Shown here one piece after another: positions 1 through 64,000 of a DNA stretch of 64,000 bases. Location of the stretch: positions 62,001 to 126,000 of the IMG/VR virus record IMGVR_UViG_3300050120_000361; one strand, 5' to 3'. The position numbers were made by a program, and so were the translations under genes. Below the pieces are notes generated by a model. It searched no databases, had not been told where the DNA came from, and saw nothing but the letters and a program-made list of their open reading frames with translations. Positions within the stretch are counted from its first letter, which is position 1, and every line of letters begins with the position of its first letter.

Positions 1-2712
1 GGGTATCATCAGCTTGTAGCCCTCCCGCAGGAGCTCCACCGCCTTCGCGGCAAGCCTCGTAACTGAGTCCAATGTGTCCCCGCACACCATGAACTCCATA
101 AGCTTCTCGTGGCTTGGCTTGGTCATGCGTATCACGTTTGCAACCTGACTGAAGAAGCTCAGCTCCCCGGTCTCAGTGCCGGTGAGCATTACCAGTTTTG
201 CGGCGAAAGGGTCGTTGGACGATATGAAGAACAGTTCCTTCATCTTCTTAATCACATTGGACGTTGCCTCTATGCGGTATGCGGAAGTGAACAGCAGGTG
301 GCTCTCGTCTATCAGTATGTAGTCGAACATCCTGCTCAGCTTCTCGTAGTTCGACCTGCTGAACTTGTCGAAAGTGGTCACAGCGTTCCTGCCGTACTGT
401 ATGTCCTTTATGTCCTGTGAGCCGTAGAAGGTGTCAAACATCTCCGTTATCGAGGCGTCATTGACCACCTTGTTCTTTATCACGCTTATGTACGGAAGCA
501 CCAGCAGTATGCGCTTCCCGTCGCGCGCCATCTGCTTTATCCATTCGGTCTTACCGCTGCCGGGTGGGGACAGGACTATGTTCACCCTGTCGCCGACAAC
601 GAGCTTGTAAAGCTGCTCCTTGTAGTCTGAAATGTACTCGTGCTCGGACATTATGAACATCGGCACCAGCACGTCGTTCTTCAGGCTCTTCATTATCTTT
701 TCGGAGAAGTTCCGCCTGAAGTCGTTGTCCACCTTTTCGGCGACCTCGGGCTCTATGGACTTTATGATGCCTGACCGCTTGAGTATTTCAAGGCCGTATT
801 TGGTGGGCTCCTTGCGGTTCGACATGGCGCAGGAGTAGAACGAGTTTATTTCGCCCTTGTTCTTGAGCTGCTCGGAGTTCAGTATAATGTGCGCTATGGG
901 CAGTCCGTTCTTACCGAAAAGGGCCGCGAGCGTGTTGCATACGTTGTACCTTATGTTGTAGTCTATCTTTCCGGTAATGTGGACTATCGCGGAAAGGTCC
1001 CCTCCGAGCGCGACGAATTTGGACAGGTCGACCTTCTCCTCGCGCTTCCTCAAATGCTCCACGGGCTCCTCGACCACGAGCTCCTCGTTCAGGCGGGTGG
1101 TCAGCCGCGTGGTTCGCATCAGCACCCTGTCAATTGTCTTTTGGCTTTCATACCCGTCAGGCGTCTGGCCGAGCGCGAGCGAGCAGTGCAGGTCCATGAA
1201 GTTATGGTTTATCAGCGGCATTGGGTCGTAGGCGAGGCGTATGCCCGCGGTTATCCTCGCAACTACGTTGTCCATGTACCTGTTCTCAAACACCTGCTTT
1301 CCGTCGCCGTCCCTGTAGTCGAAGGAAATCCCATTACCGTTTATGTTGTGCAGGCGCCACAGGGCCTCGTGTATGTTGCTCGACTTGACGTGGTAGTTCA
1401 CCTGGTGCCAGTACTGTGAAACGTACTCGTTGTCGCTGTCCATGGTGTAGACGTGGTGCGGCGGGGTGGACTTGGTGTATATGTGCAGTCCGTTCCCAGA
1501 TGCGGACTTGCATATCCAAAGGTACCAGTGGAACTCGCACATCATGGCGTGAAGGGCTGTCTTCAGGAGTTCAAGGTCACCACCCATCTTCTTCCAGTCC
1601 TTCAAGTCCAAATCGAAAACCTGCATGCCGTTCCACTTGTGGTAGTCAGTCATAGCAGGCCTGAAGCCGTCATATGTCATGTATATCTGCTGCCTTTCGG
1701 CCTTCGACTGTTCCGACACGTCCACGTTAGTTATCTCGAGAAGCAGTTCCCCAAGCGTCCGCGTGCGGTACACGTGCTCCGCAGTCATGTTGTTGACGTA
1801 CATTGTCTCGTGGCAGGTGACGCTGTTGTTGGTTATGAAGGCCTTTGAGAAGAGCACTCCGAGCATCCTGTTAGAGATTATCTGCTGGTACACGAGCCCC
1901 TGCAGCGCCGAAAGCGCGCCTGTGACCGGAAGGAACTCATTGACTATGTTCTTGGCTGTGTCCCCGGAAGCTACCTTATTGAACATTATGGCCGAGAGCC
2001 TGTGGGCGAGGTCTATATTGGTTTCCAGGTTGTACTTCTCGAAAAGCTCTATGTCATCGGTCTCGGTGCTCTCGGCGTACATTTCGCGCATGGTCATTAT
2101 CAATCCGAGACTGTCGTAGTCAGAGCCGAGGTGCGATGACGGGTCGAGAGCGGTCTTCACCGCGTTCTCAAGCCTTCCCTGCTCAATCAGCTTCAGCTTG
2201 CGGAACAGAACATTGTTCGATACGGATAGTGCTATCAGTTCATCAACCTTCAGGAAGTTGCGCGTGCGCTGCAGGCCTACCTTTTCGACCTCGGCGGCGT
2301 ACCATGGCATTTCGTTAAGGCCGTCTATTGTCTTGCGTATCTCAAGGTAGTTGTCGCGCTGGGCCCTGACAAGTTCGCGCTGCGCCGCACGGAACTTGGC
2401 GGTCTCCTCGTCGTTCCACAGCTTAAGGCGCATGGACTCCATAACCTCCTTATCTATCACGACGCCTGAGTCCAATTCCTGCACAGACTCTATGAAGTCC
2501 GAATGCTCGTCGAATTCGACGTCATCCTGCTCGGGTTCGCCCTCGGGCATTGCGCGCTTCTGGTCCCGTAGCTTCTTAACCTCCCTGCGCAGCCTTTTCT
2601 TGTTGTAGGCGACGACCCTTTCCTCGACGATGCGGTCTATTGACTTCTCGTTGTTTTCCAGGTCTATTGCTGTTATAATATCTGATGAGTATGACGACCT
2701 TAGTTCGGACAT
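1..2712 (-). CDS. Primase-helicase fusion: AEP/VirE-N(BT4734)-like primase-polymerase + PriCT-like domain + SF2 DExH helicase; C-terminus runs off the window
   Basis: Absent from the ORF track because it has no stop in the window. Read manually from ATG at 2712 (MSELRSSYSS...), open to position 1. Motifs: QVFDLDLK and CKSASGNGLHIY (AEP motifs I/II, ~1480-1625), DYNIRYNVCNTLAALFG (PriCT-like), Walker A LSPPGSGKT (~547-575), LLVLPYISV, TTFDKF, ILIDESH (~297-320), MLTGT. Confidence 0.8.
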   Translation of the reverse strand, partial: MSELRSSYSSDIITAIDLENNEKSIDRIVEERVVAYNKKRLRREVKKLRDQKRAMPEGEPEQDDVEFDEHSDFIESVQELDSGVVIDKEVMESMRLKLWNDEETAKFRAAQRELVRAQRDNYLEIRKTIDGLNEMPWYAAEVEKVGLQRTRNFLKVDELIALSVSNNVLFRKLKLIEQGRLENAVKTALDPSSHLGSDYDSLGLIMTMREMYAESTETDDIELFEKYNLETNIDLAHRLSAIMFNKVASGDTAKNIVNEFLPVTGALSALQGLVYQQIISNRMLGVLFSKAFITNNSVTCHETMYVNNMTAEHVYRTRTLGELLLEITNVDVSEQSKAERQQIYMTYDGFRPAMTDYHKWNGMQVFDLDLKDWKKMGGDLELLKTALHAMMCEFHWYLWICKSASGNGLHIYTKSTPPHHVYTMDSDNEYVSQYWHQVNYHVKSSNIHEALWRLHNINGNGISFDYRDGDGKQVFENRYMDNVVARITAGIRLAYDPMPLINHNFMDLHCSLALGQTPDGYESQKTIDRVLMRTTRLTTRLNEELVVEEPVEHLRKREEKVDLSKFVALGGDLSAIVHITGKIDYNIRYNVCNTLAALFGKNGLPIAHIILNSEQLKNKGEINSFYSCAMSNRKEPTKYGLEILKRSGIIKSIEPEVAEKVDNDFRRNFSEKIMKSLKNDVLVPMFIMSEHEYISDYKEQLYKLVVGDRVNIVLSPPGSGKTEWIKQMARDGKRILLVLPYISVIKNKVVNDASITEMFDTFYGSQDIKDIQYGRNAVTTFDKFSRSNYEKLSRMFDYILIDESHLLFTSAYRIEATSNVIKKMKELFFISSNDPFAAKLVMLTGTETGELSFFSQVANVIRMTKPSHEKLMEFMVCGDTLDSVTRLAAKAVELLREGYKLMIP

Positions 2713-2733
2713 TTATGGATTTGTTATGGAATG

Positions 2734-2758
2734 GAAAAGCCCCCGGTTGGAGGCTTTC
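2734..2758 (-). terminator. Probable intrinsic terminator
   Basis: Minus strand GAAAGCCTCC-AACC-GGGGGCTTTTC hairpin, intergenic. Confidence 0.6.
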
Positions 2759-2778
2759 GTTATTTGGTGATTGTGTCT

Positions 2779-3039
2779 TCAGTTTGAAATCAACTCGCAG
2801 TCACCCTTGTCAAGGAATAGGCTGCCGTTCAGCTGCCAGTGATTGGTGAACATGGGGTTGGTTGAGTCGGTAACGACAAGGGTCTGACCGGTCTTGTCCC
2901 CGCTCGCGTCATAGTACCACCTGGCGTTTCTGCCCGTATTGGGCTTGACCCTAATCGTGTGCTGCGGGGCGGGCTTTCCGAAAGAGCCGGTAACTCCGAA
3001 TATTTTTACGTTCTTAGCCTTTCTGTCCTTCTTGCTCAT
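2779..3039 (-). CDS. Hypothetical protein
   Basis: 86-aa ORF packed in the minus-strand gene array. Confidence 0.7.
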   Translation of the reverse strand: MSKKDRKAKNVKIFGVTGSFGKPAPQHTIRVKPNTGRNARWYYDASGDKTGQTLVVTDSTNPMFTNHWQLNGSLFLDKGDCELISN

Positions 3040-3045
3040 TACAGT

Positions 3046-4377
3046 TTATGGGTTTACTATGGTGCCTCTGGTTATTATACCCTTAGTGGTCGAGTCCGTC
3101 ACGGTGTACGCGGTGCCGTTTTCCGGCTGGGTTATCGTTCCCAAATCGAAGTAGTACTTATTGTCTTCGGTCTGCTGGCCGACAATGTACTGCAGCGGCG
3201 ATATGTCGGAAGCCGCAACGTTCATTATCGATGGTGTCTTCACGTTCGGAAACGATACCTTCTTGTTCTCATAGGTTATATCCTGAGACTGCATCTCCAC
3301 ATAGACAGGCTGAAGTATCGGCACTATCTTAACCGACTGGTTGGTGTCGATTACCGTGTTGTTCACTGTAGTCTGCTTGGTCACCGTCACTGGGTATACG
3401 GTTATCTCCTGATTGCTTATGACCGCGTTCAGGAAAGGGGCGACATTGTCCTGCAGGTCGAATATCCTGTTCTGCTGCCTGCTGAGCATTACATTGTTGG
3501 CAGTCACCTCCATTACAACTAGTATAGTGACCAGCCCGCTCCCAAGCCATGGCGTAAAGTCCAGGCCCACCTTAACGGGTTCGAAGTTATTGTCCTCATT
3601 CGAGAGTCGCAGCGTAGAGTAGCCGACTGCATCGTTGCCGTACCTCAAGGTGTACTCTATGCCCACAGGAACTACATTGTTTGTGAAGCCGAAGTAGTCC
3701 AGTATAGACTGCTGCAGGGTCTTGTTGGTCTCAAGCGTCTGGGGGGTGACGACAACGTACTGGTTGTTGTCGAATGATATTGCCGCTGTTATGTAGTCTG
3801 GGAGCGGCGCGGACGAGTTCAGGGGCTCGAAAGCCGAAACGTCATTAGGGTAGTTGGTTACCAGGCCTATGTCAGGCCCATCGGCCAGTATGTCGTCGTA
3901 GGTAACGTATATGGCGGACGCCATCAGGGACTCATTTCCCATGTTCGGCAGGTTGAACGGCACCGAGTAAACGAACATGGCGCCGTCAACCAATTGCACG
4001 TCAGTGTCCTCGGTTATAGCCATATCGCTAATCTGCCACAGCCTCGAGATGAGCACGTTACCGGTTTCCATTCCCTTAACAACCAGCATTATGCCGAATA
4101 CGTTATTCCATGAGAAGCCCTGTCTTACGAGCAAACTTCCAGACATTATGCGTTGGTTGTCGGTCGCGAGGTCCCCGACCGGTATAAGCTCCGTGGACGT
4201 GGCCACCTTGTTCAGTTTGGCCTGGTAAGGCCCCGCATTCCACACGACCTTGTCTATAGTGCCGGCTTCAAGCCATTGCGGACCCTGCGCGTATTTCAAA
4301 AAATCGATACGCGCGCTGTCCGTGGTGTTTATAGACAACAGGACGTCATCCGTAATTCTGTACTGTAGTGCTCCCAT
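3046..4377 (-). CDS. Hypothetical protein, probably virion structural
   Basis: 443 aa, acidic, N/T/V/I-rich beta-type composition like the baseplate genes in this window. Confidence 0.6.
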   Translation of the reverse strand: MGALQYRITDDVLLSINTTDSARIDFLKYAQGPQWLEAGTIDKVVWNAGPYQAKLNKVATSTELIPVGDLATDNQRIMSGSLLVRQGFSWNNVFGIMLVVKGMETGNVLISRLWQISDMAITEDTDVQLVDGAMFVYSVPFNLPNMGNESLMASAIYVTYDDILADGPDIGLVTNYPNDVSAFEPLNSSAPLPDYITAAISFDNNQYVVVTPQTLETNKTLQQSILDYFGFTNNVVPVGIEYTLRYGNDAVGYSTLRLSNEDNNFEPVKVGLDFTPWLGSGLVTILVVMEVTANNVMLSRQQNRIFDLQDNVAPFLNAVISNQEITVYPVTVTKQTTVNNTVIDTNQSVKIVPILQPVYVEMQSQDITYENKKVSFPNVKTPSIMNVAASDISPLQYIVGQQTEDNKYYFDLGTITQPENGTAYTVTDSTTKGIITRGTIVNP

Positions 4378-4380
4378 TTG

Positions 4381-4572
4381 CTATTTATGCCTGTCCGGCT
4401 TTATGTATTTTATGAAGTATGTTTTCCCGCACCTGGCGCAAACCACGTTTATTGCCGTTTCAACGGGCAATTCGCCATCTTCAAACCAAATCCTTGCCTT
4501 TCCCCGTTTGGACAGGCGCACAGACCTGTACGAACCGTAATCGTTAACTACGGTAGCATGAACTCCAAGCAT
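4381..4572 (-). CDS. Small hypothetical protein with a CxxC motif
   Basis: 63 aa, CARCG; fills the gap exactly between neighbours. Confidence 0.55.
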   Translation of the reverse strand: MLGVHATVVNDYGSYRSVRLSKRGKARIWFEDGELPVETAINVVCARCGKTYFIKYIKPDRHK

Positions 4573-4573
4573 G

Positions 4574-6043
4574 CTATATCTCTATCACGCCTTTCGGGAG
4601 TGCCTTCTTGGGCGTTACAAACCCAATGCCCGGAACGATACCCATGTATTTGCGCCTAAGGTCCACCAAATCCTTTTTGTACATGTCCTCTATTGAAGTG
4701 GCCTTGATGTATGCGAGCTCCTGCTTCAGTGCGATTACCTTTTCGTTTGCCTTCTCAATCTCCTCAGGCGTCAGTCTGTATATCTCCAACTGCATGCCTG
4801 CTTCGGTAACCCCGAACCTCTTGCAGTCCTCAGCTATTGCCGCCTTCGGACGCTTCACCACTATAATCTTTCCGTCAACCACCAGCTGTATGAACTTGGC
4901 CTTGTCCTCAAGGTCGATTATCTGCTGGTCTATTATCGTTATCATACGGACCTTGCGCTGACGGTATATTTCGAGCCTGCGCTTGACGAACCCGTCTATG
5001 AGGTCCTGCGCGGTGTCGAAGTACACGATGCTTTTGCAGTCCTTGTCGATAATGTTCAGCGTGAGCTTGGGTATCTTCTGGTAAAGCTTGAACATTCCGT
5101 AGAACCGCCACTTGTCCTTGTATGCCTTTTGAAGTCCGCCCTTGGGGAACACCGCCACGTATAGTATTGGCTGGGTCTTCGTCTTGCGGTTGTACCAGTC
5201 GGAAATGACACCCTTCTCCTTCAGCTCATTCAATAGTATGGTGTACTTGGCGAAGGACACCCCGTACGGGAGGTCGGTTATTGAGAGCGTGTCCTCGTGG
5301 AACGAGTAGGTACCGACGTTGTACCACGAAGCCTTCGCCTCGTTCCACACCAGGTTCTCGTCCTTTATGCCGAGTATGCGCGGCTTGAGCGGCACGTCCC
5401 ACAGACCCGAGCACGTCCCGTTAACGACTGAGCATATGGTCGCGTCCAGCACGTCCTCGAAGCGGTAGGAGAACGAGCGGAACGAGAAGCCGAAGCCCGG
5501 AGAGTTCGTACGCCACAGAAGCACTATGGGCACGAGGGGCATGAAGTACTTAGGCTCGGTCCACTTGCCGTCCTCGAATATGCGCTCGAGCAGTTCGGTA
5601 TCGGTCTTGAACAGGTCAATGTACTGGGTGGCAGCCACTTCAAGGTACCTCGCGGCAGTCGTGGCGTCAGGAACTCTAAGGCTGCCCTTCTGGCCGATTA
5701 TCTTGAGCGGCGCGGTCTCGAACAAGTGCCCTGAGCCGAACTGCTCTATGGTGTTCTTGAGCGAACTGTCGCCGTGGTGGAACTCGTACTTCATGGTGTC
5801 ACCAATCATGTCAACCATCTTTATCTTCTTGTACTTCCTGAGGTCACCGTTCAGGGCGGCCCACATTATCTTGCGGCCCCCAATGCGTAGTCCGTCCATT
5901 ATGTTCGGAAGCGCCCTGCTTATCACCACGTAGTGAGCGTAGTTCTTGACCTCCGTGTTCAGGAAATCGTCTATGTAACGCTCTGAAAGCTCGGGCCTTT
6001 CCGTAAGTACCGGCGTTTTGTTGGTTATCAATGTCTTAGCCAT
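4574..6043 (-). CDS. DNA topoisomerase II medium (GyrA/ParC-like, T4 gp52-like) subunit
   Basis: RALPNIMDGLR, YEFHHGDSSL, catalytic AARY, EPKYFMPLVP, ITDLPYG. Confidence 0.93.
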   Translation of the reverse strand: MAKTLITNKTPVLTERPELSERYIDDFLNTEVKNYAHYVVISRALPNIMDGLRIGGRKIMWAALNGDLRKYKKIKMVDMIGDTMKYEFHHGDSSLKNTIEQFGSGHLFETAPLKIIGQKGSLRVPDATTAARYLEVAATQYIDLFKTDTELLERIFEDGKWTEPKYFMPLVPIVLLWRTNSPGFGFSFRSFSYRFEDVLDATICSVVNGTCSGLWDVPLKPRILGIKDENLVWNEAKASWYNVGTYSFHEDTLSITDLPYGVSFAKYTILLNELKEKGVISDWYNRKTKTQPILYVAVFPKGGLQKAYKDKWRFYGMFKLYQKIPKLTLNIIDKDCKSIVYFDTAQDLIDGFVKRRLEIYRQRKVRMITIIDQQIIDLEDKAKFIQLVVDGKIIVVKRPKAAIAEDCKRFGVTEAGMQLEIYRLTPEEIEKANEKVIALKQELAYIKATSIEDMYKKDLVDLRRKYMGIVPGIGFVTPKKALPKGVIEI

Positions 6044-6050
6044 TTAGTTG

Positions 6051-6584
6051 TTATTTGTTATTATCGTTATCCATTGAAATGCCACCTTTATCGGGCGTTT
6101 TGGGCGTTTCGTTCCTATAGTTGTGGTCCTCCATGGTTGTCATCCTCTTGCCGAGCAATGCCGCCAATTTTCTGCCGTAGTCGCAGTCGAGTATTCCAAG
6201 CATTCCACTGTTGTGTGTCTGCGAGTAGAGCCCGAAAGTTGAGCGGCGAGTCTTAACGGTTACCAGGGGATTTACTTTGCTCAGGTCGGTAGCCCAAATA
6301 TTGAATGTTATCGACCTGACGAAGTGAAGGCTGTTGTTCAGGTTGACAGTCCCGAAAAGCCTGAAAATCTCCTTTGGTGGAAGCAGGCCCTTCGCCTCAA
6401 GAGACCTTGCCTTCGCGCCGTCACTGTCATTGTAGCAGGAGTACTTCCACGACTTGCGCTCATCATCGGTTGATATAGACCTGACGGCAAAGCCATTCAC
6501 TATTGGAAGCCTGCAAAAGCGCAGGTACTCTCCGCTCTTGTGGGCGAAGTCGTATACGGACAATTCCTTTTTCTTTCTCGACAC
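6051..6584 (-). CDS. Hypothetical protein
   Basis: 177-aa ORF in the gene array. Confidence 0.6.
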   Translation of the reverse strand: MSRKKKELSVYDFAHKSGEYLRFCRLPIVNGFAVRSISTDDERKSWKYSCYNDSDGAKARSLEAKGLLPPKEIFRLFGTVNLNNSLHFVRSITFNIWATDLSKVNPLVTVKTRRSTFGLYSQTHNSGMLGILDCDYGRKLAALLGKRMTTMEDHNYRNETPKTPDKGGISMDNDNNK

Positions 6585-6621
6585 TTCAGTTTACGGATTG
6601 AAGGGATTAATCTGGTTCCTG

Positions 6622-7122
6622 TCAGTCGTGACCTATGTTGGTCACGTTCAATATAGTTATGCGGCTCGGGTCATAGACTATGTAGTGCGGAAGGTCCGGA
6701 ATGTCAGGGGTTATGTGGTCTTCCGTGTGGGTGTATCCGCAGGAGGTCAGAGCATCCGTTATCTCCTTAACGGAAAGGTCGTGCACCCGTACGATTTCCG
6801 CTATAACGCCTGTATCGGACGTTTCGCCGTTGGTTATTGAAGCTATGCTCGGCCAGTTGTCGCTGTCAGGCCTTGCAGCCTTTATTATCTGCCTGAAATG
6901 CGGCGCCTTTAGGGTTATCTCATGGTTGCTGAGGGACTCGCCGAGCCGCAGCGTAACCTCGTACAGCACAGGCCCGTAAGTCAGGGCATCAGATTTTGAA
7001 GTAGAGAAGTACAGTCCGCACCCGGCGCCTATAGAGCCTCCGTGCTCGCCGCACTCGCTGAAGTTGAACTCATCGAACATGTTGGATGAGCCGTGGTAGG
7101 CGTGTACTGTTTCGTTGTTCAT
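6622..7122 (-). CDS. ADP-ribosyltransferase-like protein (ART-PolyVal type)
   Basis: AYHGS...FDEF, GAGCGLYFSTSKSDALTYG, terminal strand YIVYDPSRI match the H-Y ART signature. Confidence 0.7.
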   Translation of the reverse strand: MNNETVHAYHGSSNMFDEFNFSECGEHGGSIGAGCGLYFSTSKSDALTYGPVLYEVTLRLGESLSNHEITLKAPHFRQIIKAARPDSDNWPSIASITNGETSDTGVIAEIVRVHDLSVKEITDALTSCGYTHTEDHITPDIPDLPHYIVYDPSRITILNVTNIGHD

Positions 7123-7128
7123 AATGCG

Positions 7129-7842
7129 CTATTTATCGAAAAGTCCTATGATTTGTTCCCTAAGTGCTATTGAAACCCGCATGCCAACATTCTCGTCCTG
7201 CACCCAATCCCTTGAGTACCTGTCGTTGTACTCGGCGTGGTTCCTTGACATGTGCACCCAATCCCCGCTCAGTTTCAGATAGTACTGTCCAGTGTCCACT
7301 ATGTAGCACTTGTACCAGTCGCCGAAAATCCTGCCAATCAGTCCAGAGGTGATACGCATCCTGTGAGGCACCAGGTTGTGCCTCCAAAGAGCCATAACGT
7401 CCGCCTCCTCCATGTCAATAAGCTTCTTCCTGTGGTCGCCTCCGCGCAGCCTCTCGAATGTCTCGAACATCTCCGCAATCCTTTCCTGAAAAGAACGCGG
7501 CACAGTGAACTTGCGGGTAGTGTCGTGCCAGCGCCACGTGCCGCTGTGGTCAAGGTACGGGTTTTCGGGCATCATGTCGCAGTAGGCCTGGCAGTTCACA
7601 GCGGCCACGCATCCGAGCACGTTTATCCTGTAGTCCCTGGCGCTTATCACGTATTCGTTCAGTTTTGGACCGAACAGGAGCCACTTGCGCGTCTTCTCAA
7701 TCCGCGAGTCGTTGAAAACCGGTATCCCGTACACTTCGCGGCACAGGGACAACAGCTCCTCATTGTCGTCCATGGGGTCAAGGGCCAGGAAACGCTTGTC
7801 GAGCCCAGCGTAGTGCTCGTCTTCGGTAACATTCACTTCCAT
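7129..7842 (-). CDS. Hypothetical protein
   Basis: 237-aa ORF. Confidence 0.7.
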   Translation of the reverse strand: MEVNVTEDEHYAGLDKRFLALDPMDDNEELLSLCREVYGIPVFNDSRIEKTRKWLLFGPKLNEYVISARDYRINVLGCVAAVNCQAYCDMMPENPYLDHSGTWRWHDTTRKFTVPRSFQERIAEMFETFERLRGGDHRKKLIDMEEADVMALWRHNLVPHRMRITSGLIGRIFGDWYKCYIVDTGQYYLKLSGDWVHMSRNHAEYNDRYSRDWVQDENVGMRVSIALREQIIGLFDK

Positions 7843-7863
7843 AATATGGTTGGTTTAATAGGT

Positions 7864-8256
7864 TTAGAATGGCAAATCGTCGTCCTGCGGCGTGCTGTCG
7901 AAGGTCGTGCTCTGTGGCATGTTTCCCGAGCCGTAAGTGCTGTTTCCCTTGCGGACCGCATGGTCGTCGCCCCGTTGGAAACGCCAGGCCACGAAAGTGT
8001 TGAACCAGAACTTCTTCCCCTGAGGGTTGGTCCAAAGCCGGCCCCTCAGGTTGAAGTGCACCGTGACCTCCTCGCCCTCGTTGTAGCTGTCGAGCAGCCC
8101 GGTGTTCCCTCCGTGGAGTTCGAACCTTATGTACTCAGGCCACTGCTGGTTCCCGCTCGGGTAGTACAGCAGCACGAAGGCGAGCTTCTTGAACTTCTCG
8201 CTCACCTGCTCCTCATCGAATATTTCGTGCAGTATTCCTGTTATCTCCTGACTCAT
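7864..8256 (-). CDS. DUF3127-family OB-fold single-stranded DNA-binding protein
   Basis: FKKLAFVL, PEYIRFEL, GEEVTVHFNLRGRLW, WFNTFVAWR, and the SSB tail DDDLPF. Confidence 0.85.
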   Translation of the reverse strand: MSQEITGILHEIFDEEQVSEKFKKLAFVLLYYPSGNQQWPEYIRFELHGGNTGLLDSYNEGEEVTVHFNLRGRLWTNPQGKKFWFNTFVAWRFQRGDDHAVRKGNSTYGSGNMPQSTTFDSTPQDDDLPF

Positions 8257-8259
8257 CTT

Positions 8260-8523
8260 TTACTGTAAATTGTTTGGTTTGAGTCCGCCTTGGTACTTGA
8301 CCATGCGGACGCTGTATCTGTCCTGTATCGTAAGACAGTCCTCGGTGTGGAAGGCCTCCTTGCGTATCTCCCGCAGCTGGCCGAGAGAGCCCGACTTCAT
8401 AAGCCTTTTGAGGAATACCGATGAAGGGCCTATCTCAACCATTACGCAAACCTCCCCCTTGTACGAAAAGGGCACGTAGTGCCTGAACTCTCCGAGCCTT
8501 ATCTCCTGTTGTTCGAAAGCCAT
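8260..8523 (-). CDS. Hypothetical protein
   Basis: Likely start MAFEQQEI at 8523, which avoids overlap with the upstream gene. Confidence 0.6.
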   Translation of the reverse strand: MAFEQQEIRLGEFRHYVPFSYKGEVCVMVEIGPSSVFLKRLMKSGSLGQLREIRKEAFHTEDCLTIQDRYSVRMVKYQGGLKPNNLQ

Positions 8524-8527
8524 GTTA

Positions 8528-8800
8528 TTAGAATATTGTGACGTCGAGCGCAAACTCCGTATCGCACTCGAGCAAGCTGTCATCCTGCGTGAACTGTTCG
8601 GTTATGAAACCCGCATGCTCTCCAAAGTCCTTTCCCTTGTGGAAGGCCCAGTCAAGGACCTCATTGTAAAGCTCCTCTCCGTCCACGTTTGGCATCTCAC
8701 CTGATACTAGCCTAACGGACAGTACCTTGACGGTTACCGGCTTTTCAACGTTTTTGGGTATTTTCCAAGTTGACAAATCAACCATTCCCGTACCCTCCAT
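8528..8800 (-). CDS. Hypothetical protein
   Basis: 90-aa acidic ORF in the array. Confidence 0.6.
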   Translation of the reverse strand: MEGTGMVDLSTWKIPKNVEKPVTVKVLSVRLVSGEMPNVDGEELYNEVLDWAFHKGKDFGEHAGFITEQFTQDDSLLECDTEFALDVTIF

Positions 8801-8990
8801 TCAGTTGCACTGTCTGTGACTCGGGCACCTCAAGCACCTGCTCCATTTTGATTACGTCCGCGAGGTTGTTTATGAAGCCGTTCTGGCTTTGCACCTCATT
8901 CATGAAATTATACATGTTCCACTGGTCAACGCTTATCTTCTTGGCCTTCAGCTGGCTGTACTCGTTCCAGGTTATTTTCCAAACAGGCAT
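8778..8990 (-). CDS. Hypothetical protein
   Basis: 70-aa ORF translationally coupled (TGATG) to the MazG-like gene. Confidence 0.6.
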   Translation of the reverse strand: MPVWKITWNEYSQLKAKKISVDQWNMYNFMNEVQSQNGFINNLADVIKMEQVLEVPESQTVQLNGGYGNG

Positions 8991-9505
8991 CAGTCATTCC
9001 CTCCCTGAACCGTTAGGAACTGTCTGAGGTCCGCCTTTGAGTAGTTTATTGACTTGAGCGTTTTGTCGTCGCTTGCCCTGTAGACCAGGTACATGTTTGT
9101 TTTCGGGTCCTTTTTGTAGTAGGCCTCGCAGCGCTCTGGGTGGGCTTCGGAGCCGTAGTGGCCTATGGTTGCCTCGGCGGTTTCCACGTCCTGGCAGGCC
9201 TTTGACATGTTGGAGCGGTGCACCTCGGCGAATGCGCTCGAGAAAAGCTCCTGCATGCCGCACTCGAGAATGGTGCCGGACAGCACGTACTGCAGGTCGC
9301 AGAGCGCGTCGAGCACCCCAGCCTCGTCGCCGCCCCTCATTGCCGTGTCCAATTCCTTCAGCTCCTCGCCTATGAGCTTGACGCGCAGCGCGGCCCTCTT
9401 CTCGTTAGGTATTCCGGGCCTGTCGGCAACAGGGTGCTTGAATGTCTCGTGGAATTGGCCTACCATTGTCAATCCGCTCGGTTCTGTGTAAGATTTTACG
9501 TCCAT
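8990..9505 (-). CDS. MazG-like (PRA-PH/DR2231-type) nucleoside triphosphate pyrophosphohydrolase
   Basis: VGQFHETF, LRVKLIGEELKEL, DALCDLQYV, FAEVHRSNMSK, DDKTLKS. Confidence 0.88.
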   Translation of the reverse strand: MDVKSYTEPSGLTMVGQFHETFKHPVADRPGIPNEKRAALRVKLIGEELKELDTAMRGGDEAGVLDALCDLQYVLSGTILECGMQELFSSAFAEVHRSNMSKACQDVETAEATIGHYGSEAHPERCEAYYKKDPKTNMYLVYRASDDKTLKSINYSKADLRQFLTVQGGND

Positions 9506-9538
9506 TTTTGTGTTATCGTTTCTTATTCGTTATATTTC

Positions 9539-10042
9539 TTATATCTGCGCCGGGTACCATTCGCCCTTGAGCATTACCTCCAGACGCGCCTCTGAAGGCT
9601 TGTTCCAAATGGTGACGTATCCGTTGTTCATTTCGTACCGTCTCTCCCTGCCGTTCAGTTCTGAGGTCACTATGTCCAATACTTCGAAGTAGGTTCCGCG
9701 CTCGTAGTTGAAAGCCCTGAACTTAAGGTCTACGGGCTGTTGCGGCCCCACTTCCCTGTATTCGAGGTTGAATATTATTGCCGGCACGTATTTGGCGTTG
9801 TTCGCGGAAACGACGTAGTAGCCGCCCGCGCTGTAGTTCTTCATTTTGAACTCGTTTTCTGACACATTCACTGTGCCGAAGTTCTTATCCTCGAACTCTA
9901 TGGCTATAACGGGCCGGTTTTCGTCGCGGCGCACGTTCGCTATCTTTAGCGCCCATACCCTGTTAAGGGACAAATAGCTGGGCATTTCAAGCCCGTTTGC
10001 GAACCAGGGCTTTGTGTATTTCGATGAGTCTCCCATAATCAT
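9539..10042 (-). CDS. Conserved phage-type hypothetical protein
   Basis: RVWALKI...GGYYVV...YVPAIIF...Y resembles a widespread small phage domain. Confidence 0.55.
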   Translation of the reverse strand: MIMGDSSKYTKPWFANGLEMPSYLSLNRVWALKIANVRRDENRPVIAIEFEDKNFGTVNVSENEFKMKNYSAGGYYVVSANNAKYVPAIIFNLEYREVGPQQPVDLKFRAFNYERGTYFEVLDIVTSELNGRERRYEMNNGYVTIWNKPSEARLEVMLKGEWYPAQI

Positions 10043-10584
10043 TCGGTTTCAATTGTTTCATAACCAAGGTTCTCTCCACGGAGTATCGCCCATCGTTTGT
10101 CCTCACGCAGGTACGGCCTCTCCACCACCCAGCAATCCATGAATTGTTCCATCAAATGGTCCGCATCCCGTAGTATAACCATTTCCTTGCGGCGCGGGTC
10201 GAGATAGTGCAGCACGTTACCAAGTTTGAGAATTCCCACCGCATGAAACATGGACGGTATCAGGCGCACGGTTAGGTGATATGGTACTATAGGGGTTTCG
10301 ACGAACAGTTCTCCTGGCGCCTCTTCCATCATCACCACGTTCCATATGTGCTCTTTTGGCAATGGTGGGTATGCAGGATTGGATTGAGTTACAAGTCCCA
10401 TTTTCAGTTCGGGAACGCTCATCAATAGCATAGCTTCCACGCGGGTCTCGTCACAGGCCTTGTAATTTGGGTCTTCGCACAGCCTCAACAGATTTTTATC
10501 CTTGAGAATGTTGGCCAACAAGTACACGGTGCACCAGCCTATGGAAGGCTGAACGTATGGTACTTCAAGTTTCAGATGCCTCAC
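10039..10584 (-). CDS. Putative papain-fold cysteine peptidase (C39-like/Josephin-like)
   Basis: LEVPYVQPSIGWC (Gln, then Cys at a helix start), FHAVGI (His), YLDP (Asp). Confidence 0.55.
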   Translation of the reverse strand: MRHLKLEVPYVQPSIGWCTVYLLANILKDKNLLRLCEDPNYKACDETRVEAMLLMSVPELKMGLVTQSNPAYPPLPKEHIWNVVMMEEAPGELFVETPIVPYHLTVRLIPSMFHAVGILKLGNVLHYLDPRRKEMVILRDADHLMEQFMDCWVVERPYLREDKRWAILRGENLGYETIETE

Positions 10585-12527
10585 GCGGCGTCCTCCATTC
10601 CCTCAGTACCACCGTCTCCAATATCCATGAGCAATTCCTTGCGGAGAGCCGTAGACTTGTCGAACCATGTCCTAACCGTGTTGAGGTAGTCCTTGTTCTT
10701 GAGCTTGAACTGTATCAGGCGCTGGTTGTGGAGCATCTCCTCATAGTGCCTGTCCTCAAGGGAGCCGAGACCCTTCTTGTAAGCGATGTCCCACCCCTTG
10801 ATGTTCGGAACGTCCCTGTCGTACTCCTCGAGGGTGTAGTAGTACCTCTCCTGCCCGCCGCTTTCAGGGTCGCCCTTGGAGGCTATGATTATTGGCGACA
10901 CAAGCCTGTAGATGCGCTTGGCAAGGAACAGCTCTGGAAAGTGCATGGCGAAGAAGGTTATCAGAAGCCCGCAGATGTGCGAGCCGTCATGGTCCATATC
11001 CGTGCCGAACACAATCTTTCCGAAGGCGCAGTTCTTTATGTTGTTTTGGGCGTCATTGAACTGCAGGTTCAGTATGGCTATTATCTCTCTGAGCTCCTGG
11101 TTCTCGACAATTTCAGTCTTTGACAGGTTAAGCGTGTTCTTCACCTTGCCCCTAAGCTCATAGGACGCCATATTCCATGGGTTTGCGAACATTGCGAACC
11201 CGTTGGCCGCGGAAGTCCCCTCGAACAGGAACAGCTCGTTCTGCTCCTTGTTGGTGCGGTTAGAGCAGTTGGTGAACTTGCGGCTCTTGGTCTTCTTTAT
11301 CTCTGCGTTAAGCTTCTTCAGAAGCTTCTTCTGCTCGGCGGCGTACTTCAATTGGTAGTACTCCACCATGTTCTCCACTATCTTGCCCTCCTCCAAACGG
11401 TCGAGAAATGACTTGGGCAGCGAAAGGCAGTCGTGAGGTATGGGCGTTACGAGTATGGTCTTTGTCTGGGCGTCGTAGTCTGGGTTGGTAACTGAGGTGG
11501 ACACGAACACGGACACCGCGTCGCGTATGTCGCGTTCGGTTATCAGCTCCATGTCCTTCTTCCTGAACACCTCGAGGAACTTGTCGGTTACCTTCTTCAT
11601 CACCTTCTTGATGTGCGTCCCCTGGGAGCACACGGCGCCGTTTATGAAGCCGTAGTCGTATCCGATGTTCGGGAGTATCACCACATGGTCCCTGAGAGTG
11701 TCGTGGCTCACGCACTGCCCGCGCTGCTCCTCGGTCAGGTGGAGGCTGACGAACTCCTGAAAGTGAGCGAACTTGAATGTCTGGTTCAGCGCCCCTTCGC
11801 CCGCGTCCGTCTCGAACGAGATTTCAAGTCCCGGATTGGCGGCGCACGCGTCGATGCAGCGCTTCTGCATTATCCTTATGGACGCAGTGTCGAGCTCCGC
11901 TATGGCGAAGCGCGAAAGCTCAATCCTGAAGTCCACCTGGGTGTAGTGTCCCTTGTGGGGCTCTACGGTCTCGGACACGAGGTCCTTCATGTTGTTCGCC
12001 CACTCGGTGCGTATCCTGTTCGCGCCGTCGGCAGTCTCTACTGAGAACTTGGTGGAGTATATGTTCGTTAGCTTCGCGCCGAGCCCGTTCAGACCCGCGC
12101 CTTCGCGCTCCTCGGTGTAGTTGCTCGAGGTCTTCAGAAGCCCGAATATCATGGTGGAGACGTACATCTTGAGCACGCCGTGCACCACCACCGGAATGCC
12201 GCCGTCGTCCCTGACGGAAACGGTGCCGTCGCGCATCACCCTGACGGCTATCCTGTTTATGTCGAAGAGCCTGCTCTTCCTGCGGCGCTCGTCTATCGGA
12301 TTGGTCAGTATCTCATCGAAAAGCTTCAGAAGGCCGGCGTTGTAGCCCACCTTGTCCAGCCGCACAATCATGTTGTCAGATGGCTTGTACAGGTTGTACG
12401 GGCCAACAACGGAGTATATGTTGCCTATGTAAACCGCCGGCCTTAGAAGCACATGGTCTATCTCAGACATCAGCGTGTACTTTTCCTCAATGCTCAATTT
12501 ATTATCAATACTGTTATTTTCTGACAT
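10581..12527 (-). CDS. DNA topoisomerase II large (GyrB/ParE-like, T4 gp39+gp60 fused) subunit
   Basis: HVLLRPAVYIG, KLFDEILTN, DDGGIPV, GLNGLGAKLTNIYS, TOPRIM FEGTSA, LRGKVKN, TDMDHDGSHI, YKKGLGS. Confidence 0.95.
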   Translation of the reverse strand: MSENNSIDNKLSIEEKYTLMSEIDHVLLRPAVYIGNIYSVVGPYNLYKPSDNMIVRLDKVGYNAGLLKLFDEILTNPIDERRRKSRLFDINRIAVRVMRDGTVSVRDDGGIPVVVHGVLKMYVSTMIFGLLKTSSNYTEEREGAGLNGLGAKLTNIYSTKFSVETADGANRIRTEWANNMKDLVSETVEPHKGHYTQVDFRIELSRFAIAELDTASIRIMQKRCIDACAANPGLEISFETDAGEGALNQTFKFAHFQEFVSLHLTEEQRGQCVSHDTLRDHVVILPNIGYDYGFINGAVCSQGTHIKKVMKKVTDKFLEVFRKKDMELITERDIRDAVSVFVSTSVTNPDYDAQTKTILVTPIPHDCLSLPKSFLDRLEEGKIVENMVEYYQLKYAAEQKKLLKKLNAEIKKTKSRKFTNCSNRTNKEQNELFLFEGTSAANGFAMFANPWNMASYELRGKVKNTLNLSKTEIVENQELREIIAILNLQFNDAQNNIKNCAFGKIVFGTDMDHDGSHICGLLITFFAMHFPELFLAKRIYRLVSPIIIASKGDPESGGQERYYYTLEEYDRDVPNIKGWDIAYKKGLGSLEDRHYEEMLHNQRLIQFKLKNKDYLNTVRTWFDKSTALRKELLMDIGDGGTEGMEDAA

Positions 12528-12686
12528 ATCAGTCCGTTATTTCTACCTTGTAATTAATTAGTGCTTGATAAACTTTATCGGAAATTCTATCCCTATATAG
12601 CCTATTCCATACTGACTGCGCTTGAGCCTTATGTTCATTAATTCTTGATTTTATGCTGTAATTATTATATCCCAACAGTAGGCCCT
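12528..12686. promoter_or_regulatory. AT-rich intergenic region upstream of the topoisomerase gene, with palindromes
   Basis: TAATTAATTA (12551-12560), GATAAA-C-TTTATC inverted repeat (12567-12579), and CCGATAAA on the minus strand (12574-12581). Confidence 0.45.
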
Positions 12687-13133
12687 TTAAACGGGCGTTT
12701 CCACGGGCCCTTGGCCTTTCCAGCCTATGGACACCAGGTACTTTATAAGCTCTTTCTCGAGCGATACTATTTCCCTGTTGCGGAGCTGGTGCTCCCAGAC
12801 CCTAAGCACCCTGTAGCCTTTTTTGTTTAGCGCTTTTATGTGTTCTGAGTCACGTTCAACATTTCTTGCCAGTTTTGGCAACCAAAATTCAGTATTGCTC
12901 TTGGGCTACTTGTAGCACTTAGGGCATTTATGCCAGTAGCAGCCGTGCATGAATATCGCCAGGTTTAGTTCCCAAACCACCGCGTCGGGCTTTCCGGGAA
13001 GGTGTCTGGAGTGCTTCTGGTATGTCACGCCCATCCCGTCCAGTATTGCGAAGAGTCGCAGTTCGGGTTTGGTGTTTGTGGAGCCTATTTTCGACATTAT
13101 GTCGCTTCTCTTCTCCTTGGTGAACTTGTCCAT
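12687..13133 (-). pseudogene. vsr: Very-short-patch repair endonuclease Vsr, interrupted by one in-frame TAG at 12906-12908
   Basis: MDKFTKEKRSDIMSKIGSTNTKPE, LPGKPD, IFMHGCYWHKC...CYK*PKSNTEFWLPKLARNVERD...GYRVLRVWEH; both halves are in the same frame. Confidence 0.88.
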
Positions 13134-13154
13134 TCTTTTCTGGGCCAATGGTAA

Positions 13155-13186
13155 GGCCCCCTGCTCTGTTTCCAGTGCAGGGGGCC
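13155..13186 (-). terminator. Strong hairpin (terminator or RNA processing site)
   Basis: GGCCCCCTGC / GCAGGGGGCC 10-bp stem plus 3 further bp, GAAA loop on the minus strand; weak U tract. Confidence 0.55.
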
Positions 13187-13216
13187 GTTATAGGGCGTCA
13201 AAGCGCTTTTGGCTTG

Positions 13217-14332
13217 TCAGATGCCAAGGGATGACTTTATCCTGTCGTTTGTGGTGCCCTTCGGGTAGTCGTGCTGTTCGGTGTCCGGATTGGACAGGGC
13301 CGCGACAAGGCGTTCCTTCTTGTCGGATGTCATGTAGGGCGGCTCGGGCTGCTTGCTGGTTACGGCCCCACGGGCTCCGGTGCCTGAGCCGAGGAAACTC
13401 GTCTCGTATACGGTAGAGCCGTATGAGCCGCTGTAGCCGCTGTCCCCGTGAGCGGTTACGACCCCGGCGGCCGGGAGAACCTTTATCGCTCCGGTCTTCA
13501 GGTTCTTGAGCTTGAGGGCGTAGAGCGGCCACTCGCTCTCGAATGAGCGGTACTTGATCCAGCTTATCTGGTTCAGCTGGCCGCCAACCGACACCATGTC
13601 CCGGTCGGTCTCGAGAGGCTCGCGCTTGAACGAGCCGGTGTAGCCCATGCCGGCCTTGCGCCTCACGGACGTGGCCATTCCGGGCTTTCCGCTCTTTGGC
13701 ATTGTTGAAGGCTTAACGGAGTGAGCATTATCATACCCGTGCCCGAAGGATATTCCAGACCACACCTGACCGTCAAGCGCTGCCTTCATTTTTGCCCTTA
13801 CCGCTCCAGATGCCGTTGACGGAAGCCCCTGAAGGTCCTTCAATTCCTGCTCGGTGTAGCCGGTGAATATAGCCGCGAACTGCGGGTCGGAACGGAAGTC
13901 GCCCCAAACCGATGATATTAGGTCGTCCCAAGCGTCCTGTTCGACAATTATGTCCTTGTAGTCCTGGTAAGACTCGTACTTCGGGTGCTCGTCGGCGTGC
14001 ATCATTCCGCTCTCCATGACCTCGGTGTCGTTGCCGTTAGCTCCCCACACGCCGTAGTTCCCTATTATCACCCCGTTAACACCGCGCAGGAAGTCGTCGT
14101 AGTTCTCCCACAGGGTTGTGAGCTTCAGCGGTGTTCCAGCCCCCTCGTCAAGCCTGTCCATGTCGTTCAGTCTGGGACCCTCGAGTATGTCCATACTTGC
14201 CGGGAGGCCGTATGACTCGTTCACGTTGGCGCCGCACGCGTCGCAGAGCCCGCACTTCTGCTCGGCTGCGTTCGAGAGCGGTGTGTGGCACACGGAGCAC
14301 GCTCCGAATTGGTCGTTTGCTACTATCTTCAT
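13217..14332 (-). CDS. Hypothetical protein with N-terminal Zn finger, possibly an internal head protein
   Basis: CSVC...CGLCDAC; acidic N-terminal half with VNES, ILE, LWE and IVE motifs reminiscent of prohead-protease sites. Confidence 0.55.
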   Translation of the reverse strand: MKIVANDQFGACSVCHTPLSNAAEQKCGLCDACGANVNESYGLPASMDILEGPRLNDMDRLDEGAGTPLKLTTLWENYDDFLRGVNGVIIGNYGVWGANGNDTEVMESGMMHADEHPKYESYQDYKDIIVEQDAWDDLISSVWGDFRSDPQFAAIFTGYTEQELKDLQGLPSTASGAVRAKMKAALDGQVWSGISFGHGYDNAHSVKPSTMPKSGKPGMATSVRRKAGMGYTGSFKREPLETDRDMVSVGGQLNQISWIKYRSFESEWPLYALKLKNLKTGAIKVLPAAGVVTAHGDSGYSGSYGSTVYETSFLGSGTGARGAVTSKQPEPPYMTSDKKERLVAALSNPDTEQHDYPKGTTNDRIKSSLGI

Positions 14333-14336
14333 GTCC

Positions 14337-14621
14337 TTAGAGTGCTGTTAAAAATGCGTAAGCTGCGTCCATGTCCGCGAATGCCGTCCATACGTAAGGG
14401 TCCTCACCCGTTCCTGAACCGGTTCTCGTGGAGGCGTCGGCGAGGTCGGCCGGCGCCACGTTGTTCAGCACGGTGTCGCCACGCTGGGCCGCGTTGAACA
14501 CAGTGAGCGTGCCGTCGTCGTTGGGGCGCACCGCGTACTGACCCTTTGGGTAAAGGGTGGGGTACTTGTCGTTTGAGTCCTGCACGGTCAGGAAGCTCGT
14601 GGTTGTTCCTATTATCTTCAT
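14337..14621 (-). CDS. Hypothetical protein, possibly virion
   Basis: 94-aa ORF with A-rich leader directly after the terminase gene. Confidence 0.65.
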   Translation of the reverse strand: MKIIGTTTSFLTVQDSNDKYPTLYPKGQYAVRPNDDGTLTVFNAAQRGDTVLNNVAPADLADASTRTGSGTGEDPYVWTAFADMDAAYAFLTAL

Positions 14622-14638
14622 TTCGATTTATTTATTCG

Positions 14639-16603
14639 TTATAGTATGTATCCGTTTTTGTTCTTTCGCCCCCTGCCGCCGCTTGAGTTCCACATCTGCT
14701 CGTGGTTCCGAAGGTGAAAGCCAGTGGGTATCCTGTACACGTTCGCCTGGGCAACCCTTAATTTCTCCTGCTCGTCAAGAAGCTCCTGTGCTATGTCGTT
14801 GCACCGCTGACGCATGTTAGTTTCGGCGTCCGCGAGGAACTCCCTGCTGTACATGTTGCCCGACTTGACGAAATGGGCTATGGTGACGTCCACCATCACG
14901 GTATCGTCATGCCCGTACTGCGCGGCGTAGGTGTCGTTGGCGTTCTTTCCGAAGTTGAGGTACTCCTCAACCGACATGTAGTGCGTTTCGTCGAATGTCT
15001 CGTTTACTATCAGCGAAGAGAAGGACTTGACGCCGACCTTCTTGTTGTACTGGTCCCAGCGTATTCCGCGCTCGTAGTCCTCCTTGCTTGCCCGCATGAA
15101 CTTGGCGAATACGATGTTGTCGAACCACGAGTACGCCTTGTCGAACCTTACCAGGTGGTCTATGTGCGCGAAGAACTCCCCGCCGTAGTTGTTCGTCTCC
15201 ACCACGACGCGAACCTGCGAAGGGTTGAAGTACTTGAGCAGGTCGAGCGTTTTCTGAGCGAAGTCCTCAACTGAAATCTCCTTGTCCCTGAACACGCCAA
15301 TGTTCTTGAACTCTATGCGCTTTTTGGTCCTGTTCCACTCCATCTTCCGTATCTTCAGTACAGAGCTGTCCTGCCCGAGGCCTTCGGCGATGTCTATTCC
15401 CATTATGAAGTAATCCTCCATGAAGTCGTATTCGGTCCCGACCTCAACGCTCTTTCCGTCCTCGGTCTCCGCCATGAAGTGGTTGGCCTTGAACTGTATG
15501 TCGAACAGTTCCCCGAGGTAGTGGTTGTCCTTGGACCAGGCGTTCTTGTTGAGCGTCTGCTCCTGCCTCAGGGATTTCTGTATCTTGACGTTGAAAATGC
15601 TCTTCAGCTGCGTGTCGAATGAGCACTCAAAGCCCATCTCCCACGCCTCGAGGCCCACGTTGGCTATTGTGTCCTGCTTGAACGACTCGTCCCTGCCAGG
15701 AACCTCGTGCCAGTAAATCCTGCTCGATATGAACCTGTTCGTCTTCTCCTGCGAGCCGAGCCAAAGGTCGTAGAACTTGTTCCTGCCGTTCGGGGTGGAG
15801 GCTATTATGCACCTGGACTTGGGATTATTGACAAGGGCCGGGTAGATGTTGTTCCAGAACTTATCCACCTTGGACGCGGGTATGTACGCGAACTCGTCAA
15901 TGAACAGGAAGTCGAGAGAGAAGCCCTGAACCACTGACTCCGACGCGATGCCTATCGATAGCCTGCACCCGTTGTCGAGCGTGAAGCCCCTGGCGTTGAA
16001 TGATATGAAGCCGGGCTGCATGAAGAACGGGAGCCCGTTGAACGCCTCCTTGATCTTCTTGAGTATCTCGTTAACGACCATTTCGGACTGGGCCACTACG
16101 ACGCAGTCCTTATCGAAGTTGAAGCAGCAGAAGTGCACTATCTCAACCACAGTGGTTGTGGTCTTTCCCGACTGGCGGGGAAACATCAGAATGTTCCAGT
16201 TATGCGCCGCGTACTTCGCGAGCAAATCCTCCTGGTACCGGCGAAGGGCAATCTTCTGCCAGCCGTCATTACCGTCCTTGAGCTGCACGAAGTTGTTGCC
16301 GAAAAGCACCTTATCCCCCATGCACATCTCAAGCACCGCCATCTCATCCTCAGTGTACTTGAAGGGCAGGTTTCCCTTGCGGAGGTTGGCGTCCCTCACG
16401 GTCTTAAGGAACGGGGACTCCTTCAGCTTGTAGCCGTCAAGTATGCCAGACTTGGCAAGCTCAACAGACTCGCTGTTCCATACGGACCTGCTCGCCTCGT
16501 CGTTTACGATGATACGAGGGTCAAACACACCGTGGGTTCCCCCAAGCCGCTTGTTCAGCAGGTCATTGGTCCTATTTATGCGTTCCGCGGTCTCGGTGGC
16601 CAT
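14639..16603 (-). CDS. terL: Terminase large subunit (T4 gp17-like)
   Basis: LRRYQ, PRQSGKTTT (Walker A), FLFIDEFAYI (Walker B), STPNGRNKFY, nuclease GIDIAEGLGQDSS, VETNNYG, HDDTVM. Confidence 0.95.
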   Translation of the reverse strand: MATETAERINRTNDLLNKRLGGTHGVFDPRIIVNDEASRSVWNSESVELAKSGILDGYKLKESPFLKTVRDANLRKGNLPFKYTEDEMAVLEMCMGDKVLFGNNFVQLKDGNDGWQKIALRRYQEDLLAKYAAHNWNILMFPRQSGKTTTTVVEIVHFCCFNFDKDCVVVAQSEMVVNEILKKIKEAFNGLPFFMQPGFISFNARGFTLDNGCRLSIGIASESVVQGFSLDFLFIDEFAYIPASKVDKFWNNIYPALVNNPKSRCIIASTPNGRNKFYDLWLGSQEKTNRFISSRIYWHEVPGRDESFKQDTIANVGLEAWEMGFECSFDTQLKSIFNVKIQKSLRQEQTLNKNAWSKDNHYLGELFDIQFKANHFMAETEDGKSVEVGTEYDFMEDYFIMGIDIAEGLGQDSSVLKIRKMEWNRTKKRIEFKNIGVFRDKEISVEDFAQKTLDLLKYFNPSQVRVVVETNNYGGEFFAHIDHLVRFDKAYSWFDNIVFAKFMRASKEDYERGIRWDQYNKKVGVKSFSSLIVNETFDETHYMSVEEYLNFGKNANDTYAAQYGHDDTVMVDVTIAHFVKSGNMYSREFLADAETNMRQRCNDIAQELLDEQEKLRVAQANVYRIPTGFHLRNHEQMWNSSGGRGRKNKNGYIL

Positions 16604-16621
16604 TGGTGTTCAAAAATGTTT

Positions 16622-17332
16622 TTACAGGCAGTCGTCGCAATAGCCCTCAGTTACCAGGTACTCCCTGTCGAGTTCGCAGCCGCACCCAGTGCAGTACATT
16701 TCGGGGTTATCCTCGCGGTTGCGCGCCTCCTTGGAGTCGTCGTCCAGGTCTATGTCAAAAGCCTTGAGATTGCCGTTGGCGTCCCAGCCGAGGTTTCCCT
16801 CATGAAGGTCAGAAGCGCCAATCCGCCTGTACTCGAGGCTCAAAGCTACCAATTGGTGGTAGAACGACTCGACAGCGTCGGAGATTGGCTTAAGCTTTGG
16901 AGTAACTGTTTTTCTGTCGCTGCCTGAGGCTATGTTCATGGCGCGCTGTATTGCGGCCTTTTTCTGGTTGTATTCGGTGCAGAACCTCTCATAGTCGAAT
17001 TCGAAGGCATTGGGAGGGCGGACCTTTTGCGTTGCGAGCATGGTGTCAACCATTTGGAAAAGGTTGGTTATCTCATCGTCCTTCTGCAGGAAGTCCGCCA
17101 CGTAGAAGTAGAGAGACTCGTTCCTGGCAGTTGCGTGTATTCTGGCGAAGAGAGGCCACTCGCCCGTGGTCTGTTTCACAGCGAAATCGTATTCCCATTT
17201 GGACCTGGTCTGCTTGACGACAAAGCCCCCGCAGCGCCAGGCTGTTCCATTGTCGCCCGAGCCCAGCAGCGCCATATCGGGAAGACTGATGCCGTTTTCA
17301 ATCAGGAAGTTTTCAAGTGTCCGTTGTTCCAT
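16622..17332 (-). CDS. Protein kinase-like enzyme with C-terminal Zn ribbon
   Basis: LGSGDNGTAW (Gly loop), VVKQT (Lys), WEY (helix C Glu), DLHEGNLG (catalytic loop), AFDID; tail CTGCGC...CDDC. Confidence 0.75.
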   Translation of the reverse strand: MEQRTLENFLIENGISLPDMALLGSGDNGTAWRCGGFVVKQTRSKWEYDFAVKQTTGEWPLFARIHATARNESLYFYVADFLQKDDEITNLFQMVDTMLATQKVRPPNAFEFDYERFCTEYNQKKAAIQRAMNIASGSDRKTVTPKLKPISDAVESFYHQLVALSLEYRRIGASDLHEGNLGWDANGNLKAFDIDLDDDSKEARNREDNPEMYCTGCGCELDREYLVTEGYCDDCL

Positions 17333-17337
17333 AACTA

Positions 17338-17724
17338 TTATAGCATAACCAGTTCAAAGCCGTTTTCGAGCCTGTAACCGTTTCTTAGTATATCCACAAC
17401 GCCAGGCTGGATATGATACGGAAGGTACGAGTGAGCCGTCAGAAGCCTCGCGGCCAGTCCGGACATTCCCGGCAAAGCCACCCTTATCTCCATCCGCTTC
17501 GGCCTGGATATGGAAGAGTACACTGTGTCTGTAACGAAGGCGTTCCGCCCTCCTGTCCAGTTATGTATGTCCTCGCGTATGAGGAGCAATCCCTCTATTT
17601 TCTCCAATTCCGTGCAAACGTATTCGACCCCGCTTTTCCTCAAAAGGATTGCGGGGTCGAATGGTGCCTGTATGTAAAGGTCGGACCAGTGATGGTCTCC
17701 TATGGTTTCTTTGCCTACCGTCAT
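17338..17724 (-). CDS. Hypothetical protein
   Basis: 128-aa ORF coupled by ATGA overlap. Confidence 0.6.
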   Translation of the reverse strand: MTVGKETIGDHHWSDLYIQAPFDPAILLRKSGVEYVCTELEKIEGLLLIREDIHNWTGGRNAFVTDTVYSSISRPKRMEIRVALPGMSGLAARLLTAHSYLPYHIQPGVVDILRNGYRLENGFELVML

Positions 17725-18392
17725 TTCGCTATTACGTAGTCCTCCACGCGGTCTATCTGCAGGTAGGGCGTGCGGGACACTATGTGCGTCTGAACGCCAA
17801 TTACCTTATGGAAGAATATCCAAACGCGCTTGCGAAGCGTCGTGTGCGCCAGCGTTATGCTGTCGACCAGGCGAAGGTTCAAATTGGTGAGGTACGGGGA
17901 GCGTTTCGGGAACAGGTTAACGTCCACAGTGAAAGTGGCGAACCTGTCGTTGTACGCCGCCACGTACTTGCCCTCCTGTATTGTGAACCTTGAGGTGTCC
18001 GCACGGTTCTTTGCAGTCGTGTCCCTATGCGTTCCTATGCTGTCCTGGCGGAAGTCGCTGTGCGCCGCTATGGATGTGGCTGACAGCAATTGGCTCATGG
18101 TTATTCCCATGTTCTGAAGCTGCGAATTTAGGTTGGAGTTCTGCGCCTTTAGCTCATCCGTAGTCACCTGCAGGGAGGCGAGTGTGCCCTGGACCAAGCC
18201 GTCCTTGGTCTTTGTGGTATCCATCTTGAACCCACTGTTCTTAAGGGCCAGTGAGGCCCTGTCGCGGTCTGCGGCCGTCTCGTCCAATTGCTTGTGGAGA
18301 AACCACATGCCAGTAACCAATCCGGCAATGATTATCCCCATGCCCCATTTGCTCGTGATGAAGGACCACGCTCCTGTCAAAAATGTCAACAT
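17721..18392 (-). CDS. Membrane-anchored coiled-coil protein, spanin-like
   Basis: N-terminal TM (GMGIIIAGLVTGMWFL), coiled coil, then beta-rich domain with DSI...RKRVWIFF...PY; typical of Bacteroidota phage spanin-like proteins. Confidence 0.55.
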   Translation of the reverse strand: MLTFLTGAWSFITSKWGMGIIIAGLVTGMWFLHKQLDETAADRDRASLALKNSGFKMDTTKTKDGLVQGTLASLQVTTDELKAQNSNLNSQLQNMGITMSQLLSATSIAAHSDFRQDSIGTHRDTTAKNRADTSRFTIQEGKYVAAYNDRFATFTVDVNLFPKRSPYLTNLNLRLVDSITLAHTTLRKRVWIFFHKVIGVQTHIVSRTPYLQIDRVEDYVIAK

Positions 18393-18421
18393 ATCCTTAT
18401 TGTTTTGGTTTTACTTGTTCT

Positions 18422-19009
18422 TCAGAATGCCTGTACCTGCCTGGTCTTGCGCGCCTTTTCAGCAGCCTTCTCCATTTCAGCCTTGAGTCGTATCATGTCC
18501 TCACCTATCAGGTGGTTGCCAAGCCTTTGAGCCTTCTCTCCCCATTTCAGGTATTCGTAGGTCTTTTCGTCCCACATCAGAAGGGTCATAAGCTCGGCCT
18601 TTATGTGCGGCTCGAACTCCACGGCGTCCTTAGGCTTCTTTCGCTCCTTCACTCCCTCGACCTTAGCCTTCTTTGTGGACTGCTTGTAGAAGAGGTACTG
18701 CGGGACCCGCGGGCGCGTGAAGCCTGTTACGAATTTGGTCCGCTGCAACGCCTTCATTATCGCTGGGCTCTCTATCGCCTTAACGAACGGAGGAGAGTAC
18801 ATGTTCAGGACCTCGTCCGCGAGGTGCGGGAAGCCCTTGTACATGTTTATCAGCAGGGTAACAGCGAACAGCTTTATCTCATAGTGCGTGTAGTTCGCGA
18901 AGCCCTCCACGCTTGTGTAGAAGTCCGATTGGAACTTGTTCTGGAAGGTGTAGTCCTTTGCGGCCGGTGATGCGCTCATTTCATTATCGTTTTGTCGGCC
19001 TGTCGCCAT
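18422..19009 (-). CDS. Hypothetical protein, possibly clamp-loader small subunit (gp62-like)
   Basis: LLINMYKGFPHLADEVLN...RVPQYLFYKQSTKK pattern and size; start may be MSAS at ~18979. Confidence 0.35.
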   Translation of the reverse strand: MATGRQNDNEMSASPAAKDYTFQNKFQSDFYTSVEGFANYTHYEIKLFAVTLLINMYKGFPHLADEVLNMYSPPFVKAIESPAIMKALQRTKFVTGFTRPRVPQYLFYKQSTKKAKVEGVKERKKPKDAVEFEPHIKAELMTLLMWDEKTYEYLKWGEKAQRLGNHLIGEDMIRLKAEMEKAAEKARKTRQVQAF

Positions 19010-19080
19010 CTGGGTGGCACGCGCGGGTAATGGCTAATGACCGTGGCGTTCATCTCCATCAGGCGACAGGCAGGCATTTG

Positions 19081-19722
19081 TTAGTTTATGTCAGGATTAC
19101 CGGCGGCCTTGGCCCTGCGCTCCTCATTGGCTACTTTCTCCATTTCCACCATGTGCGCGTTCATCTCCACGGCGTCATGAAGCATCACGTGCGCCATCAC
19201 CATTTTTCCAATGTCGATAGGGTACATTGCCTCCATATCGATGAATATCGTCTTGGCCGCCGGCGATATTATCAGCACTGACGGCGGCGTGTCCGTAGGC
19301 ATCTTGCGCACAAGGGCGAAGGGCTCGAACAGCTTGCGATGGGTTTCAATGTCGTCGCAGTAGTAGGCCTTTGCCGGAACCACCCTGCTTATCTTGTCGA
19401 ATATTATCAGTCTGGCCTCCTCGAAAGTAGCTTCGTCCATTCCGGGTATTGGCTTGAGAGCCTTGGCCAGCAGGTCGTAGTTGTTGTGTATTCTCATGAA
19501 GCCGTCGTACTCGTCCAGCAGGTAGGCCGAATTGAAGACCGGCGTGTCAAAGAATATGAGCGTGTTCTCAGTCACGAAAAGCTCGGCGGTTTCACCCATT
19601 AGAGAAGCGGTGTCGAAAAGCCTGTCAATGTCTTCCATGGAGCGGATGCGACCTATCTTCAGTCTCTCAAGTATCTCCGCGTAGTGCGGGTTGGTTTCGT
19701 TTTGTTTGTGCGCGATTTCCAT
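19081..19722 (-). CDS. Hypothetical protein
   Basis: 213-aa ORF. Confidence 0.7.
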   Translation of the reverse strand: MEIAHKQNETNPHYAEILERLKIGRIRSMEDIDRLFDTASLMGETAELFVTENTLIFFDTPVFNSAYLLDEYDGFMRIHNNYDLLAKALKPIPGMDEATFEEARLIIFDKISRVVPAKAYYCDDIETHRKLFEPFALVRKMPTDTPPSVLIISPAAKTIFIDMEAMYPIDIGKMVMAHVMLHDAVEMNAHMVEMEKVANEERRAKAAGNPDIN

Positions 19723-19728
19723 CGTATG

Positions 19729-21036
19729 TTATGCGTTTAGTATGTCGTCTATGAATGATCTTTCCGTTACCTGCTGGTTCTGCTGGCCGGGAGCCGCGGC
19801 CTTTATCGATGGTGCCGACGAGGCTATGAGCTCCGTGGCGGAGTCAACAGTGTTCACTGAGAAGTTGAGCCTGAGCAGGTCCTGCATGCTCAGCGGCGCG
19901 AGAACCTGCTCCTTTATTGTAATCCAATGGGACTCGAACGCCTGTACCACGTGTTCCGGCAGGTACTCCTTGCGGAGCATTATTATCTTCAGGTTGTGCT
20001 TGTAATGGTTGCCGACCGACTTCTTGTCTATGGGGTCCGGCGTCTCGCCCTGGGCCTTTGCTATCAGGTTTATGAGAGTGCTCAGCTGCATGTCCTTGTC
20101 GAGGAAGAACCTCTGCGCGGTCTCTTCGCTGAGCGGCCCGTACTTCAGCTTGGCCCAAACGGCCTCAATCATCTTCTCGGTTATCTTGAAGTTCTTGCCG
20201 CCCTTCTTCCACCTGAGTATGGGGAACACGTTGTCCTTCTTGTCGCCGCATATAGTCTTGCATAGGCCGGTAAGCAGGGGCTCGGCCACCTGTATTCCCT
20301 GGCCCGGGACGCGGTTCATGTTTGAGCGCTGCCTTCCGCCGTTCAGCTGCACGCGGAACGTCCTGTCGAAATGCGTTCTGTCCTCACTGGTCTGCGTCAT
20401 CCTCGCGAGCATGTCCATAGGCTGGTCGTTTGCGAACAGCTTCTTGTATATTCCGGCCGATATGTAGAACTCGCCCTCGGGGTTCGCCTTGGAGCTTATG
20501 TTCTTGAACAGCCTAACGCGGTTGTTAACAATCTGCGACAAATCGCCGTCGCTCGCGAACATCCAAAGGTTTATGTTGTTAGCCGAGAGCTTGTCTCCGA
20601 GAAGCAGCAGTGCGTCGTCGCCTTCGCAGCCCGTGACCCTGAAGCAGGGGACGTGCGGGGCTATTCTGCCATGGAATTCCTCCATCAGCCTGTCGAACTC
20701 ATCCCAATTTATGTCAGACTCCTCCTTTATAGCAGTGCGGTTGTCCTTGTAGTTTATCGGCTCCTCGGACCCTTCAGGCAGGTAGTAGGGCCTGTAGCCT
20801 GGAATGTCCTTACGCCATGAGTGGTTGTCGAAAACGAACACAAGCCCGTCCATTAGCGTGTGGTACTCGTTATTGAACGAGGCGTATATGGATAGGAGGC
20901 TCTCGTTCAGCGCGGCCGCGAAGTTCGCGTGGTCCTGCATGCTGTTCAGCGTTATCTCGGGCTGCTTCGAACGCATGCCGTGCAGCATCCTGTGGCCGAA
21001 GTAATTCCCGTCTATGCCAAGGTAGTTTCTCTCCAT
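19729..21036 (-). CDS. 5'-3' exonuclease / T4-type RNase H (FEN family)
   Basis: GIDGN, VFD..SWRK, YKDNR, EGDD, SDGDLSQ, ICGDKKDNV. Confidence 0.9.
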   Translation of the reverse strand: MERNYLGIDGNYFGHRMLHGMRSKQPEITLNSMQDHANFAAALNESLLSIYASFNNEYHTLMDGLVFVFDNHSWRKDIPGYRPYYLPEGSEEPINYKDNRTAIKEESDINWDEFDRLMEEFHGRIAPHVPCFRVTGCEGDDALLLLGDKLSANNINLWMFASDGDLSQIVNNRVRLFKNISSKANPEGEFYISAGIYKKLFANDQPMDMLARMTQTSEDRTHFDRTFRVQLNGGRQRSNMNRVPGQGIQVAEPLLTGLCKTICGDKKDNVFPILRWKKGGKNFKITEKMIEAVWAKLKYGPLSEETAQRFFLDKDMQLSTLINLIAKAQGETPDPIDKKSVGNHYKHNLKIIMLRKEYLPEHVVQAFESHWITIKEQVLAPLSMQDLLRLNFSVNTVDSATELIASSAPSIKAAAPGQQNQQVTERSFIDDILNA

Positions 21037-21063
21037 TGTCTTCTTTTGTTATTTCCGTTATCG

Positions 21064-21145
21064 TACGCGGGATGGGACTCGAACCCACACACCTATTGGC
21101 ACCGCCCCCTCAAAGCGGCTCGTCTACCAGTTTCGACACCCGCGC
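21064..21145 (-). tRNA. tRNA-Leu(GAG)
   Basis: GCGCGGG/CCCGCGT acceptor stem, D-loop TGGTAGAC, anticodon arm CCGCT-TTGAGGG-GGCGG, long variable arm, GGTTCGAGTCC; CCA not encoded. Confidence 0.92.
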
Positions 21146-21170
21146 GTAATTTCATGCATATCCCCGGCCA

Positions 21171-22484
21171 CTACCAAACCATAAGCTGGTTGTACTTGTT
21201 GCCGAAATTCGCTATCAGCTCCCTCTTTATGAGCTTGAGGCAGGCGTCCGCGTCATGCATGCTCTTGCTCGCGAGCCTTGCGGCCTCATCGATTTTCTTT
21301 CCCTTGTAGACCAGTGCCTCAAAGACAACCTTCATCCAACCGGCCTTGTACTCGAGGTTCTTCTTCATGAAGGCCTTGAACTCCTCATCGATTTCAATGA
21401 TGTCCGCGTGGGCCTTTTCCGGAGCAATGCCCATTCGCTCCTCAATGCTTGCAACCTTGGACTTTGCGCCATTCGCTGAAACGGCCATGTTCTTGGCCAA
21501 TCCGTAAATCCAGGACATGAACCGCTCATTGTCTGAATAGAAATCGAGCTGCTTCTCCCTTGGCAGCCATGACTCGAGCTCCTCATACATTTGCGCCATT
21601 GCGAGGTCCATGTCCCAACCCCTTATTTCCGCAACGCCCTTTACCGATATGCGTATGCGCCTGTAGTTGCGCGTGCACATAGCCTTAAGCCCGTGGGCCG
21701 GGTCGCTCGCCCGGTACCTCAGCGAGAAAGGCAGCGTGGACGCCTCTTCGACCTCCTCTCCCTTTGCCCGCTCACCGTACTTTTTGACCACCGGCCTGCC
21801 GTTATTGAAGTGGCTGTCGGCTGGGTCAATGCTGTTCTGCTTCTCCACACGCCTGCGCAGCTTGTCTTTCAGGTCCTGTGCGGTTTTTATCTTTTTAGGT
21901 TCTTTGAATTCCTTGACCTTTTTAACCTTGGGTTCTTTAGGCGGCTTGGGAGTCCACGGCTTGTCGTCGCTTATGTACCATCCACTATTGTCTGACCTGA
22001 ACTTCCTGTCAAGGTCAATCAGCATTATGCCGTAAAGTGCGGCGAGTTTGGTTATGGAGTCCCGCTTGCCCTTTGACGTTCCAGCCTCTATGGCGTATAT
22101 GTTCTTGTCACTCGTCCCTGTCGCGTCAACGGCGGCCTGCAGCGGCTTCAGAAGGTAAAGCCTTATGTTCTTGGCGTTCCTCAGGAAGTCGTCAACGAGC
22201 ATGGCGTCCTGAAATATGAAGTTGTCTTCAGGTCTCTGAACCTTCCTTATGCCTCGAGAATTTCCGGACTTGGAGACCTCCTTGTGCGGTTTCGGCTCCT
22301 TGGGCTTAAGGTCTCGGAGCTTCAACTGCCTGGTGGTTATGCCCAATGTTTCCGGGGAAACGTCGGGGAAAGCGTTTTTGTTCAGTATGCTCAACATGCG
22401 CCTGGTATCCTTAACCTCTTTGGCAAGAATTGCAAGCCTCTCCTCGAGGAAATTGCGCATGGTATCCGTGGTGCTCTTTGCCAT
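21171..22484 (-). CDS. XRE-HTH + ECF-type sigma70 factor fusion
   Basis: XRE: NIRLYL..LQAAVDATGTSDKNIYAIEAG...SITKLAALYG. Sigma region 2: ERFMSWIYGLAKNMA. Region 4: VFEALVYKGKKIDEAARLA...CLKLIKREL. Confidence 0.6.
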   Translation of the reverse strand: MAKSTTDTMRNFLEERLAILAKEVKDTRRMLSILNKNAFPDVSPETLGITTRQLKLRDLKPKEPKPHKEVSKSGNSRGIRKVQRPEDNFIFQDAMLVDDFLRNAKNIRLYLLKPLQAAVDATGTSDKNIYAIEAGTSKGKRDSITKLAALYGIMLIDLDRKFRSDNSGWYISDDKPWTPKPPKEPKVKKVKEFKEPKKIKTAQDLKDKLRRRVEKQNSIDPADSHFNNGRPVVKKYGERAKGEEVEEASTLPFSLRYRASDPAHGLKAMCTRNYRRIRISVKGVAEIRGWDMDLAMAQMYEELESWLPREKQLDFYSDNERFMSWIYGLAKNMAVSANGAKSKVASIEERMGIAPEKAHADIIEIDEEFKAFMKKNLEYKAGWMKVVFEALVYKGKKIDEAARLASKSMHDADACLKLIKRELIANFGNKYNQLMVW

Positions 22485-22497
22485 TGCTTAAGCTTTT

Positions 22498-22665
22498 TTA
22501 CTTTGTTGTCATTGGGCACTGAGACTCAAAGCCTGTGATGGGCCCTATGCCGGAACCGGAAAGATTGCACTCGGAACCAGGCGAGCAGCACTCGTCACCG
22601 CATTGGAGCTTTGTAACCGGGCACGTGTTGTCTTCACCCACGATAAGTTTTTCATTGTTTTCCAT
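22498..22665 (-). CDS. 55-aa six-cysteine micro-protein (C-C-CC-C-C pattern)
   Basis: Manual translation MENNEKLIVGEDNTCPVTKLQCGDECCSPGSECNLSGSGIGPITGFESQCPMTTK*; fills the gap between flanking genes; below the ORF-track size cutoff. Confidence 0.65.
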   Translation of the reverse strand: MENNEKLIVGEDNTCPVTKLQCGDECCSPGSECNLSGSGIGPITGFESQCPMTTK

Positions 22666-22903
22666 GTAAGTCTATATTTCTTTTTAGGTGGTTCTTTTGC
22701 AAGTCGTCAATGGGCATCGTCTTTTCAATCGGGCCGAGGCCTGCGATGCAGGCGTCCGCTATTTTTCTCGCGAGTTTTGGGTTAACCGAGGTTTCCACAA
22801 AATCCTCGAGGAAATCCAGCTGGCTCCTGCGAAGCCTTTTTCTGAAATCGTGAATGAATTCCTCGAACGCCTTTTCGCGGGATATGTCTAATTCTTCCGG
22901 CAC
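22652..22903 (-). CDS. Hypothetical protein
   Basis: Likely GTG start at 22903, just after the kinase stop (track ORF 22652..23035). Confidence 0.55.
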   Translation of the reverse strand: MPEELDISREKAFEEFIHDFRKRLRRSQLDFLEDFVETSVNPKLARKIADACIAGLGPIEKTMPIDDLQKNHLKRNIDLHGKQ

Positions 22904-22907
22904 GGCA

Positions 22908-23612
22908 CTACCCCTTATGTGTGTCGCGTGGCGCGAGCCACTTGTCCAATACCATGTCGACAAATTCAACGAGCTGTTCGCCGGTGCACTTCTCGGGAGG
23001 AGATGCCACGGTAACGTCAGGCGAAAGCTTTTCAATGAATTCGAGACGTTCGCCCTTTGTCATTGAGCCGTTGAACACCACCACCATCCTCTCGCCATAG
23101 TCCAGCATGTTCGAAAGCTCCACTATTGTGCCGTTATCGAACATGTTGTTTTCTGTGAAGTGGTCCGCCTTGCGGAACTCATCCGTTGTGCGCTCAAGGA
23201 ATATGCCAACCCAATTGGCGTCAAGCAGAACTATAGCCTCATCCTTAGTGCGCACGTCCTCCACCACTATTGGGTTTTCGGGGTCGTCCACTATCGTAAG
23301 GTCGAAGCTCTCGTGTGCCGCTATCAGCGCTGTGCGGTTCAATGAGCCGTGCTGGTTGCCGAGCATTTGGCTTACCTCATGGTGCTTGAGCCTGACGGCA
23401 GGGTCTTTGCGCTTCCGCTCCTCAAGCTCGTCCGGCGTCACGCCCAAATCCTCGCATATTATCTGCTTTATAGTCCCCGCTATTCGCATCTTGCGCATGC
23501 CGTAGTACGAGTGCAGAAAGCTCGCCACAGTGGATTTGCCGCTGCCGGTCAGACCGGCCACGAACATGTCCACGTACTCGGGGTTTCGCTTTGTGGTAGT
23601 GTCTCTATTCAT
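22908..23612 (-). CDS. Deoxynucleoside monophosphate kinase (T4 gp1-like)
   Basis: AGLTGSGKSTVA, IAGTIKQI, VVEDVRTKDE, HFTE. Confidence 0.8.
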   Translation of the reverse strand: MNRDTTTKRNPEYVDMFVAGLTGSGKSTVASFLHSYYGMRKMRIAGTIKQIICEDLGVTPDELEERKRKDPAVRLKHHEVSQMLGNQHGSLNRTALIAAHESFDLTIVDDPENPIVVEDVRTKDEAIVLLDANWVGIFLERTTDEFRKADHFTENNMFDNGTIVELSNMLDYGERMVVVFNGSMTKGERLEFIEKLSPDVTVASPPEKCTGEQLVEFVDMVLDKWLAPRDTHKG

Positions 23613-23625
23613 CTGTTATATGGTT

Positions 23626-24075
23626 TTATGTTTTGGCGAAAAGCTCCATGAACCTCTCTTTCGTTATCCTGAAATCATCGTCAGGCACAGCCAATTTGTA
23701 GTTGTCATTGGTTATGTCGCTGAACGCCTCGTCTATGTACAGGAGCTTAAAGTCGTTGTTCATTGCCATGTTCTCATTGACCGGGTTCCGCATGCTGAGC
23801 TTCTGAATGTATATCGTCCGGTTCATCAGGAGCACGTAGCTGTGGTGCCTGCCAACTATGTCCAGATTGTCCGCGGCAACGTTGGGGTGCCACAGCAGCA
23901 CGTCCTCAGGGAAGAATTCGGGGAGCCGCGACTCGAATATGTGCTTCGGATTGTACACTATTGAGTACCGCTGCCTTTCGGGCAGTTCCCTCAGGAGGGA
24001 CTTGAGGTATGCTATGGATTTCGGCTGCAGCTCGTCCCTGCGGTCGGTAGTGGCCATGTAGTAAAGAACGCCCAT
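23626..24075 (-). CDS. Hypothetical protein
   Basis: 149-aa ORF. Confidence 0.65.
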   Translation of the reverse strand: MGVLYYMATTDRRDELQPKSIAYLKSLLRELPERQRYSIVYNPKHIFESRLPEFFPEDVLLWHPNVAADNLDIVGRHHSYVLLMNRTIYIQKLSMRNPVNENMAMNNDFKLLYIDEAFSDITNDNYKLAVPDDDFRITKERFMELFAKT

Positions 24076-24633
24076 TTACTTCTGAAGGCCTTTGGTTGTT
24101 GGCTTCGGCATGACGTGCGTTGGCCTGTTGTCGAATATCTCCATACTGTCCCAAGGCTCCGTCTCATACCTGTCCTGCTCGTTATCCCATCTTGCGCTTG
24201 ACCACACCCCCTCATCGTTTATGAAGCAGATGCGCACGCCTTCTGGGTTGTAGTCCTCGTCCACCCACTTAGGCGAGTAGCCGAGTACTTCGCTGTTGAC
24301 CGGCCCCCAAAGAGGCATCAAATAGTCCGGACCTGTTTCAGTCCAATACGAAACTACGCACGCGCATCCTGGCGAAATCTCAAAGTCTGGTTCAACCTTA
24401 CCTGTAGTCTCAATGTCGGGTACATTTGAGGAGAACAATCGCTTCCACCACCTTTTCCTCACTATTGGCGTAAAGTGCTGTCTTTTATGTTCAGGAGCGT
24501 GTGGGCCGATTTTGGCCATCCTTCCCTCAAGGCCCTCGCGCGCCGCCTTCCTGTCGGGGTAATTATCCAATATTATTCCGTATTCCTCGAATAGCCCGTC
24601 CTCTATCTCGGTGAGTGTCATGTCTGTTCCCAT
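24076..24633 (-). CDS. Hypothetical protein
   Basis: 185 aa; C-terminal ...PTHVMPKP resembles DUF551-like endings. Confidence 0.6.
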   Translation of the reverse strand: MGTDMTLTEIEDGLFEEYGIILDNYPDRKAAREGLEGRMAKIGPHAPEHKRQHFTPIVRKRWWKRLFSSNVPDIETTGKVEPDFEISPGCACVVSYWTETGPDYLMPLWGPVNSEVLGYSPKWVDEDYNPEGVRICFINDEGVWSSARWDNEQDRYETEPWDSMEIFDNRPTHVMPKPTTKGLQK

Positions 24634-24649
24634 ATACTTGTTATTGTTG

Positions 24650-25591
24650 TTATCTGAATATCGAGCGCAGTGCCGAAATGCACGCGAAGAATGTGCCGAA
24701 CTTGTTTATGGTGGTCACGTACCTGAACGAGTAGTCGCAGACTATCGCGGCAGCCTTCATGGTGTGCTCGTACTTGCCCTGGCTGTTAAGCCATGTGAAG
24801 TACGGCTCTCCAAGGGATATTAGACACTCGCGCTCCTTGCCCTTGTAGGCGCTCACGGCCTCGTAGAACTTCTGCGCCTCGGCGTTGGACTGTATCAGCT
24901 CGTAGAGCTCCACGTTGGCCGTTCCGTTTTCGGACAGTATAACCACATTGTCCTCGGTAACGTCCCGCTTGCTGTCTATGAATTGCTGCAGTATCACGAG
25001 CAAGTGCCTGAAGTCCGGAAAGTTCATCTGGTATATGAGCTTCAGGCCGCGGTTGTCATACCTGATGTTGTTCTCGTTGCATATGCGTACGGCGTACGAT
25101 ATGTACTTCTTCTGCTGCTCGGTTATCTCCTGGCCCTGGTAAGAGTACTCAACGTTCACGCAGCGCGACTTTATGGCGGAGTTGACGGTTTCTGGCTCGT
25201 TGGTGTTGAACACGAAGTTCACGCTCTTGGCGGTGTCCAGCACGACCTTGAAACCGTCCTGTATCTTGTTGGCAACGTTCTCGCACTCGTCAACGATGAG
25301 GGACTTCTGCCTGCCGAGCACTGAGTGCCCTGACACGAATGGGTACACCTTCTGGCGCATCACCTCCACGTTGAAGTCGTTCGAACCGGACAGGTACAGA
25401 ACGTCGTGCCCGAGCGTAAGGAGCTTGGCCGTGGATGTCTTGCCGGTTCCGGGAGGCCCGTGCTGGAAAAGCCGCCACCCCCTCGCGTCCGTTGTTGTGT
25501 TGGTCAGGAGGGTCTCTATCCTGTTTGGCAGGTAGAGGTCTTTGAGGGATTTCGGGGAATATATCTCAAGCAGTGTCTTCTTTTCGCTCAT
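24650..25591 (-). CDS. Sliding clamp loader AAA+ subunit (T4 gp44/RFC-like)
   Basis: LEIYSPKSL, HGPPGTGKTS, IVDECE, NTN, IKSRC, FPDFRH. Confidence 0.92.
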   Translation of the reverse strand: MSEKKTLLEIYSPKSLKDLYLPNRIETLLTNTTTDARGWRLFQHGPPGTGKTSTAKLLTLGHDVLYLSGSNDFNVEVMRQKVYPFVSGHSVLGRQKSLIVDECENVANKIQDGFKVVLDTAKSVNFVFNTNEPETVNSAIKSRCVNVEYSYQGQEITEQQKKYISYAVRICNENNIRYDNRGLKLIYQMNFPDFRHLLVILQQFIDSKRDVTEDNVVILSENGTANVELYELIQSNAEAQKFYEAVSAYKGKERECLISLGEPYFTWLNSQGKYEHTMKAAAIVCDYSFRYVTTINKFGTFFACISALRSIFR

Positions 25592-25854
25592 GGTTTGGGC
25601 ATGTAGTAGGCTTCAAATGTCGCCTCGTTCATAATTCCTATATCACCCCACGAGTAAAGCATGACCCATTCGCCGTCCCTTACGGTTGAGAACCCCTTCT
25701 GTGCCGTCCTGACTATGAGCTGCTTGTTGGGCTTGGCGATGTTCTGAAGAGCGTTCGCCTCGCCAAGCAGTTCGATTATTTCAGCGTTTGCTGAGCCGTC
25801 ATCCCGGTACTGCACCGCGTCGACGACGTTCTTTTTGTATACGTATTTAGCCAT
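25588..25854 (-). CDS. Conserved small phage protein (KK.VV.AVQ...GEWV family)
   Basis: MAKYVYKKNVVDAVQY...GEWV...FEAYY. Confidence 0.65.
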   Translation of the reverse strand: MAKYVYKKNVVDAVQYRDDGSANAEIIELLGEANALQNIAKPNKQLIVRTAQKGFSTVRDGEWVMLYSWGDIGIMNEATFEAYYMPKP

Positions 25855-25866
25855 TTTACCATTACT

Positions 25867-26769
25867 TTATGATTTGCCTTTGTTCAATTCGTCAAAGGAC
25901 TTGCTCATTATGTTCTTTACCTTGTTCTCAAACTGCTTTAGGAACTGGGCTGAATTGCGCTCAAAGGCCTGGTTCATCTGCTCGTCAATGTGCTGCACCT
26001 TTTCCGAAAGGACCTTCTGCACCAGCTCATTTGCCATCGCCTCATCGACAACAGGCTCCTTCATGCGCAGCTCAATGAGTTCAGCCTGAAACTGCTCCAC
26101 GAGCGGCTTTAGCACGGTTTCTATATTCTCTTCGGAAGGCTCCCACCTGACGTTCAGCTCCTCATTGCTTTTGAAGAAACGCTCATTGTCCATGTTGCCC
26201 ATCCCGTGCTCCGGCCAGAACTTGTTAGGCAGCTCATCGGATGGGTCCTTGTGCAGGTCGTCGGAAACCAATGCGGAACGGTCGTGCTCTATGTCAATAA
26301 TCCAATCTTTTGCTCTTATGTGACTGGCGTACAACTTTATGGTTATGGGTATCATTACTGATATGAGCATCGCGAAGCCAAAGTCAAAATAACCAACAAG
26401 GTTCGGCTGCTTGCCAAGGGCCATGGGGTCAATCATTATGTGTCGCGCGTAGTAGTAGACGTTTATGACTATCTCAACGAAAGTGAACATCGTAACGGCT
26501 CGGTGTATTCTGCGGGCGGCGTCAGAGTCCTCATCGTCGGAAATCGCAACAAAGAAAAGGAGGGATGAGCTTATGAAGATTGAAAGGAGTGTCGCCTGGA
26601 CCGTGCGCCAACCGCCCTCGAGCGAGGATATTGAATTAACCAGGAAATACGTGTGCGACACCTGGGCCACGGTTCCAGTGATACAGTACATAAACGCCCA
26701 TTCGCGTGAAGTAAGTATTGCCACCACAAACCTTATTGCGGCCTTTATTCCTAATATCGCTTTTTTCAT
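25867..26769 (-). CDS. Multi-pass membrane protein with C-terminal coiled coil
   Basis: About four hydrophobic segments in the N-terminal half; E/Q/K-rich helical tail. Confidence 0.7.
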   Translation of the reverse strand: MKKAILGIKAAIRFVVAILTSREWAFMYCITGTVAQVSHTYFLVNSISSLEGGWRTVQATLLSIFISSSLLFFVAISDDEDSDAARRIHRAVTMFTFVEIVINVYYYARHIMIDPMALGKQPNLVGYFDFGFAMLISVMIPITIKLYASHIRAKDWIIDIEHDRSALVSDDLHKDPSDELPNKFWPEHGMGNMDNERFFKSNEELNVRWEPSEENIETVLKPLVEQFQAELIELRMKEPVVDEAMANELVQKVLSEKVQHIDEQMNQAFERNSAQFLKQFENKVKNIMSKSFDELNKGKS

Positions 26770-26792
26770 ATTTCCTGGTCTTTAAATGAAAT

Positions 26793-28379
26793 TTATTTCT
26801 TGTGGTGCATATGCTTAACGGTGGCCTCACCCGCTTCGGCCTTCTGCTTAGGCTCGTATTCGGGACGGCCAACCTTATAGGTATCGAAAGAGTTCTCTTC
26901 CTTTACTTCAACCTTAAGGAAGTCCGCAACCCCACCGTATATGCTCAATTTCAGCTGTATGGAGTCAATAGCCTGAACCTCCTCGAACAGCCTTACGAAC
27001 GGATAGTCATGGTTGAACAGGTAGTCGTGCAGGTCAACGTATGCGGACGTTTTCGAGCCGTCGATGTTGCACTCCTCAATAAGGTTGATGGTCTGGTGGA
27101 GGTGCTTGTAAGTGCTAATCTGGTTCATCGTCACTTGCTGCATAAGGGCCGATTTGCGCTCGCCGCCCTGTATCACGAGCGAGTATATCAGCTCGTTAAC
27201 GTAACCGACTATTCGCTGAATGTTGTCCGCGGGTATCTCCTCGGTGTAGCGGAGCACGAGTTCCTTGTAGGCCTCCTTCTGGGCCTCAATGTCCAGAGCC
27301 AGCGTGTCCACAATCTCATCCCATTTGGTCCAGGCCTTGGCGCCGGTCCTGCGCAAGTTCATGTTAGCCTTGATGAACTTGTAGAAGTCCGGTCCGAGCT
27401 TTTCATCCTTGATTACGCTGTCCAAGCAGCGCATGAAGGAGTCGCCCCCAACAATTTCTTCGCCGCCGCTTTCTTCCATAACGGCTTTGATGAACCTGTC
27501 GCTGTCGTTCTGGTCAATTATGCCTGGATTGTACTTGGGCTTGTTGACCAGTGATGGGTCAGGCGCAACGTGCTCTGTCTGCGGCAATTCGTGCCTGTCT
27601 GGAAGGGCTAGCGGTCCCTCAGCTATGCGGGCGGGGTCGTCATAGTAGTCGAGTATCGAGGGGTATCCGTGAACGGCCTGAAACTCCTTCAATGAGAAAA
27701 CGCTCTCGTAGTATATCAGAGCGAACTTGCTCAAATCGAAGTAGTCGCTTCCGTCGTTCAGGGCCTTGCGGTAGTCATCGTTGTTGTACAGCTTGCTCAT
27801 CATTTTGATGTACTTGCCAGGAAGCTCGATCTGCTCGTAAATCATGCTGTTCAGTTTCAGGAAGTCCTGGTAGCTGAACTGCTTCTTGCGCTTCAGCTCA
27901 TCGATGTCCTTGGCGAACATTACCGGAAAGCTCGTGCTGTTCAGAAGGGTGGTTATTGCGGTGCGTATGGGCATGAACCTGTCAGCTGGCAGGGGAACAA
28001 TGTTCTCTACCATTGTGGTGGTAAGGTCCTTCGGCTTTTCAAGCGTTATTGGCTCCAAATTCCTAATAATGCCGAAGAACCAGTCTATGGCTACGGTCGG
28101 TACGTTCAGGTCCGAAAAGCGCTTGCACACATTCAGAACAACCGGACCTGTCAGACCACCCTGCTGCGAGGTGTAGTCCAGTCCTGTCATGTAGGCCATC
28201 ATGCCAAGCAGTTGAAAGTCCTTCTGCGAGAGCTCGGCGTTTCCGTCTTTGGCGTACAAGCCGTAGATGCGCTCCAATTCCTTTTCGAGTGAACCGTCCT
28301 CGACTCTTTCGGTTATGTCTTTCTTTATCTTCTCGTAGAAGATGTTGGTGTTCTGCTTGGCAGGATTAGTCATTTCCAT
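26793..28379 (-). CDS. Hypothetical protein (528 aa, helical)
   Basis: Long ORF with phage-typical codon use; no motif recognised. Confidence 0.75.
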   Translation of the reverse strand: MEMTNPAKQNTNIFYEKIKKDITERVEDGSLEKELERIYGLYAKDGNAELSQKDFQLLGMMAYMTGLDYTSQQGGLTGPVVLNVCKRFSDLNVPTVAIDWFFGIIRNLEPITLEKPKDLTTTMVENIVPLPADRFMPIRTAITTLLNSTSFPVMFAKDIDELKRKKQFSYQDFLKLNSMIYEQIELPGKYIKMMSKLYNNDDYRKALNDGSDYFDLSKFALIYYESVFSLKEFQAVHGYPSILDYYDDPARIAEGPLALPDRHELPQTEHVAPDPSLVNKPKYNPGIIDQNDSDRFIKAVMEESGGEEIVGGDSFMRCLDSVIKDEKLGPDFYKFIKANMNLRRTGAKAWTKWDEIVDTLALDIEAQKEAYKELVLRYTEEIPADNIQRIVGYVNELIYSLVIQGGERKSALMQQVTMNQISTYKHLHQTINLIEECNIDGSKTSAYVDLHDYLFNHDYPFVRLFEEVQAIDSIQLKLSIYGGVADFLKVEVKEENSFDTYKVGRPEYEPKQKAEAGEATVKHMHHKK

Positions 28380-28470
28380 TGTTATCTGTTTTATCTTTTA
28401 TTGATTGATTTGCTTTGTGCATAGTAATTCAATCCCGCGGCAAGGCGCGGGCATAGGGCATGTTCGGATT

Positions 28471-29043
28471 TCAGACCGAAAATGTGAAATGGTGAAGTGC
28501 AAGGAAGCGTATTGCCCAATTGGCCGCAAGCCACAACGAGCCTGCTGTAACGAGCCATATTGGCAACGATTTGAGCCAGTTCATGCGGACCACGTACCAG
28601 CGGTAGTACTGCATCGAGACGTTGTATATGCGGAACTTGCTGTCTGGGTCTATGCTGGTAACGCATATCAGGGACACGTACTCCTCTATGTCGGTTGAGG
28701 TGTTCTCGCGGATTATCTTCAGTATTGAGGTGGTGAACTCGCGCTCGACCTGCACCTTAAGCTCATCGAACTTTATGGTGTCCAGAAAGCTGTCAGGCTC
28801 TATCATGTCCTTCTTGTACAGCTTCCACCACTTGTAGCCGAACTCGTTTTCGTCGAAGAACTTTACAACGTTCTCCTGGGTCAAAAGGGCTGGAACTATC
28901 ACAACGCGCCAGCACCACAGGAAGCAGAATGTGTCCAGCAGGAGCGTGATTGGCAGGAACAGCATGTACAGCCTCATCAGCCACTTGTTCTTTTCTGTGG
29001 CGTCGAAGAATTTCAGGAATATGCCTATGAGTCTGAGTATCAT
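28471..29043 (-). CDS. Membrane protein (2 TM regions)
   Basis: Hydrophobic N- and C-terminal segments flanking a soluble loop. Confidence 0.65.
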   Translation of the reverse strand: MILRLIGIFLKFFDATEKNKWLMRLYMLFLPITLLLDTFCFLWCWRVVIVPALLTQENVVKFFDENEFGYKWWKLYKKDMIEPDSFLDTIKFDELKVQVEREFTTSILKIIRENTSTDIEEYVSLICVTSIDPDSKFRIYNVSMQYYRWYVVRMNWLKSLPIWLVTAGSLWLAANWAIRFLALHHFTFSV

Positions 29044-29065
29044 TGTTATCGGTGTTATCGGTCAG

Positions 29066-29824
29066 TTACTGTTGTTGGTTCTTTGTCAGTGTGGGGTCCG
29101 AGGGGTCTGTCGGGTTTATGGCGTCAGTGTAGGTAGGCGCATCAGCGTTTATGGTGAACATAGTTCCAGCGAATTTGGCCTGGTCTATTGGCTGTATCGT
29201 CTCAGCGCGGACCATCATAGGCTGCATTATAACGTCTACGGTGCACTTTATCGTTGTGTTTATTGCGCCCGCGTCCGGCGTGACAGCGCCGGCCTCTATT
29301 GAGAACGACTGTGAGGCGAAAGAGCCCTCGTACGTGTTTCCGAGCACGTCGTACGTGAAAACGTTGTCGATACACATTATGCAACCCAGGGCCTCAAGAC
29401 TGTCTATGGCTATTATGTAGTTTGGGCACACCCAGCTTATAACCACGGGAATGTTGGTGGCCTGCCTGCGGCCCTTGGCGTTCCACACCTGGTCGTTCCA
29501 CTTGTACTGGAACTGCGTGAACTGGTTGCTGTTCTGGTCAGACTGGAACTGCACGTCATCGAATGACAGGACCACCCGCGGAACCTTTTGGTATATCTCG
29601 GTGTGCTTCTTCTTGTGCTGCTCCACGTCCCCAAAAGAGACCCACTTGCCCTGGAACCAGTAGCTCGAGTCTCCGGTGTTCATAACGAACACGGGCAGGT
29701 TTGGCACCATGAACTGCAGCTTCTTCTCGAGGTTTGCTATGAATGCCTCAAGGCCCGTGCGCAGGTGGCCGAACTTGTAGTTTATCGCGTAGCCAACGTT
29801 GGAGGCGTCATCCTTTTCTTCCAT
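29066..29824 (-). CDS. Tail completion/sheath terminator-like protein (T4 gp15-like)
   Basis: YQKVPRVVL motif, size and beta-rich pattern. Confidence 0.5.
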   Translation of the reverse strand: MEEKDDASNVGYAINYKFGHLRTGLEAFIANLEKKLQFMVPNLPVFVMNTGDSSYWFQGKWVSFGDVEQHKKKHTEIYQKVPRVVLSFDDVQFQSDQNSNQFTQFQYKWNDQVWNAKGRRQATNIPVVISWVCPNYIIAIDSLEALGCIMCIDNVFTYDVLGNTYEGSFASQSFSIEAGAVTPDAGAINTTIKCTVDVIMQPMMVRAETIQPIDQAKFAGTMFTINADAPTYTDAINPTDPSDPTLTKNQQQ

Positions 29825-29842
29825 GTCTTTGTTTGTTTATCG

Positions 29843-30337
29843 TCACACCTGACTGTCCGCTCCGCCGCCGTAGAGGTCGAACAGCGAGCGCGGCTTGTCA
29901 GGGTTTGCGCGCCTTTCGAATTTTTTGTACTCGTTTGTTCCTATCATGCGCTTAAGCCCGCGGACCACCAAAGCCTTAAGCTTGTCGTGGAGTCGCTCAT
30001 ATGCCTTGGCGTACTCCATGTCGTAGTGGTCGCAGAACACCGTGAAAGCGAAGCCCACGTCGCCTGCGCCCTTTGAGGCGCAGTGCTTTATGTAGGTAAC
30101 GAATGTCAGGTTCAACTTGTTTACGTCGCCAGCGAGCTCGGCCGGGTCCAGCATAAGCGACTCCTTGTCAAGGCTGTCCCGGAGCATTTCCTGGAACTCG
30201 CGGGTCTTCTCCAATACGTCGAAATCGCTGTCCGGATGAACAGCGATTTGGCGGTATATCGAGGCTACGTCCTTCTCGTTCTTTTCGTCGAACTGGTAGG
30301 GCTGCCGCCACGACTCAAATGTATTCTGGTCAGACAC
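29843..30337 (-). CDS. Putative late-transcription coactivator (T4 gp33-like) with C-terminal clamp-binding motif
   Basis: FTVFCDHYDMEYAKAYERLHDKLKALV helical core; tail KPRSLFDLY. Confidence 0.45.
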   Translation of the reverse strand: MSDQNTFESWRQPYQFDEKNEKDVASIYRQIAVHPDSDFDVLEKTREFQEMLRDSLDKESLMLDPAELAGDVNKLNLTFVTYIKHCASKGAGDVGFAFTVFCDHYDMEYAKAYERLHDKLKALVVRGLKRMIGTNEYKKFERRANPDKPRSLFDLYGGGADSQV

Positions 30338-30339
30338 TA

Positions 30340-30966
30340 TCAGGCGGCCTTAGAGTGTGATAGCTCGGCCACGCCGTCCTGCAAAAACTGCTTGTAAGCC
30401 GTCCTGTCCATACTGTAGAAGTTTTCGGCGTAGAACGCGTAACCCTCCCTGTAGCCGTCGACCGCCTTAGCGATGTCCTCGTTGCTTTCAATGAATTCTG
30501 ATATGTCAAGGCTGAGAAGAACCGGGACGTTAACGAAAAGCGGCACAAGCCAGAAGAACTCCATTACGAAGCCGTCCGCAGAAACCTTCATGTTCCGAGC
30601 GCCCTTCTTAACGTACATGTCGAATTTGGACGTGTTCATCAGCACGAAGTAGAACATCTTCATCAGCTTGTTGCGCTCGGCCTTGCTGTCCGTTACGGAA
30701 AGGGAAGCCAGCATGAACATCACGGACCACTCGTCGTACACGTTCTTTGCGATGCTCGCGCCGATGTTCATGTCAAGGAACTTGGCCGATGTGAGCAGCA
30801 GCTGGTCAGCCACCTGGCTCGGCCTTATCGAGGAGAGCAGCGCCTGGTTGTTGGTTACGAATGCCTCGAGGTGCTCGCTCGTGCGCAGCTTTTCGCCGGA
30901 GTGGATGAAATCCTTCTGCTTGGGCATTCTCCCTATAATGGCGTCCAATAGTTCTGATGTTGTCAT
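30340..30966 (-). CDS. Hypothetical protein
   Basis: 208-aa helical ORF. Confidence 0.7.
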   Translation of the reverse strand: MTTSELLDAIIGRMPKQKDFIHSGEKLRTSEHLEAFVTNNQALLSSIRPSQVADQLLLTSAKFLDMNIGASIAKNVYDEWSVMFMLASLSVTDSKAERNKLMKMFYFVLMNTSKFDMYVKKGARNMKVSADGFVMEFFWLVPLFVNVPVLLSLDISEFIESNEDIAKAVDGYREGYAFYAENFYSMDRTAYKQFLQDGVAELSHSKAA

Positions 30967-31038
30967 TTCCCTGTATATTTTATGTACTGTGTGGTTTGAA
31001 AGGTATTTATGCTGTGCGCCGTTATCGGAAAAATCGGC

Positions 31039-31617
31039 CTATTGCCGCCATAGACGCATTGAAACCAGTCTGCAGACTGGAACCTCAAACCCTATTATCC
31101 GCAAATGCCTGTGCGGCGGGTGGACTACTTGCTGCTCTATCAGCTGCTCGAGCATTCCCTCGCTTTCCGACCAGGTCTTGAAAGCGACCTCGTCGTGCCC
31201 CAACGTCTCATATTCCGGGTTCACGCTGAGCGTGGCGAATTTCAGGCCGTCCGCAATGTCGTAAGCCTCAACGGACAGGTTGGCGGGCTTTTGGTACTTC
31301 CTAAGCCGCAGCTCCACATTGTACCCGTTGAGCCTGGCGACATTGCTGGTGTTCGGCGCGGGCTTTTCCTCGGCCTTTAGGAAGCGGTTCAGGTTCACTT
31401 TCACAGTATATCCATTATCGTTCTTGATTATAAGGAACTCGTCCCAGTAATTCATTGAACTGTTGAGGTACGCGAAGTGGTTCATCACCTTGTACGGGCG
31501 GCCCCCGGTCATTGTTGGCGATGGGCTCTGGCACACCAGCATTTCGCCTTGCCTTATCTCCTTTGGCTTGGGAGGAAGCTTTGTCCCGCGACTGTTTCTT
31601 GTCCTTATCTGAAGCAT
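31039..31617 (-). CDS. Two-domain hypothetical protein (C-terminus DUF4313-like)
   Basis: FATLSVN...EVAFKTWSESEGMLEQLIEQ...GF..PVC. Confidence 0.5.
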   Translation of the reverse strand: MLQIRTRNSRGTKLPPKPKEIRQGEMLVCQSPSPTMTGGRPYKVMNHFAYLNSSMNYWDEFLIIKNDNGYTVKVNLNRFLKAEEKPAPNTSNVARLNGYNVELRLRKYQKPANLSVEAYDIADGLKFATLSVNPEYETLGHDEVAFKTWSESEGMLEQLIEQQVVHPPHRHLRIIGFEVPVCRLVSMRLWRQ

Positions 31618-31635
31618 GTTTATTGTTATTTCTTG

Positions 31636-31881
31636 TTATTCGTTCTTAGTCTCGTAGCAGTCAGAGCACATGTCGTCCTCATCCGACCAGCAATCAACCC
31701 CATACCAACAGCCGCAGGTCTCGCAGTGGAATGTAGTATTGTTTATAAAGTCCCAATCCTCGCCTGCAAAGTCCAATGAATTCATGCCAGGCCAGAGCGT
31801 GTCCAGGCACGAGTCGAGAGTGTCGCATGAGCCATCAAGGGTTTCGCAGAGCGCGTTCGCGTCGAAGCCGGGATGTCTCAT
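31636..31881 (-). CDS. Small acidic Zn-ribbon protein
   Basis: CETCGCW...CSDC; ATG overlaps the UvsW stop (TGATG). Confidence 0.65.
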   Translation of the reverse strand: MRHPGFDANALCETLDGSCDTLDSCLDTLWPGMNSLDFAGEDWDFINNTTFHCETCGCWYGVDCWSDEDDMCSDCYETKNE

Positions 31882-33401
31882 CAGGCGGCTGTCTTCAAAT
31901 ACACGTCGTACTCGACGCATGGGTGTTTTTCGGCCTCGTATATCTTGTTCCGTGCCGACGCGTGGTTCTTAAACGAGCATCCTGGTATCAGGTCCTGATA
32001 GTCCCATACATTTGCGAAAAGCTTGGCAAGGTATATCCTGATTGACCTTCCAACGGATTGCTTAATGCGTATCTCCGACCTACCTCCGTCCGGAAAATGG
32101 ACGTGGGCTACGGAAGGTACGGACACGCCGGTGGACATCGTCTCGTATGTAGCCACGAGCACGCAGTCGTCGCGGCCCTTTACAAGGTTCAGTATCTCGT
32201 CCCTTCCTTTCACGCTTCCGTGTATTATCTCCACAATACGTTCTGGACACCTCTCCTGTATAAAGTCCTTAAGCATCTTGCAGTAGTCCACGCTTTCAAC
32301 AAGTACGAGGTGGTTCAGCTCATGACTGTTTATCAGCTTGCACATAAGGTTTGTGCGCTGCTCGTGCGAGTGAAACCATGCCTTTTCTATGTGGTATCTC
32401 TCAATGCCTGTAAAGCCGCTTTCCTTAAGGTTCTTGCTCATATCGTTCTCCTCGCCGGAGTAGTGTATGCGCACCTTGTTTATCTTAACAGGGCATGCGT
32501 TGCCATCGGCTATGAGTTCCCAAGTCTTTTTCACAAGCACTCTGGGGCCGAACATGCTCACAATGTTAAGGTAATCGAGGGTCTTCCATTCGGGAAACGA
32601 ACCGGTCATTCCGAAAAAGTACTCCGTATGGAAGCACTTGGCGTATATCCCGTTGCGTATGGAATTCGACTTGGCTCCGTGAACCTCATCGCATATCACC
32701 GCGAAAAAGTCGTCGAAATACTCAGCATCATAATCCGAAAGCGAGTTGTAGACGCCAACCACTATTTGAGCATCCTCTATCCTTTTGGAGCCTGAGAATA
32801 TTGTCTCTACCTTGAATGGACTGTCGCTGAATTCATCGTATTCCTTGAAGTCGGCCTGAAGCTGCTTTGCGAGGAGTTGCCGTGGAACTATTATCAGAAG
32901 CTTCTTACCCTTGGGCACCACGTGATCAATCATGTACCTGCAGTATAGGTAGGTTATGAGCGTCTTGCCCCCAGAAGTCCCAACCTCAATGCGCGCAGTC
33001 TTGAAGAGTATCGCCCTGTATGCGGACTCCATCTGGTAAAGGTACTCAGCCTTCCAGATGTCATACTTCTCCGGCAGTATGAGCGACTCCATGTATTCGT
33101 TGAAGTGCGACCGAGTCAGCTTGTTATTGTAGAATATGTGGTCGTTCTCTATCTCAAGCTTGTATGGAAGCGCTGGACCCACTTTCTGCCTGATATCCTG
33201 CCAAAATTGGAAAGGCACGAATGTCGAATTTATAAAGTATGACTGGCTTACGTTCTTGTTAAGCGACTTGATAAAGGGCTTGTACTCCGTCCTACTCACC
33301 ACATTCTCAATTAGCTTTAAGTGCGGAAGGTCCTCGGGTTTCAGGTCCCAAATCTGTATGAAATTCTTGTGGTTCTTGCCCTCAACAGCTGTCAGTCTCA
33401 T
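31881..33401 (-). CDS. uvsW: UvsW-like SF2 DNA helicase
   Basis: YQ, GTSGGKT, IIVPRQLL, ICDEVH, GMTGS, IHG, ATYETMSTGVSVP, QSVGRSIR. Confidence 0.88.
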   Translation of the reverse strand: MRLTAVEGKNHKNFIQIWDLKPEDLPHLKLIENVVSRTEYKPFIKSLNKNVSQSYFINSTFVPFQFWQDIRQKVGPALPYKLEIENDHIFYNNKLTRSHFNEYMESLILPEKYDIWKAEYLYQMESAYRAILFKTARIEVGTSGGKTLITYLYCRYMIDHVVPKGKKLLIIVPRQLLAKQLQADFKEYDEFSDSPFKVETIFSGSKRIEDAQIVVGVYNSLSDYDAEYFDDFFAVICDEVHGAKSNSIRNGIYAKCFHTEYFFGMTGSFPEWKTLDYLNIVSMFGPRVLVKKTWELIADGNACPVKINKVRIHYSGEENDMSKNLKESGFTGIERYHIEKAWFHSHEQRTNLMCKLINSHELNHLVLVESVDYCKMLKDFIQERCPERIVEIIHGSVKGRDEILNLVKGRDDCVLVATYETMSTGVSVPSVAHVHFPDGGRSEIRIKQSVGRSIRIYLAKLFANVWDYQDLIPGCSFKNHASARNKIYEAEKHPCVEYDVYLKTAA

Positions 33402-33418
33402 ATATCCTCCTTTAACGG

Positions 33419-33449
33419 GAAAGGCCCCGCTTTTGCACGGGGCCCTTTC
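33419..33449 (-). terminator. Intrinsic terminator after the SSB gene
   Basis: GAAAGGCCCCG...CGGGGCCCTTTC hairpin. Confidence 0.65.
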
Positions 33450-33478
33450 GGTTCAATTAATTTCGATTTTGTTGTTCG

Positions 33479-34759
33479 TTAAGAATTAAGGATGTCCTCA
33501 ACATCCGGAGACTTTTGCGTTATCTCAGCGCTTGTAGCCGGTGCCTCAGCCGCTGGAGCGGATTGTACGGGCGCCTCAGCCGCTGGCGGCGCCTGTTGGG
33601 TTTGGGCTGCAGGTGGCGGCGTTGGCGCCTGAACTGGTGATGCTCCTGCCGCGAGCACGGAGTCAACGAGCTCGGTTGGCGCGGAGTTCTTCAGGATGTC
33701 CTGCGCCGAAGCGCCTGAAAGCGTGGTGGCGCTGTCGCTTCCCTCGGTCGAGCCTGTGGCGACCGTGCCGTAGGACTTGATTTCCTGGATGGAGGTGGCG
33801 TTCAGGATAACCGGAATTATCTCGTCAATCTTCAAAGCCAAGTCGATAAGGTACTTGTTGGTGTCCTCAGTGTTCTTAGGGTCGTTCAACGCCTTGTAGG
33901 CGAAGTAGTTGTGGATTGAAAGCTCGGGCTTGGTCATGTTGGCGATGAGGGCGCTGAAGAAGTCGTCAAGCCCATCAGCCAATGAGCCGTCGGCGTTCTT
34001 GTCGGCCTGCGTGAAGGTGTGCTCCCTGCCGTCCTCCAACTTCACGTAAGCGCCGCGAATGTTCTTCGTGAAGGCGGACTTCGTGAAGTCGCGCCCCTTG
34101 CGGCCGTCGTAGTCGGCCTCGTCGCATTGGATGAAAAGCGCGCTCGAGCCGAACGAGTCAAAGATGTCCTCCTTCTCAAACCCCTGCTTCTGCTTGGCCT
34201 CGGACGGGTTCAGCTTCTCATCAATCAGGTTGGCGATTGTCGCGTTTGGTCCGAATGTCGAGAAGGTGAAGAGTCGGATGATGCCTATCTCAGCGGCATC
34301 ATCCGACTCAAGCACCTGTACCACTGAACAGCCCTGATTTGTAACGCTCAAAAAGTCGTCGATTTTCTGTATGGCCAGGGCGTCGCCGTTCTTTTTCAGA
34401 GCGTGGAGCTGGAAGAACGCGTCGAGAACCTTGTCGGTTTTCGCGTTGTTTGATGAAACTGATTGGAATGTCTTGCCGCGGCGGGTAGGGTCTGGAAGGT
34501 TCTTGTATACCTTGCGGTGTATGATGTCATTGTTGCCCGCAAGGGTGGTTGACTCCAGGTTGCGGAGCAATTTGACCGTGTAGGATTTGCCTACCTGGGG
34601 TTCAAAGAAGATTAGGGAGTAGTCCATTCCACCACCAAGAGGAATATCCTCCGCCTTAACGGCCTGTGAAACGTCTGTTTTTGTTGTGAGCATGGCGGCC
34701 TTCAAGGCGTCCATGTTGTTTGCGGCTGGTTGCTGCGTGGTCGAATTCTGATCTGACAT
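33479..34759 (-). CDS. Single-stranded DNA-binding protein (T4 gp32-like)
   Basis: IRLFTFSTFG...LIDEKLNP...EDIFD..G...DFTKSAF; long A/P/Q-rich linker and acidic tail; A-rich leader and a downstream terminator, as expected for a highly expressed gene. Confidence 0.7.
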   Translation of the reverse strand: MSDQNSTTQQPAANNMDALKAAMLTTKTDVSQAVKAEDIPLGGGMDYSLIFFEPQVGKSYTVKLLRNLESTTLAGNNDIIHRKVYKNLPDPTRRGKTFQSVSSNNAKTDKVLDAFFQLHALKKNGDALAIQKIDDFLSVTNQGCSVVQVLESDDAAEIGIIRLFTFSTFGPNATIANLIDEKLNPSEAKQKQGFEKEDIFDSFGSSALFIQCDEADYDGRKGRDFTKSAFTKNIRGAYVKLEDGREHTFTQADKNADGSLADGLDDFFSALIANMTKPELSIHNYFAYKALNDPKNTEDTNKYLIDLALKIDEIIPVILNATSIQEIKSYGTVATGSTEGSDSATTLSGASAQDILKNSAPTELVDSVLAAGASPVQAPTPPPAAQTQQAPPAAEAPVQSAPAAEAPATSAEITQKSPDVEDILNS

Positions 34760-34849
34760 GATTGAAAAATTAATGAATTTGTTTGAAATTTGATTGAAGA
34801 TTATTGAAACTTTTATTGAACTTATATGTTATCCGAAACCTATGCGCGG

Positions 34850-35734
34850 CTATAGGGTGGTCGGCATTTGCTTGATAGGGTCAAATCCCAATTGCTGCAC
34901 AATGTAGTCGTATGTCCTTATGCGGGCGGCCACCAGGTCCTTTGTTTCGGTAGGCAGGTTTGGCATCCAGAAGCATTCCACATGCAGCGCGTTTGAGGAG
35001 TCCCTGTAAACCATAACCTTCCAGTACACGTCAGGAACCGTTACGGTGTTCCTGCCGTCAGTGTAGGTTGTCGGCTTAACCTTTGCGTCTTTGGCGTACT
35101 TGGCAGGGTCCACCCAGGTACCGGCCCATATGTCTATGCGTGCCGTAACCGCTATTATTTCTCCAGACCTTGACCAACCAGTAAGCATCCTGCACCTGTC
35201 CTCCGTGGCTATCTCGGTTCCGACGTTCTGCCCCTGGTACTGCATAGCGGCGTTGTAGTCGTAAACGTCAGAATAGACCATGCCCCATTGGCACCACGCT
35301 AGCAGTACCCATGCGGCGCCGCAGTGCCCGTAAGCTATTTCGTAGGGCGAGTCGGGCCTGTTTATGATCCTGTTCGCAGCCGAGTAGACCGCAGTCACGT
35401 CCCTCGCGGCTGTCACGTGGTGCCACTCCGACTCAGGGCCCTTGCGGTTTCCTGTGCCGAGAGCCTGCTGCATCAGCCTGTGCTGCTTCGTATACACGTA
35501 GTGCTCCAGCAAGGGCATGTGCCTCACGGTGTCCGCAATAGATGAGTAGTACGGGTTCACCCACAGGCGGCAGGCCGGGCACAGGTCAGATTTCCTGGTA
35601 GGGTATTTGGCGAACTCGGCCTGTATGTCCTTGGCCGTAAGCACTGGGAACTTGGACTGGCCGTCAGCTTCGTACATCAGCAGCGAAAGCGCGAGCGCCG
35701 CCATAAAGCATAGAATGACATTGGGGTTTTTCAT
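34850..35734 (-). CDS. Secreted DNA/RNA non-specific endonuclease (His-Me finger, NucA/EndoG-like)
   Basis: Signal peptide MKNPNVILCFMAALALSLLMYEADG/Q; AYGHCGAA (His), NAAMQYQGQNVG (metal-binding Asn), VTVPDVYWKVMV, FWMPN. Confidence 0.75.
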   Translation of the reverse strand: MKNPNVILCFMAALALSLLMYEADGQSKFPVLTAKDIQAEFAKYPTRKSDLCPACRLWVNPYYSSIADTVRHMPLLEHYVYTKQHRLMQQALGTGNRKGPESEWHHVTAARDVTAVYSAANRIINRPDSPYEIAYGHCGAAWVLLAWCQWGMVYSDVYDYNAAMQYQGQNVGTEIATEDRCRMLTGWSRSGEIIAVTARIDIWAGTWVDPAKYAKDAKVKPTTYTDGRNTVTVPDVYWKVMVYRDSSNALHVECFWMPNLPTETKDLVAARIRTYDYIVQQLGFDPIKQMPTTL

Positions 35735-35776
35735 CGTGTTTTGGTTATGTGTTTAAATGGGAAAAGGGCCAGACAA

Positions 35777-35977
35777 TCAAGCCTGGTCCGTTACAAATAT
35801 GTTTATCGGAGTCTGCACGGGCACCTTGCCCACGAGTTCTGCGTGTGCTCTTACCATCAGATGATGCGGGCAGGATGGCTCATTGTCCAATAGGAATGGC
35901 GGGAGTTTAGGGAGTCCCTGGTTCCACCACTCAATGGCCATCTCTCCGTATCTGCTGCGGCTTACCTCTGCGAACAT
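35777..35977 (-). CDS. Hypothetical protein
   Basis: 66 aa, TAATG coupled. Confidence 0.55.
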   Translation of the reverse strand: MFAEVSRSRYGEMAIEWWNQGLPKLPPFLLDNEPSCPHHLMVRAHAELVGKVPVQTPINIFVTDQA

Positions 35978-36447
35978 TATCCCTGTGAGCTAAGGAGTCC
36001 TCCCACAATTGATGTGTTCTCTCCGAACTTGCGGTTCTCAGGAAGAACGACAACCTTGGCCTTTTCAACAACAGGCTCGTCAAGTTCGCATTCCAGCTGC
36101 AGCATCTTTGCCATATTCTCGAATTCCTCACGAAGGGAATATACAAAGAGGTCAACCTCGTACTCGCATCCGCCTCGCTGCTTCATGAATTCAATGAATA
36201 TACCAACCTGCATCGCGCCAGGAAGTTCATGGTATTTTGGAGCAACGGTCTGTTTACTGTTTGAAAGCCCGGGCTGTGTTGAATGTCCAGCATTGAACAG
36301 GCTTTTCCAGTTTATGGCCTTTTTGTACTCGTCAATCCAGTCAAGAAATACCTGCATGCCCAACGGGTACTTGTCCTTGAGGACCCTAAAGTAGTCCATT
36401 TCAAGGTCTTCCTGCTGCAGGCGCATTTTGGTATCGTTTTCTTTCAT
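35977..36447 (-). CDS. Hypothetical protein
   Basis: 156-aa ORF. Confidence 0.65.
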   Translation of the reverse strand: MKENDTKMRLQQEDLEMDYFRVLKDKYPLGMQVFLDWIDEYKKAINWKSLFNAGHSTQPGLSNSKQTVAPKYHELPGAMQVGIFIEFMKQRGGCEYEVDLFVYSLREEFENMAKMLQLECELDEPVVEKAKVVVLPENRKFGENTSIVGGLLSSQG

Positions 36448-36448
36448 A

Positions 36449-36688
36449 TTATCTGTTATTTTTTGCTTTGTTGTAATAATCCGCTATTTCTTCGTTGCGA
36501 CGCCTTACGTATTCCGCGCCCCTAAGGACATCCTCGATTGTTAGCCTTTTGCCTTCAAGTGAAATACTGACTTGTTCTTTGTGCCGCCTGTAAAGGCCTT
36601 CGAACATGGCCTCAATGAGTATCGGCTTCGGCTGTTCAACGCCTTTGTCCGGAACGCATTCCATTGCTGTTAGGTTCTTTTCTTTCAT
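36449..36688 (-). CDS. Hypothetical protein
   Basis: 79-aa ORF. Confidence 0.55.
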   Translation of the reverse strand: MKEKNLTAMECVPDKGVEQPKPILIEAMFEGLYRRHKEQVSISLEGKRLTIEDVLRGAEYVRRRNEEIADYYNKAKNNR

Positions 36689-36869
36689 TTGCTGATAGTG
36701 ATAAGCTCATCACACTCTCAAGGTATTCCATAACCCGTTGATGGTCCTCGTCCGTGAATTTCGTGCCCTGGATTTTAAGCGTATTCGAGCCTATTACGGC
36801 GAAACCGCCGGTTAGCTTCGGCGGACACGCCAGCAGCATCTTTCTCCTGCCGTCAGTCATTGCCTTCAT
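36636..36869 (-). CDS. Hypothetical protein
   Basis: 77-aa ORF overlapping both neighbours. Confidence 0.5.
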   Translation of the reverse strand: MKAMTDGRRKMLLACPPKLTGGFAVIGSNTLKIQGTKFTDEDHQRVMEYLESVMSLSLSANERKEPNSNGMRSGQRR

Positions 36870-37347
36870 CGCTATCGAGCATTCGCTCCATGTCTTTCCA
36901 GGACCTGTTGGTCATTTCGGCTATGTTGGCCATTGGCTCCATGCGCAGTATGCTGAAGAACCCGGGCGCGTATATCACGCTGAGTATCATCTGCTCGAGC
37001 CTGAGCCAATCAGGAAACGTGGGGTCGCAGAGCGCGTGTATGTCCTTGTCGTCGACGTACACGTCCGCGCTCATCTTGCGGGTGTCGCATCCGAATATTA
37101 TGTGCATGTCCGGGTGCTGCTCGTTCTGGTAGTGGGTCTGCACGCCCTCGGCCTCAAGGTAATTTTTGGCCTCCCGAAGCGGCTCGCCGTCCCTGCAGGT
37201 GTTCAGGATTACGCAGCAGTCGTGCACGTCTACGAGCCTGTTTATGACCTCCCGCGCGTTCGGGTGCAGGCCCACTATGTCCGGGTAGTTAGACACCACG
37301 ACCGTCTTGTCGAAGTCTATAGCCAATAGGGCCCTGTACTGCTTCAT
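36853..37347 (-). CDS. HAD-superfamily phosphatase (BT0820-like)
   Basis: AIDFDKTVV, ILNTCR, RKMSADVYVDDK. Confidence 0.85.
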   Translation of the reverse strand: MKQYRALLAIDFDKTVVVSNYPDIVGLHPNAREVINRLVDVHDCCVILNTCRDGEPLREAKNYLEAEGVQTHYQNEQHPDMHIIFGCDTRKMSADVYVDDKDIHALCDPTFPDWLRLEQMILSVIYAPGFFSILRMEPMANIAEMTNRSWKDMERMLDSDEGND

Positions 37348-37361
37348 GTTATTTGCTTTTG

Positions 37362-37432
37362 TTGTCCCACAAGGATTCGAACCTCAACACTCTGAACCAA
37401 AATCAGATGTACTACCTTTATACGATGGGACA
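37362..37432 (-). tRNA. tRNA-Gln(TTG)
   Basis: TGTCCCA/TGGGACA acceptor stem, anticodon arm TCTGA-TTTTGGT-TCAGA, GGTTCGAATCC T-arm; CCA not encoded. Confidence 0.92.
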
Positions 37433-37440
37433 GTTACTTG

Positions 37441-37776
37441 TTATATCATTTGCTGACGGTCATCCTCGTGAAGGAAGCCCACGCCAAAAAGCCTTTTAAC
37501 CACCTCGGAAACCACGTTCAATTTGAAAATCTCTGTCAATTCGTAGTGGTTCACGGCCGCCGTTCCAAGGTCAATGTCCTGGCAAACCCATCCGCGCAGG
37601 GATGTCTGCTTCTTTAGGGTGAAAAGGGAGCGCGTTTCCAGCTCATTTTCAGAAGTGGCTTCCGTGTCCACGCACACGGTGTTGAAGCCCAACCCGTGAA
37701 GCTTTTCAACCACCTGTTTTATCAGGCTGTAAGCGGAAACTCTTGTCCTTTCTGGTGATGTCGCAGTGTCTTGCAT
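37441..37776 (-). CDS. Hypothetical protein
   Basis: 111-aa ORF. Confidence 0.6.
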   Translation of the reverse strand: MQDTATSPERTRVSAYSLIKQVVEKLHGLGFNTVCVDTEATSENELETRSLFTLKKQTSLRGWVCQDIDLGTAAVNHYELTEIFKLNVVSEVVKRLFGVGFLHEDDRQQMI

Positions 37777-37786
37777 TTTATTTTAT

Positions 37787-38293
37787 TTATCCGAGAATGT
37801 GCATGTCGGTGGGTATTTCAGGCTCCTTCAGAAGCTGCTCCCTGCTGAGGAGTTCGTACATGTCCCATTCCTGTACCTCAGGCGACCAGTCGTTCTGGCT
37901 GAGGCTGCCGAAGTCGTCGTCTCCGGCCCCGCGCTCCACCACGCCGTTCATTGTGAACAGCTCCTGAAGGGACATGGACATAACAGTGTCCTGCCCAGTT
38001 TCCGGATGCTTCTGGAGCGAAACTACCACGAAGTCGTACACCGTGCTCTCAAATGGGGTATCCGCCGAGGCTTCGCCCTTATAGGACGGGTCGGCCGCCA
38101 GATTGGAGATGAAGCTGGTGACGTCCTCGGACACGTCGGCCTCGACGCACAGTATGGTGAAGCCCGGCTTCAGGTCAGAAACTATCCTTAGCATTCCGGC
38201 GTCTTCGAAGTCGTAGGCGTCGGTTATCACTCCCATCATGAGCTCATTCAAAGACACCTTGGTCGCGAGCCCCTTCATTACCATTTTTTCCAT
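37787..38293 (-). CDS. Acidic hypothetical protein
   Basis: 168 aa, very D/E-rich. Confidence 0.7.
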   Translation of the reverse strand: MEKMVMKGLATKVSLNELMMGVITDAYDFEDAGMLRIVSDLKPGFTILCVEADVSEDVTSFISNLAADPSYKGEASADTPFESTVYDFVVVSLQKHPETGQDTVMSMSLQELFTMNGVVERGAGDDDFGSLSQNDWSPEVQEWDMYELLSREQLLKEPEIPTDMHILG

Positions 38294-38317
38294 TATCTGC
38301 TATGCGTTGTTATGCTG

Positions 38318-39157
38318 TTATATGATTATTATCGGTATGTTAAGCTTTGCCGGCTGCTTCTTCTTTTTCTTCTTTTTGGCGTCATTCGCCATCGCAGCCT
38401 CGAGCCTGACCTCCTTCTTCTTCTGCGAGGTCGTCATCCTGCGCTCCTGCGTGGTGTGGAGCCTCCAGTGGCAATTCAGCATGAGGGCGAAGGAGTCCAC
38501 CACGTCATTGACCTTGGCGAGCGACATGGTGTCCGGAAGCAGGGCCGCGCCGCCGAAGGTAACCAGGAACGCGTCCAGCATTTCCTGCTTGTCAGCGTCC
38601 CCGTACCCCGAGAAGAACAGCTTAAGTTCGGAAGGCGAGGTTATGGTTATCCTAAGCGAAGCCCGCCCGTTAAGCGTTATCTTCAACTTTATGAGCTCGG
38701 AGCGCAGCATGCCCTGAAGCATTATAAGGCCTCCGAGCACCCTGAGCTGCATCTGGCCAGCCATAGAAGGCATCACGAAACCCTCGATATTGAACTGGAT
38801 GTCATAGGGGCCGAACCCCCACTGCTCGCCGCTGGCCGTCACGGGGCACCCGCACCTGACAAGCTGCTCGAAAACTATCTGCATTATGCGCTTCACGCAC
38901 ACCATGGCCTTAAGGGTTATGTGCGCCTGGTCCTCGCTGTAGAAGTCGTCTTCCCCTACGGTCTGTATCAGGTCGGTGACGTCAACGTTAGATGGCATGC
39001 GGTAGGTCTGCTGGTTTATGTTCCTTATTGGGTCTGGAACCTTATCGAACACGAGCCTGTGGAAGGCCATGTCTGTGCACCTGCCGTCGTCCCAGCAGGC
39101 GGTGGTTATTCCAGTGGAGTTAAATGAGAGGTCAATTCCAAATACTATTCTTTTCAT
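38318..39157 (-). CDS. ruvC: RuvC-like Holliday junction resolvase
   Basis: FGIDLSFNSTG, NIEG, SPSELKLFFSGYGDADKQEM, NDVVDSF; poly-Lys tail. Confidence 0.82.
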   Translation of the reverse strand: MKRIVFGIDLSFNSTGITTACWDDGRCTDMAFHRLVFDKVPDPIRNINQQTYRMPSNVDVTDLIQTVGEDDFYSEDQAHITLKAMVCVKRIMQIVFEQLVRCGCPVTASGEQWGFGPYDIQFNIEGFVMPSMAGQMQLRVLGGLIMLQGMLRSELIKLKITLNGRASLRITITSPSELKLFFSGYGDADKQEMLDAFLVTFGGAALLPDTMSLAKVNDVVDSFALMLNCHWRLHTTQERRMTTSQKKKEVRLEAAMANDAKKKKKKKQPAKLNIPIIII

Positions 39158-39178
39158 GTGTTATCAGTGTTATGTCTG

Positions 39179-42148
39179 TCAATAAGCCGCGGCGTCCAAA
39201 TCGAATGAGAAGCTTGTGAACAGCGCCTCCTTTGTTATGGTGTAATCGCTCCAATTGCCGTTAGAGCCCGCGGTGAACTGCAGAACTATGTCGTATATGG
39301 TGTTCTCGTTTATGCGGTACTTCAGCGCGAAGTCGCTCGTCTGGAAAAGCACCGCCTTAGTGAATGAGTTCCTGACGGTCCATATCAGGTCCTTGGCGTT
39401 CGATATGAACAGGGGGTCGAAGCGGCACAGGAACACGTCCCCGAGAGAAAGCACCTGGTTTCCAGGCTGGTCTGACCCAACCCTGTACAGGCGCGGCCAT
39501 ATCGACTTTATCACTGGGAGCTTGTCCCATGTGTCGTCAGGGTCTATCGGCGGCCAATTAACAAAGTCCGGCTGAAGCGTGGATGGCCTGAAAAACAGCG
39601 GAAAGTCATAGTTGACCGGAAGCCTCGCCTTCTGCATGCCGCTGCCTTCCGGTATGTCGTATATGCTCTGCAGCGCGGACGCGTCATCAACCTCTTCGTT
39701 GAAGCCGTCCGGAACAAACACGAGGTCGAACAGCTCGCGCACGAGGTCTATGCCGGCCTCCACTGTTGTTATGAAAATCCACGGAGTTACCGTCTGAGGG
39801 GCCGACTGGTCTTCTACTATATCCATTGCCGTAATGAACAGCCTGTCTGGCGTGGACACGTATCCCGTAACGTCGAAATAGTTCTTCAGTGTCTTGAGAA
39901 GGGTGAGCTCATCGGTCTTGCGAAGCATTAGCGTGTGTCCGGACTGTGCCCTGACAGAGATGAGGTCAATCCAATTGTCCATGAAATCCGCCTGCATGTC
40001 AGTGGCCGCGTCCATGCCGAAATTCTTGTTTATGTCGGAAGGCTGGTACCGCCCATTCGAGAACAGGTACCTCAGCGCCAAACCGGCGGTTGGGTACTGG
40101 TAGTAGCCCACAAGGTCGTCGCCCGTTATGGACGGAACCGGCAGCACGTAATTCCCGTTGTGCGGAGAGGCTTCCCAAGGGCTGTCAACGTCAAGGTCTA
40201 TCGTACCGAGTATCGTATCATCGAGGGTGGCCACGGCATTGTCGGGGAGCGGCTCGTATGCCGGTTCCGGCTGAAAGTCGAACCAAGCCTGCAGGTACAG
40301 GTTGCCTGCCATGTTCCCGAAGCCGCTGAACGTGTCGTCGGCGGCCAATTGGAAACCGAGGCCGTCATTGGTCTCAAGGTTGCCGCCGTCATTCAGCACC
40401 AATTCGGTGCCATCGTCGTTTGAGTACTTGAGCGCCTGCGGGGTTGGGTTGTCGAAAGGCGCAATATCGAACACGGTTCCGTTAACCTTCAACCTGAAAG
40501 GGGTCTGCTGCACGCCAACGGCCACCAGCGTGTATGGCGCCTTTGAGGTTGGTGATGTCACTGCGCCTGTGTCCCCCTGCGATGCTATACTCCTTGAAAG
40601 GGCCACAACGCCAAGAGAGTCAACTATCTGCAGCACCCCGCTCGATGCCGGGTCGTCGTTGCCGCCTCCGACCTCTATCTCAAGGTTGAAAAAGCCCGGC
40701 AGCGTGTTAATGTCCTCGGAAACAGTTGAGCTGTCGAACGCCTCTATGGCAAGGCGCGTGTTAACGTCATTCACCACATACTCGAATGTCCACTCGTCCT
40801 TGTTGTTGTGCAGGTCCCAAACGGTCACCACCACGTCGTACGTTCCATTGGCGGCTGTAACGACTATTACTTCATCATGGCCTATAAGGCCGCCACCGTC
40901 GGGATTGTCGAATATAAAATTGTTGGCCGGAGCCAAAGCAATCATTGGATTTTCCCGATTGGTTATGGTGTAGTTCCAGTAGTACCCCAAAGGGCCCGCG
41001 AGCTCAAGGTGCAGAACTGAAGCGAACACGTCCTCAAGCAGTGTTGGGTCCAAATCAATGGTGAAATCCTCATCGGCGTAAAGCTGTCTCGGAACCGTGT
41101 ATATGTCGTCTATCAGGTCAGGAGAGTTTCCGTAGGTGCGGGCAGCGAACTTGTCAACATTGGTTTGTCGCTGTACGTTGTTCCAGGCCACCCATGTGTG
41201 CGGTCCGGCCAGGTAGTTCATTTCGAATATGTCTATCTTGACGTCCCCGCGCCAGCCGTATACCAGGTTCTCATACCATATGTGCGTTATCGCCACCGCG
41301 CTGAGGAACTGCGGGCCGTTTGCCGACGACACGACACCGAAGAAGTTTATCGACTGCTCCGGAAGCGTGAAGTACACGTTTGCCAGGCTCAGCGCATAGA
41401 ACAGCTTTTTGAAGAAATCCGTAAGGTCCGTTTCCGTTATGGTTCGCAACGGCATGTTCAGGTCCGTGTACGGATTGTTAGGGTCCGTCTCGTAGTTCTC
41501 GAACAGCAGGTGGTAGTTGCCGGTCTTCACGTCCGTTAGGGTGTTGGGCGTCAGGGTTATGCCACCAGAAGGCGTCTTCCACTCGTCTGTTACCACTATG
41601 GAGGCCGGGTCGAAGCCTATGAATTCAAGGAATTTCTCGATACCGCTCTTCTTCCCCTTGTCGCGCATCAGCGCCCTGAAGTCCAACAGCAACCTCCGGA
41701 GCATGTCGGCAGGGTTGCTGCCAATGTAGGCCGGCTCAAGCTCCTCGAAAGTTGGCAGCCTGTAGTTCACGAGAAGGTCGGCGTACTGGGCCTGCTGCGC
41801 GTCGAGCACGTTTTCTGGGCGGTAGGATATGCTTATCTGCCTCAGTATGTTGTCTATGCCGTAGTACTGTATGACGCAGTCGGACTCAATGTACAGCGTG
41901 TAGCTGCTGTTGTCGAGCCTTTGAAATATCTTAGACGGGACTATGTCGAACATTCCGTCAATGCCGCCGCCTGTTGGTGGGTCCTTGGGAGTGACTGAGT
42001 ACAGAAGGTTATTGGACTCAACGGACTCGAGTATGCACACCGAAAAAAGCTGCGTGGCCCTTATGAAGAAAGAGTTGCTTTTGGCCACCGCGTTAAGTGG
42101 GACTGGATTGGAGCCTATGTCCAATAGGATTACAGGAAATCTTTCCAT
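39179..42148 (-). CDS. Large virion structural protein (baseplate/hub-associated)
   Basis: 989 aa, acidic and beta-rich; KGKKSGIEKFLEFIG resembles baseplate-wedge motifs; coupled to the spike-like gene. Confidence 0.55.
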   Translation of the reverse strand: MERFPVILLDIGSNPVPLNAVAKSNSFFIRATQLFSVCILESVESNNLLYSVTPKDPPTGGGIDGMFDIVPSKIFQRLDNSSYTLYIESDCVIQYYGIDNILRQISISYRPENVLDAQQAQYADLLVNYRLPTFEELEPAYIGSNPADMLRRLLLDFRALMRDKGKKSGIEKFLEFIGFDPASIVVTDEWKTPSGGITLTPNTLTDVKTGNYHLLFENYETDPNNPYTDLNMPLRTITETDLTDFFKKLFYALSLANVYFTLPEQSINFFGVVSSANGPQFLSAVAITHIWYENLVYGWRGDVKIDIFEMNYLAGPHTWVAWNNVQRQTNVDKFAARTYGNSPDLIDDIYTVPRQLYADEDFTIDLDPTLLEDVFASVLHLELAGPLGYYWNYTITNRENPMIALAPANNFIFDNPDGGGLIGHDEVIVVTAANGTYDVVVTVWDLHNNKDEWTFEYVVNDVNTRLAIEAFDSSTVSEDINTLPGFFNLEIEVGGGNDDPASSGVLQIVDSLGVVALSRSIASQGDTGAVTSPTSKAPYTLVAVGVQQTPFRLKVNGTVFDIAPFDNPTPQALKYSNDDGTELVLNDGGNLETNDGLGFQLAADDTFSGFGNMAGNLYLQAWFDFQPEPAYEPLPDNAVATLDDTILGTIDLDVDSPWEASPHNGNYVLPVPSITGDDLVGYYQYPTAGLALRYLFSNGRYQPSDINKNFGMDAATDMQADFMDNWIDLISVRAQSGHTLMLRKTDELTLLKTLKNYFDVTGYVSTPDRLFITAMDIVEDQSAPQTVTPWIFITTVEAGIDLVRELFDLVFVPDGFNEEVDDASALQSIYDIPEGSGMQKARLPVNYDFPLFFRPSTLQPDFVNWPPIDPDDTWDKLPVIKSIWPRLYRVGSDQPGNQVLSLGDVFLCRFDPLFISNAKDLIWTVRNSFTKAVLFQTSDFALKYRINENTIYDIVLQFTAGSNGNWSDYTITKEALFTSFSFDLDAAAY

Positions 42149-42855
42149 TATTCTATGAATGTCTTGTTTGATTGGATTGTGTCAAGGTACTGCATGTCCT
42201 TCTGCTCCACCGGCGGGAACTGCGCGTTGTTTACCGGTATTGCCGCGGTGAGAGCGATGCGCAGCGAGGCGAGCATGGGCGCCGACGACGCGGTTTTTAC
42301 CACATTGAACATGGTGAACACCATCTGGCGCAGGGTGCTTATCTCAGTGAGAGCGTTCTTTAGGGCTGTTACATTGTCATCCCCGAGCACTGTAGCCTGA
42401 CCGTTGGTGCCGAGGTCTATGCGCTTATCGGTCATGTGTATCTGGTTGTCGGACACGTTCATACTCGCCTCGGTGTCCTGCACGTTCAGGTTTCCCTTTC
42501 CGTTAATGAAGTTTATGCCAAGTGAAGGCGTATAGCTCAGCTCGACGTTCCTATCATCAATGGTCCGCTTGAACAGCTCCACGTAGTTGAGGTAGTCGTC
42601 GTCTGACAGTCCGTTAGCTGGTGGGTCCACCTTGTTGAGGTACATGCCGGTGCTAAAGTTGCCGTTGAATATGAGAACCGGCACGCAGTCATTCTCCACC
42701 GGCAGGTACCGCACGCCCATGAACGGGAAATACCATGGAAGGTCATCCACAGCTATCTGCTCCGTATAGCCGGCAACCGTCGCCTTCACGCGGTACAGCT
42801 TCTGGTCGTCGTCCACCTTTACGATTTTGGCGAACATTATGGTAACGTTCTGCAT
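42148..42855 (-). CDS. Baseplate spike (gp5/gpV OB-fold-like)
   Basis: VDDDQKLYRVKA, DDLPWYFP, LPVENDCV.V.IFNGN, then beta repeats and ATVLGD. Confidence 0.75.
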   Translation of the reverse strand: MQNVTIMFAKIVKVDDDQKLYRVKATVAGYTEQIAVDDLPWYFPFMGVRYLPVENDCVPVLIFNGNFSTGMYLNKVDPPANGLSDDDYLNYVELFKRTIDDRNVELSYTPSLGINFINGKGNLNVQDTEASMNVSDNQIHMTDKRIDLGTNGQATVLGDDNVTALKNALTEISTLRQMVFTMFNVVKTASSAPMLASLRIALTAAIPVNNAQFPPVEQKDMQYLDTIQSNKTFIE

Positions 42856-44189
42856 TAGAAGCCCCTCCTCCTGTAGGCGTTGTACTCGCCGAGCTGCGGG
42901 TTCTTCTGCGCCGGGGCGTTCACCGCCGGCACGTAGGGGGTCCCGGCGGTGACGTCTGAGACCTGCTGCGGCGGAAGCAGTCCGGCTCCCTGAACGCTGT
43001 TGCCCAGGTTCAGAAGCGCATTGAAGTTCTTTGTTATGAGGCTTGCGAGACTGTCCTCCGCATTGAGCACGGTTGTGTCCACGTAGTTTATGCCGGCTGC
43101 GAACGCGTTCTGAACCATTGAGGAAGCGTTCGCAGCCGTGAAGCCGCTTATTATCTGGCCAAGAAACTGATTGCTCGATGTGAGCTTCTGCGCCTCGGAC
43201 CTGACAAGTCCTGGAAGCTGAACCGCCGCCGTCTTTGCCATCTTGCCAAGCGAGGAGGTCAACTGCTTGAAAAGCGAAGCGTCCGGCTGCTGGGCCTGCG
43301 TGCCGAGAGCAGCCACCCTGTTCTGTGCCGCCAGTGCCGCGAGGACGCTGCCGAAGTCGAAGTTGCCCATGCTGTTGTTGAACCTGCCGGTGTAGTTGCC
43401 GAAGCGGAAGTTCAGTGAAAGGTTCTGCATGAGCGGCGTTCCCTGCATCTCATTGGAAACGGTGCCGGCGAACTGGCTGCCGGTCTCAAGCGGGTTTATG
43501 TTTACGTCTCCGAACTTGTATATGACGTGGTTGAACTGCGCCATGGTGCCGTTCTGCGAGAACTGCTGGTCAGACAGCTTGCGCAGGGTAGGGAAAACCA
43601 CCTGCTGTATCTTGTCTATTGGTATGTTGTTGGGGTCCACCGAATTGTCAGGGTCCTGGTCGTAGAGGTCCATGCGGTAGTAGTTAGAGTTGAACACCAG
43701 CACGCTCATGTCGAACCTGCGCAAATTGGCCGGAAGCACCTCAACCTGCCTCGTGTCGTCATGCCATATCTGCCTGTAAGTCGCCATGAGGCCGGTGAAA
43801 AGCATGTCGGATGTCTCACGTATCTGAAACACCAGCTTCTCGCTCTCGTTGAAGTTGTCCTGCGGCGCCCAGTTCTCCACAATGGAAAGCCCGTCAACCT
43901 GCATTACAAGGAAGTCGTAATCAGACCAGAACTGCTGCCAAACGGAAATCCACTGCTTAAGCATCGTGTACCTCGCACTGTCGCCAATCCTCCTTAGGTA
44001 TGCGAGCGCGCTGTCCGTGTATGACTCATCAGCCAACAAACCGTAGGTCTTGTCGTAGTTCATGAGCACCTTGAATGACAGAGACAGCGGGTCGTGGTAA
44101 GTCTTCATGGTGAGAGCGCGCATCTCACCGGTAATGAACTCGGTATAGTTACCCAATTGGTAGTACTGGTTTGTAGGGCTGCTGCTCAT
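42855..44189 (-). CDS. Tail/baseplate structural protein
   Basis: 444 aa, coupled to the spike gene; VLPANLRRFDMSV motif, N/Q-rich. Confidence 0.55.
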   Translation of the reverse strand: MSSSPTNQYYQLGNYTEFITGEMRALTMKTYHDPLSLSFKVLMNYDKTYGLLADESYTDSALAYLRRIGDSARYTMLKQWISVWQQFWSDYDFLVMQVDGLSIVENWAPQDNFNESEKLVFQIRETSDMLFTGLMATYRQIWHDDTRQVEVLPANLRRFDMSVLVFNSNYYRMDLYDQDPDNSVDPNNIPIDKIQQVVFPTLRKLSDQQFSQNGTMAQFNHVIYKFGDVNINPLETGSQFAGTVSNEMQGTPLMQNLSLNFRFGNYTGRFNNSMGNFDFGSVLAALAAQNRVAALGTQAQQPDASLFKQLTSSLGKMAKTAAVQLPGLVRSEAQKLTSSNQFLGQIISGFTAANASSMVQNAFAAGINYVDTTVLNAEDSLASLITKNFNALLNLGNSVQGAGLLPPQQVSDVTAGTPYVPAVNAPAQKNPQLGEYNAYRRRGF

Positions 44190-44418
44190 TTTCCTGTTTG
44201 GATTTTATTTGGTTTTTGGGGTCCTTTTTGTTATGTTATTTATGGTATGCTTATTTCGCTGAAAATTCTTTTTCGTCCCGTCGGGCCGTGTTGTACCGGC
44301 CGCCGCGCCAGGACAGGCCCGCCCTTTATCGGCGAAGGGTAACGGGAAAAACCAACTATAACGCGAATGATACATATTATTCGGTGACTTTACACCAAAA
44401 ACACATAACGAAGCGAAG
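44190..44418. promoter_or_regulatory. Divergent intergenic region at the strand switch
   Basis: All genes to the left are minus and all to the right are plus; GC-rich core flanked by T-rich and A-rich leaders; contains GCCGATAAAGGG (minus, 44322-44333). Confidence 0.6.
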
Positions 44419-45369
44419 ATGAATTTACCTGAAATAGGCCCGCTGCTAACCAACCAATCCACTTACATAACCGCCACCGGCGCACTGCTCGATTTGGACA
44501 AGGCCAACCAGAACAGCACCCCCTTCTTTTTCTCGAGGATGGTGGCCATGCAGCTGCCGCAGTACGCGGTGCCCAATTTCTTTTTGGACCTTACGAGCCA
44601 GGGCGTGATTTCCACGAGCCCAAACACCATACTGCCGAAGGGCATTCAGTACTACACGGAGAACATATCAAGGAACTTCCTTTCCTCTTACTCCAAACGC
44701 GGAACAGAGCTTGCTTTCTGGAAGCTCCTGAACAAGTGCGGCATGTCCTACGCCGACATCCAGGCCTCCATCAAATTCGTAAACAAGGTGGCCACTTCGA
44801 ACTTCATAACCATTGAGAACAACGGCGGCTGGGGCGAAATCGTCGGCGTAATACCGAACCAGTGCAGCATACTCACCACCGCCTGGGCTAACAACCCCAA
44901 CGTTCCGGACATAGTGACTTCGGACCCGCAGAACGACAGCGACGGCCTGTTCGACACCGGCGATAAGGAGTTCACCTTCACCGATCCCCTTTCAAAGCAG
45001 ACACTGGACTTCGACAACTGCACGTTCGACACCGACACCCCGAACGAGTCTTTCGACTTCAACCTACTGCTGTTCTTCTACCAGGACGCGGACGGAATAG
45101 ACAAGCTGCACGGCGTGAACTTCATAGCCCCGTACGTTAACATGGTTTCCTACTGGCAGCTCCCGATCTCGACACAGTTCAACAACCAGGCTACATCGGT
45201 TGGGTACCAGTACAAACTGAATTTGAAGACCTGCAACAATGCGGCTTCTTTGGTGCTTGTCCAGGACTACAACGGCGACGGCTCGCAGTGGAACCTGTAC
45301 TTCGAGAGCCTATCAAACTTCAACAGCTTCCTTGAGCTGCAGAAGCGCGGCAACACGCCAGTGGGCTAA
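44419..45369 (+). CDS. Virion structural protein (hypothetical)
   Basis: 316 aa, N/D/F-rich; FDFNLLLFFY...LHGVNF. Confidence 0.6.
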   Translation: MNLPEIGPLLTNQSTYITATGALLDLDKANQNSTPFFFSRMVAMQLPQYAVPNFFLDLTSQGVISTSPNTILPKGIQYYTENISRNFLSSYSKRGTELAFWKLLNKCGMSYADIQASIKFVNKVATSNFITIENNGGWGEIVGVIPNQCSILTTAWANNPNVPDIVTSDPQNDSDGLFDTGDKEFTFTDPLSKQTLDFDNCTFDTDTPNESFDFNLLLFFYQDADGIDKLHGVNFIAPYVNMVSYWQLPISTQFNNQATSVGYQYKLNLKTCNNAASLVLVQDYNGDGSQWNLYFESLSNFNSFLELQKRGNTPVG

Positions 45370-45442
45370 TACAGATACGATACCCAAAACGGCGGACCAA
45401 TAAAAGGGCGGCCGCCGGTACGAAACTAACGAAAAGCGAAAC

Positions 45443-45739
45443 ATGGCATTGGACAGGAAAGTTCCGGTTACACTGGTCTGGGTTGATACGATGCCCGACT
45501 ACAATACAATGGAGGATGGCGTGGTGTACATATCGGAAAAGTACCACACCTCCACACACAGGTGCCTTTGCGGGTGCGGGTCTAAGACGGTGCTTCCAAT
45601 AAACGAGCGCCCCGGAAGGGATTTCGGTTGGGACCTGGCAAAGCACCCGAACGGTAAGGTCTCTTTCACACCATCCATAGGAAACTACCCATGCAAAGCG
45701 CACTACCACATAACAGAAAATGTCGGCGTATTCGTGTGA
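45443..45739 (+). CDS. DUF6527-like protein
   Basis: EDGVVYIS...HRCLCGCG...W.L...VSFTPSIGN..CKAHYHIT...V. Confidence 0.75.
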   Translation: MALDRKVPVTLVWVDTMPDYNTMEDGVVYISEKYHTSTHRCLCGCGSKTVLPINERPGRDFGWDLAKHPNGKVSFTPSIGNYPCKAHYHITENVGVFV

Positions 45740-46012
45740 GTATATAGTGTGAGAAAATAGAGCCCGTACGTTATCCCAAAGAAGTTAAATCAGGTCAGGA
45801 TTGGTAGAAACACTAACTATAGGTTAATTTTGTAACACAGAGTAAATATCGTTAATTAACGGCTAATTATCCAAGCAATCCTCGATAAAAATAAGGAAAA
45901 AGCGTGAAAAACTGCAGAAAAACACCCTACGTTTATACTATAAAGCGAAATGAAACAGAATTTTCGCCCTTGAATTTAGGTGATATATAACCGATAAGGC
46001 CCAGAAAATCAG
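45740..46012. promoter_or_regulatory. AT-rich non-coding region (promoter or origin candidate)
   Basis: Longest and most AT-rich gap; perfect palindrome CGTTAATTAACG (45850-45861); GATATATAA-CCGATAA just upstream of the next gene. Confidence 0.45.
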
Positions 46013-46408
46013 ATGTCATCACAGCCGTACATAGATATAAACCTGGCAGGTACCGGCATATCGGACAATGTCATAACCAACGACCTGCAGCTTTTCTTCC
46101 AGGAGGTCCAGCTCGCCCTGTCGGTGGGTCCGGACGGCTCATGGGGTTCCAGGGACTCGATAGACATCACGAAGTACCTTTTCAACCAGTACGTGACTGT
46201 CAATCAGATACAGAACGAGATTGACTCGTTCATTACCGCATACTGCAGCCAGGCCGGCACCTTCCAGCACAGCATAGACGTGAGCATACTGAAGGTGAAC
46301 AGCCAAGACCTAATCTACATCGTGATGACCGTCTACCCTGCCGGCGCCAACAGGTCTTTCGTACAGAAGTATCTGCTTGGGTCTGATGCGATAACCGAGC
46401 TACAATAA
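46013..46408 (+). CDS. Baseplate wedge protein, gp25-like
   Basis: LQLFFQEVQLAL...GSWG...IDITKYLF...IQNEIDSFI; size and position before the gp6-like gene. Confidence 0.6.
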   Translation: MSSQPYIDINLAGTGISDNVITNDLQLFFQEVQLALSVGPDGSWGSRDSIDITKYLFNQYVTVNQIQNEIDSFITAYCSQAGTFQHSIDVSILKVNSQDLIYIVMTVYPAGANRSFVQKYLLGSDAITELQ

Positions 46409-46421
46409 AAATAATAAGGAA

Positions 46422-47966
46422 ATGTCGAACCAGCCATCAACAGGTAACACTCTAACCAAAATATTCCAGAAGTTCATTCCGGACAATATAGCGCGAAGCC
46501 AGACATCCGTGTTCTGGCAGCTATTCTCGGGCTTTGACGCGATGGCGCAGCAGTTCGAAACCATACTCAAGACATTCAAGAAGGAGCGCAACATGCTCAC
46601 AGCGAACCACGTGACTTCGCTCCGCTCGCTGGCCGCCGGCAACGGTTTCGAGCCAACCCTAAAGACGCCAGCCACGGGAATGGCGTCAATTCAGGCCAGT
46701 TCCGCGCTTTTCAACCGGGTAGGCTTTCCGCTGTACCTGCCGCCATACGCCCAGTTCACAGAAACCAACTCAGGGCTGGCATTCTACTACGACTCCAGCA
46801 AAGTGCTTCGCATAGACAACAGCGCGGCGCTGCTAACCCTCACAGAGGGCGAGCCGCAGCAGCAGACACAGGTGTCCACGGGAAGGTACATCGAAAGGTA
46901 CTACCTGAGCAGCGACGCCGTCGCTGATGGAAGCATAATGGTCAGCGTGGGTTCGGTTCAGTACCTGAACGTCAAGTCATTCTTCGACTCGGCCAACCTG
47001 AACGGTGGGCTGCTGTTCATGGTAAAGTTCAGCAACAGGGCGGACATGCCTATAGTCGTTTACGTCATGGGCGCTCAGCTGAACGACACGGTCACTATAG
47101 CCTGGAAGTCAACCGCCGGCGAGGGGGGCAACCTCCCGGCCGACGCGTCTTTCACCACCACGGACATGATTACCGCCCAGGGGCTCGAGGTGAACCCTTC
47201 CTCGACGGAGGCCATAATATCCGTGGTGTCCGGCTTCCGACTCGGCAGCAACGGCACCGATGAGAACGCTCTGCGGGCGGCAATCGGTTTCAATCACGGT
47301 GTGGTGCTTCTTTTCGATACCGTGTCCTACACGGCATTCATAGACAAGTTCAGCACCCTGCTAACGCAGAAGGTCGTGCCCAACCAGTCCTCCAAGCAGA
47401 TAAGCAACATATACGTCTCGCTCAAGACTTACCTCAATCCGAACCTTTCGCTCTCGCTTCAGCAGCAGTACCAGGACATAATCGGCACGGGTTCGTGGCT
47501 CGTGCCTTCGGACCAGAAGACGATACTTGACGGGCTCATTTCAGCGAATGAGTACGCGCTCAGCTCGCACAACCTTTTCGACTCTGAGACCAACAGCTAC
47601 GCGCTTCAGGTCCTGTTCGACACCAGCCTAGACCAGCAGGCGAACCAGCAGGCGCTGCTTAACACGATATACGAGGCTTTCAGCCAATTCCTATGGAACT
47701 CCTCGTGGACCGTCAACCTCGAGCTCCTTTTCGACGGTTTCATGACCGACAACAACGTAACTTTCGCCTGGACCGTATTCTCACAGTCGGACGAGGCCGC
47801 CAAGCTCTCAACAAAGGCGGTGGGCCAGCCCACGTCCCACGTCCTGACCAATATCGGCGGAATTACACCGGTACTTCACGGCAACTTCCCGATAGCAGAC
47901 CAGAACATGAACCCAGTGCAGCTGTTCTTCGACGTGAACATAGTCTCACAGGAGTCCCTCGGGTAA
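46422..47966 (+). CDS. Baseplate wedge protein, gp6/BplJ-like
   Basis: ERNMLTA...SLRSLAAGNGFEP, STAGEGGN, GSNGTDENALR. Confidence 0.7.
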   Translation: MSNQPSTGNTLTKIFQKFIPDNIARSQTSVFWQLFSGFDAMAQQFETILKTFKKERNMLTANHVTSLRSLAAGNGFEPTLKTPATGMASIQASSALFNRVGFPLYLPPYAQFTETNSGLAFYYDSSKVLRIDNSAALLTLTEGEPQQQTQVSTGRYIERYYLSSDAVADGSIMVSVGSVQYLNVKSFFDSANLNGGLLFMVKFSNRADMPIVVYVMGAQLNDTVTIAWKSTAGEGGNLPADASFTTTDMITAQGLEVNPSSTEAIISVVSGFRLGSNGTDENALRAAIGFNHGVVLLFDTVSYTAFIDKFSTLLTQKVVPNQSSKQISNIYVSLKTYLNPNLSLSLQQQYQDIIGTGSWLVPSDQKTILDGLISANEYALSSHNLFDSETNSYALQVLFDTSLDQQANQQALLNTIYEAFSQFLWNSSWTVNLELLFDGFMTDNNVTFAWTVFSQSDEAAKLSTKAVGQPTSHVLTNIGGITPVLHGNFPIADQNMNPVQLFFDVNIVSQESLG

Positions 47967-48019
47967 GCGGAAAGGGAAAAATCAAATGAAATCAACAGTG
48001 ATAAATAAGGCAAAACGAT

Positions 48020-50815
48020 ATGACTCTGATAGCACCAAATAAGCATTTAAAGGCCAATCCCATAGTACTCACCGTGGCTGCAGTGTCGGGTGCTATTCTT
48101 CAGTTTTCCATAAGCTCCGGCAACCCGGCGCTGTATTCCTACAGGCCGATAAGGGTCACCATACACGGAGTTGAGTACGCGACAACCTACTACCCTGTGA
48201 ATGGCGTGCCGTCCCTCGTGCTCGGAGCTTCATGGTCCGGCGTAGGCGTTGGCGACCAGGTGACCTTCAACGACTCATTCAACATGAGCGCCACGGAGGA
48301 CAACGAGAACGTAACCGTAAGGGACATCATAATGAACCTCGGCGCCATAGACGATAGCATCAGCAATGGCGCGTTGACGGTCAAGGGAAGGCCTGGACTG
48401 ATGACCGGCGAGCAGTCCATGAAGGCAAACCAGGCGAAGTTCCCTGTCAGCTGGTACGGCAGCTCGGTGACTCTCGTGAATTCGCCGCTGTCCTACCAGT
48501 TGGCCGGCATAGTCGATTTCGGCATATTCCAAAGCATAGACAACCAGCACCAAATCGTTCATGAGTTCGTAATGAGCTGGCACACATCGCAGGCGGTGTT
48601 CAGGCTTACGTACCAGGACCAGGAAAACACCCTCGACGCCAACGGGCACGTCGTGGACCCTTGGTGCCTGCAGTGCCTCTCCTACGCCAACCCGCACGGG
48701 ATAGGCATAACGCTGCAGATGGTGAAGCAGTACGGACAGAACCCGGCCCTGGCCGTGTACGTGAGGTTTGACGGGGTGCAGGCCGGGCCGGACACAAATG
48801 ACAACGTCCTGGTAACGCACTACATCCGCAGCCTGCAGAACCTTCACTCGACAATGCCGACAAATACCGGCCTGATAGGGAACCTGTACTGGACAATACC
48901 GGCGAATGCGGACAATACCAGCCTTAACAATTACAGCATAACCGCGAGCGACGACATGCGCTTCGTGAAGGGGCAGAGCGGCTACACCAATTCCGGCCCG
49001 CTCGACCCCACGCCCATTGGGCACTCCAAGCTCGTTCCAATAGCGATACCGAGCGGAGCGGACCTGAACAACTACTCATTCCCTGGATACTACGCGAACT
49101 ACTCCTCATCAGGCATAACTAACCTGCCCTCGGGCGTGGTCTACGCTTTCAACCTCGAGGTCTCGCCGTACAGCGCGATAGGGGTTCCCGGCACCAGCAG
49201 GATGGTTCTGCAGAGGCTCGAGACGCTCACGGCCACAGGCACGGGCCCGTTCGTGAACCATTCAATAGTCTGGGAGCGCGTCTCGAACCAGGCGACAGGG
49301 GCCCTTTCATGGTCCCCTTGGGAGGCTGTCGGCAAGGCGGTGCACACGCACCCTGCAACAGACATAGTGACGGACTCCACACACCTGTTCGTAACCCAGG
49401 CCGAAATTGACGCCTGGAACGCCCTATCGGCCGGCTCATCTTACTGGAACACTCCGGTGGCCACAGTGGGCGCGCTTTCTGGCCCTATAGGGTCCACGCG
49501 CTTCGTCACCGGCACGGGCTACTTCTACACCAATGTGGGCGGCGTCTGGGTTCCAACCTCGGCCAATTCCATACCGAACGCAGACGCAACCCACGACGGC
49601 ATACTTACGGCGGCGGATTGGACCCGTTTCGGACAGTCATATTTCGGAAGGCTCGCCAACAATAACGCTTGGGTTATGACGCCGAACCCCAACACGGTAT
49701 ACGGCGCCTCGTTCGCCAACCTGCCCAATGACGTGTTGGACATGGTCACGCGCGCAACGCCTCTTTCATCCATACTCGGACAGAAGTCCATTGCCTTCGG
49801 CTTTGAGGACAGCAGGGCCGGCGGGGCCTACGGCATAGTGCTGGGCTCATCCGTAACGGCTAACGGCGCCAACGCAACGGCCATTGGGTACAACTTCTCA
49901 AGCAATTTCGCCAACATAGTGGCGATAGGGGCCGGAATGCTCGCCGACGCCGCGGGGGCAGTGGTGCTCGGAAGGTGGAACACCTCTCCCGCGTCCGGAG
50001 GCTACGGCTTCCTGATAGGGAACGGCGGCGGCTCGGGCTCAAGGGCTAACCTTTTCGGTGTGACAACGGGCGGGGTTGCCGTCCTCGCCGGCGGCTACTC
50101 GGTTACGGGCAAGACTTCAGACGATGTCCTTACCGGCGACGGCGGCTCATTCAGCAAATCCGCGTTTGAGGCGGCTATACTCGCCGTGACCAATTCGGGA
50201 AGCAAGACTGAGATTTACCTGAAGCCGGGCTTCTCGCAGTTCGTGCTCGACTGGTCGCTGTTCTCCGCGCAGTACGGCTCATTCGGCAACATAGCGGCCT
50301 ACTCGCTGATAGACAAGAACAAGTACTCTTCAGAGACCCTGCCCACCATAATGAAGACTGGCTGGGTCAACTCATCGGCCCTTGACCCAACGCTCACGCA
50401 ATTGGACCTGAACGTTCTGTCGCTATCCGTTTCTGGCGGCAACTGGGTGCTGAGCGGCGATTTGGTGCCTGCTCTCGGGGAGACAAGCGGCTACACGCTT
50501 CAGTGGGCGAACGACGCCGGCGGGGCCACTTGGGCCAACCTGTCCACCACAAGCACGGGAGGCGTGATAGGCGCGCAGTCGATACCGGTCTCCTCACTGC
50601 CCAACGGGCTGAAGCTGCGTGTGCTCGCAACCTCACTCTCCACAACCGGGCCCGTATACCATATAGGCCTTGACTACGAAAGCGATTTGGCCGTGCTGGA
50701 CATTGACTGGCCGAGCGGCGAGAACGGTTCCGGACAGTACGTGAACGTCGCCAAGCAGGCGCTGTCATACACAATAGACCTATCAAACCTTGAGGCGCTT
50801 CTGATAATATCCTAA
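48020..50815 (+). CDS. Tail fibre/receptor-binding protein
   Basis: 931 aa; knob-type ADLNNYSFPGYY...NLP...LEV...Q, HTHPATDI..DSTHLFVT.AEI..WN, YadA-like repeats SIAFG/ATAIG/IVAIG, IGNGG...RAN. Confidence 0.7.
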   Translation: MTLIAPNKHLKANPIVLTVAAVSGAILQFSISSGNPALYSYRPIRVTIHGVEYATTYYPVNGVPSLVLGASWSGVGVGDQVTFNDSFNMSATEDNENVTVRDIIMNLGAIDDSISNGALTVKGRPGLMTGEQSMKANQAKFPVSWYGSSVTLVNSPLSYQLAGIVDFGIFQSIDNQHQIVHEFVMSWHTSQAVFRLTYQDQENTLDANGHVVDPWCLQCLSYANPHGIGITLQMVKQYGQNPALAVYVRFDGVQAGPDTNDNVLVTHYIRSLQNLHSTMPTNTGLIGNLYWTIPANADNTSLNNYSITASDDMRFVKGQSGYTNSGPLDPTPIGHSKLVPIAIPSGADLNNYSFPGYYANYSSSGITNLPSGVVYAFNLEVSPYSAIGVPGTSRMVLQRLETLTATGTGPFVNHSIVWERVSNQATGALSWSPWEAVGKAVHTHPATDIVTDSTHLFVTQAEIDAWNALSAGSSYWNTPVATVGALSGPIGSTRFVTGTGYFYTNVGGVWVPTSANSIPNADATHDGILTAADWTRFGQSYFGRLANNNAWVMTPNPNTVYGASFANLPNDVLDMVTRATPLSSILGQKSIAFGFEDSRAGGAYGIVLGSSVTANGANATAIGYNFSSNFANIVAIGAGMLADAAGAVVLGRWNTSPASGGYGFLIGNGGGSGSRANLFGVTTGGVAVLAGGYSVTGKTSDDVLTGDGGSFSKSAFEAAILAVTNSGSKTEIYLKPGFSQFVLDWSLFSAQYGSFGNIAAYSLIDKNKYSSETLPTIMKTGWVNSSALDPTLTQLDLNVLSLSVSGGNWVLSGDLVPALGETSGYTLQWANDAGGATWANLSTTSTGGVIGAQSIPVSSLPNGLKLRVLATSLSTTGPVYHIGLDYESDLAVLDIDWPSGENGSGQYVNVAKQALSYTIDLSNLEALLIIS

Positions 50816-50826
50816 CAAACGAGAAC

Positions 50827-51795
50827 ATGACATTAGTTAAAAAACGAAGCGAGGGCATCGGCCAGATAGACGACTACCTATCGGTAGCGCAGCAGTTCGC
50901 CATACCCACGGGCGGCGTTGACCCAGTGGGGATGCAGCCAACCGACGAGTCGGGCGGAACCACCAAGGTGCCCCTGTTCTTCAACACCTCATCCAATGAG
51001 CTGCGGGCGTTCTACAGCGGGGCGTGGAACGCCGTGTCTCCAGACCTTTCAGGCTACGCCCTGACAGCTGACATGGAGTCCTACGTGGCGACGGCGCTTG
51101 GCGGCTACTACGACGCTGCGGCCATAAACAGCATGCTGGCGCTGCTCAACTGCGGGTCGTTCAACCTCGGCGTGGACCCCACGGGGAACCTGACCGCGCT
51201 TCGCGAGCAGGGCGGCGACGCCGAGCAGACCGCGGGCGCGCTTTGGATTGGATGGAACCTGAGCAACGGACTCGGCGAGATAGACTTTCTGTCCACGCAG
51301 GGCACATCAGACGTGGCCGTGGGCGGGTTCCAGTTCTGGAAGATAAACAACGAGTGGCAGACCGGCCAGGAGGACAAGCTGCTTCTGAACCTAAAGGGAG
51401 ACGACTACATAGCGGTTTTCGGCGGAATGGTGGCGCTCGGCGAACTCGACGACTACGCGTCGCCGGCCGCACTGGCGCTTACCGTGGACCCCACGTTCAA
51501 CATAATACGCGGCAGGAGCATATACAATTTCGGCCAGGACTTGAACCTTGTGCTGAGCGGAACTTTTTTCCAAGCCGCAATGGGAGCCAATTCGGCGGTA
51601 ACCATAGAGCTTCCCGCGGTGCAGGCGAACGACGTCTATCAGGTTTTCATACAGCCGGTAACCGGAAACTCCAGGGGAAACATAGTGCAGAACCAGACGC
51701 AGGAGTCATTCGATGTGGAATGGCCGGACGGCGAGATAAGCGGCGACACCATGTTCAATTGGCTGATAATACCGAACAACTTCTTCCTGCCATAA
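50827..51795 (+). CDS. Short tail fibre-like protein (N-terminus paralogous to 52604)
   Basis: IGWNLSNGLGEIDF...GGFQF knob motif; C-terminal H-type lectin/gp53-like domain. Confidence 0.6.
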   Translation: MTLVKKRSEGIGQIDDYLSVAQQFAIPTGGVDPVGMQPTDESGGTTKVPLFFNTSSNELRAFYSGAWNAVSPDLSGYALTADMESYVATALGGYYDAAAINSMLALLNCGSFNLGVDPTGNLTALREQGGDAEQTAGALWIGWNLSNGLGEIDFLSTQGTSDVAVGGFQFWKINNEWQTGQEDKLLLNLKGDDYIAVFGGMVALGELDDYASPAALALTVDPTFNIIRGRSIYNFGQDLNLVLSGTFFQAAMGANSAVTIELPAVQANDVYQVFIQPVTGNSRGNIVQNQTQESFDVEWPDGEISGDTMFNWLIIPNNFFLP

Positions 51796-51831
51796 AATAA
51801 ACATAAAACTAAAACCATAAAAACTAATAAA

Positions 51832-52122
51832 ATGCCACAAACTCCATCAACAATGAAGCTTCCGCCTGACCCAAAAACAAAGGCCCAGCGCAACCTGAAC
51901 TCGGCCCTCAAGTCGGTTACTTTCCAATTCTCAACAGACCGTGTTGGCGCTTCAGGCTCCCTCGTGCCCGGGCTCCCTTCAAACATAACAATAACTGGAA
52001 CGCCTTCACCCGCCGACAGTCCTGAAGTAGCCGCGCTTAAGGCAACCCTTGTGCTTGCTGTCGAGCAGGCCGGCCTAACGTACCAGGCTGCTGTTATAGC
52101 CCTTTCGGAAGCGGACCAGTAA
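51832..52122 (+). CDS. Small fibre-associated protein
   Basis: 96 aa, A-rich leader. Confidence 0.6.
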   Translation: MPQTPSTMKLPPDPKTKAQRNLNSALKSVTFQFSTDRVGASGSLVPGLPSNITITGTPSPADSPEVAALKATLVLAVEQAGLTYQAAVIALSEADQ

Positions 52123-52145
52123 TCAACACAGCATACAAGGATAAC

Positions 52146-52556
52146 ATGAAAATAACGTTCAACAGCCTCTACAAGATAAAGGCGACACTCGACAAAATAC
52201 CGCTTAACGTTAACGACAAGACAACACTTGCGGTGAAGGAGCTTCAGGACCAGATGCGCGATGCTGTAAAGCCTGAGCTTGAGTTGCTCGTGCGCAGAAA
52301 GCGAAAATTCGACACGCTGAAGGCATCCGTTGACGACAGGAAAAACCTGATAAGGGACCAATGGGGTCGGTTGGTGTTCACTCCCGGAAACCAATTGGTC
52401 GTGGACGACGAGCACGAGCGCCTGGACATGGAGCACAACGAGGGCAGCGTAGAGCTCGAGCCCTGCGTATTGGACCTGAACGACCCAGACTACTCCCGCG
52501 CCGCCAAGTACCTGGACGATTGGGACAGGGAACTGCTAAAAGGCCTGCTGACATAG
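52146..52556 (+). CDS. DUF1617-like helical protein, putative fibre chaperone
   Basis: MKIT...L.KI...ELE...; C-terminal ...ELLKGLL; follows the fibre gene. Confidence 0.45.
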   Translation: MKITFNSLYKIKATLDKIPLNVNDKTTLAVKELQDQMRDAVKPELELLVRRKRKFDTLKASVDDRKNLIRDQWGRLVFTPGNQLVVDDEHERLDMEHNEGSVELEPCVLDLNDPDYSRAAKYLDDWDRELLKGLLT

Positions 52557-52564
52557 ATACCTGT

Positions 52565-52595
52565 AGGCGGCAATCGAAATGCCGCCTTTTCTTTT
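52565..52595 (+). terminator. Intrinsic terminator
   Basis: AGGCGGCA-ATCGAAA-TGCCGCCT followed by TTTCTTTT. Confidence 0.85.
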
Positions 52596-52603
52596 AGACA
52601 AAA

Positions 52604-55600
52604 ATGACGCTCAGAACCAAGCACAGAAGTGACGAAGTAGGCCAGGTAGACGAAAGGCTCGCCATAAGCGTACAGCTTGGAATACCCACCTATACTGCCG
52701 ACCCAACTCCGTCTCCAACGGACGCCGAGGGCGGCTACGCCAACACCCCAATCTACTGGAACACCGCTCTCGGCTCGCTTCGCCTGAACCCGGGAGGGCT
52801 GGGCTGGCAGTCACTGGGCGCCGTTTCGCCCGGGTCGGGCATAGACATAACCTCGGGGATAGCCTCATTGGGCGCCCCGGTCACAAGGGACACGGACCTT
52901 GACGGCGTGCACAAGACGCGCATCGGGGACATCACCGGCGGCAAGTCCTACGTGTCCATAGACCCGGCGAATTCTCAGGCAGTGCTGCAGTCGCTTTCGG
53001 GCGGAGTTTCAGCGTTTTCAGGCGCGTACGGCGGAAACGCCCAGATGGGCGTTTCGCAGCCAGGGGCCCACTCCTACGTTTACGTGGACCCGTCCCAAAT
53101 GGTGGTATCGGACACGATAAACAGCAGGGGCCTGATAAACGGAGGCGACTATGAGGCGAACTTTGTCGCGAGGTCGCTCGTTACATACCAGTGGGCCAGC
53201 GCTCAGAACGCCCTTTACATGCCAAAGACCGGCGGCACGTTCACTGGCGACGTTCAGATAACAACCCCGCCTGTCAACGGGACCTCGGCGATAAACAAGA
53301 ACTACGCCGACAGCATAGCCATGGGCGTCGTGTGGATAGGCGCCGACACCGACTCCGGAAGCAACGTGACGCTCTCTGGCGAGCAGGTGCTTTCCGGGTA
53401 CCTTACGTCCAACTCGCGCGCGTTCCTTCACGGGCAGACCAACGCCGCCAATAACGGCGTTTGGCTGACGAGCGGAGGCGCGTGGACGAGAACATCCGAC
53501 GCCTCGACGCCTTCCCAGCTCGTGAGGTGCGCGGTCATAATAGACGCGGGTAACAATGCGGGTCAGACCTGGTTAAACACCAATTCCTCAATAGTTCTTG
53601 GCACCACGGCCATAACGTTCACGCGCGCGGGCGGGCTTAACTACATCAACGGCACGGGCATAGCGATAGCCGCTTCGACAATATCTCTTGACCTCACGTA
53701 TACTGACGCGAGATACGCATTGAACTCTTGGGGCATTCAGTCCTTCACAACATCAGGCAGCAGCGGCACGCCTACGTTCTCGGGCGGCACATTGAATGTG
53801 CCAGCCTATACCCTCACAGGTCTCGGCGGACAGGCCGCACTGGTTTCGGGAACCAACATAAAGAACATAAACTCCGCGTCACTGCTCGGCGGAGGTAACA
53901 TTGCGCTGCAGACGCCATTGGTTGCGGGAACGGACTATTTGACACCCACGGGGTCCGCTGCTGGATTGGTTTCATTCCCGACATTCAACCAGAACACAAC
54001 CGGCAACTCTGCCACCTCTACAAAGCTTGCGACAGGCCGCAGCATACAGGGAGTGCTTTTCGACGGAACGTCGGACATTAGCATCCTGAACGGTACCGGC
54101 CTTGTGCGCATGGCCGGCACCTCCATATCCTACGACAATTCAACATACATTACCTCGGCAGGCGCTGACGGCCTTTACCTGCCACTGCACGGGACCGCGG
54201 ACAACTCCGCGCTGTGGAACGGCCTGGCGTACTACGGCGGCGGCCTCGTTGCATCGGTGCTCTACGCGATGGCCTACGACGGGACCAATAACAGGCAGGG
54301 GCCCGCTAACGCCGCGCAGATGCAGGGATGGCTCGGGCTCGGCTCCGCGGCGTACCTGAACGCATCTGCCTCCGCCGCCGCCAACGCGGTTGTGCAGCGG
54401 GACGGCTCGGGATACATAAACAACACATACATACTCACCACTGACGACTCTTCTTCCGCACTGGGGTACATGGTTGGCAAGTCTCCATCGGACAACTACC
54501 ACAGGACGTACGCGGTCGGCACGGTTCAGTCATGGCTGGGCCTTGGCGCGAGGGCGTACGACTCCGCGGCATACCTTCCGCTTCACGCCGAAGCAGACAA
54601 CTCGGCCCTGTGGAACGGCAACAGCTACACCCCTGTGTCTTACAGCGGGGCCCTCCAATACATTCTCGGATACGACCAGTCGGCTTCCACTTGGAAACCC
54701 TCCACTGCGGCCTCCATTTCCTATTTCCTTGGGCTCGGGTCCAACGCCTTCGACTCCGCCGCGTACCTTCCGCTGCACTCGACGGCTGATGCGGCTACGC
54801 TTTGGGGCGGGCAGCAGGCAAACCTTTCAACGACGGTGTCATCGATAGCCAATATGGTGGCCCAGCAGCCAGGCGGCTCTGTTGCGGTGGCCTCATTGGG
54901 TCAGGTCCAGGGATGGCTGGGACTCGGCTCTAACGCCTACAATTCGACAGCCTACCTGCCGCTTCACGCAAAGGCAGACAGTTCGGCAACCGCCGACATG
55001 GGGTACGCGATGGCTGTACAGGACTTTGACAGGCCGATGTCCGTTGTTACCCCCAACTTCAACGGCGGCCACCAGATGCGTTTGGACTTTGTGAACTCTG
55101 CCGTGATAGGCGGTGCAACCGGCAACTTCGGCGGCGTGGTCACGCTCATTCCCTACGACGGTAACACCGCATCGACCGGCGACGCGTCATACCAGCTCGG
55201 TTTCGTGGGGACCGGGGCAAACGGCTCAGGAACGCCGCGCATGGTCATCCGCAAGGGGATAGACGCGACATGGAACGGGTGGCATGAAATGCTCACGGAC
55301 TCCAACTACAGCTCGTACTCCCCTACACTCACAGGCGGCGGAGCATCTGGCGTTTGGGGTATTAGCGTGACTGGAAACGCGGCAACCGCGAACTCAGCCA
55401 CAACGGCGGGCAGCGCCGGGAACTCCACGCTCTGGAACGGGTACGACAACCAGTTCGCGAGCGGCGTGAGGTCGGACATAGCGCCATCATCTATTAACGG
55501 CTTCTACTCCAACGGGCACGTGTACCAGTTCGCGGCGAACCAGGTGCAGTCATTCCTCGGGCTCGGAACCGCGGCCTACCTCAACGCTACTACTGCCGGA

Positions 55601-58600
55601 AATTCGGGGGCCGGGGCTAACCAGGTTGTCAGGTACGATGGCAGCGGATACATTCAGGCCTACTACATAAATTCGGACTCTCCATCCAGTGAGGGCGGGC
55701 CCATAGGGCAGTTCGTGACCACCAACGGCTCAGACAACTACTACAGACGCCAGAGCTTATCGGCGGTGGCCTCGACAATAGCCACAGCGATAGGCCTTGG
55801 AGGATACCTGCCTCTTTCCGGCGGTACCCTGACTGGGGCCCTGAGCGGCACCACTGCAAATTTCAACGCCAATGTGAACATAATACAGCAGGGAAGCGAC
55901 ACCATAGGCGTAGGCTCGTACATGCAGATTGGGCGCTCGGACTCGGGAATAAGCGCCGGAGTTGTCACGCAACTGAGCTCAGCATACAACATGGATTGGT
56001 GGACCCTGGCCAACGGAGGCGGCTGGACGCGTAGGATGACGCTTGCCAACAACGGCTCAGGGCTGTCGCTCACGGCCGGCTCATACAACGGCGTGCCCTT
56101 TCAGGCGAATGACATAACTGGAGTGCAGAACGCGCCTTTCTGGGCGGGCTCACTGGCAAATCCGGGAAGCGGCCAGCAGACTTTCATGCCTGTAATAGGC
56201 CAATACTCCGTTGTCTCGGGAGTCGGAGGCGCGCACTACATGTCCATTGGCACATGGCGCTCAGGAAATTCTGGATATACCGGGGCCGTTTACATAGCGC
56301 CTGGCGGTGGTTCGGACTCCTATTCAACGGATTACTTCCTGCTCTCGCACGGTGGCGCTATAACGCACAGCTCTGGAACCACCTTCCTGAATTCAGTCAA
56401 TTATGGCACGTGGGCTCTTCCGCTCTCGGCTGGTGCTTCATACCCTTTGACGAACACCCTTTACCTTTCAACAACCGAGGGCGCGCGCACCGTTTCGGAT
56501 GCAGGATACCTGTCATTCTACAATTCTGCTGACTCCTCAAGGACAGGGTACATTCAATTCAACGCCGGCAGCGGCGTGTACATAGCTGCAGAGAACGCCA
56601 CAAGCATAAACCTGCAGGGCGCCCCGGTGGCGATTAACAACACATTGACTGTAACGGTCAACGGCGCAGTGAACCCGCTCCACGTGGTCAACAACATATC
56701 ATCTGGATACACGGGCACCATGCTGTGGGGTCAGGTCGCGCAGGCCACTGGAACCGCTTTCGACCTCATAGGGCTCTACACCTCGACGAACACGCAGAGG
56801 CAGTTCAGCGTTAGCGGCGCGGGCCAGATGAGGCTTGACGGCGCGATGTACGGTACAAGCGCATACCACCAGCTAAACAGGAACGCCCTGACCACTGAGA
56901 ACATGTTCGTCTGGCGCACTGCAGGTACAGAGAAGTGGTATTTCGGCCAGCGCAACAAGAACTCTGAGGATGGGCTGTCGCTTTACAACACGGCGTACGG
57001 CGACGACAACATGTACTTCCACCCGAACGGGACTGTTGACTTTTCCGGCAATCTGAACTTTTCTACCTGGAACGGGCTGACCTACGCGGCCACGAGCTCG
57101 CCGAACAATATAGTGCAGTACAACGGTAGCGGCTACATATTCGCGAACTATTTCAACACGCCATCGGGTGGCGGGGAGCGAAACGCCAGCGGGCTCGGAT
57201 ACGTGGCCGGCTTCAACAGCTCGGACACCTATATCAGGTCCTACAACTCCTCCGCGGTAGCTGGAATGTTGGGGCTGGGCACCGCGGCATACAGCGACAA
57301 GACGCAGCTCTGGTCGGTGTCGCACCCGACCGCCTACTACATCTCGAACACCTGGGACGGAACCTACTGGCAGCTGACGTCCAACCACCCGGCAGCGGTG
57401 AACGTGGGGCACGCGACGAACGCAGACCACGCCACGTCTGCCGCGTACGCGGCCTACCTCCCGACCAACTACATCGGAGGGGTGCAGACGAACCCGCAGA
57501 CCTACTTCGGGAACGGGGCCGGCCTGCAGGTGGCGATGACGGGTTCGGTCGCCACATGGTCCGACACCCTCTGGATAAACGGGTACGCCGGAGGGGACGT
57601 GCCGAACATGGTGGCCATGCACTTCCTCAGGAACGGCACGCCGCGCGCGTTCCTTAGCACGCAGCAGAGCACCGCAACGGCATACGGGTCTTACTACGAG
57701 TTCCTTACAGAATACAACTGGAACAACTACGCGCCATCGCTGACCGGCGCAGGGGCGTCCGGCTCCTGGGGCATCAACATTACCGGTTCTTCGATATATT
57801 CAGGTTCTTCTGGCTACTCACAATATGTTGATTTATTGGCGGGTAGAACTGACGCAGCTTCTTATCCCGTACTGTGGGGCGTATCGCAGGGCACAAATCC
57901 GCACACGGGAAATCCAGGCACTTTCGCCTTCTCCTGCGCCGCGGTTACGATAAACTCGAGCACGGGAACCCTAAGCGCCACCAACCTCAGCGCCTCAAAC
58001 TCAATAGGCGTGGCCGGCAGCCCTGGCTCGACACTCGGCTACTACGCCAACGGGCAGCTCTTCGGTGGGTGGGAGGTGTTGGCGGGCTACTACATCGACC
58101 CGTCTAACGGCGCCTACAGGGCCCCAAACGGCGCGGCTCTGGCCGGGTACTATTTCCAAACATACAATGGCGCGGCCACGCAGCTATACGTGGGCCTTAC
58201 CGGAACCTACGCCGGCAGGGTCGGGATAGGCACAACCACGCCGGGGTACAACCTGGACGCCGGTACGGGAAATATAGGGGCCGGCGGCTTCTACTCATCG
58301 GCTTCCCAGTCGTCCATATGGGGTTACGGCTCGAGCGGCACGGGCTCGGGATACAGCACCTCTGACTGGGGCGTTTGGTCCGCGAGGTCCGGCGGCCCGA
58401 CGCTCGGCTTCCACTACCAGGGGGTCGTGGCCTCCACCATAGGCATAGAGGCCAGCGGGCGCATAGCCATCAGGAACAATCCCGGAACGGGTTACGAAAA
58501 CTTCATAGCCAATAATATACAGGCTGCATCAGCTTTGCAAGCAGATAGGGTTTTCGCGGGTTATGACAGCGGTGTGAGCGGCTCTGTTAGCGCTTCCGGC

Positions 58601-59407
58601 TGGTTCAGGTGCTCCGGCCCGACCGGGCTGTACAACGCCTCGTACGCCGTGGGGATTTACGCCGGGGACGCCTCCACAATGCACCTGTACGGCTCGAGCG
58701 GCTCGTCTTTCGGATTGAAGATGTCCTACAACGGGGAAAGCTCCACCACTGGGTACCTTTACGGGGACTCCTCTGGTTTCGGACTGCTCACCACTTCTGG
58801 CGGATGGGGACTCAGGATGACTGGAGGCGGGGACGTTCAGGCAATGTCCTCGGTATCCGCGCCTGTGGTGTACTCAACCTCGGACGGCTTCCACAGCCAA
58901 TCGGTTAAGGGCATTGCCGGAAACTACGTGGCGCAGGGGAACACGCAAATGATTATATGGACAATTGGGGACAGTTGGAACACTCTCGCCAACATGTACG
59001 GCCTCACCTACACGTACGGCGCTACCTTCTCTGACCATGAAATCTCAATAGCAGAGGCTGGGACAGTGAACATATCATTCGCCATGGGAGGCAGGGGGTG
59101 GTTCCGCAACGACGTCACAGCATCGGCCTTCTACCAGTCGTCCTCCCGCTCGCTGAAGACCGCCATAAGGGATACCCGAATAAACGCATTGGACCTGGTG
59201 CGAGGGCTCCGCGTCAGGGACTACGTGTACAGGGAGCGCCCTTCGGAGAGGCGCGTGGGCGTGATAGCCGAGGAGGCGCCCAGGGAGTTCCTCAGCCAGG
59301 CGGGCGACTCGGTCAACCTCCAGGACTCTCTGATGATAGCCCTGAAGGCCATACAGGAATTGAACGCTAAAGTGGAGGACCTTCAATGCCGACTTGGGCA
59401 GGCCTGA
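52604..59407 (+). CDS. Long tail fibre (2267 aa) with C-terminal peptidase S74 intramolecular chaperone
   Basis: G/S/A/T/N-rich; GQTNAANNGVW...AWTR, LVSGTNIKNIN, YLPLSGGTLTG, GRVGIGTTTP, SGWFR..G.TG.YN; C-terminal SSRSLKTAI...GVIAEE...LKAIQEL coiled coil. Confidence 0.9.
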   Translation: MTLRTKHRSDEVGQVDERLAISVQLGIPTYTADPTPSPTDAEGGYANTPIYWNTALGSLRLNPGGLGWQSLGAVSPGSGIDITSGIASLGAPVTRDTDLDGVHKTRIGDITGGKSYVSIDPANSQAVLQSLSGGVSAFSGAYGGNAQMGVSQPGAHSYVYVDPSQMVVSDTINSRGLINGGDYEANFVARSLVTYQWASAQNALYMPKTGGTFTGDVQITTPPVNGTSAINKNYADSIAMGVVWIGADTDSGSNVTLSGEQVLSGYLTSNSRAFLHGQTNAANNGVWLTSGGAWTRTSDASTPSQLVRCAVIIDAGNNAGQTWLNTNSSIVLGTTAITFTRAGGLNYINGTGIAIAASTISLDLTYTDARYALNSWGIQSFTTSGSSGTPTFSGGTLNVPAYTLTGLGGQAALVSGTNIKNINSASLLGGGNIALQTPLVAGTDYLTPTGSAAGLVSFPTFNQNTTGNSATSTKLATGRSIQGVLFDGTSDISILNGTGLVRMAGTSISYDNSTYITSAGADGLYLPLHGTADNSALWNGLAYYGGGLVASVLYAMAYDGTNNRQGPANAAQMQGWLGLGSAAYLNASASAAANAVVQRDGSGYINNTYILTTDDSSSALGYMVGKSPSDNYHRTYAVGTVQSWLGLGARAYDSAAYLPLHAEADNSALWNGNSYTPVSYSGALQYILGYDQSASTWKPSTAASISYFLGLGSNAFDSAAYLPLHSTADAATLWGGQQANLSTTVSSIANMVAQQPGGSVAVASLGQVQGWLGLGSNAYNSTAYLPLHAKADSSATADMGYAMAVQDFDRPMSVVTPNFNGGHQMRLDFVNSAVIGGATGNFGGVVTLIPYDGNTASTGDASYQLGFVGTGANGSGTPRMVIRKGIDATWNGWHEMLTDSNYSSYSPTLTGGGASGVWGISVTGNAATANSATTAGSAGNSTLWNGYDNQFASGVRSDIAPSSINGFYSNGHVYQFAANQVQSFLGLGTAAYLNATTAGNSGAGANQVVRYDGSGYIQAYYINSDSPSSEGGPIGQFVTTNGSDNYYRRQSLSAVASTIATAIGLGGYLPLSGGTLTGALSGTTANFNANVNIIQQGSDTIGVGSYMQIGRSDSGISAGVVTQLSSAYNMDWWTLANGGGWTRRMTLANNGSGLSLTAGSYNGVPFQANDITGVQNAPFWAGSLANPGSGQQTFMPVIGQYSVVSGVGGAHYMSIGTWRSGNSGYTGAVYIAPGGGSDSYSTDYFLLSHGGAITHSSGTTFLNSVNYGTWALPLSAGASYPLTNTLYLSTTEGARTVSDAGYLSFYNSADSSRTGYIQFNAGSGVYIAAENATSINLQGAPVAINNTLTVTVNGAVNPLHVVNNISSGYTGTMLWGQVAQATGTAFDLIGLYTSTNTQRQFSVSGAGQMRLDGAMYGTSAYHQLNRNALTTENMFVWRTAGTEKWYFGQRNKNSEDGLSLYNTAYGDDNMYFHPNGTVDFSGNLNFSTWNGLTYAATSSPNNIVQYNGSGYIFANYFNTPSGGGERNASGLGYVAGFNSSDTYIRSYNSSAVAGMLGLGTAAYSDKTQLWSVSHPTAYYISNTWDGTYWQLTSNHPAAVNVGHATNADHATSAAYAAYLPTNYIGGVQTNPQTYFGNGAGLQVAMTGSVATWSDTLWINGYAGGDVPNMVAMHFLRNGTPRAFLSTQQSTATAYGSYYEFLTEYNWNNYAPSLTGAGASGSWGINITGSSIYSGSSGYSQYVDLLAGRTDAASYPVLWGVSQGTNPHTGNPGTFAFSCAAVTINSSTGTLSATNLSASNSIGVAGSPGSTLGYYANGQLFGGWEVLAGYYIDPSNGAYRAPNGAALAGYYFQTYNGAATQLYVGLTGTYAGRVGIGTTTPGYNLDAGTGNIGAGGFYSSASQSSIWGYGSSGTGSGYSTSDWGVWSARSGGPTLGFHYQGVVASTIGIEASGRIAIRNNPGTGYENFIANNIQAASALQADRVFAGYDSGVSGSVSASGWFRCSGPTGLYNASYAVGIYAGDASTMHLYGSSGSSFGLKMSYNGESSTTGYLYGDSSGFGLLTTSGGWGLRMTGGGDVQAMSSVSAPVVYSTSDGFHSQSVKGIAGNYVAQGNTQMIIWTIGDSWNTLANMYGLTYTYGATFSDHEISIAEAGTVNISFAMGGRGWFRNDVTASAFYQSSSRSLKTAIRDTRINALDLVRGLRVRDYVYRERPSERRVGVIAEEAPREFLSQAGDSVNLQDSLMIALKAIQELNAKVEDLQCRLGQA
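54170..57300 (+). repeat. Degenerate protein-level repeats within the tail fibre
   Basis: LGLGxxA(Y/F) six times, YLPLHxxAD four times, V(Q/R)x(D/N)GSGYI...SD(N/T)YxR three times. Confidence 0.8.
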
Positions 59408-60258
59408 GCTCCAACCAGCTGGTTGACCGGGCGGCGATAGCCGACGCAGTAACCAACCAGGCCCTGTTCTACAATTCGGGGCAGTCAACGAGCGGCAGCC
59501 AGTGCGTCGGCGTCGCCGACGCCGAAACGATACTGCAGCTTGACCCGTCGGGAATGCCGACCGATGGGAGCATGCCCGTGAAGTCGGATTTCCTGAACTA
59601 CCAAACAGAAGTAAACGTATACAACAATCAGCAGACGAGTCCTGCCTTCGTGCCTTGCGTGACCTTCTTCGGAATAGACGGAGTTAACCAGGACACCATT
59701 GTGGCGAGCCAGACCGTGACGCATTTGGTCAGGGGCGGTCAGGGGATAAACGTTGTTTTGAACATGGGAGGCGGCTCACCAGACTTCGGCGCGCTCGCGC
59801 CTTCGCTTCGTGTGCAGGTTTACAGGAACGGAACGCTCATATACGACCAGGCCCAGGACGTTAATGCTGGCAACCTTTCATGGGCGATTATAGCCGACCC
59901 GAACGTAATATACGACATATACTGCTTCTCGCAGTCCTACTCCGGGCCATGGTACATATTCAACAGGTGCGGCTACGACATCACCCTCTATCTTTTCGCG
60001 ACAGACACGAGCTACACGATAGGCGACGGTTCAGGCCAGGATGTAACTTCGCTTCTCGGCTTCAGCTCAAACGACACCTTCGACCTTTACCCAACGGTGG
60101 ACGGTAACTACGAGGTGGACTCCAGCACAGGCGCGGTAGTGTCCTTTGAGACGGGGCTCTCGGCCCCTACTGAGGCCATGTGGTCGGGCTTCATGCCATA
60201 CACGATAGAGCAGCTGATGATACAGGGCGCGAGCAGCGTGGCAGTGTACAAGTTCTGA
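59386..60258 (+). CDS. Fibre-tip/adhesin-associated protein
   Basis: Overlaps the end of the S74 gene; MPTWAGLSSNQLV...C...PVKSD N-terminal motif, Ig-like beta composition. Confidence 0.6.
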   Translation: MPTWAGLSSNQLVDRAAIADAVTNQALFYNSGQSTSGSQCVGVADAETILQLDPSGMPTDGSMPVKSDFLNYQTEVNVYNNQQTSPAFVPCVTFFGIDGVNQDTIVASQTVTHLVRGGQGINVVLNMGGGSPDFGALAPSLRVQVYRNGTLIYDQAQDVNAGNLSWAIIADPNVIYDIYCFSQSYSGPWYIFNRCGYDITLYLFATDTSYTIGDGSGQDVTSLLGFSSNDTFDLYPTVDGNYEVDSSTGAVVSFETGLSAPTEAMWSGFMPYTIEQLMIQGASSVAVYKF

Positions 60259-60339
60259 GCCAGCCGATAAAGGGGACGCGGTTCTGGATAAACGCGCAAA
60301 GAACTAACAGGTAAATAGTAATTAGAACCCAATAAGGAA

Positions 60340-60711
60340 ATGACAACAAAAGACTTGACCCCCAAAGCGGGTCTGAATCGGGAGGCGACAATCACGCTCC
60401 AGGGTGTGACGATAAAGCACTCAGTGCACTACACCTCAACAGACGGCGCCATAGACATCGAGGGCAAGGACGCCTACATACAGATCAACAATGGCATGCC
60501 GCACCAGACGGCGATGATAGGCGCACAGTCCCCAGCCTCCGCCGCCCTGACCCAGCAGCAGGTGGCGGACAACAAGCTCGCGGCCGCCATTGAAGAGTAC
60601 GTAGCCGCAAACTACGACGACCTCGTAACAGCGCCTCCAACCACTATCACTGCTCAGCCCGCCGCTTCCGCACAGCCAGCAGCTTCAGCGACTAACACGG
60701 CAAAACCGTAA
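60340..60711 (+). CDS. Small fibre-associated protein
   Basis: 123 aa, A/Q/P-rich tail. Confidence 0.6.
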   Translation: MTTKDLTPKAGLNREATITLQGVTIKHSVHYTSTDGAIDIEGKDAYIQINNGMPHQTAMIGAQSPASAALTQQQVADNKLAAAIEEYVAANYDDLVTAPPTTITAQPAASAQPAASATNTAKP

Positions 60712-60744
60712 GACAAACAAATAACACCAGATAACAATAAAACC

Positions 60745-61254
60745 ATGCTCAAAAAAGACAAATTCGACCTAACAATAGGCGAAATATTCGCCATAGAGAC
60801 TCAGATAGCTGTGCTCCGCTCATTCCCAACACTGCCAATGGACCTGGCAAACAACATCAATATGAACTGGCCCATTGTAAAGAAATTGACAAAGGCGCAC
60901 AACGAAAAGGTTGAGCTTATTGACGAACGCGCAAAGGACCGGGCAGCAATTATCGAAAAGGACAAGGAGGACGGAAAACCACTGAACCCTGAACACGCGA
61001 CAGCTGAGAAGAAGGACCAGGAAGAGCGCGAAAAGCTAAACAAGGTGAAGTTTACCAAGCTCGAATTGAACACAGTAAGCGCCTCCGACTTCAAGGACGA
61101 TGAGGGGAAGACCATACAGATAACCGGCGACAAGCAGGTAGCGCAGAGCGAGAACCGGGTGATGGTTTTCGCCTACAGGGACGCCTACTTCTTCCTCGAG
61201 GAAATGGGCCTCATAGTACAGTCTACGGAGTCTCCCGGGCCCAAAAAGCCCTAA
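60745..61254 (+). CDS. DUF1617-like helical protein, putative fibre chaperone
   Basis: LTIGEI..I...L...TLP..LA.NI..N...; charged coiled coil; C-terminal FLEEMGLI. Confidence 0.45.
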   Translation: MLKKDKFDLTIGEIFAIETQIAVLRSFPTLPMDLANNINMNWPIVKKLTKAHNEKVELIDERAKDRAAIIEKDKEDGKPLNPEHATAEKKDQEEREKLNKVKFTKLELNTVSASDFKDDEGKTIQITGDKQVAQSENRVMVFAYRDAYFFLEEMGLIVQSTESPGPKKP

Positions 61255-61289
61255 AACGAATAACTGATGCTAAATGAACACTTTAGGCG

Positions 61290-61319
61290 AGGCACGGCGG
61301 GATTTTCTCGTCCGTGCCT
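61290..61319 (+). terminator. Hairpin, probable terminator
   Basis: AGGCACGG...CCGTGCCT stem, followed by TGT. Confidence 0.55.
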
Positions 61320-61377
61320 TGTCCGTATATAGCCTGAAACCCCTAATAGCCATTATACCCCAACAAAATAAGGAAAA

Positions 61378-61980
61378 ATGAAACCGACAAAGACATTAGC
61401 CTCAATAGCCGTGATACTTTTCGCGGTCGTTCTGTGCTTCGTGCCGCCGCGCAGCGGATACCCAGAAGCCAAGTACCAAACGCCCGTTCCCGCGCCGGCC
61501 CAAAAGCCAGACACCGCCAAGCGCGCCGACGCGGACGCCAAGCAGTTCGCCCTGATAACTCAGAAGAAGAACCAGATAGGCTATGAGAGCAAGCAGGTGC
61601 GGTACAGGGCGCACACGGTAGAGGACATATACAGGCTGCAGGTGCAGACTTACAACACACTTGAGCAGAGCCACGACCTGACCAAGAAGGAGATACTGAA
61701 GAACGACACGCTCAGGGGACAGGCGATAATACTCACGAAGTACGCCAAGGAGCAGGAGCGCTACTCCCAGAAGCTTCTAAAGGGGCAGAACGACATGCGC
61801 AGGACGCTCATAACGTACGGGCAGTTCAAGCATGAAATCGAAATAGTGGAGAACTTCCTGACGAAATCGGCGTACCTGGTATCCATTCTCGGGCTTCTGA
61901 TGTTCGCCGTGAGGGTGGGGCTGCGCGAGTGGTACAAGCGCAACAGGCACCGGGCGCCAAAAGAGAACCTTCAGCAGTAA
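61378..61980 (+). CDS. Membrane protein: N-terminal TM/signal, coiled coil, C-terminal TM
   Basis: LASIAVILFAVVLCFV and YLVSILGLLMFAV. Confidence 0.65.
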   Translation: MKPTKTLASIAVILFAVVLCFVPPRSGYPEAKYQTPVPAPAQKPDTAKRADADAKQFALITQKKNQIGYESKQVRYRAHTVEDIYRLQVQTYNTLEQSHDLTKKEILKNDTLRGQAIILTKYAKEQERYSQKLLKGQNDMRRTLITYGQFKHEIEIVENFLTKSAYLVSILGLLMFAVRVGLREWYKRNRHRAPKENLQQ

Positions 61981-62088
61981 CCTTCCGATACTAATTGCGC
62001 CAATCCGCAGCGCCGAGCCATTTCCCTTGAAGGGCGGGGCATCCCAAATAACACAATAAACCTAAGAGAAACAACAAAAAACAGAACT

Positions 62089-62418
62089 ATGACCGCCAAG
62101 GTAATCAAGAAAATAACCGGTAAGCGAGGGGAGACGGGGTGGGTGTCGGACGTGCAGGAGAGCTTTTTCTGGAGCGGGGTGGTTTCATTTCTGATGATAT
62201 TCGCGTTCGACCTGGAATTCGTGGAAAAGGGCTTCGGGGCGTACATACTTCTGGCGAAGGCCATGAACACAGGCGTGTGCTGGTTCTGCTTCATAATGGG
62301 AAGCAGGAAGACATTGAACGTGCTTTCCCAGTTCATGAAGCTCTTCAACGCGATAAAGCGCGGCGACGAGAGGCTGGCCGAGGACGAAGAGGAGGCAGGA
62401 ACGCCAGAAACAGAGTAA
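62089..62418 (+). CDS. Holin-like small membrane protein
   Basis: Two TM segments, charged C-terminal tail. Confidence 0.4.
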   Translation: MTAKVIKKITGKRGETGWVSDVQESFFWSGVVSFLMIFAFDLEFVEKGFGAYILLAKAMNTGVCWFCFIMGSRKTLNVLSQFMKLFNAIKRGDERLAEDEEEAGTPETE

Positions 62419-62436
62419 GACCAAAAACAAATAACC

Positions 62437-62856
62437 ATGAACACCACTATCAGCCACCCCGACAAGCAGCAGCTCATTGAAATGAGTCTCAGCTCCTACT
62501 ACGTATGGATAATACTCGGCGCGACCGCTTTTACAGCCGCTGGTTGGGTGTGGTGCATGGCAATAAACAGGAGGCAGGGCGTCGGCTCCTTTAACATGGG
62601 AAACCTGCTGTACCTAACATCTTACCTCCTGCTCATTGGCAGGAACGTGTACCTCTGCCTGCAGGGCCCCAACATGCGGGACGCGCTGGCCATAAGGCTC
62701 ACGCTCACGATAACGCTCCTGCAGCTCGGCGCCGTCGCGTGGTTCGTGATGACCTACTACTGGAACAGGCAGCAGAAGAACGAGTGGGGCGGAAGCCGGA
62801 GCATAGGCGCATTCGACGCGCAAATGGACAAAACCGGCGATAACGACAAAAAGTAA
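62437..62856 (+). CDS. Three-TM membrane protein
   Basis: Three hydrophobic helices. Confidence 0.6.
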   Translation: MNTTISHPDKQQLIEMSLSSYYVWIILGATAFTAAGWVWCMAINRRQGVGSFNMGNLLYLTSYLLLIGRNVYLCLQGPNMRDALAIRLTLTITLLQLGAVAWFVMTYYWNRQQKNEWGGSRSIGAFDAQMDKTGDNDKK

Positions 62857-62887
62857 ATAGGTTTCAGGACCAAAACAAATACAGAAC

Positions 62888-64000
62888 ATGAGCAATTTTC
62901 TCGAGCTTCCATTCGGAATTAAGACATTAACCCCAACACCAGTGATATACTGGGAAGGCCCGTATTCATCCATAGCGGCCGCGAACGCCGCGGTGCCTTT
63001 GGGCGTGCGTTACCCATCCATGACTGTGCGAATAGTCCCTGGCGGCAACACGGCACCGTACATGGCCATGTGGGGCAATGACGTTTCGGACAACGGGCTC
63101 GCGGCGGTGCAGACGGGCGGCGGAGGGGGGAACGTGCAGCCGGTTTCTGGAACTTACGCGGAATTGACGGCTCTGGCCCAGGCGGGTTCATTGGTCCCAG
63201 GCGGCAGGTACCTGCTCACGGACTACAAGACGAGCTGGTGGTCGCCGGCCGACAGCCAGGCGCACACCGCGGATGTCGGCGAGACTTTGGTCCTTTTGGC
63301 GGCGAACGCAAACATATTCTCAAGAATAGCGCAGTCTCTCCAGAACCCAGACGATGAGCTCATATACGAATTCGCCTACAACAACCTGAGCGTAGGCTTT
63401 GAAATAAACTACCCCGTTACCGGCCGCATAATACGGCGCACTGACGTTCGGGGCAACCAGATAAACTTCGACTTCGTGGCGATACAGTTCGCCGGCGTGC
63501 CGGTTTTCGACCCGGACGCCCAGTGCGCCAACAACGTCATAGTCGGCAGCTTCGGCTTCACCGGGACCAACCAGCAGAACCCGGTAGCCGTCATGATACC
63601 GCTAATATACCCAATGGCCATAGCCGCCGGCGCTAACGAGAACTTCATAGACTCTGGCTCCCAGAACATAACCATAGGCGCGGGCTCATGCGGCAACAGG
63701 ATAGGGAAGAACGTCGGGCAGCAGCACGGATACGTAATATCACCGGGCTCTAACAACAACACGGTGGCCGACAACGCCAACCAGGGCGTGGCCGGAATAA
63801 TTGGCTCGGGCTCGAGCTACAATTTACTCGGGAACGGCGTCAGCCGCATAGGCTCGGGATGCTCGCACAACACGGTGCATGACGGCTGGAGCGCGGACAT
63901 AGCCTTCAACAACGGCGGCTCGAGCGGCAACGAAATAGGCCTGAAGGGCAACAGCGGCGGAAGCGGCATAGTGCTCGGCGGCGGCTGCGCCAACAACAAG
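62888..64000 (+). CDS. Tail spike/beta-helix structural protein, truncated by the window edge
   Basis: Absent from the track (no stop). MSNFLELPFGIK...TYAELTALAQAGSLVPGGRYLLTDY...GRIIRRTD, then N-x-I-G-x-G beta-helix repeats. Confidence 0.75.
   Translation, partial: MSNFLELPFGIKTLTPTPVIYWEGPYSSIAAANAAVPLGVRYPSMTVRIVPGGNTAPYMAMWGNDVSDNGLAAVQTGGGGGNVQPVSGTYAELTALAQAGSLVPGGRYLLTDYKTSWWSPADSQAHTADVGETLVLLAANANIFSRIAQSLQNPDDELIYEFAYNNLSVGFEINYPVTGRIIRRTDVRGNQINFDFVAIQFAGVPVFDPDAQCANNVIVGSFGFTGTNQQNPVAVMIPLIYPMAIAAGANENFIDSGSQNITIGAGSCGNRIGKNVGQQHGYVISPGSNNNTVADNANQGVAGIIGSGSSYNLLGNGVSRIGSGCSHNTVHDGWSADIAFNNGGSSGNEIGLKGNSGGSGIVLGGGCANNK

What the first reader, a model, noticed from the sequence alone, without database searches (positions are those of the whole stretch)
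29843..30337. gp33-like protein with an RB69-type sliding-clamp motif (KPRSLFDLY)
Seen: a helical core resembling T4 gp33 and a near-terminal SLFDLY. Known: the RB69 polymerase clamp-binding tail is KASLFDMF, and T4 gp33/gp55 use related tails to couple late transcription to the gp45 clamp. Inference: clamp-coupled late transcription extends to this Bacteroidota jumbo phage. With the clamp loader, sigma fusion and CCGATAA motif it outlines a divergent transcription-control system.
Basis: partly seen in the sequence, partly recalled or inferred. Interest (0 to 1): 0.6.

Follow-up and report, generated by a model that had tools for sequence, protein, structure and literature searches.

The report
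Clamp-tailed candidate late-transcription co-activator
A small helical phage protein carries a conserved sliding-clamp-docking peptide at its tail and, with a T4-type late sigma factor and a PCNA-like clamp in the same genome, probably couples late transcription to DNA replication as T4 gp33 does, though it shows no sequence kinship to gp33.

Summary
The ORF is real: window 29843-30337, minus strand, 164 aa, GTG start. It ends in ...KPRSLFDLYGGGADSQV. It belongs to a family of at least 78 clusters of ~150-aa proteins. 58 of 81 members carry [ST]-h-F-[DE]-h in the last 25 residues, against about 1.8% expected by chance. This is the RB69 polymerase pattern (KKASLFDMFDF, checked here).

The 208.5-kb genome also encodes:
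- a gp44-like clamp loader, inside the window;
- a PCNA-fold clamp, outside the window, between the two halves of a split PolB;
- a gp55-family late sigma (phrog_234, E 4.5e-7) ending in SIDVLF, which resembles T4 gp55's SLDFLY.

No canonical gp33 (PF16805, phrog_254) is detectable here or in the cultured relatives PTm1 and PAU.

Verdict: the clamp-binding tail is well supported. A gp33-like co-activator role is the best explanation (~0.5) but rests on inference. I file it as a new variant of a known kind.

The parts
29843..30337 (-). Target ORF, 164 aa (P0001), GTG start 2 nt after the stop of the upstream gene. Member of a family of at least 78 clusters of ~150-aa phage proteins.
29870..29887 (-). 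SLFDLY (residues 151-156): candidate sliding-clamp-binding motif of the RB69 type. It follows a ~6-residue linker, is followed by 8 residues, and is modelled as a short helix (152-156).
29906..30223 (-). All-helical core, residues 39-144, pLDDT 83-98. Residues 66-143 (nt 29909-30142) are the part that superposes on the whole ordered region of T4 gp33 (residues 32-102).
30224..30337 (-). N-terminal ~38 residues modelled with low confidence. They include the conserved PYxFDExNEKD...SIYRQI stretch of close homologues and have no counterpart in gp33.
30340..30966 (-). Upstream 208-aa ORF, syntenic in all relatives examined, function unknown. A gp59-like identity was looked for and not found.
31881..33401 (-). 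UvsW-like DEAD/ResIII helicase. The order SSB - helicase - target family is also found in Tenacibaculum phage PTm1.
33479..34759 (-). Probable gp32-type single-stranded-DNA-binding protein: weak similarity to the annotated PTm1 SSB, with an acidic/Ala-Pro-rich tail.
24650..25591 (-). gp44-type AAA+ clamp-loader subunit. It implies a phage-encoded clamp for the tail to bind.

Best explanation
The ORF encodes a clamp-tethered co-activator of late transcription, a functional counterpart of T4 gp33. Proposed mechanism:
1. The C-terminal SLFDLY peptide, on a short basic linker, docks into the hydrophobic pocket of the phage's own PCNA-like sliding clamp. This step is inferred from motif identity, family-wide conservation, and the presence of a clamp and clamp loader.
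2. The helical core binds host RNA polymerase, most likely the beta-flap tip helix. This step is inferred only from a weak structural resemblance and from the vacant gp33 role.
3. The polymerase carries the phage's minimal gp55-type sigma, which has its own clamp-binding tail (SIDVLF). The sigma assignment is shown at profile level.
4. Clamps loaded on replicating or nicked phage DNA therefore slide to late promoters and activate them, tying late gene expression to replication.
For: - Motif: SLFDLY at residues 151-156. The consensus [ST]-L-F-D-L-h is at or near the C-terminus in 58 of 81 members against ~1.8% background. The pattern matches the RB69 gp43 clamp peptide KKASLFDMFDF.
- One clamp accepting both motif variants has a precedent. 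RB69 gp43 carries SLFDMF and RB69 gp55 carries SLDFLY. Here the target carries SLFDLY and the sigma carries SIDVLF.
- Partners are encoded in the same genome. The clamp loader matches phrog_168 at E 8e-38. The 325-aa clamp has a PCNA fold, with TM 0.61-0.69 by query and 0.77-0.88 by row to PCNA_N/PCNA_C clusters, and has 93 relatives. The 121-aa ORF matches phrog_234 'late sigma transcription factor' at E 4.5e-7, the PHROG that T4 gp55 hits at 3e-69, and Sigma70_r2 at E 0.01. Its IS-I-[DE]-x-L-F tail is conserved in three orthologues.
- The gp33 role is otherwise vacant. PF16805 and phrog_254 find nothing in this genome, in PTm1 or in PAU.
- In cultured phage PTm1, the family homologue gp041 (A2 profile E 8.5e-5), the gp55-like ORF and PolB all end in [ST]-[FY]-x-x-[LIM]-F. 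That is the same trio that bears clamp motifs in T4.
- Gene position beside the SSB and helicase genes recalls the T4 order 32-59-33.
- Literature: the gp33 clamp motif is essential for activation (PMC7892883). 'Group 2' jumbo phages, including PTm1, are said to carry a minimal sigma plus a gp33 orthologue (PMC7824862).
Against: - No sequence or profile similarity to gp33. hhalign gives probability 0.1-0.2% in every mode tried, and there is no Pfam or PHROG hit.
- Foldseek finds nothing in the PDB.
- The protein is 50% longer than gp33. It has an extra N-terminal region and long helix, and it is much less acidic: median pI 5.5 against 4.4 for gp33, with a basic stretch before the motif.
- Neither clamp binding nor RNAP binding has been demonstrated.
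- The gene sits in a replication/recombination cluster, which fits a replisome role equally well.
- This phage's own PolB tail (...ENFLLNIKQLKF) does not carry the same motif.
Confidence: 0.5

Rival explanations
1. It is a clamp-binding replisome or recombination accessory, for example an adaptor that recruits a helicase, nuclease, or the split polymerase to the clamp, with no role in transcription.
For: - The gene lies in a strictly syntenic block of replication genes: SSB, UvsW-like helicase, clamp loader, dNMP kinase, 5'-3' exonuclease.
- The PolB of this clade is split and lacks the SLFDL-type tail, so an adaptor is conceivable.
- Many clamp clients are replication or repair proteins (PMC9690074, listed).
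- The stretch before the motif is basic, with a median charge of +4. That would suit DNA contact.
Against: - No similarity to any known replication factor in Pfam, PHROGs or the PDB.
- PolB has its own conserved C-terminal hydrophobic tail.
- In PTm1 it is PolB, the sigma and the homologue that share a tail type. This mirrors the T4 gp43/gp55/gp33 set.
- T4 gp33 itself sits among replication genes, so position does not discriminate.
Confidence: 0.25
2. It is a clamp regulator or competitor: a small protein that occupies the clamp's client pocket to time polymerase or sigma access, or to unload clamps, without contacting RNAP.
For: - Small size and a single conserved docking peptide.
- The core has no enzymatic signature.
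Against: - A well-conserved ~105-residue folded core (pLDDT above 90) implies a second specific partner.
- No precedent could be tested here.
- It does not explain why the gp33 role is otherwise vacant in genomes that keep a gp55-type sigma with a clamp tail.
Confidence: 0.1
3. The C-terminal peptide is not a clamp ligand. It is a short amphipathic tail that binds another partner (SSB, helicase, RNAP itself) or serves folding or oligomerisation, and the resemblance to RB69 is coincidental.
For: - The motif is only 5-6 residues long.
- This phage's polymerase does not share it.
- The clamp here is PCNA-like and shows no sequence similarity to gp45, so pocket specificity is unknown.
Against: - The position, spacing and chemistry match experimentally defined T4/RB69 motifs.
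- The motif is kept across a family that is otherwise only ~20-30% identical.
- The gp55-like sigma carries the sister variant at the same place.
Confidence: 0.12

Closest known systems
T4 gp33 late-transcription co-activator (Pfam PF16805 Trans_coact, phrog_254; PDB 3TBI, 7D7D)
   Same: - A small helical protein with a short linker and a clamp-binding motif at the C-terminus.
- It co-occurs with a gp55-type sigma, a clamp and a gp44-type loader.
- The gene lies near the SSB gene.
- gp33 is among the three best structural matches, with its whole ordered region covered.
   Different: - No detectable sequence or profile homology.
- 164 aa against 112 aa, with an extra N-terminal region and helix.
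- Motif of RB69-polymerase type (S-L-F-D-L-Y) rather than T-L-D-F-L-L, and followed by 8 more residues.
- Mildly acidic rather than strongly acidic.
- Beta-flap binding is unproven.
RB69/T4 DNA polymerase gp43 C-terminal clamp-binding peptide
   Same: The pattern S-L-F-D-[LM]-[FY] near the C-terminus is the same as RB69 KKASLFDMFDF.
   Different: It is attached to a small non-enzymatic helical protein, not to a polymerase. The clamp partner here is a 325-aa PCNA-fold protein that gp45 Pfam models do not recognise.
T4 gp55 late sigma factor (phrog_234)
   Same: Also a small helical protein with a C-terminal clamp motif followed by a few residues.
   Different: - The target does not match phrog_234 or Sigma70_r2.
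- gp55 (7d7c_F is in the PDB) is not among the 50 best structural matches.
- A separate 121-aa ORF (L010:16639-17001) is the gp55 homologue.
Tenacibaculum phage PTm1 gp041 (YP_009873725, annotated hypothetical protein)
   Same: - Member of the same family by profile (E 8.5e-5) and by predicted structure (BFVD probability 0.99).
- Same position after the SSB and helicase genes.
- C-terminal TFESLF tail.
   Different: No pairwise BLAST similarity to the target. Its tail is of the T4 register (h-acid-x-L-F). The host is a cultured Bacteroidota fish pathogen, so it is experimentally tractable.

Membership tests
T4 gp33 family (Pfam PF16805 / phrog_254) | Sequence match to the family profile | tested here: not met
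   The target has no Pfam or PHROG hit at E<=0.1, nor at E<=10. Six-frame searches of the genome with PF16805 and phrog_254 find nothing at E<=10. hhalign of the 77-sequence family against 32 gp33 sequences gives probability 0.1-0.2%.
T4 gp33 family (Pfam PF16805 / phrog_254) | Five-helix fold that clamps the RNAP beta-flap tip helix | tested here: inconclusive
T4 gp33 family (Pfam PF16805 / phrog_254) | C-terminal sliding-clamp-binding motif on a short linker | tested here: met
   SLFDLY lies at residues 151-156, after the last helix ends at 144. It is conserved across the family.
T4 gp33 family (Pfam PF16805 / phrog_254) | Physical binding to the RNA polymerase beta flap | not testable with these tools
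It needs a two-hybrid or pull-down assay with a Bacteroidota beta-flap.
T4-type clamp-activated late transcription system (gp45/gp44-62/gp55/gp33) | Phage-encoded sliding clamp and clamp loader | tested here: met
   The loader matches phrog_168 at E 8e-38 and Gp44_lid. The clamp has a PCNA fold by the ESM Atlas structure search, although gp45 Pfam models do not match it.
T4-type clamp-activated late transcription system (gp45/gp44-62/gp55/gp33) | gp55-type minimal sigma bearing a C-terminal clamp motif | tested here: met
   L010:16639-17001 matches phrog_234 at E 4.5e-7 and Sigma70_r2 at E 0.01. Its tail SIDVLFANHQ resembles T4 SLDFLYEAND and is conserved in three orthologues.
T4-type clamp-activated late transcription system (gp45/gp44-62/gp55/gp33) | Late promoters consisting of a -10-like element only (T4: TATAAATA) | tested here: inconclusive
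   12 of 21 copies of ATAAATA lie within 80 nt upstream of a same-strand start, a 13-fold enrichment. A-rich, SD-poor leaders could produce the same signal, and no transcript ends are available.
T4/RB69-type clamp-binding motif proteins | S/T-h-(F-D or D-x)-L-aromatic/aliphatic peptide at the extreme C-terminus, conserved in orthologues | tested here: met
   The reference tails were read from the T4 and RB69 records.
T4/RB69-type clamp-binding motif proteins | Demonstrated binding of the peptide to the clamp pocket | not testable with these tools
   It needs ITC, pull-down or a co-crystal with the 325-aa clamp.
gp55-type late sigma (phrog_234), considered for the target itself | Sigma region-2-like domain | tested here: not met
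   The target has no phrog_234 or Sigma70_r2 hit. gp55 is absent from the 50 best structural matches although it is present in the PDB.

The most novel reading that the evidence does not exclude
The family is a gp33 analogue that is not recognisably related to gp33, through either extreme divergence or independent invention. It serves a large, mostly uncultured clade of ~175-225-kb T4-superfamily phages (relatives of PTm1, probably infecting Bacteroidota). Sliding-clamp-activated late transcription with a PCNA-like clamp would then be an ancient, widespread strategy rather than a peculiarity of T4-like Straboviridae. The extra N-terminal module and the basic linker would add a function that gp33 lacks, for example DNA contact.
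Probability: 0.35. Interest if true: 0.7.

Novelty: new variant of a known kind. Interest (0 to 1): 0.55.

Why it matters
Transcription activation by a sliding clamp has been dissected mechanistically essentially only in T4. A Mu/beta-clamp case was reported only in 2025-26 (PMC12867686).

If this family is the co-activator, the same logic would operate with a PCNA-like clamp, a 120-aa minimal sigma and a structurally different adaptor, in phages of Bacteroidota. Those hosts have an unusual RNA polymerase and unusual promoters.

The finding also gives a concrete functional hypothesis for a 'hypothetical protein' present in at least 78 sequence clusters and in the cultured phage PTm1, where it can be tested. 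Finally, it defines a clamp-docking motif ([ST]-L-F-D-L-h) that can be used to find other clamp clients in these genomes.

Tried and rejected
- Co-folding of the clamp (residues 1-300, 51-row alignment) with target residues 120-164 gave 'no answer' (score 0.00, controls not run). It is evidence neither for nor against binding.
- Sequence routes to gp33 all failed: Pfam and PHROGs on the target; PF16805 and phrog_254 against the six frames of the genome; hhalign in local, low-mact and global modes, on the whole family and on its C-terminal half; a PDB profile search.
- tblastn of the target and of the clamp against 50,697 phage records found no match. megablast of 12 kb found no match. The viral contigs pattern scan found no relative.
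- The 300-aa ORF directly upstream of the clamp loader was considered as the clamp and rejected. By reading its sequence, it has hydrophobic N-terminal segments and a coiled-coil-like tail and no family hit. The gp45 Pfam models (PF02916, PF09116) hit nothing.
- The 208-aa upstream ORF was tested as a gp59 analogue, which would mirror the T4 order 59-33. It has no Pfam or PHROG hit, and the Atlas model was too poor to use (pLDDT 0.44).
- The target as the gp55 homologue was rejected (see membership test).
- A weak phmmer hit of T4 gp33 to an internal stretch of the 648-aa ORF (E 0.012 in a 239-protein database) was dismissed, because that ORF is the topoisomerase II large subunit.
- PAU shows no match to the family profile at E<=1.

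Full report
**The object**

Window 29843-30337 on the minus strand is an open frame of 164 codons. It starts at a GTG that lies two bases after the stop of the upstream 208-aa gene. The product (P0001) ends in ...NPDKPRSLFDLYGGGADSQV. SLFDLY is residues 151-156, encoded by nt 29870-29887.

The window is bases 62001-126000 of a 208,538-bp virus record with direct terminal repeats and 52.9% G+C. Leaders are A-rich (41% A against 23% genome-wide), and only 32 of 214 ORFs have a Shine-Dalgarno-like core. By established knowledge this is typical of Bacteroidota and their phages. The closest cultured relatives by clamp loader are Sphingomonas phage PAU and Tenacibaculum phages PTm1 and PTm5, at 27-29% identity. 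The host is therefore probably, but not demonstrably, a member of the Bacteroidota.

**The family and its tail**

The target matches no Pfam or PHROG family. The word-based search found three relatives at 53-60% identity. A profile search of 1.84 billion cluster representatives found 78 relatives, 56 of them at E<=1e-10, and nearly all 140-170 aa long.

The family is only ~20-30% identical to the target outside its close relatives. Even so, 58 of 81 sequences carry [ST]-h-[FLMIY]-[DENQS]-h within the last 25 residues, and most of the others carry near-variants. The position-specific majorities among those 58 are T/S, L (43), F (53), D (41), L (44), then I/V/F/L. Zero to five residues usually follow. 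The same pattern occurs about 0.018 times per 25-residue window in this proteome. In the phage's 239 ORFs, only the target has the RB69-type pattern in its last 20 residues.

I read the reference motifs from the public records:
- T4 gp33 ends in TNTLDFLL.
- T4 gp55 ends in SPSLDFLYEAND and T4 gp43 ends in KASLDFLFG.
- RB69 gp43 ends in KKASLFDMFDF.
- RB69 gp55 ends in SPSLDFLYEDDN.

RB69 also shows that proteins of one phage can carry both registers of the motif.

**The partners**

*Clamp loader.* A gp44-type clamp loader lies in the window at 24650-25591 (phrog_168 E 8e-38).

*Clamp.* The clamp is not next to the loader. The 300-aa ORF upstream of the loader looks like a membrane/coiled-coil protein, and the gp45 Pfam models hit nothing. 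A family-B polymerase is split into two ORFs at genome positions 173942-175474 and 177486-178757. A 325-aa ORF lies between them (176466-177443). The ESM Atlas model of that ORF superposes on PCNA_N/PCNA_C, Rad9 and Hus1 clusters over residues ~4-295, with TM 0.61-0.69 by query and up to 0.88 by row. The ORF has 93 relatives at 41-74% identity, several on contigs of 160-197 kb. I take it to be the phage's sliding clamp.

*Sigma.* Three kilobases further on, a 121-aa ORF (180639-181004) matches phrog_234 'late sigma transcription factor' at E 4.5e-7. T4 gp55 hits the same PHROG at 3e-69. The ORF is also the only place in the genome that matches Sigma70_r2 (E 0.01), and it was the best, though insignificant, phmmer hit of T4 gp55. 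It ends in HISIDVLFANHQ. Three orthologues end in ISIESLFSNDN, ISIDALFASEKS and ISIDALFDSDNNK. Compare SLDFLYEAND in T4.

*No canonical gp33.* The genome therefore has the clamp, the loader and a gp55-type sigma with a clamp tail. It has no recognisable gp33: PF16805 and phrog_254 are silent here and in PTm1 and PAU.

**Structure**

With four sequences the AF2 model was mediocre (pLDDT 68.7). With the 77-sequence alignment it is confident (pLDDT 86.9, with values above 95 across residues 41-130). It shows:
- eight helices between residues 39 and 144;
- a linker;
- a one-turn helix on SLFDL;
- a poorly defined N-terminal ~38 residues.

Three things make this match noteworthy. The hypothesis was stated before the search. 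The whole ordered part of gp33 is covered. The alignment ends a few residues before the clamp motif in both proteins.

Among predicted viral structures, the best matches are uncharacterised proteins, including one from PTm1 (probability 0.99).

**The cultured relative**

The family profile finds PTm1 gp041 (E 8.5e-5). It is a 153-aa 'hypothetical protein' lying directly after the annotated SSB and DNA helicase genes. The target occupies the same neighbourhood: a probable SSB at 33479-34759 and a helicase at 31881-33401. This also recalls the T4 order 32-59-33.

gp041 ends in LTFESLFTK. The PTm1 gp55-like ORF ends in FSYSTIFTDDV. The PTm1 PolB C-terminal piece ends in PSFKNMFKKK. Three proteins ending in [ST]-[FY]-x-x-[LIM]-F are the same trio (polymerase, sigma, co-activator) that carries clamp motifs in T4.

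This is the strongest independent hint that the family sits in the gp33 position of the network, although it is still only pattern evidence. In the present phage the PolB tail (...ENFLLNIKQLKF, conserved in orthologues) is of a different type.

**Synteny**

The block helicase - (small ORFs) - ~208 aa - target - ~230-250 aa - ~180 aa - ~520 aa - ~300 aa - clamp loader - ... - dNMP kinase - 5'-3' exonuclease - ... - terminase is preserved even around distant family members. Context therefore tracks the phage clade and gives no independent functional vote.

**Interpretation**

*Shown:*
- a real gene;
- a conserved terminal peptide of the T4/RB69 clamp-binding type;
- a clamp, a loader and a gp55-family sigma with a similar tail in the same genome;
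- no canonical gp33.

*Inferred:*
- that the peptide binds this PCNA-like clamp;
- that the helical core binds RNA polymerase at the flap.

Published work gives the background. The gp33 motif is essential for clamp-dependent activation, and gp33 clamps onto the flap-tip helix (PMC7892883). A comparative study states in general terms that 'group 2' jumbo phages, a group that includes PTm1, have a minimal sigma and a gp33 orthologue (PMC7824862). I could not check which proteins that study meant, because no supplement is held.

I put about 0.85 on clamp binding and about 0.5 on the full gp33-like mechanism. The main rival, at about 0.25, is a clamp-tethered replication or recombination accessory.

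**Comparison and novelty**

The protein works like gp33 in architecture and in genomic company. It fails the sequence test for membership, and it differs in size, charge (median pI 5.5 against 4.4), N-terminal extension and motif register. I file it as a new variant of a known kind.

Noticed in passing
L010:16639-17001 (+) = genome 180639-181004, outside the window: A 121-aa gp55-family minimal late sigma (phrog_234 E 4.5e-7; Sigma70_r2 E 0.01). It ends in SIDVLFANHQ, a T4-type clamp-binding tail that is conserved in orthologues and has counterparts in PAU (IRFDMIFNESV) and PTm1 (SYSTIFTDDV).
   Followed up: yes
L010:9942-14754 (+) = genome 173942-178757: The family-B DNA polymerase is split into two ORFs (510 and 423 aa). 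Between them lie a 287-aa acidic, Pro/Glu/Thr-repeat protein and the 325-aa PCNA-fold clamp. The same arrangement is seen in three related contigs, where a dUTPase-like gene takes part of the gap.
   Followed up: partly
L024:8596-9057, L027:1390-1752, L030:1387-2373 (Tenacibaculum phage PTm1): In PTm1, the target-family homologue gp041, the gp55-like ORF and the PolB C-terminal piece all end in [ST]-[FY]-x-x-[LIM]-F followed by 2-4 residues. This suggests a lineage-specific version of the clamp-binding motif shared by the same trio as in T4.
   Followed up: partly
whole genome; e.g. window 14635, 7136, 4388, 48001 (genome 76635, 69136, 66388, 110001): ATAAATA, the core of the T4 late promoter TATAAATA, occurs 21 times. 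12 of those lie within 80 nt upstream of a same-strand start codon, often only 11-19 nt before the ATG. It may be a late -10-like element or simply part of the A-rich leaders.
   Followed up: partly
whole genome; in the window e.g. 29052-29061, 31028, 38335, 45991: CCGATAA occurs 44 times, 12 of them within 80 nt upstream of a same-strand start. Several copies (CCGATAACA...ATG) sit 9-30 nt before the start codon, twice in tandem before the 190-aa gene. That position suits a leader or translation-initiation element at least as well as a promoter.
   Followed up: partly
window 21171-22484 (-) and 26793-28379 (-): No sigma-70 region 2 or 4 Pfam match lies anywhere in the window in the six-frame searches. 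The 437-aa and 528-aa ORFs near the finding have no Pfam hit even at E<=10. A 'sigma fusion' inside the window could not be confirmed.
   Followed up: partly
L005:8623-10698 (-) = genome 28620-30698: A 692-aa phage ORF contains a strong ribosome-modulation-factor (RMF) domain at residues 425-458 (PF04957, E 8e-23), which is unusual in a phage protein of this size.
   Followed up: no
L006:1742-5827 (-) = genome 41739-45827: A 1362-aa ORF combines a calcineurin-like phosphoesterase N-terminus with SMC_N/AAA_23. It looks like a fused Mre11-Rad50 (T4 gp47-gp46) nuclease.
   Followed up: no
L009:17736-19562 (+) = genome 161736-163565: A 609-aa ORF of unknown function ends in ...NSSLDAILEESGLLK. This is a T4-type S-L-D-x-I-L pattern near the C-terminus and makes it a possible further clamp client.
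   Followed up: no
window 10581-12527 (-), 4574-6043 (-), 14639-16603 (-), 52604-59407 (+): Other annotations made on the way: T4-type topoisomerase II large subunit (phrog_543, E 7e-133) and a second topo II subunit (phrog_551); the large terminase; and a 2267-aa fibre protein with a C-terminal Peptidase_S74 intramolecular chaperone domain.
   Followed up: partly
whole genome: Only 15% of ORFs have a Shine-Dalgarno-like core, and leaders are 41% A. No tRNA gene was found in the 144 kb outside the window. Both points fit a Bacteroidota-type host, but the host was not determined.
   Followed up: partly

Follow-up and report, generated by a model that had tools for sequence, protein, structure and literature searches.

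A stand-alone gene of the BubE (DUF6527) family inserted among the baseplate genes of a 208-kb peat phage

Why should a phage carry, in the middle of its baseplate genes, a single component of a bacterial ubiquitination-like pathway and none of its partners? The window analyzed here is a stretch of 64,000 nucleotides, bases 62001-126000 of the IMG/VR virus record IMGVR_UViG_3300050120_000361. This record is a 100%-complete genome of 208,538 bp, with direct terminal repeats and 52.9% GC, that is found in peat metagenome runs. An original prediction, made from the sequence alone, identified an orphan DUF6527-like gene at 45443-45739 of the window, carrying the full signature of the family and flanked by non-coding gaps inside a structural module, and proposed that it was a captured component used as a decoy or deconjugase protecting tail assembly, perhaps together with a peptidase at 10039. 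We were interested in establishing whether the gene belongs to this family, whether it is truly an orphan and an insertion, and what it may do for the phage. The observation is confirmed in every part, while the interpretation is only partly supported by our results.

Membership of the BubE family

The ORF at 45443-45739 on the + strand starts with ATG and codes for 98 aa. It carries the motif H39-R-C41-L-C43-G-C45-G46 (nt 45557-45580), the motif P77-S78-I-G-N81 (nt 45671-45685, with the S78 codon at 45674-45676) and the motif C84-K-A-H87-Y88 (nt 45692-45706). Pfam confirmation had been set beforehand as a test of the prediction, and the protein matches PF20137 (DUF6527, now BubE) at E 6.4e-13, with 48.8 bits against a gathering cut-off of 23.6 and residues 36-93 on profile positions 2-58 of 63, which is far beyond chance; a scan of the whole genome gave this single PF20137 hit, at 49.2 bits. 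PHROGs has no family for the protein. A longer antisense ORF, 45320-45709 (129 aa), is spurious, as its GC3 is 0.48 and its codon index is 2.6 sd below the genome mean.

Two 2024 preprints from one group renamed the 6E/DUF6527 operons Bub. In these studies the DUF6527 protein of Citrobacter sp. RHBSTW-00271, BubE, is described as a new serine protease with a C4 zinc site (C57/C59/C61/C99) and a Ser-His dyad (S92/H102), which cleaves BubA-GFP slowly in vitro, requiring 48 h even with the cognate enzyme, and removes conjugates of the ubiquitin-like protein (Ubl) BubA from its targets in cells (Ye, Gong, Chambers, Corbett; 10.1101/2024.11.21.623953). It also carries an N- or C-terminal extension rich in hydrophobic residues, said to be conserved across BubE proteins. 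The authors could not find a phage that any Bub operon stops, and a 2026 paper repeats that no protection has been demonstrated. In the papers searched, which did not include the published 2026 version of the Bub paper, we found no report of phage-encoded BubE.

We aligned 90 sequences, including phage-type proteins and the Type I and Type II operon BubEs that we recovered. The invariant columns are C41, C43, W63, S78 and H87, whereas C45, C84, H39, G44, P52, P77 and Y88 are at least 90% conserved. S78 and H87 are the only invariant Ser and His and are the predicted catalytic residues, corresponding to S92 and H102 of Citrobacter BubE. C41, C43, C45 and C84, which are conserved in both of the alignments we made, are the four predicted zinc ligands, the first three of them in the zinc knuckle. 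The correspondence with the Citrobacter protein is drawn from its published motif and from the identical C-x-x-H spacing of C99/H102 and C84/H87.

An AlphaFold2 model built on this alignment has pLDDT 92 and pTM 0.82 and is all-beta, with nine strands, in agreement with the compact beta-sandwich of the family. The model superposes on the ESM-Atlas BubE cluster representative (TM 0.80, rmsd 1.9 A over 87 residues) and on an 89-aa phage protein in BFVD (TM 0.81). No solved structure resembles it, the best Foldseek match to the PDB having E 0.6 and the best wide VIA search Z 3.8, as the preprint also found for BubE.

An orphan gene in a conserved baseplate block

In Bacteroidota the Pfam models identify two kinds of Bub operon, Type II with Multi_ubiq (93-244 aa), DUF6791-ThiF (391 aa) and BubE, and Type I with Prok-E2_E, JAB-ThiF (457-487 aa) and BubE, each in this gene order, in accordance with the literature and with the original statement that the family normally occurs with Ubl and ThiF-type E1 genes. 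The same models returned no ThiF (PF00899), Prok-E2_E (PF14462), DUF6791 (PF20590), Multi_ubiq (PF14452) or Prok-JAB (PF14464) hit in the 208,538-bp phage genome, although the negative DUF6791 scan is weak by itself, since its control genomes gave no signal either. Furthermore, jackhmmer profiles seeded from the Bacteroidota Bub proteins found E1s in every operon locus but gave no hit in the phage genome, and no phage Ubl was found with Multi_ubiq or Lambda_tail_I. The orphan status of the gene, predicted for the window, therefore holds for the complete genome.

The baseplate context is also supported. The gene at 42148-42855 on the - strand, in the divergent arm, resembles a baseplate hub or spike gene, as it matches phrog_37871 (baseplate protein, E 2.3e-9) and phrog_430, with a weak hit to Phage_base_V, the gpV OB domain. 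Downstream of the DUF6527 gene, 46013-46408 (+) resembles gp25/W, a baseplate wedge gene (sheath initiator), with ESM-Atlas features of 0.91-0.92 (GP46, Sheath_initiator, GPW_gp25) and structural TM of 0.62-0.75 to baseplate clusters, and 46422-47966 (+) resembles gp6/J, also of the baseplate wedge, with features of 0.94-0.97 (Gp6-like_1st, Baseplate_J) and TM of about 0.5. Upstream, 44419-45369 (+) codes for a 316-aa protein, presumably of the baseplate, that is a core gene of this jumbo-phage group, with 56 homologues at 32-74% identity on contigs up to 196 kb. A nucleotide search with 12 kb around the DUF6527 gene against 50,697 phage records found no match, so the phage has no close cultured relative.

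Using the 316-aa gene as a marker, we found the order marker, W-like gene, J-like gene in every relative examined, and we compared the slot between the first two. In the locus L144, whose marker protein is 74% identical to that of the window, the slot holds a different DUF6527 protein of 107 aa, and in a 196.5-kb JGI contig (64%) it holds a 99-aa PF20137 gene. In L145 (58%), L147 (52%), L146 (51%) and L143 (50%) the slot is empty and the flanking genes abut; in L146 the gene syntenic with 42148-42855 also hits Phage_base_V. Of 13 further IMG/VR loci, 11 of them distinct, with marker identities of 36-53%, none has a DUF6527 gene in the slot, and the genes abut in all except L155, which has a gap of about 490 nt. 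In total, 15 distinct related phages lack the gene, with flanking genes 2-12 nt apart or overlapping in all but one, and only the two nearest relatives of the window also carry a DUF6527 gene there. These results show that the gene is a true insertion, an accessory gene confined to the sub-lineage of the window.

The L144 protein (L144:5128-5451, P0080) is a real PF20137 match (E 7e-11), but is only about 22% identical to the window protein; its Trp, Ser and His still align, while it lacks the N-terminal strands and has a CPAC knuckle and an acidic C-terminal tail. A word search with this subtype found only itself.

In the window the gene is separated from the 316-aa gene by 73 nt (45370-45442) and from the W-like gene by 273 nt (45740-46012) with only 34% GC. 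The second gap is probably an insertion scar, a restart promoter region for the baseplate genes, or both. However, Rfam finds nothing in 44100-46500, scans for sigma-70 promoters and terminators are not above shuffled sequences, and short repeats flanking the insert are weak. Recent capture is not supported, since the gene has GC 0.519, GC3 0.636 and a codon index of 0.674 against a genome mean of 0.693 (sd 0.088), and since it belongs to an old phage-specific clade rather than nesting among host operon copies.

A clade of short BubEs in phages and prophages

Relatives of the window protein are widespread. A word search found 22 of 92-134 aa at 41-66% identity, including metagenome contigs, a pattern scan of IMG/VR found 53 loci, and tblastn of the 50,697 phage records found three, in Dulem virus 40, Burkholderia phage FLC9 and Erwinia phage pEa_SNUABM_29. 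A scan of species-representative genomes found 23 loci, where most of the short copies are in Bacteroidota or Balneolota and two are identical to IMG/VR proviruses, in Rufibacter and Mucilaginibacter. [quoted passage not shown]

In a maximum-likelihood tree of 115 rows, Type I BubEs form one clade and 17 Type II-type rows, 14 of them with an adjacent E1, form another (both SH-aLRT 95), and 85 phage, prophage and metagenome rows, the window protein included, form a clade with no operon member (SH-aLRT 90), next to the Type II operon clade. The size of this clade is thus at least 85, with proteins of about 89-108 aa where the gene start is clear. The three cultured-phage proteins are unresolved just outside it, but holding all 88 tail-less rows as one clade gives a better likelihood and is not rejected (p-AU 0.858). 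The window protein is only 35-41% identical to Bacteroidota Type II operon BubEs.

Every one of the 74 phage-type sequences whose motifs could be parsed, like the window protein, ends exactly 11 residues after the catalytic His, whereas operon BubEs continue for 16-80 residues (median 58), with a lysine-rich tail that ends in hydrophobic residues. The window protein is a member of the BubE family by sequence, residues and predicted fold, but departs from canonical BubE in its lack of both the operon context and the hydrophobic extension.

Orphan status is also general among the relatives. ThiF is absent from 48 of 50 viral records and from all 14 that are at least 90% complete, the two exceptions being a contig that carries a whole Type II BubA-BubBD-BubE operon (L046) and a record with an unrelated ThiF plus Prok-E2_D pair 23 kb from its BubE. 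Across 67 loci BubE is the only shared family, the next most common neighbour cluster being in 8. Among 150 de-duplicated nearest neighbours (±1/±2) from 57 other loci, PHROG and Pfam searches found no ThiF, Multi_ubiq or DUF6791, but integrases (4), holins (3), terminases (2), portals (2) and Baseplate_J (2), together with methylases and others. These tallies show no enrichment, so that a family-wide link to tail or baseplate modules, as implied by the proposed protection of tail assembly, is not supported.

Possible roles of the phage protein

The explanation that we favour, with about even confidence, is that the gene codes for a catalytically competent, minimal BubE, a predicted zinc-stabilised beta-sandwich Ser78-His87 peptidase used as counter-defence. 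In this view the protein would recognise a host BubA beta-grasp domain and hydrolyse the bond at the BubA C-terminus, whether an isopeptide link to a target lysine or a peptide link in a fusion, both shown for Citrobacter BubE; action on the oxyester intermediates on E1/E2 is speculation. Its purpose would be to erase the BubA tagging that a presumed host Bub pathway, most likely of Type II, imposes during infection, and the loss of the hydrophobic tail, which may restrain or localise the host's own BubE, would free it from whatever does so in the host enzyme. As the gene was inserted into the baseplate operon, it is probably made late, together with baseplate proteins, which are plausible targets by analogy with Bil tagging of a tail protein. 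What our analysis establishes is the family membership, the conserved catalytic and zinc residues, the family fold (by modelling), the orphan status, the insertion as an accessory gene and the membership of a large tail-less phage and prophage clade whose nearest sequence relatives are the Type II operon BubEs; the peptidase activity, the BubA substrate, metal binding, the timing of expression and the counter-defence role are inferred.

The window gene has the features expected of a phage anti-defence gene, being small, patchy among close relatives, without a conserved partner and homologous to the off-switch of a host pathway. A co-fold of the protein with a heterologous, non-cognate Bacteroidota BubA and Zn scored ipSAE 0.45 against a best control of 0.23, with at least 98% agreement in contacts between runs and a partner pLDDT of at least 85. 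This provides only weak support and is counted as a small increment, since the mark was reached by 58 of 80 solved complexes and 2 of 110 mismatched pairs, but at 0.60 or under by only 7 of those 80 and by both mismatches that passed. Against this explanation, no Bub operon has been shown to protect against any phage, cognate BubE is very slow in vitro, and the conservation of Ser and His shows constraint but not which substrate is cut. In a search of sequencing runs the locus was found in no RNA run, but only in three peat-metagenome DNA runs, two of which may be the source sample. Of the points proposed originally, deconjugase and candidate counter-defence are the best reading, while the suggested partner peptidase is not supported, since the ORF at 10039-10584 has no Pfam or PHROG match and lies 35 kb away in the replication module.

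The main alternative, which we consider unlikely, is a role internal to the phage, in which the enzyme would process a phage or host protein needed for baseplate or tail morphogenesis, for instance by removing a beta-grasp-like or other C-terminal segment, unrelated to host Bub immunity. The location inside the baseplate block and the presence of another DUF6527 subtype in the same slot of a related phage agree with this idea, as do two unrelated phages, one (L140) where the gene lies between the tape-measure gene and a Baseplate_J-like gene with overlapping start and stop codons, and one (L002) where it lies just upstream of tail genes. Furthermore, a Ubl-plus-peptidase pair, gpI and gpK of lambda, has been noted in tail assembly. 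However, 15 distinct related jumbo phages build the same baseplate block without the gene, its neighbours elsewhere are diverse, with Baseplate_J in only 2 of 57 loci, no partner is conserved, and the genome has no Lambda_tail_I or Multi_ubiq domain. Neither is there support for a structural component such as a PAAR-like spike tip, given the absence of a significant PDB match and of a fixed position in tail modules.

Somewhat less likely is a host-modulating accessory gene, or moron, that would tune a host Bub stress-response pathway, for example by dampening it during lysogeny or induction, or would serve as the missing peptidase of a host operon. Many copies are in proviruses next to integrase or lysis genes, which are typical moron positions, and Bub operons are regulated by DNA-damage sensors and may be stress pathways. 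Nevertheless, the window phage and several others are complete genomes with direct terminal repeats, and no integrase lies in the part of the window phage that was examined. The three lysogen genomes checked carry only short DUF6527 frames (94-127 aa), and it is from these frames alone that the absence of a Bub operon in them is inferred.

A non-catalytic decoy or sponge that sequesters BubA or the E2-E1 enzyme is disfavoured, in spite of the small size of the protein, the slow turnover of BubE and the weak docking result, because S78 and H87 are invariant in all 90 aligned sequences, alongside the zinc ligands, and a pure binder would be free to lose them. The least likely possibility is a functionless, hitch-hiking remnant of a Bub operon, which L046 shows can be carried by mobile elements, since the frame is intact with codon usage matching the genome, the clade is large with conserved length and residues, and a DUF6527 gene is retained in the slot in relatives whose flanking gene has diverged to 64-74% identity.

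A bolder reading, which is not excluded but which we regard as tentative and less likely than not, is that tail-less BubEs are a dedicated and widespread phage weapon against Bub tagging, which would be the first, indirect evidence that Bub pathways are antiviral. The insertion into baseplate operons, with different DUF6527 subtypes in the same slot of one jumbo-phage lineage, would then mark baseplate proteins as the tagged targets and show an ongoing arms race. As the discoverers of Bub operons found no phage that these operons stop, the biological role of the pathway is open, and a large, phage-specific clade of its own deconjugase, freed of its partners and of its tail, is what one expects if phages need to undo BubA tagging. 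This makes the question accessible to experiment, since cultured phages with a homologue exist (pEa_SNUABM_29 and FLC9). The minimal proteins of 90-100 aa may also solve a practical problem, as the authors of the preprint could not determine any BubE structure and their truncated BubE was insoluble.

Other systems offer partial parallels. The JAB/JAMM peptidases of bacterial Ubl-type immune systems, Cap3 of Type II CBASS and BilC of Bil, are deconjugases that reverse Ubl-like conjugation and so switch the pathway off, the activity that a phage could exploit, but they are metalloproteases of unrelated fold and chemistry and are encoded by the host operon. Viral deubiquitinases and deISGylases of eukaryotic viruses, such as coronavirus PLpro and nairovirus OTU, strip an antiviral ubiquitin-like tag, which is the functional analogy proposed here, but they are experimentally established cysteine proteases of unrelated folds. 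Phage enzymes that destroy an immune intermediate, such as Acb1 and Tad-type proteins, are likewise small, patchily distributed accessory genes that neutralise a host pathway, but they act on nucleotide signals, not on protein conjugates, and have no sequence relationship with BubE; in one locus, L003, a Tad2-like gene lies 4 kb from a BubE homologue.

Diversity of DUF6527 proteins in phage and prophage loci

In a related jumbo phage, whose flanking gene is 74% identical to that of the window, the same slot holds a very different DUF6527 protein of 107 aa (L144:5128-5451, on the NCBI MAG contig of GCA_030151225.1). This protein has a CPAC knuckle at residue 8, no N-terminal strands and an acidic C-terminal tail, it is only about 22% identical to that of the window, and it is a singleton in the word search, which means either allele replacement or very fast divergence.

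Variation was also observed among the tail-less BubEs. One IMG/VR provirus (L017) carries two diverged tail-less BubE paralogues 4 kb apart, at 3686-3982 and 7989-8273 of that locus, one of which has G-S in place of P-S before the catalytic serine. Furthermore, a subclade of tail-less BubEs, made of proteins P0009 and P0014 and of the genes at L029:8001-8363, L058:483-845 and L059:8001-8363, has an insertion of about 20 aa between the catalytic Ser and His. This subclade lacks the usual fourth Cys, and a Cys inside the insertion, absent in P0014, may replace it.

Conjugation and putative anti-defence genes in other BubE-bearing records

A phage record with a tail-less BubE (the same viral record as L031) also encodes, at L081:1108-2608 and 23 kb from its BubE, an adjacent pair of ThiF (261 aa) and Prok-E2_D (245 aa) genes next to an HNH endonuclease, that is, an E1-E2 of another family carried by a phage. 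A full Type II Bub operon, composed of BubA of 157 aa, BubBD of 395 aa and a tailed BubE of 179 aa, was found at L046:1740-3812 on a 20.5-kb IMG/VR contig that is 41% complete. Either Bub rides on a mobile element or prophage, or the contig is misclassified. When the C-termini of the 17 Type II-type BubA proteins recovered were inspected (L120-L130 and other BubA genes, for example L122:6499-6780; from Bacteroidota, Balneolota, two Sphingomonadales and the L046/L080 viral contig, which is listed twice), all of them were found to end in Ser, 13 of them in ...T(D/N)KS, and not in the C-terminal Gly described for Citrobacter BubA. At L003:14544-14987, a Tad2-like gene (PF11195, anti-Thoeris family) lies about 4 kb downstream of a BubE homologue, in a run of small unknown ORFs that looks like an accessory or anti-defence region.

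Sequences surrounding BubE and other features of the window

The 316-aa gene upstream of BubE, at 44419-45369 of the window, is a strongly conserved core gene of a group of large phages from environmental metagenomes, with 38 invariant residues in 25 sequences, and it has no Pfam or PHROG family. On the opposite side (45734-46012), the 273-nt gap after BubE has 34% GC and begins with a tandem GTGTGAG(T/A)A(T/A)ATA pair (45734-45759), and a weak 12-nt inverted repeat brackets the insert (45399-45410 and 45965-45976). No Rfam hit was obtained for this gap, and in L144 there is no such gap. The antisense ORF at 45320-45709 (-), of 129 aa, is longer than the real BubE gene and was chosen over BubE by our length-greedy ORF selection, and other length-based callers could do the same.

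Elsewhere in the window, the replication block encodes a MazG-like nucleotide pyrophosphohydrolase at 8990-9505 (-) (phrog_671, E 1.5e-30), a family sometimes linked to counter-defence, and tRNA-Leu(GAG) and tRNA-Gln(TTG) genes lie within the replication module, at 21063-21145 and 37361-37432 (-), respectively. Downstream of the baseplate genes, at 52604-59407 and from 62888 onward, lie giant ORFs of 2267 aa, with a tail-protein-like C-terminus, and of 3040 aa, the latter running beyond the window.
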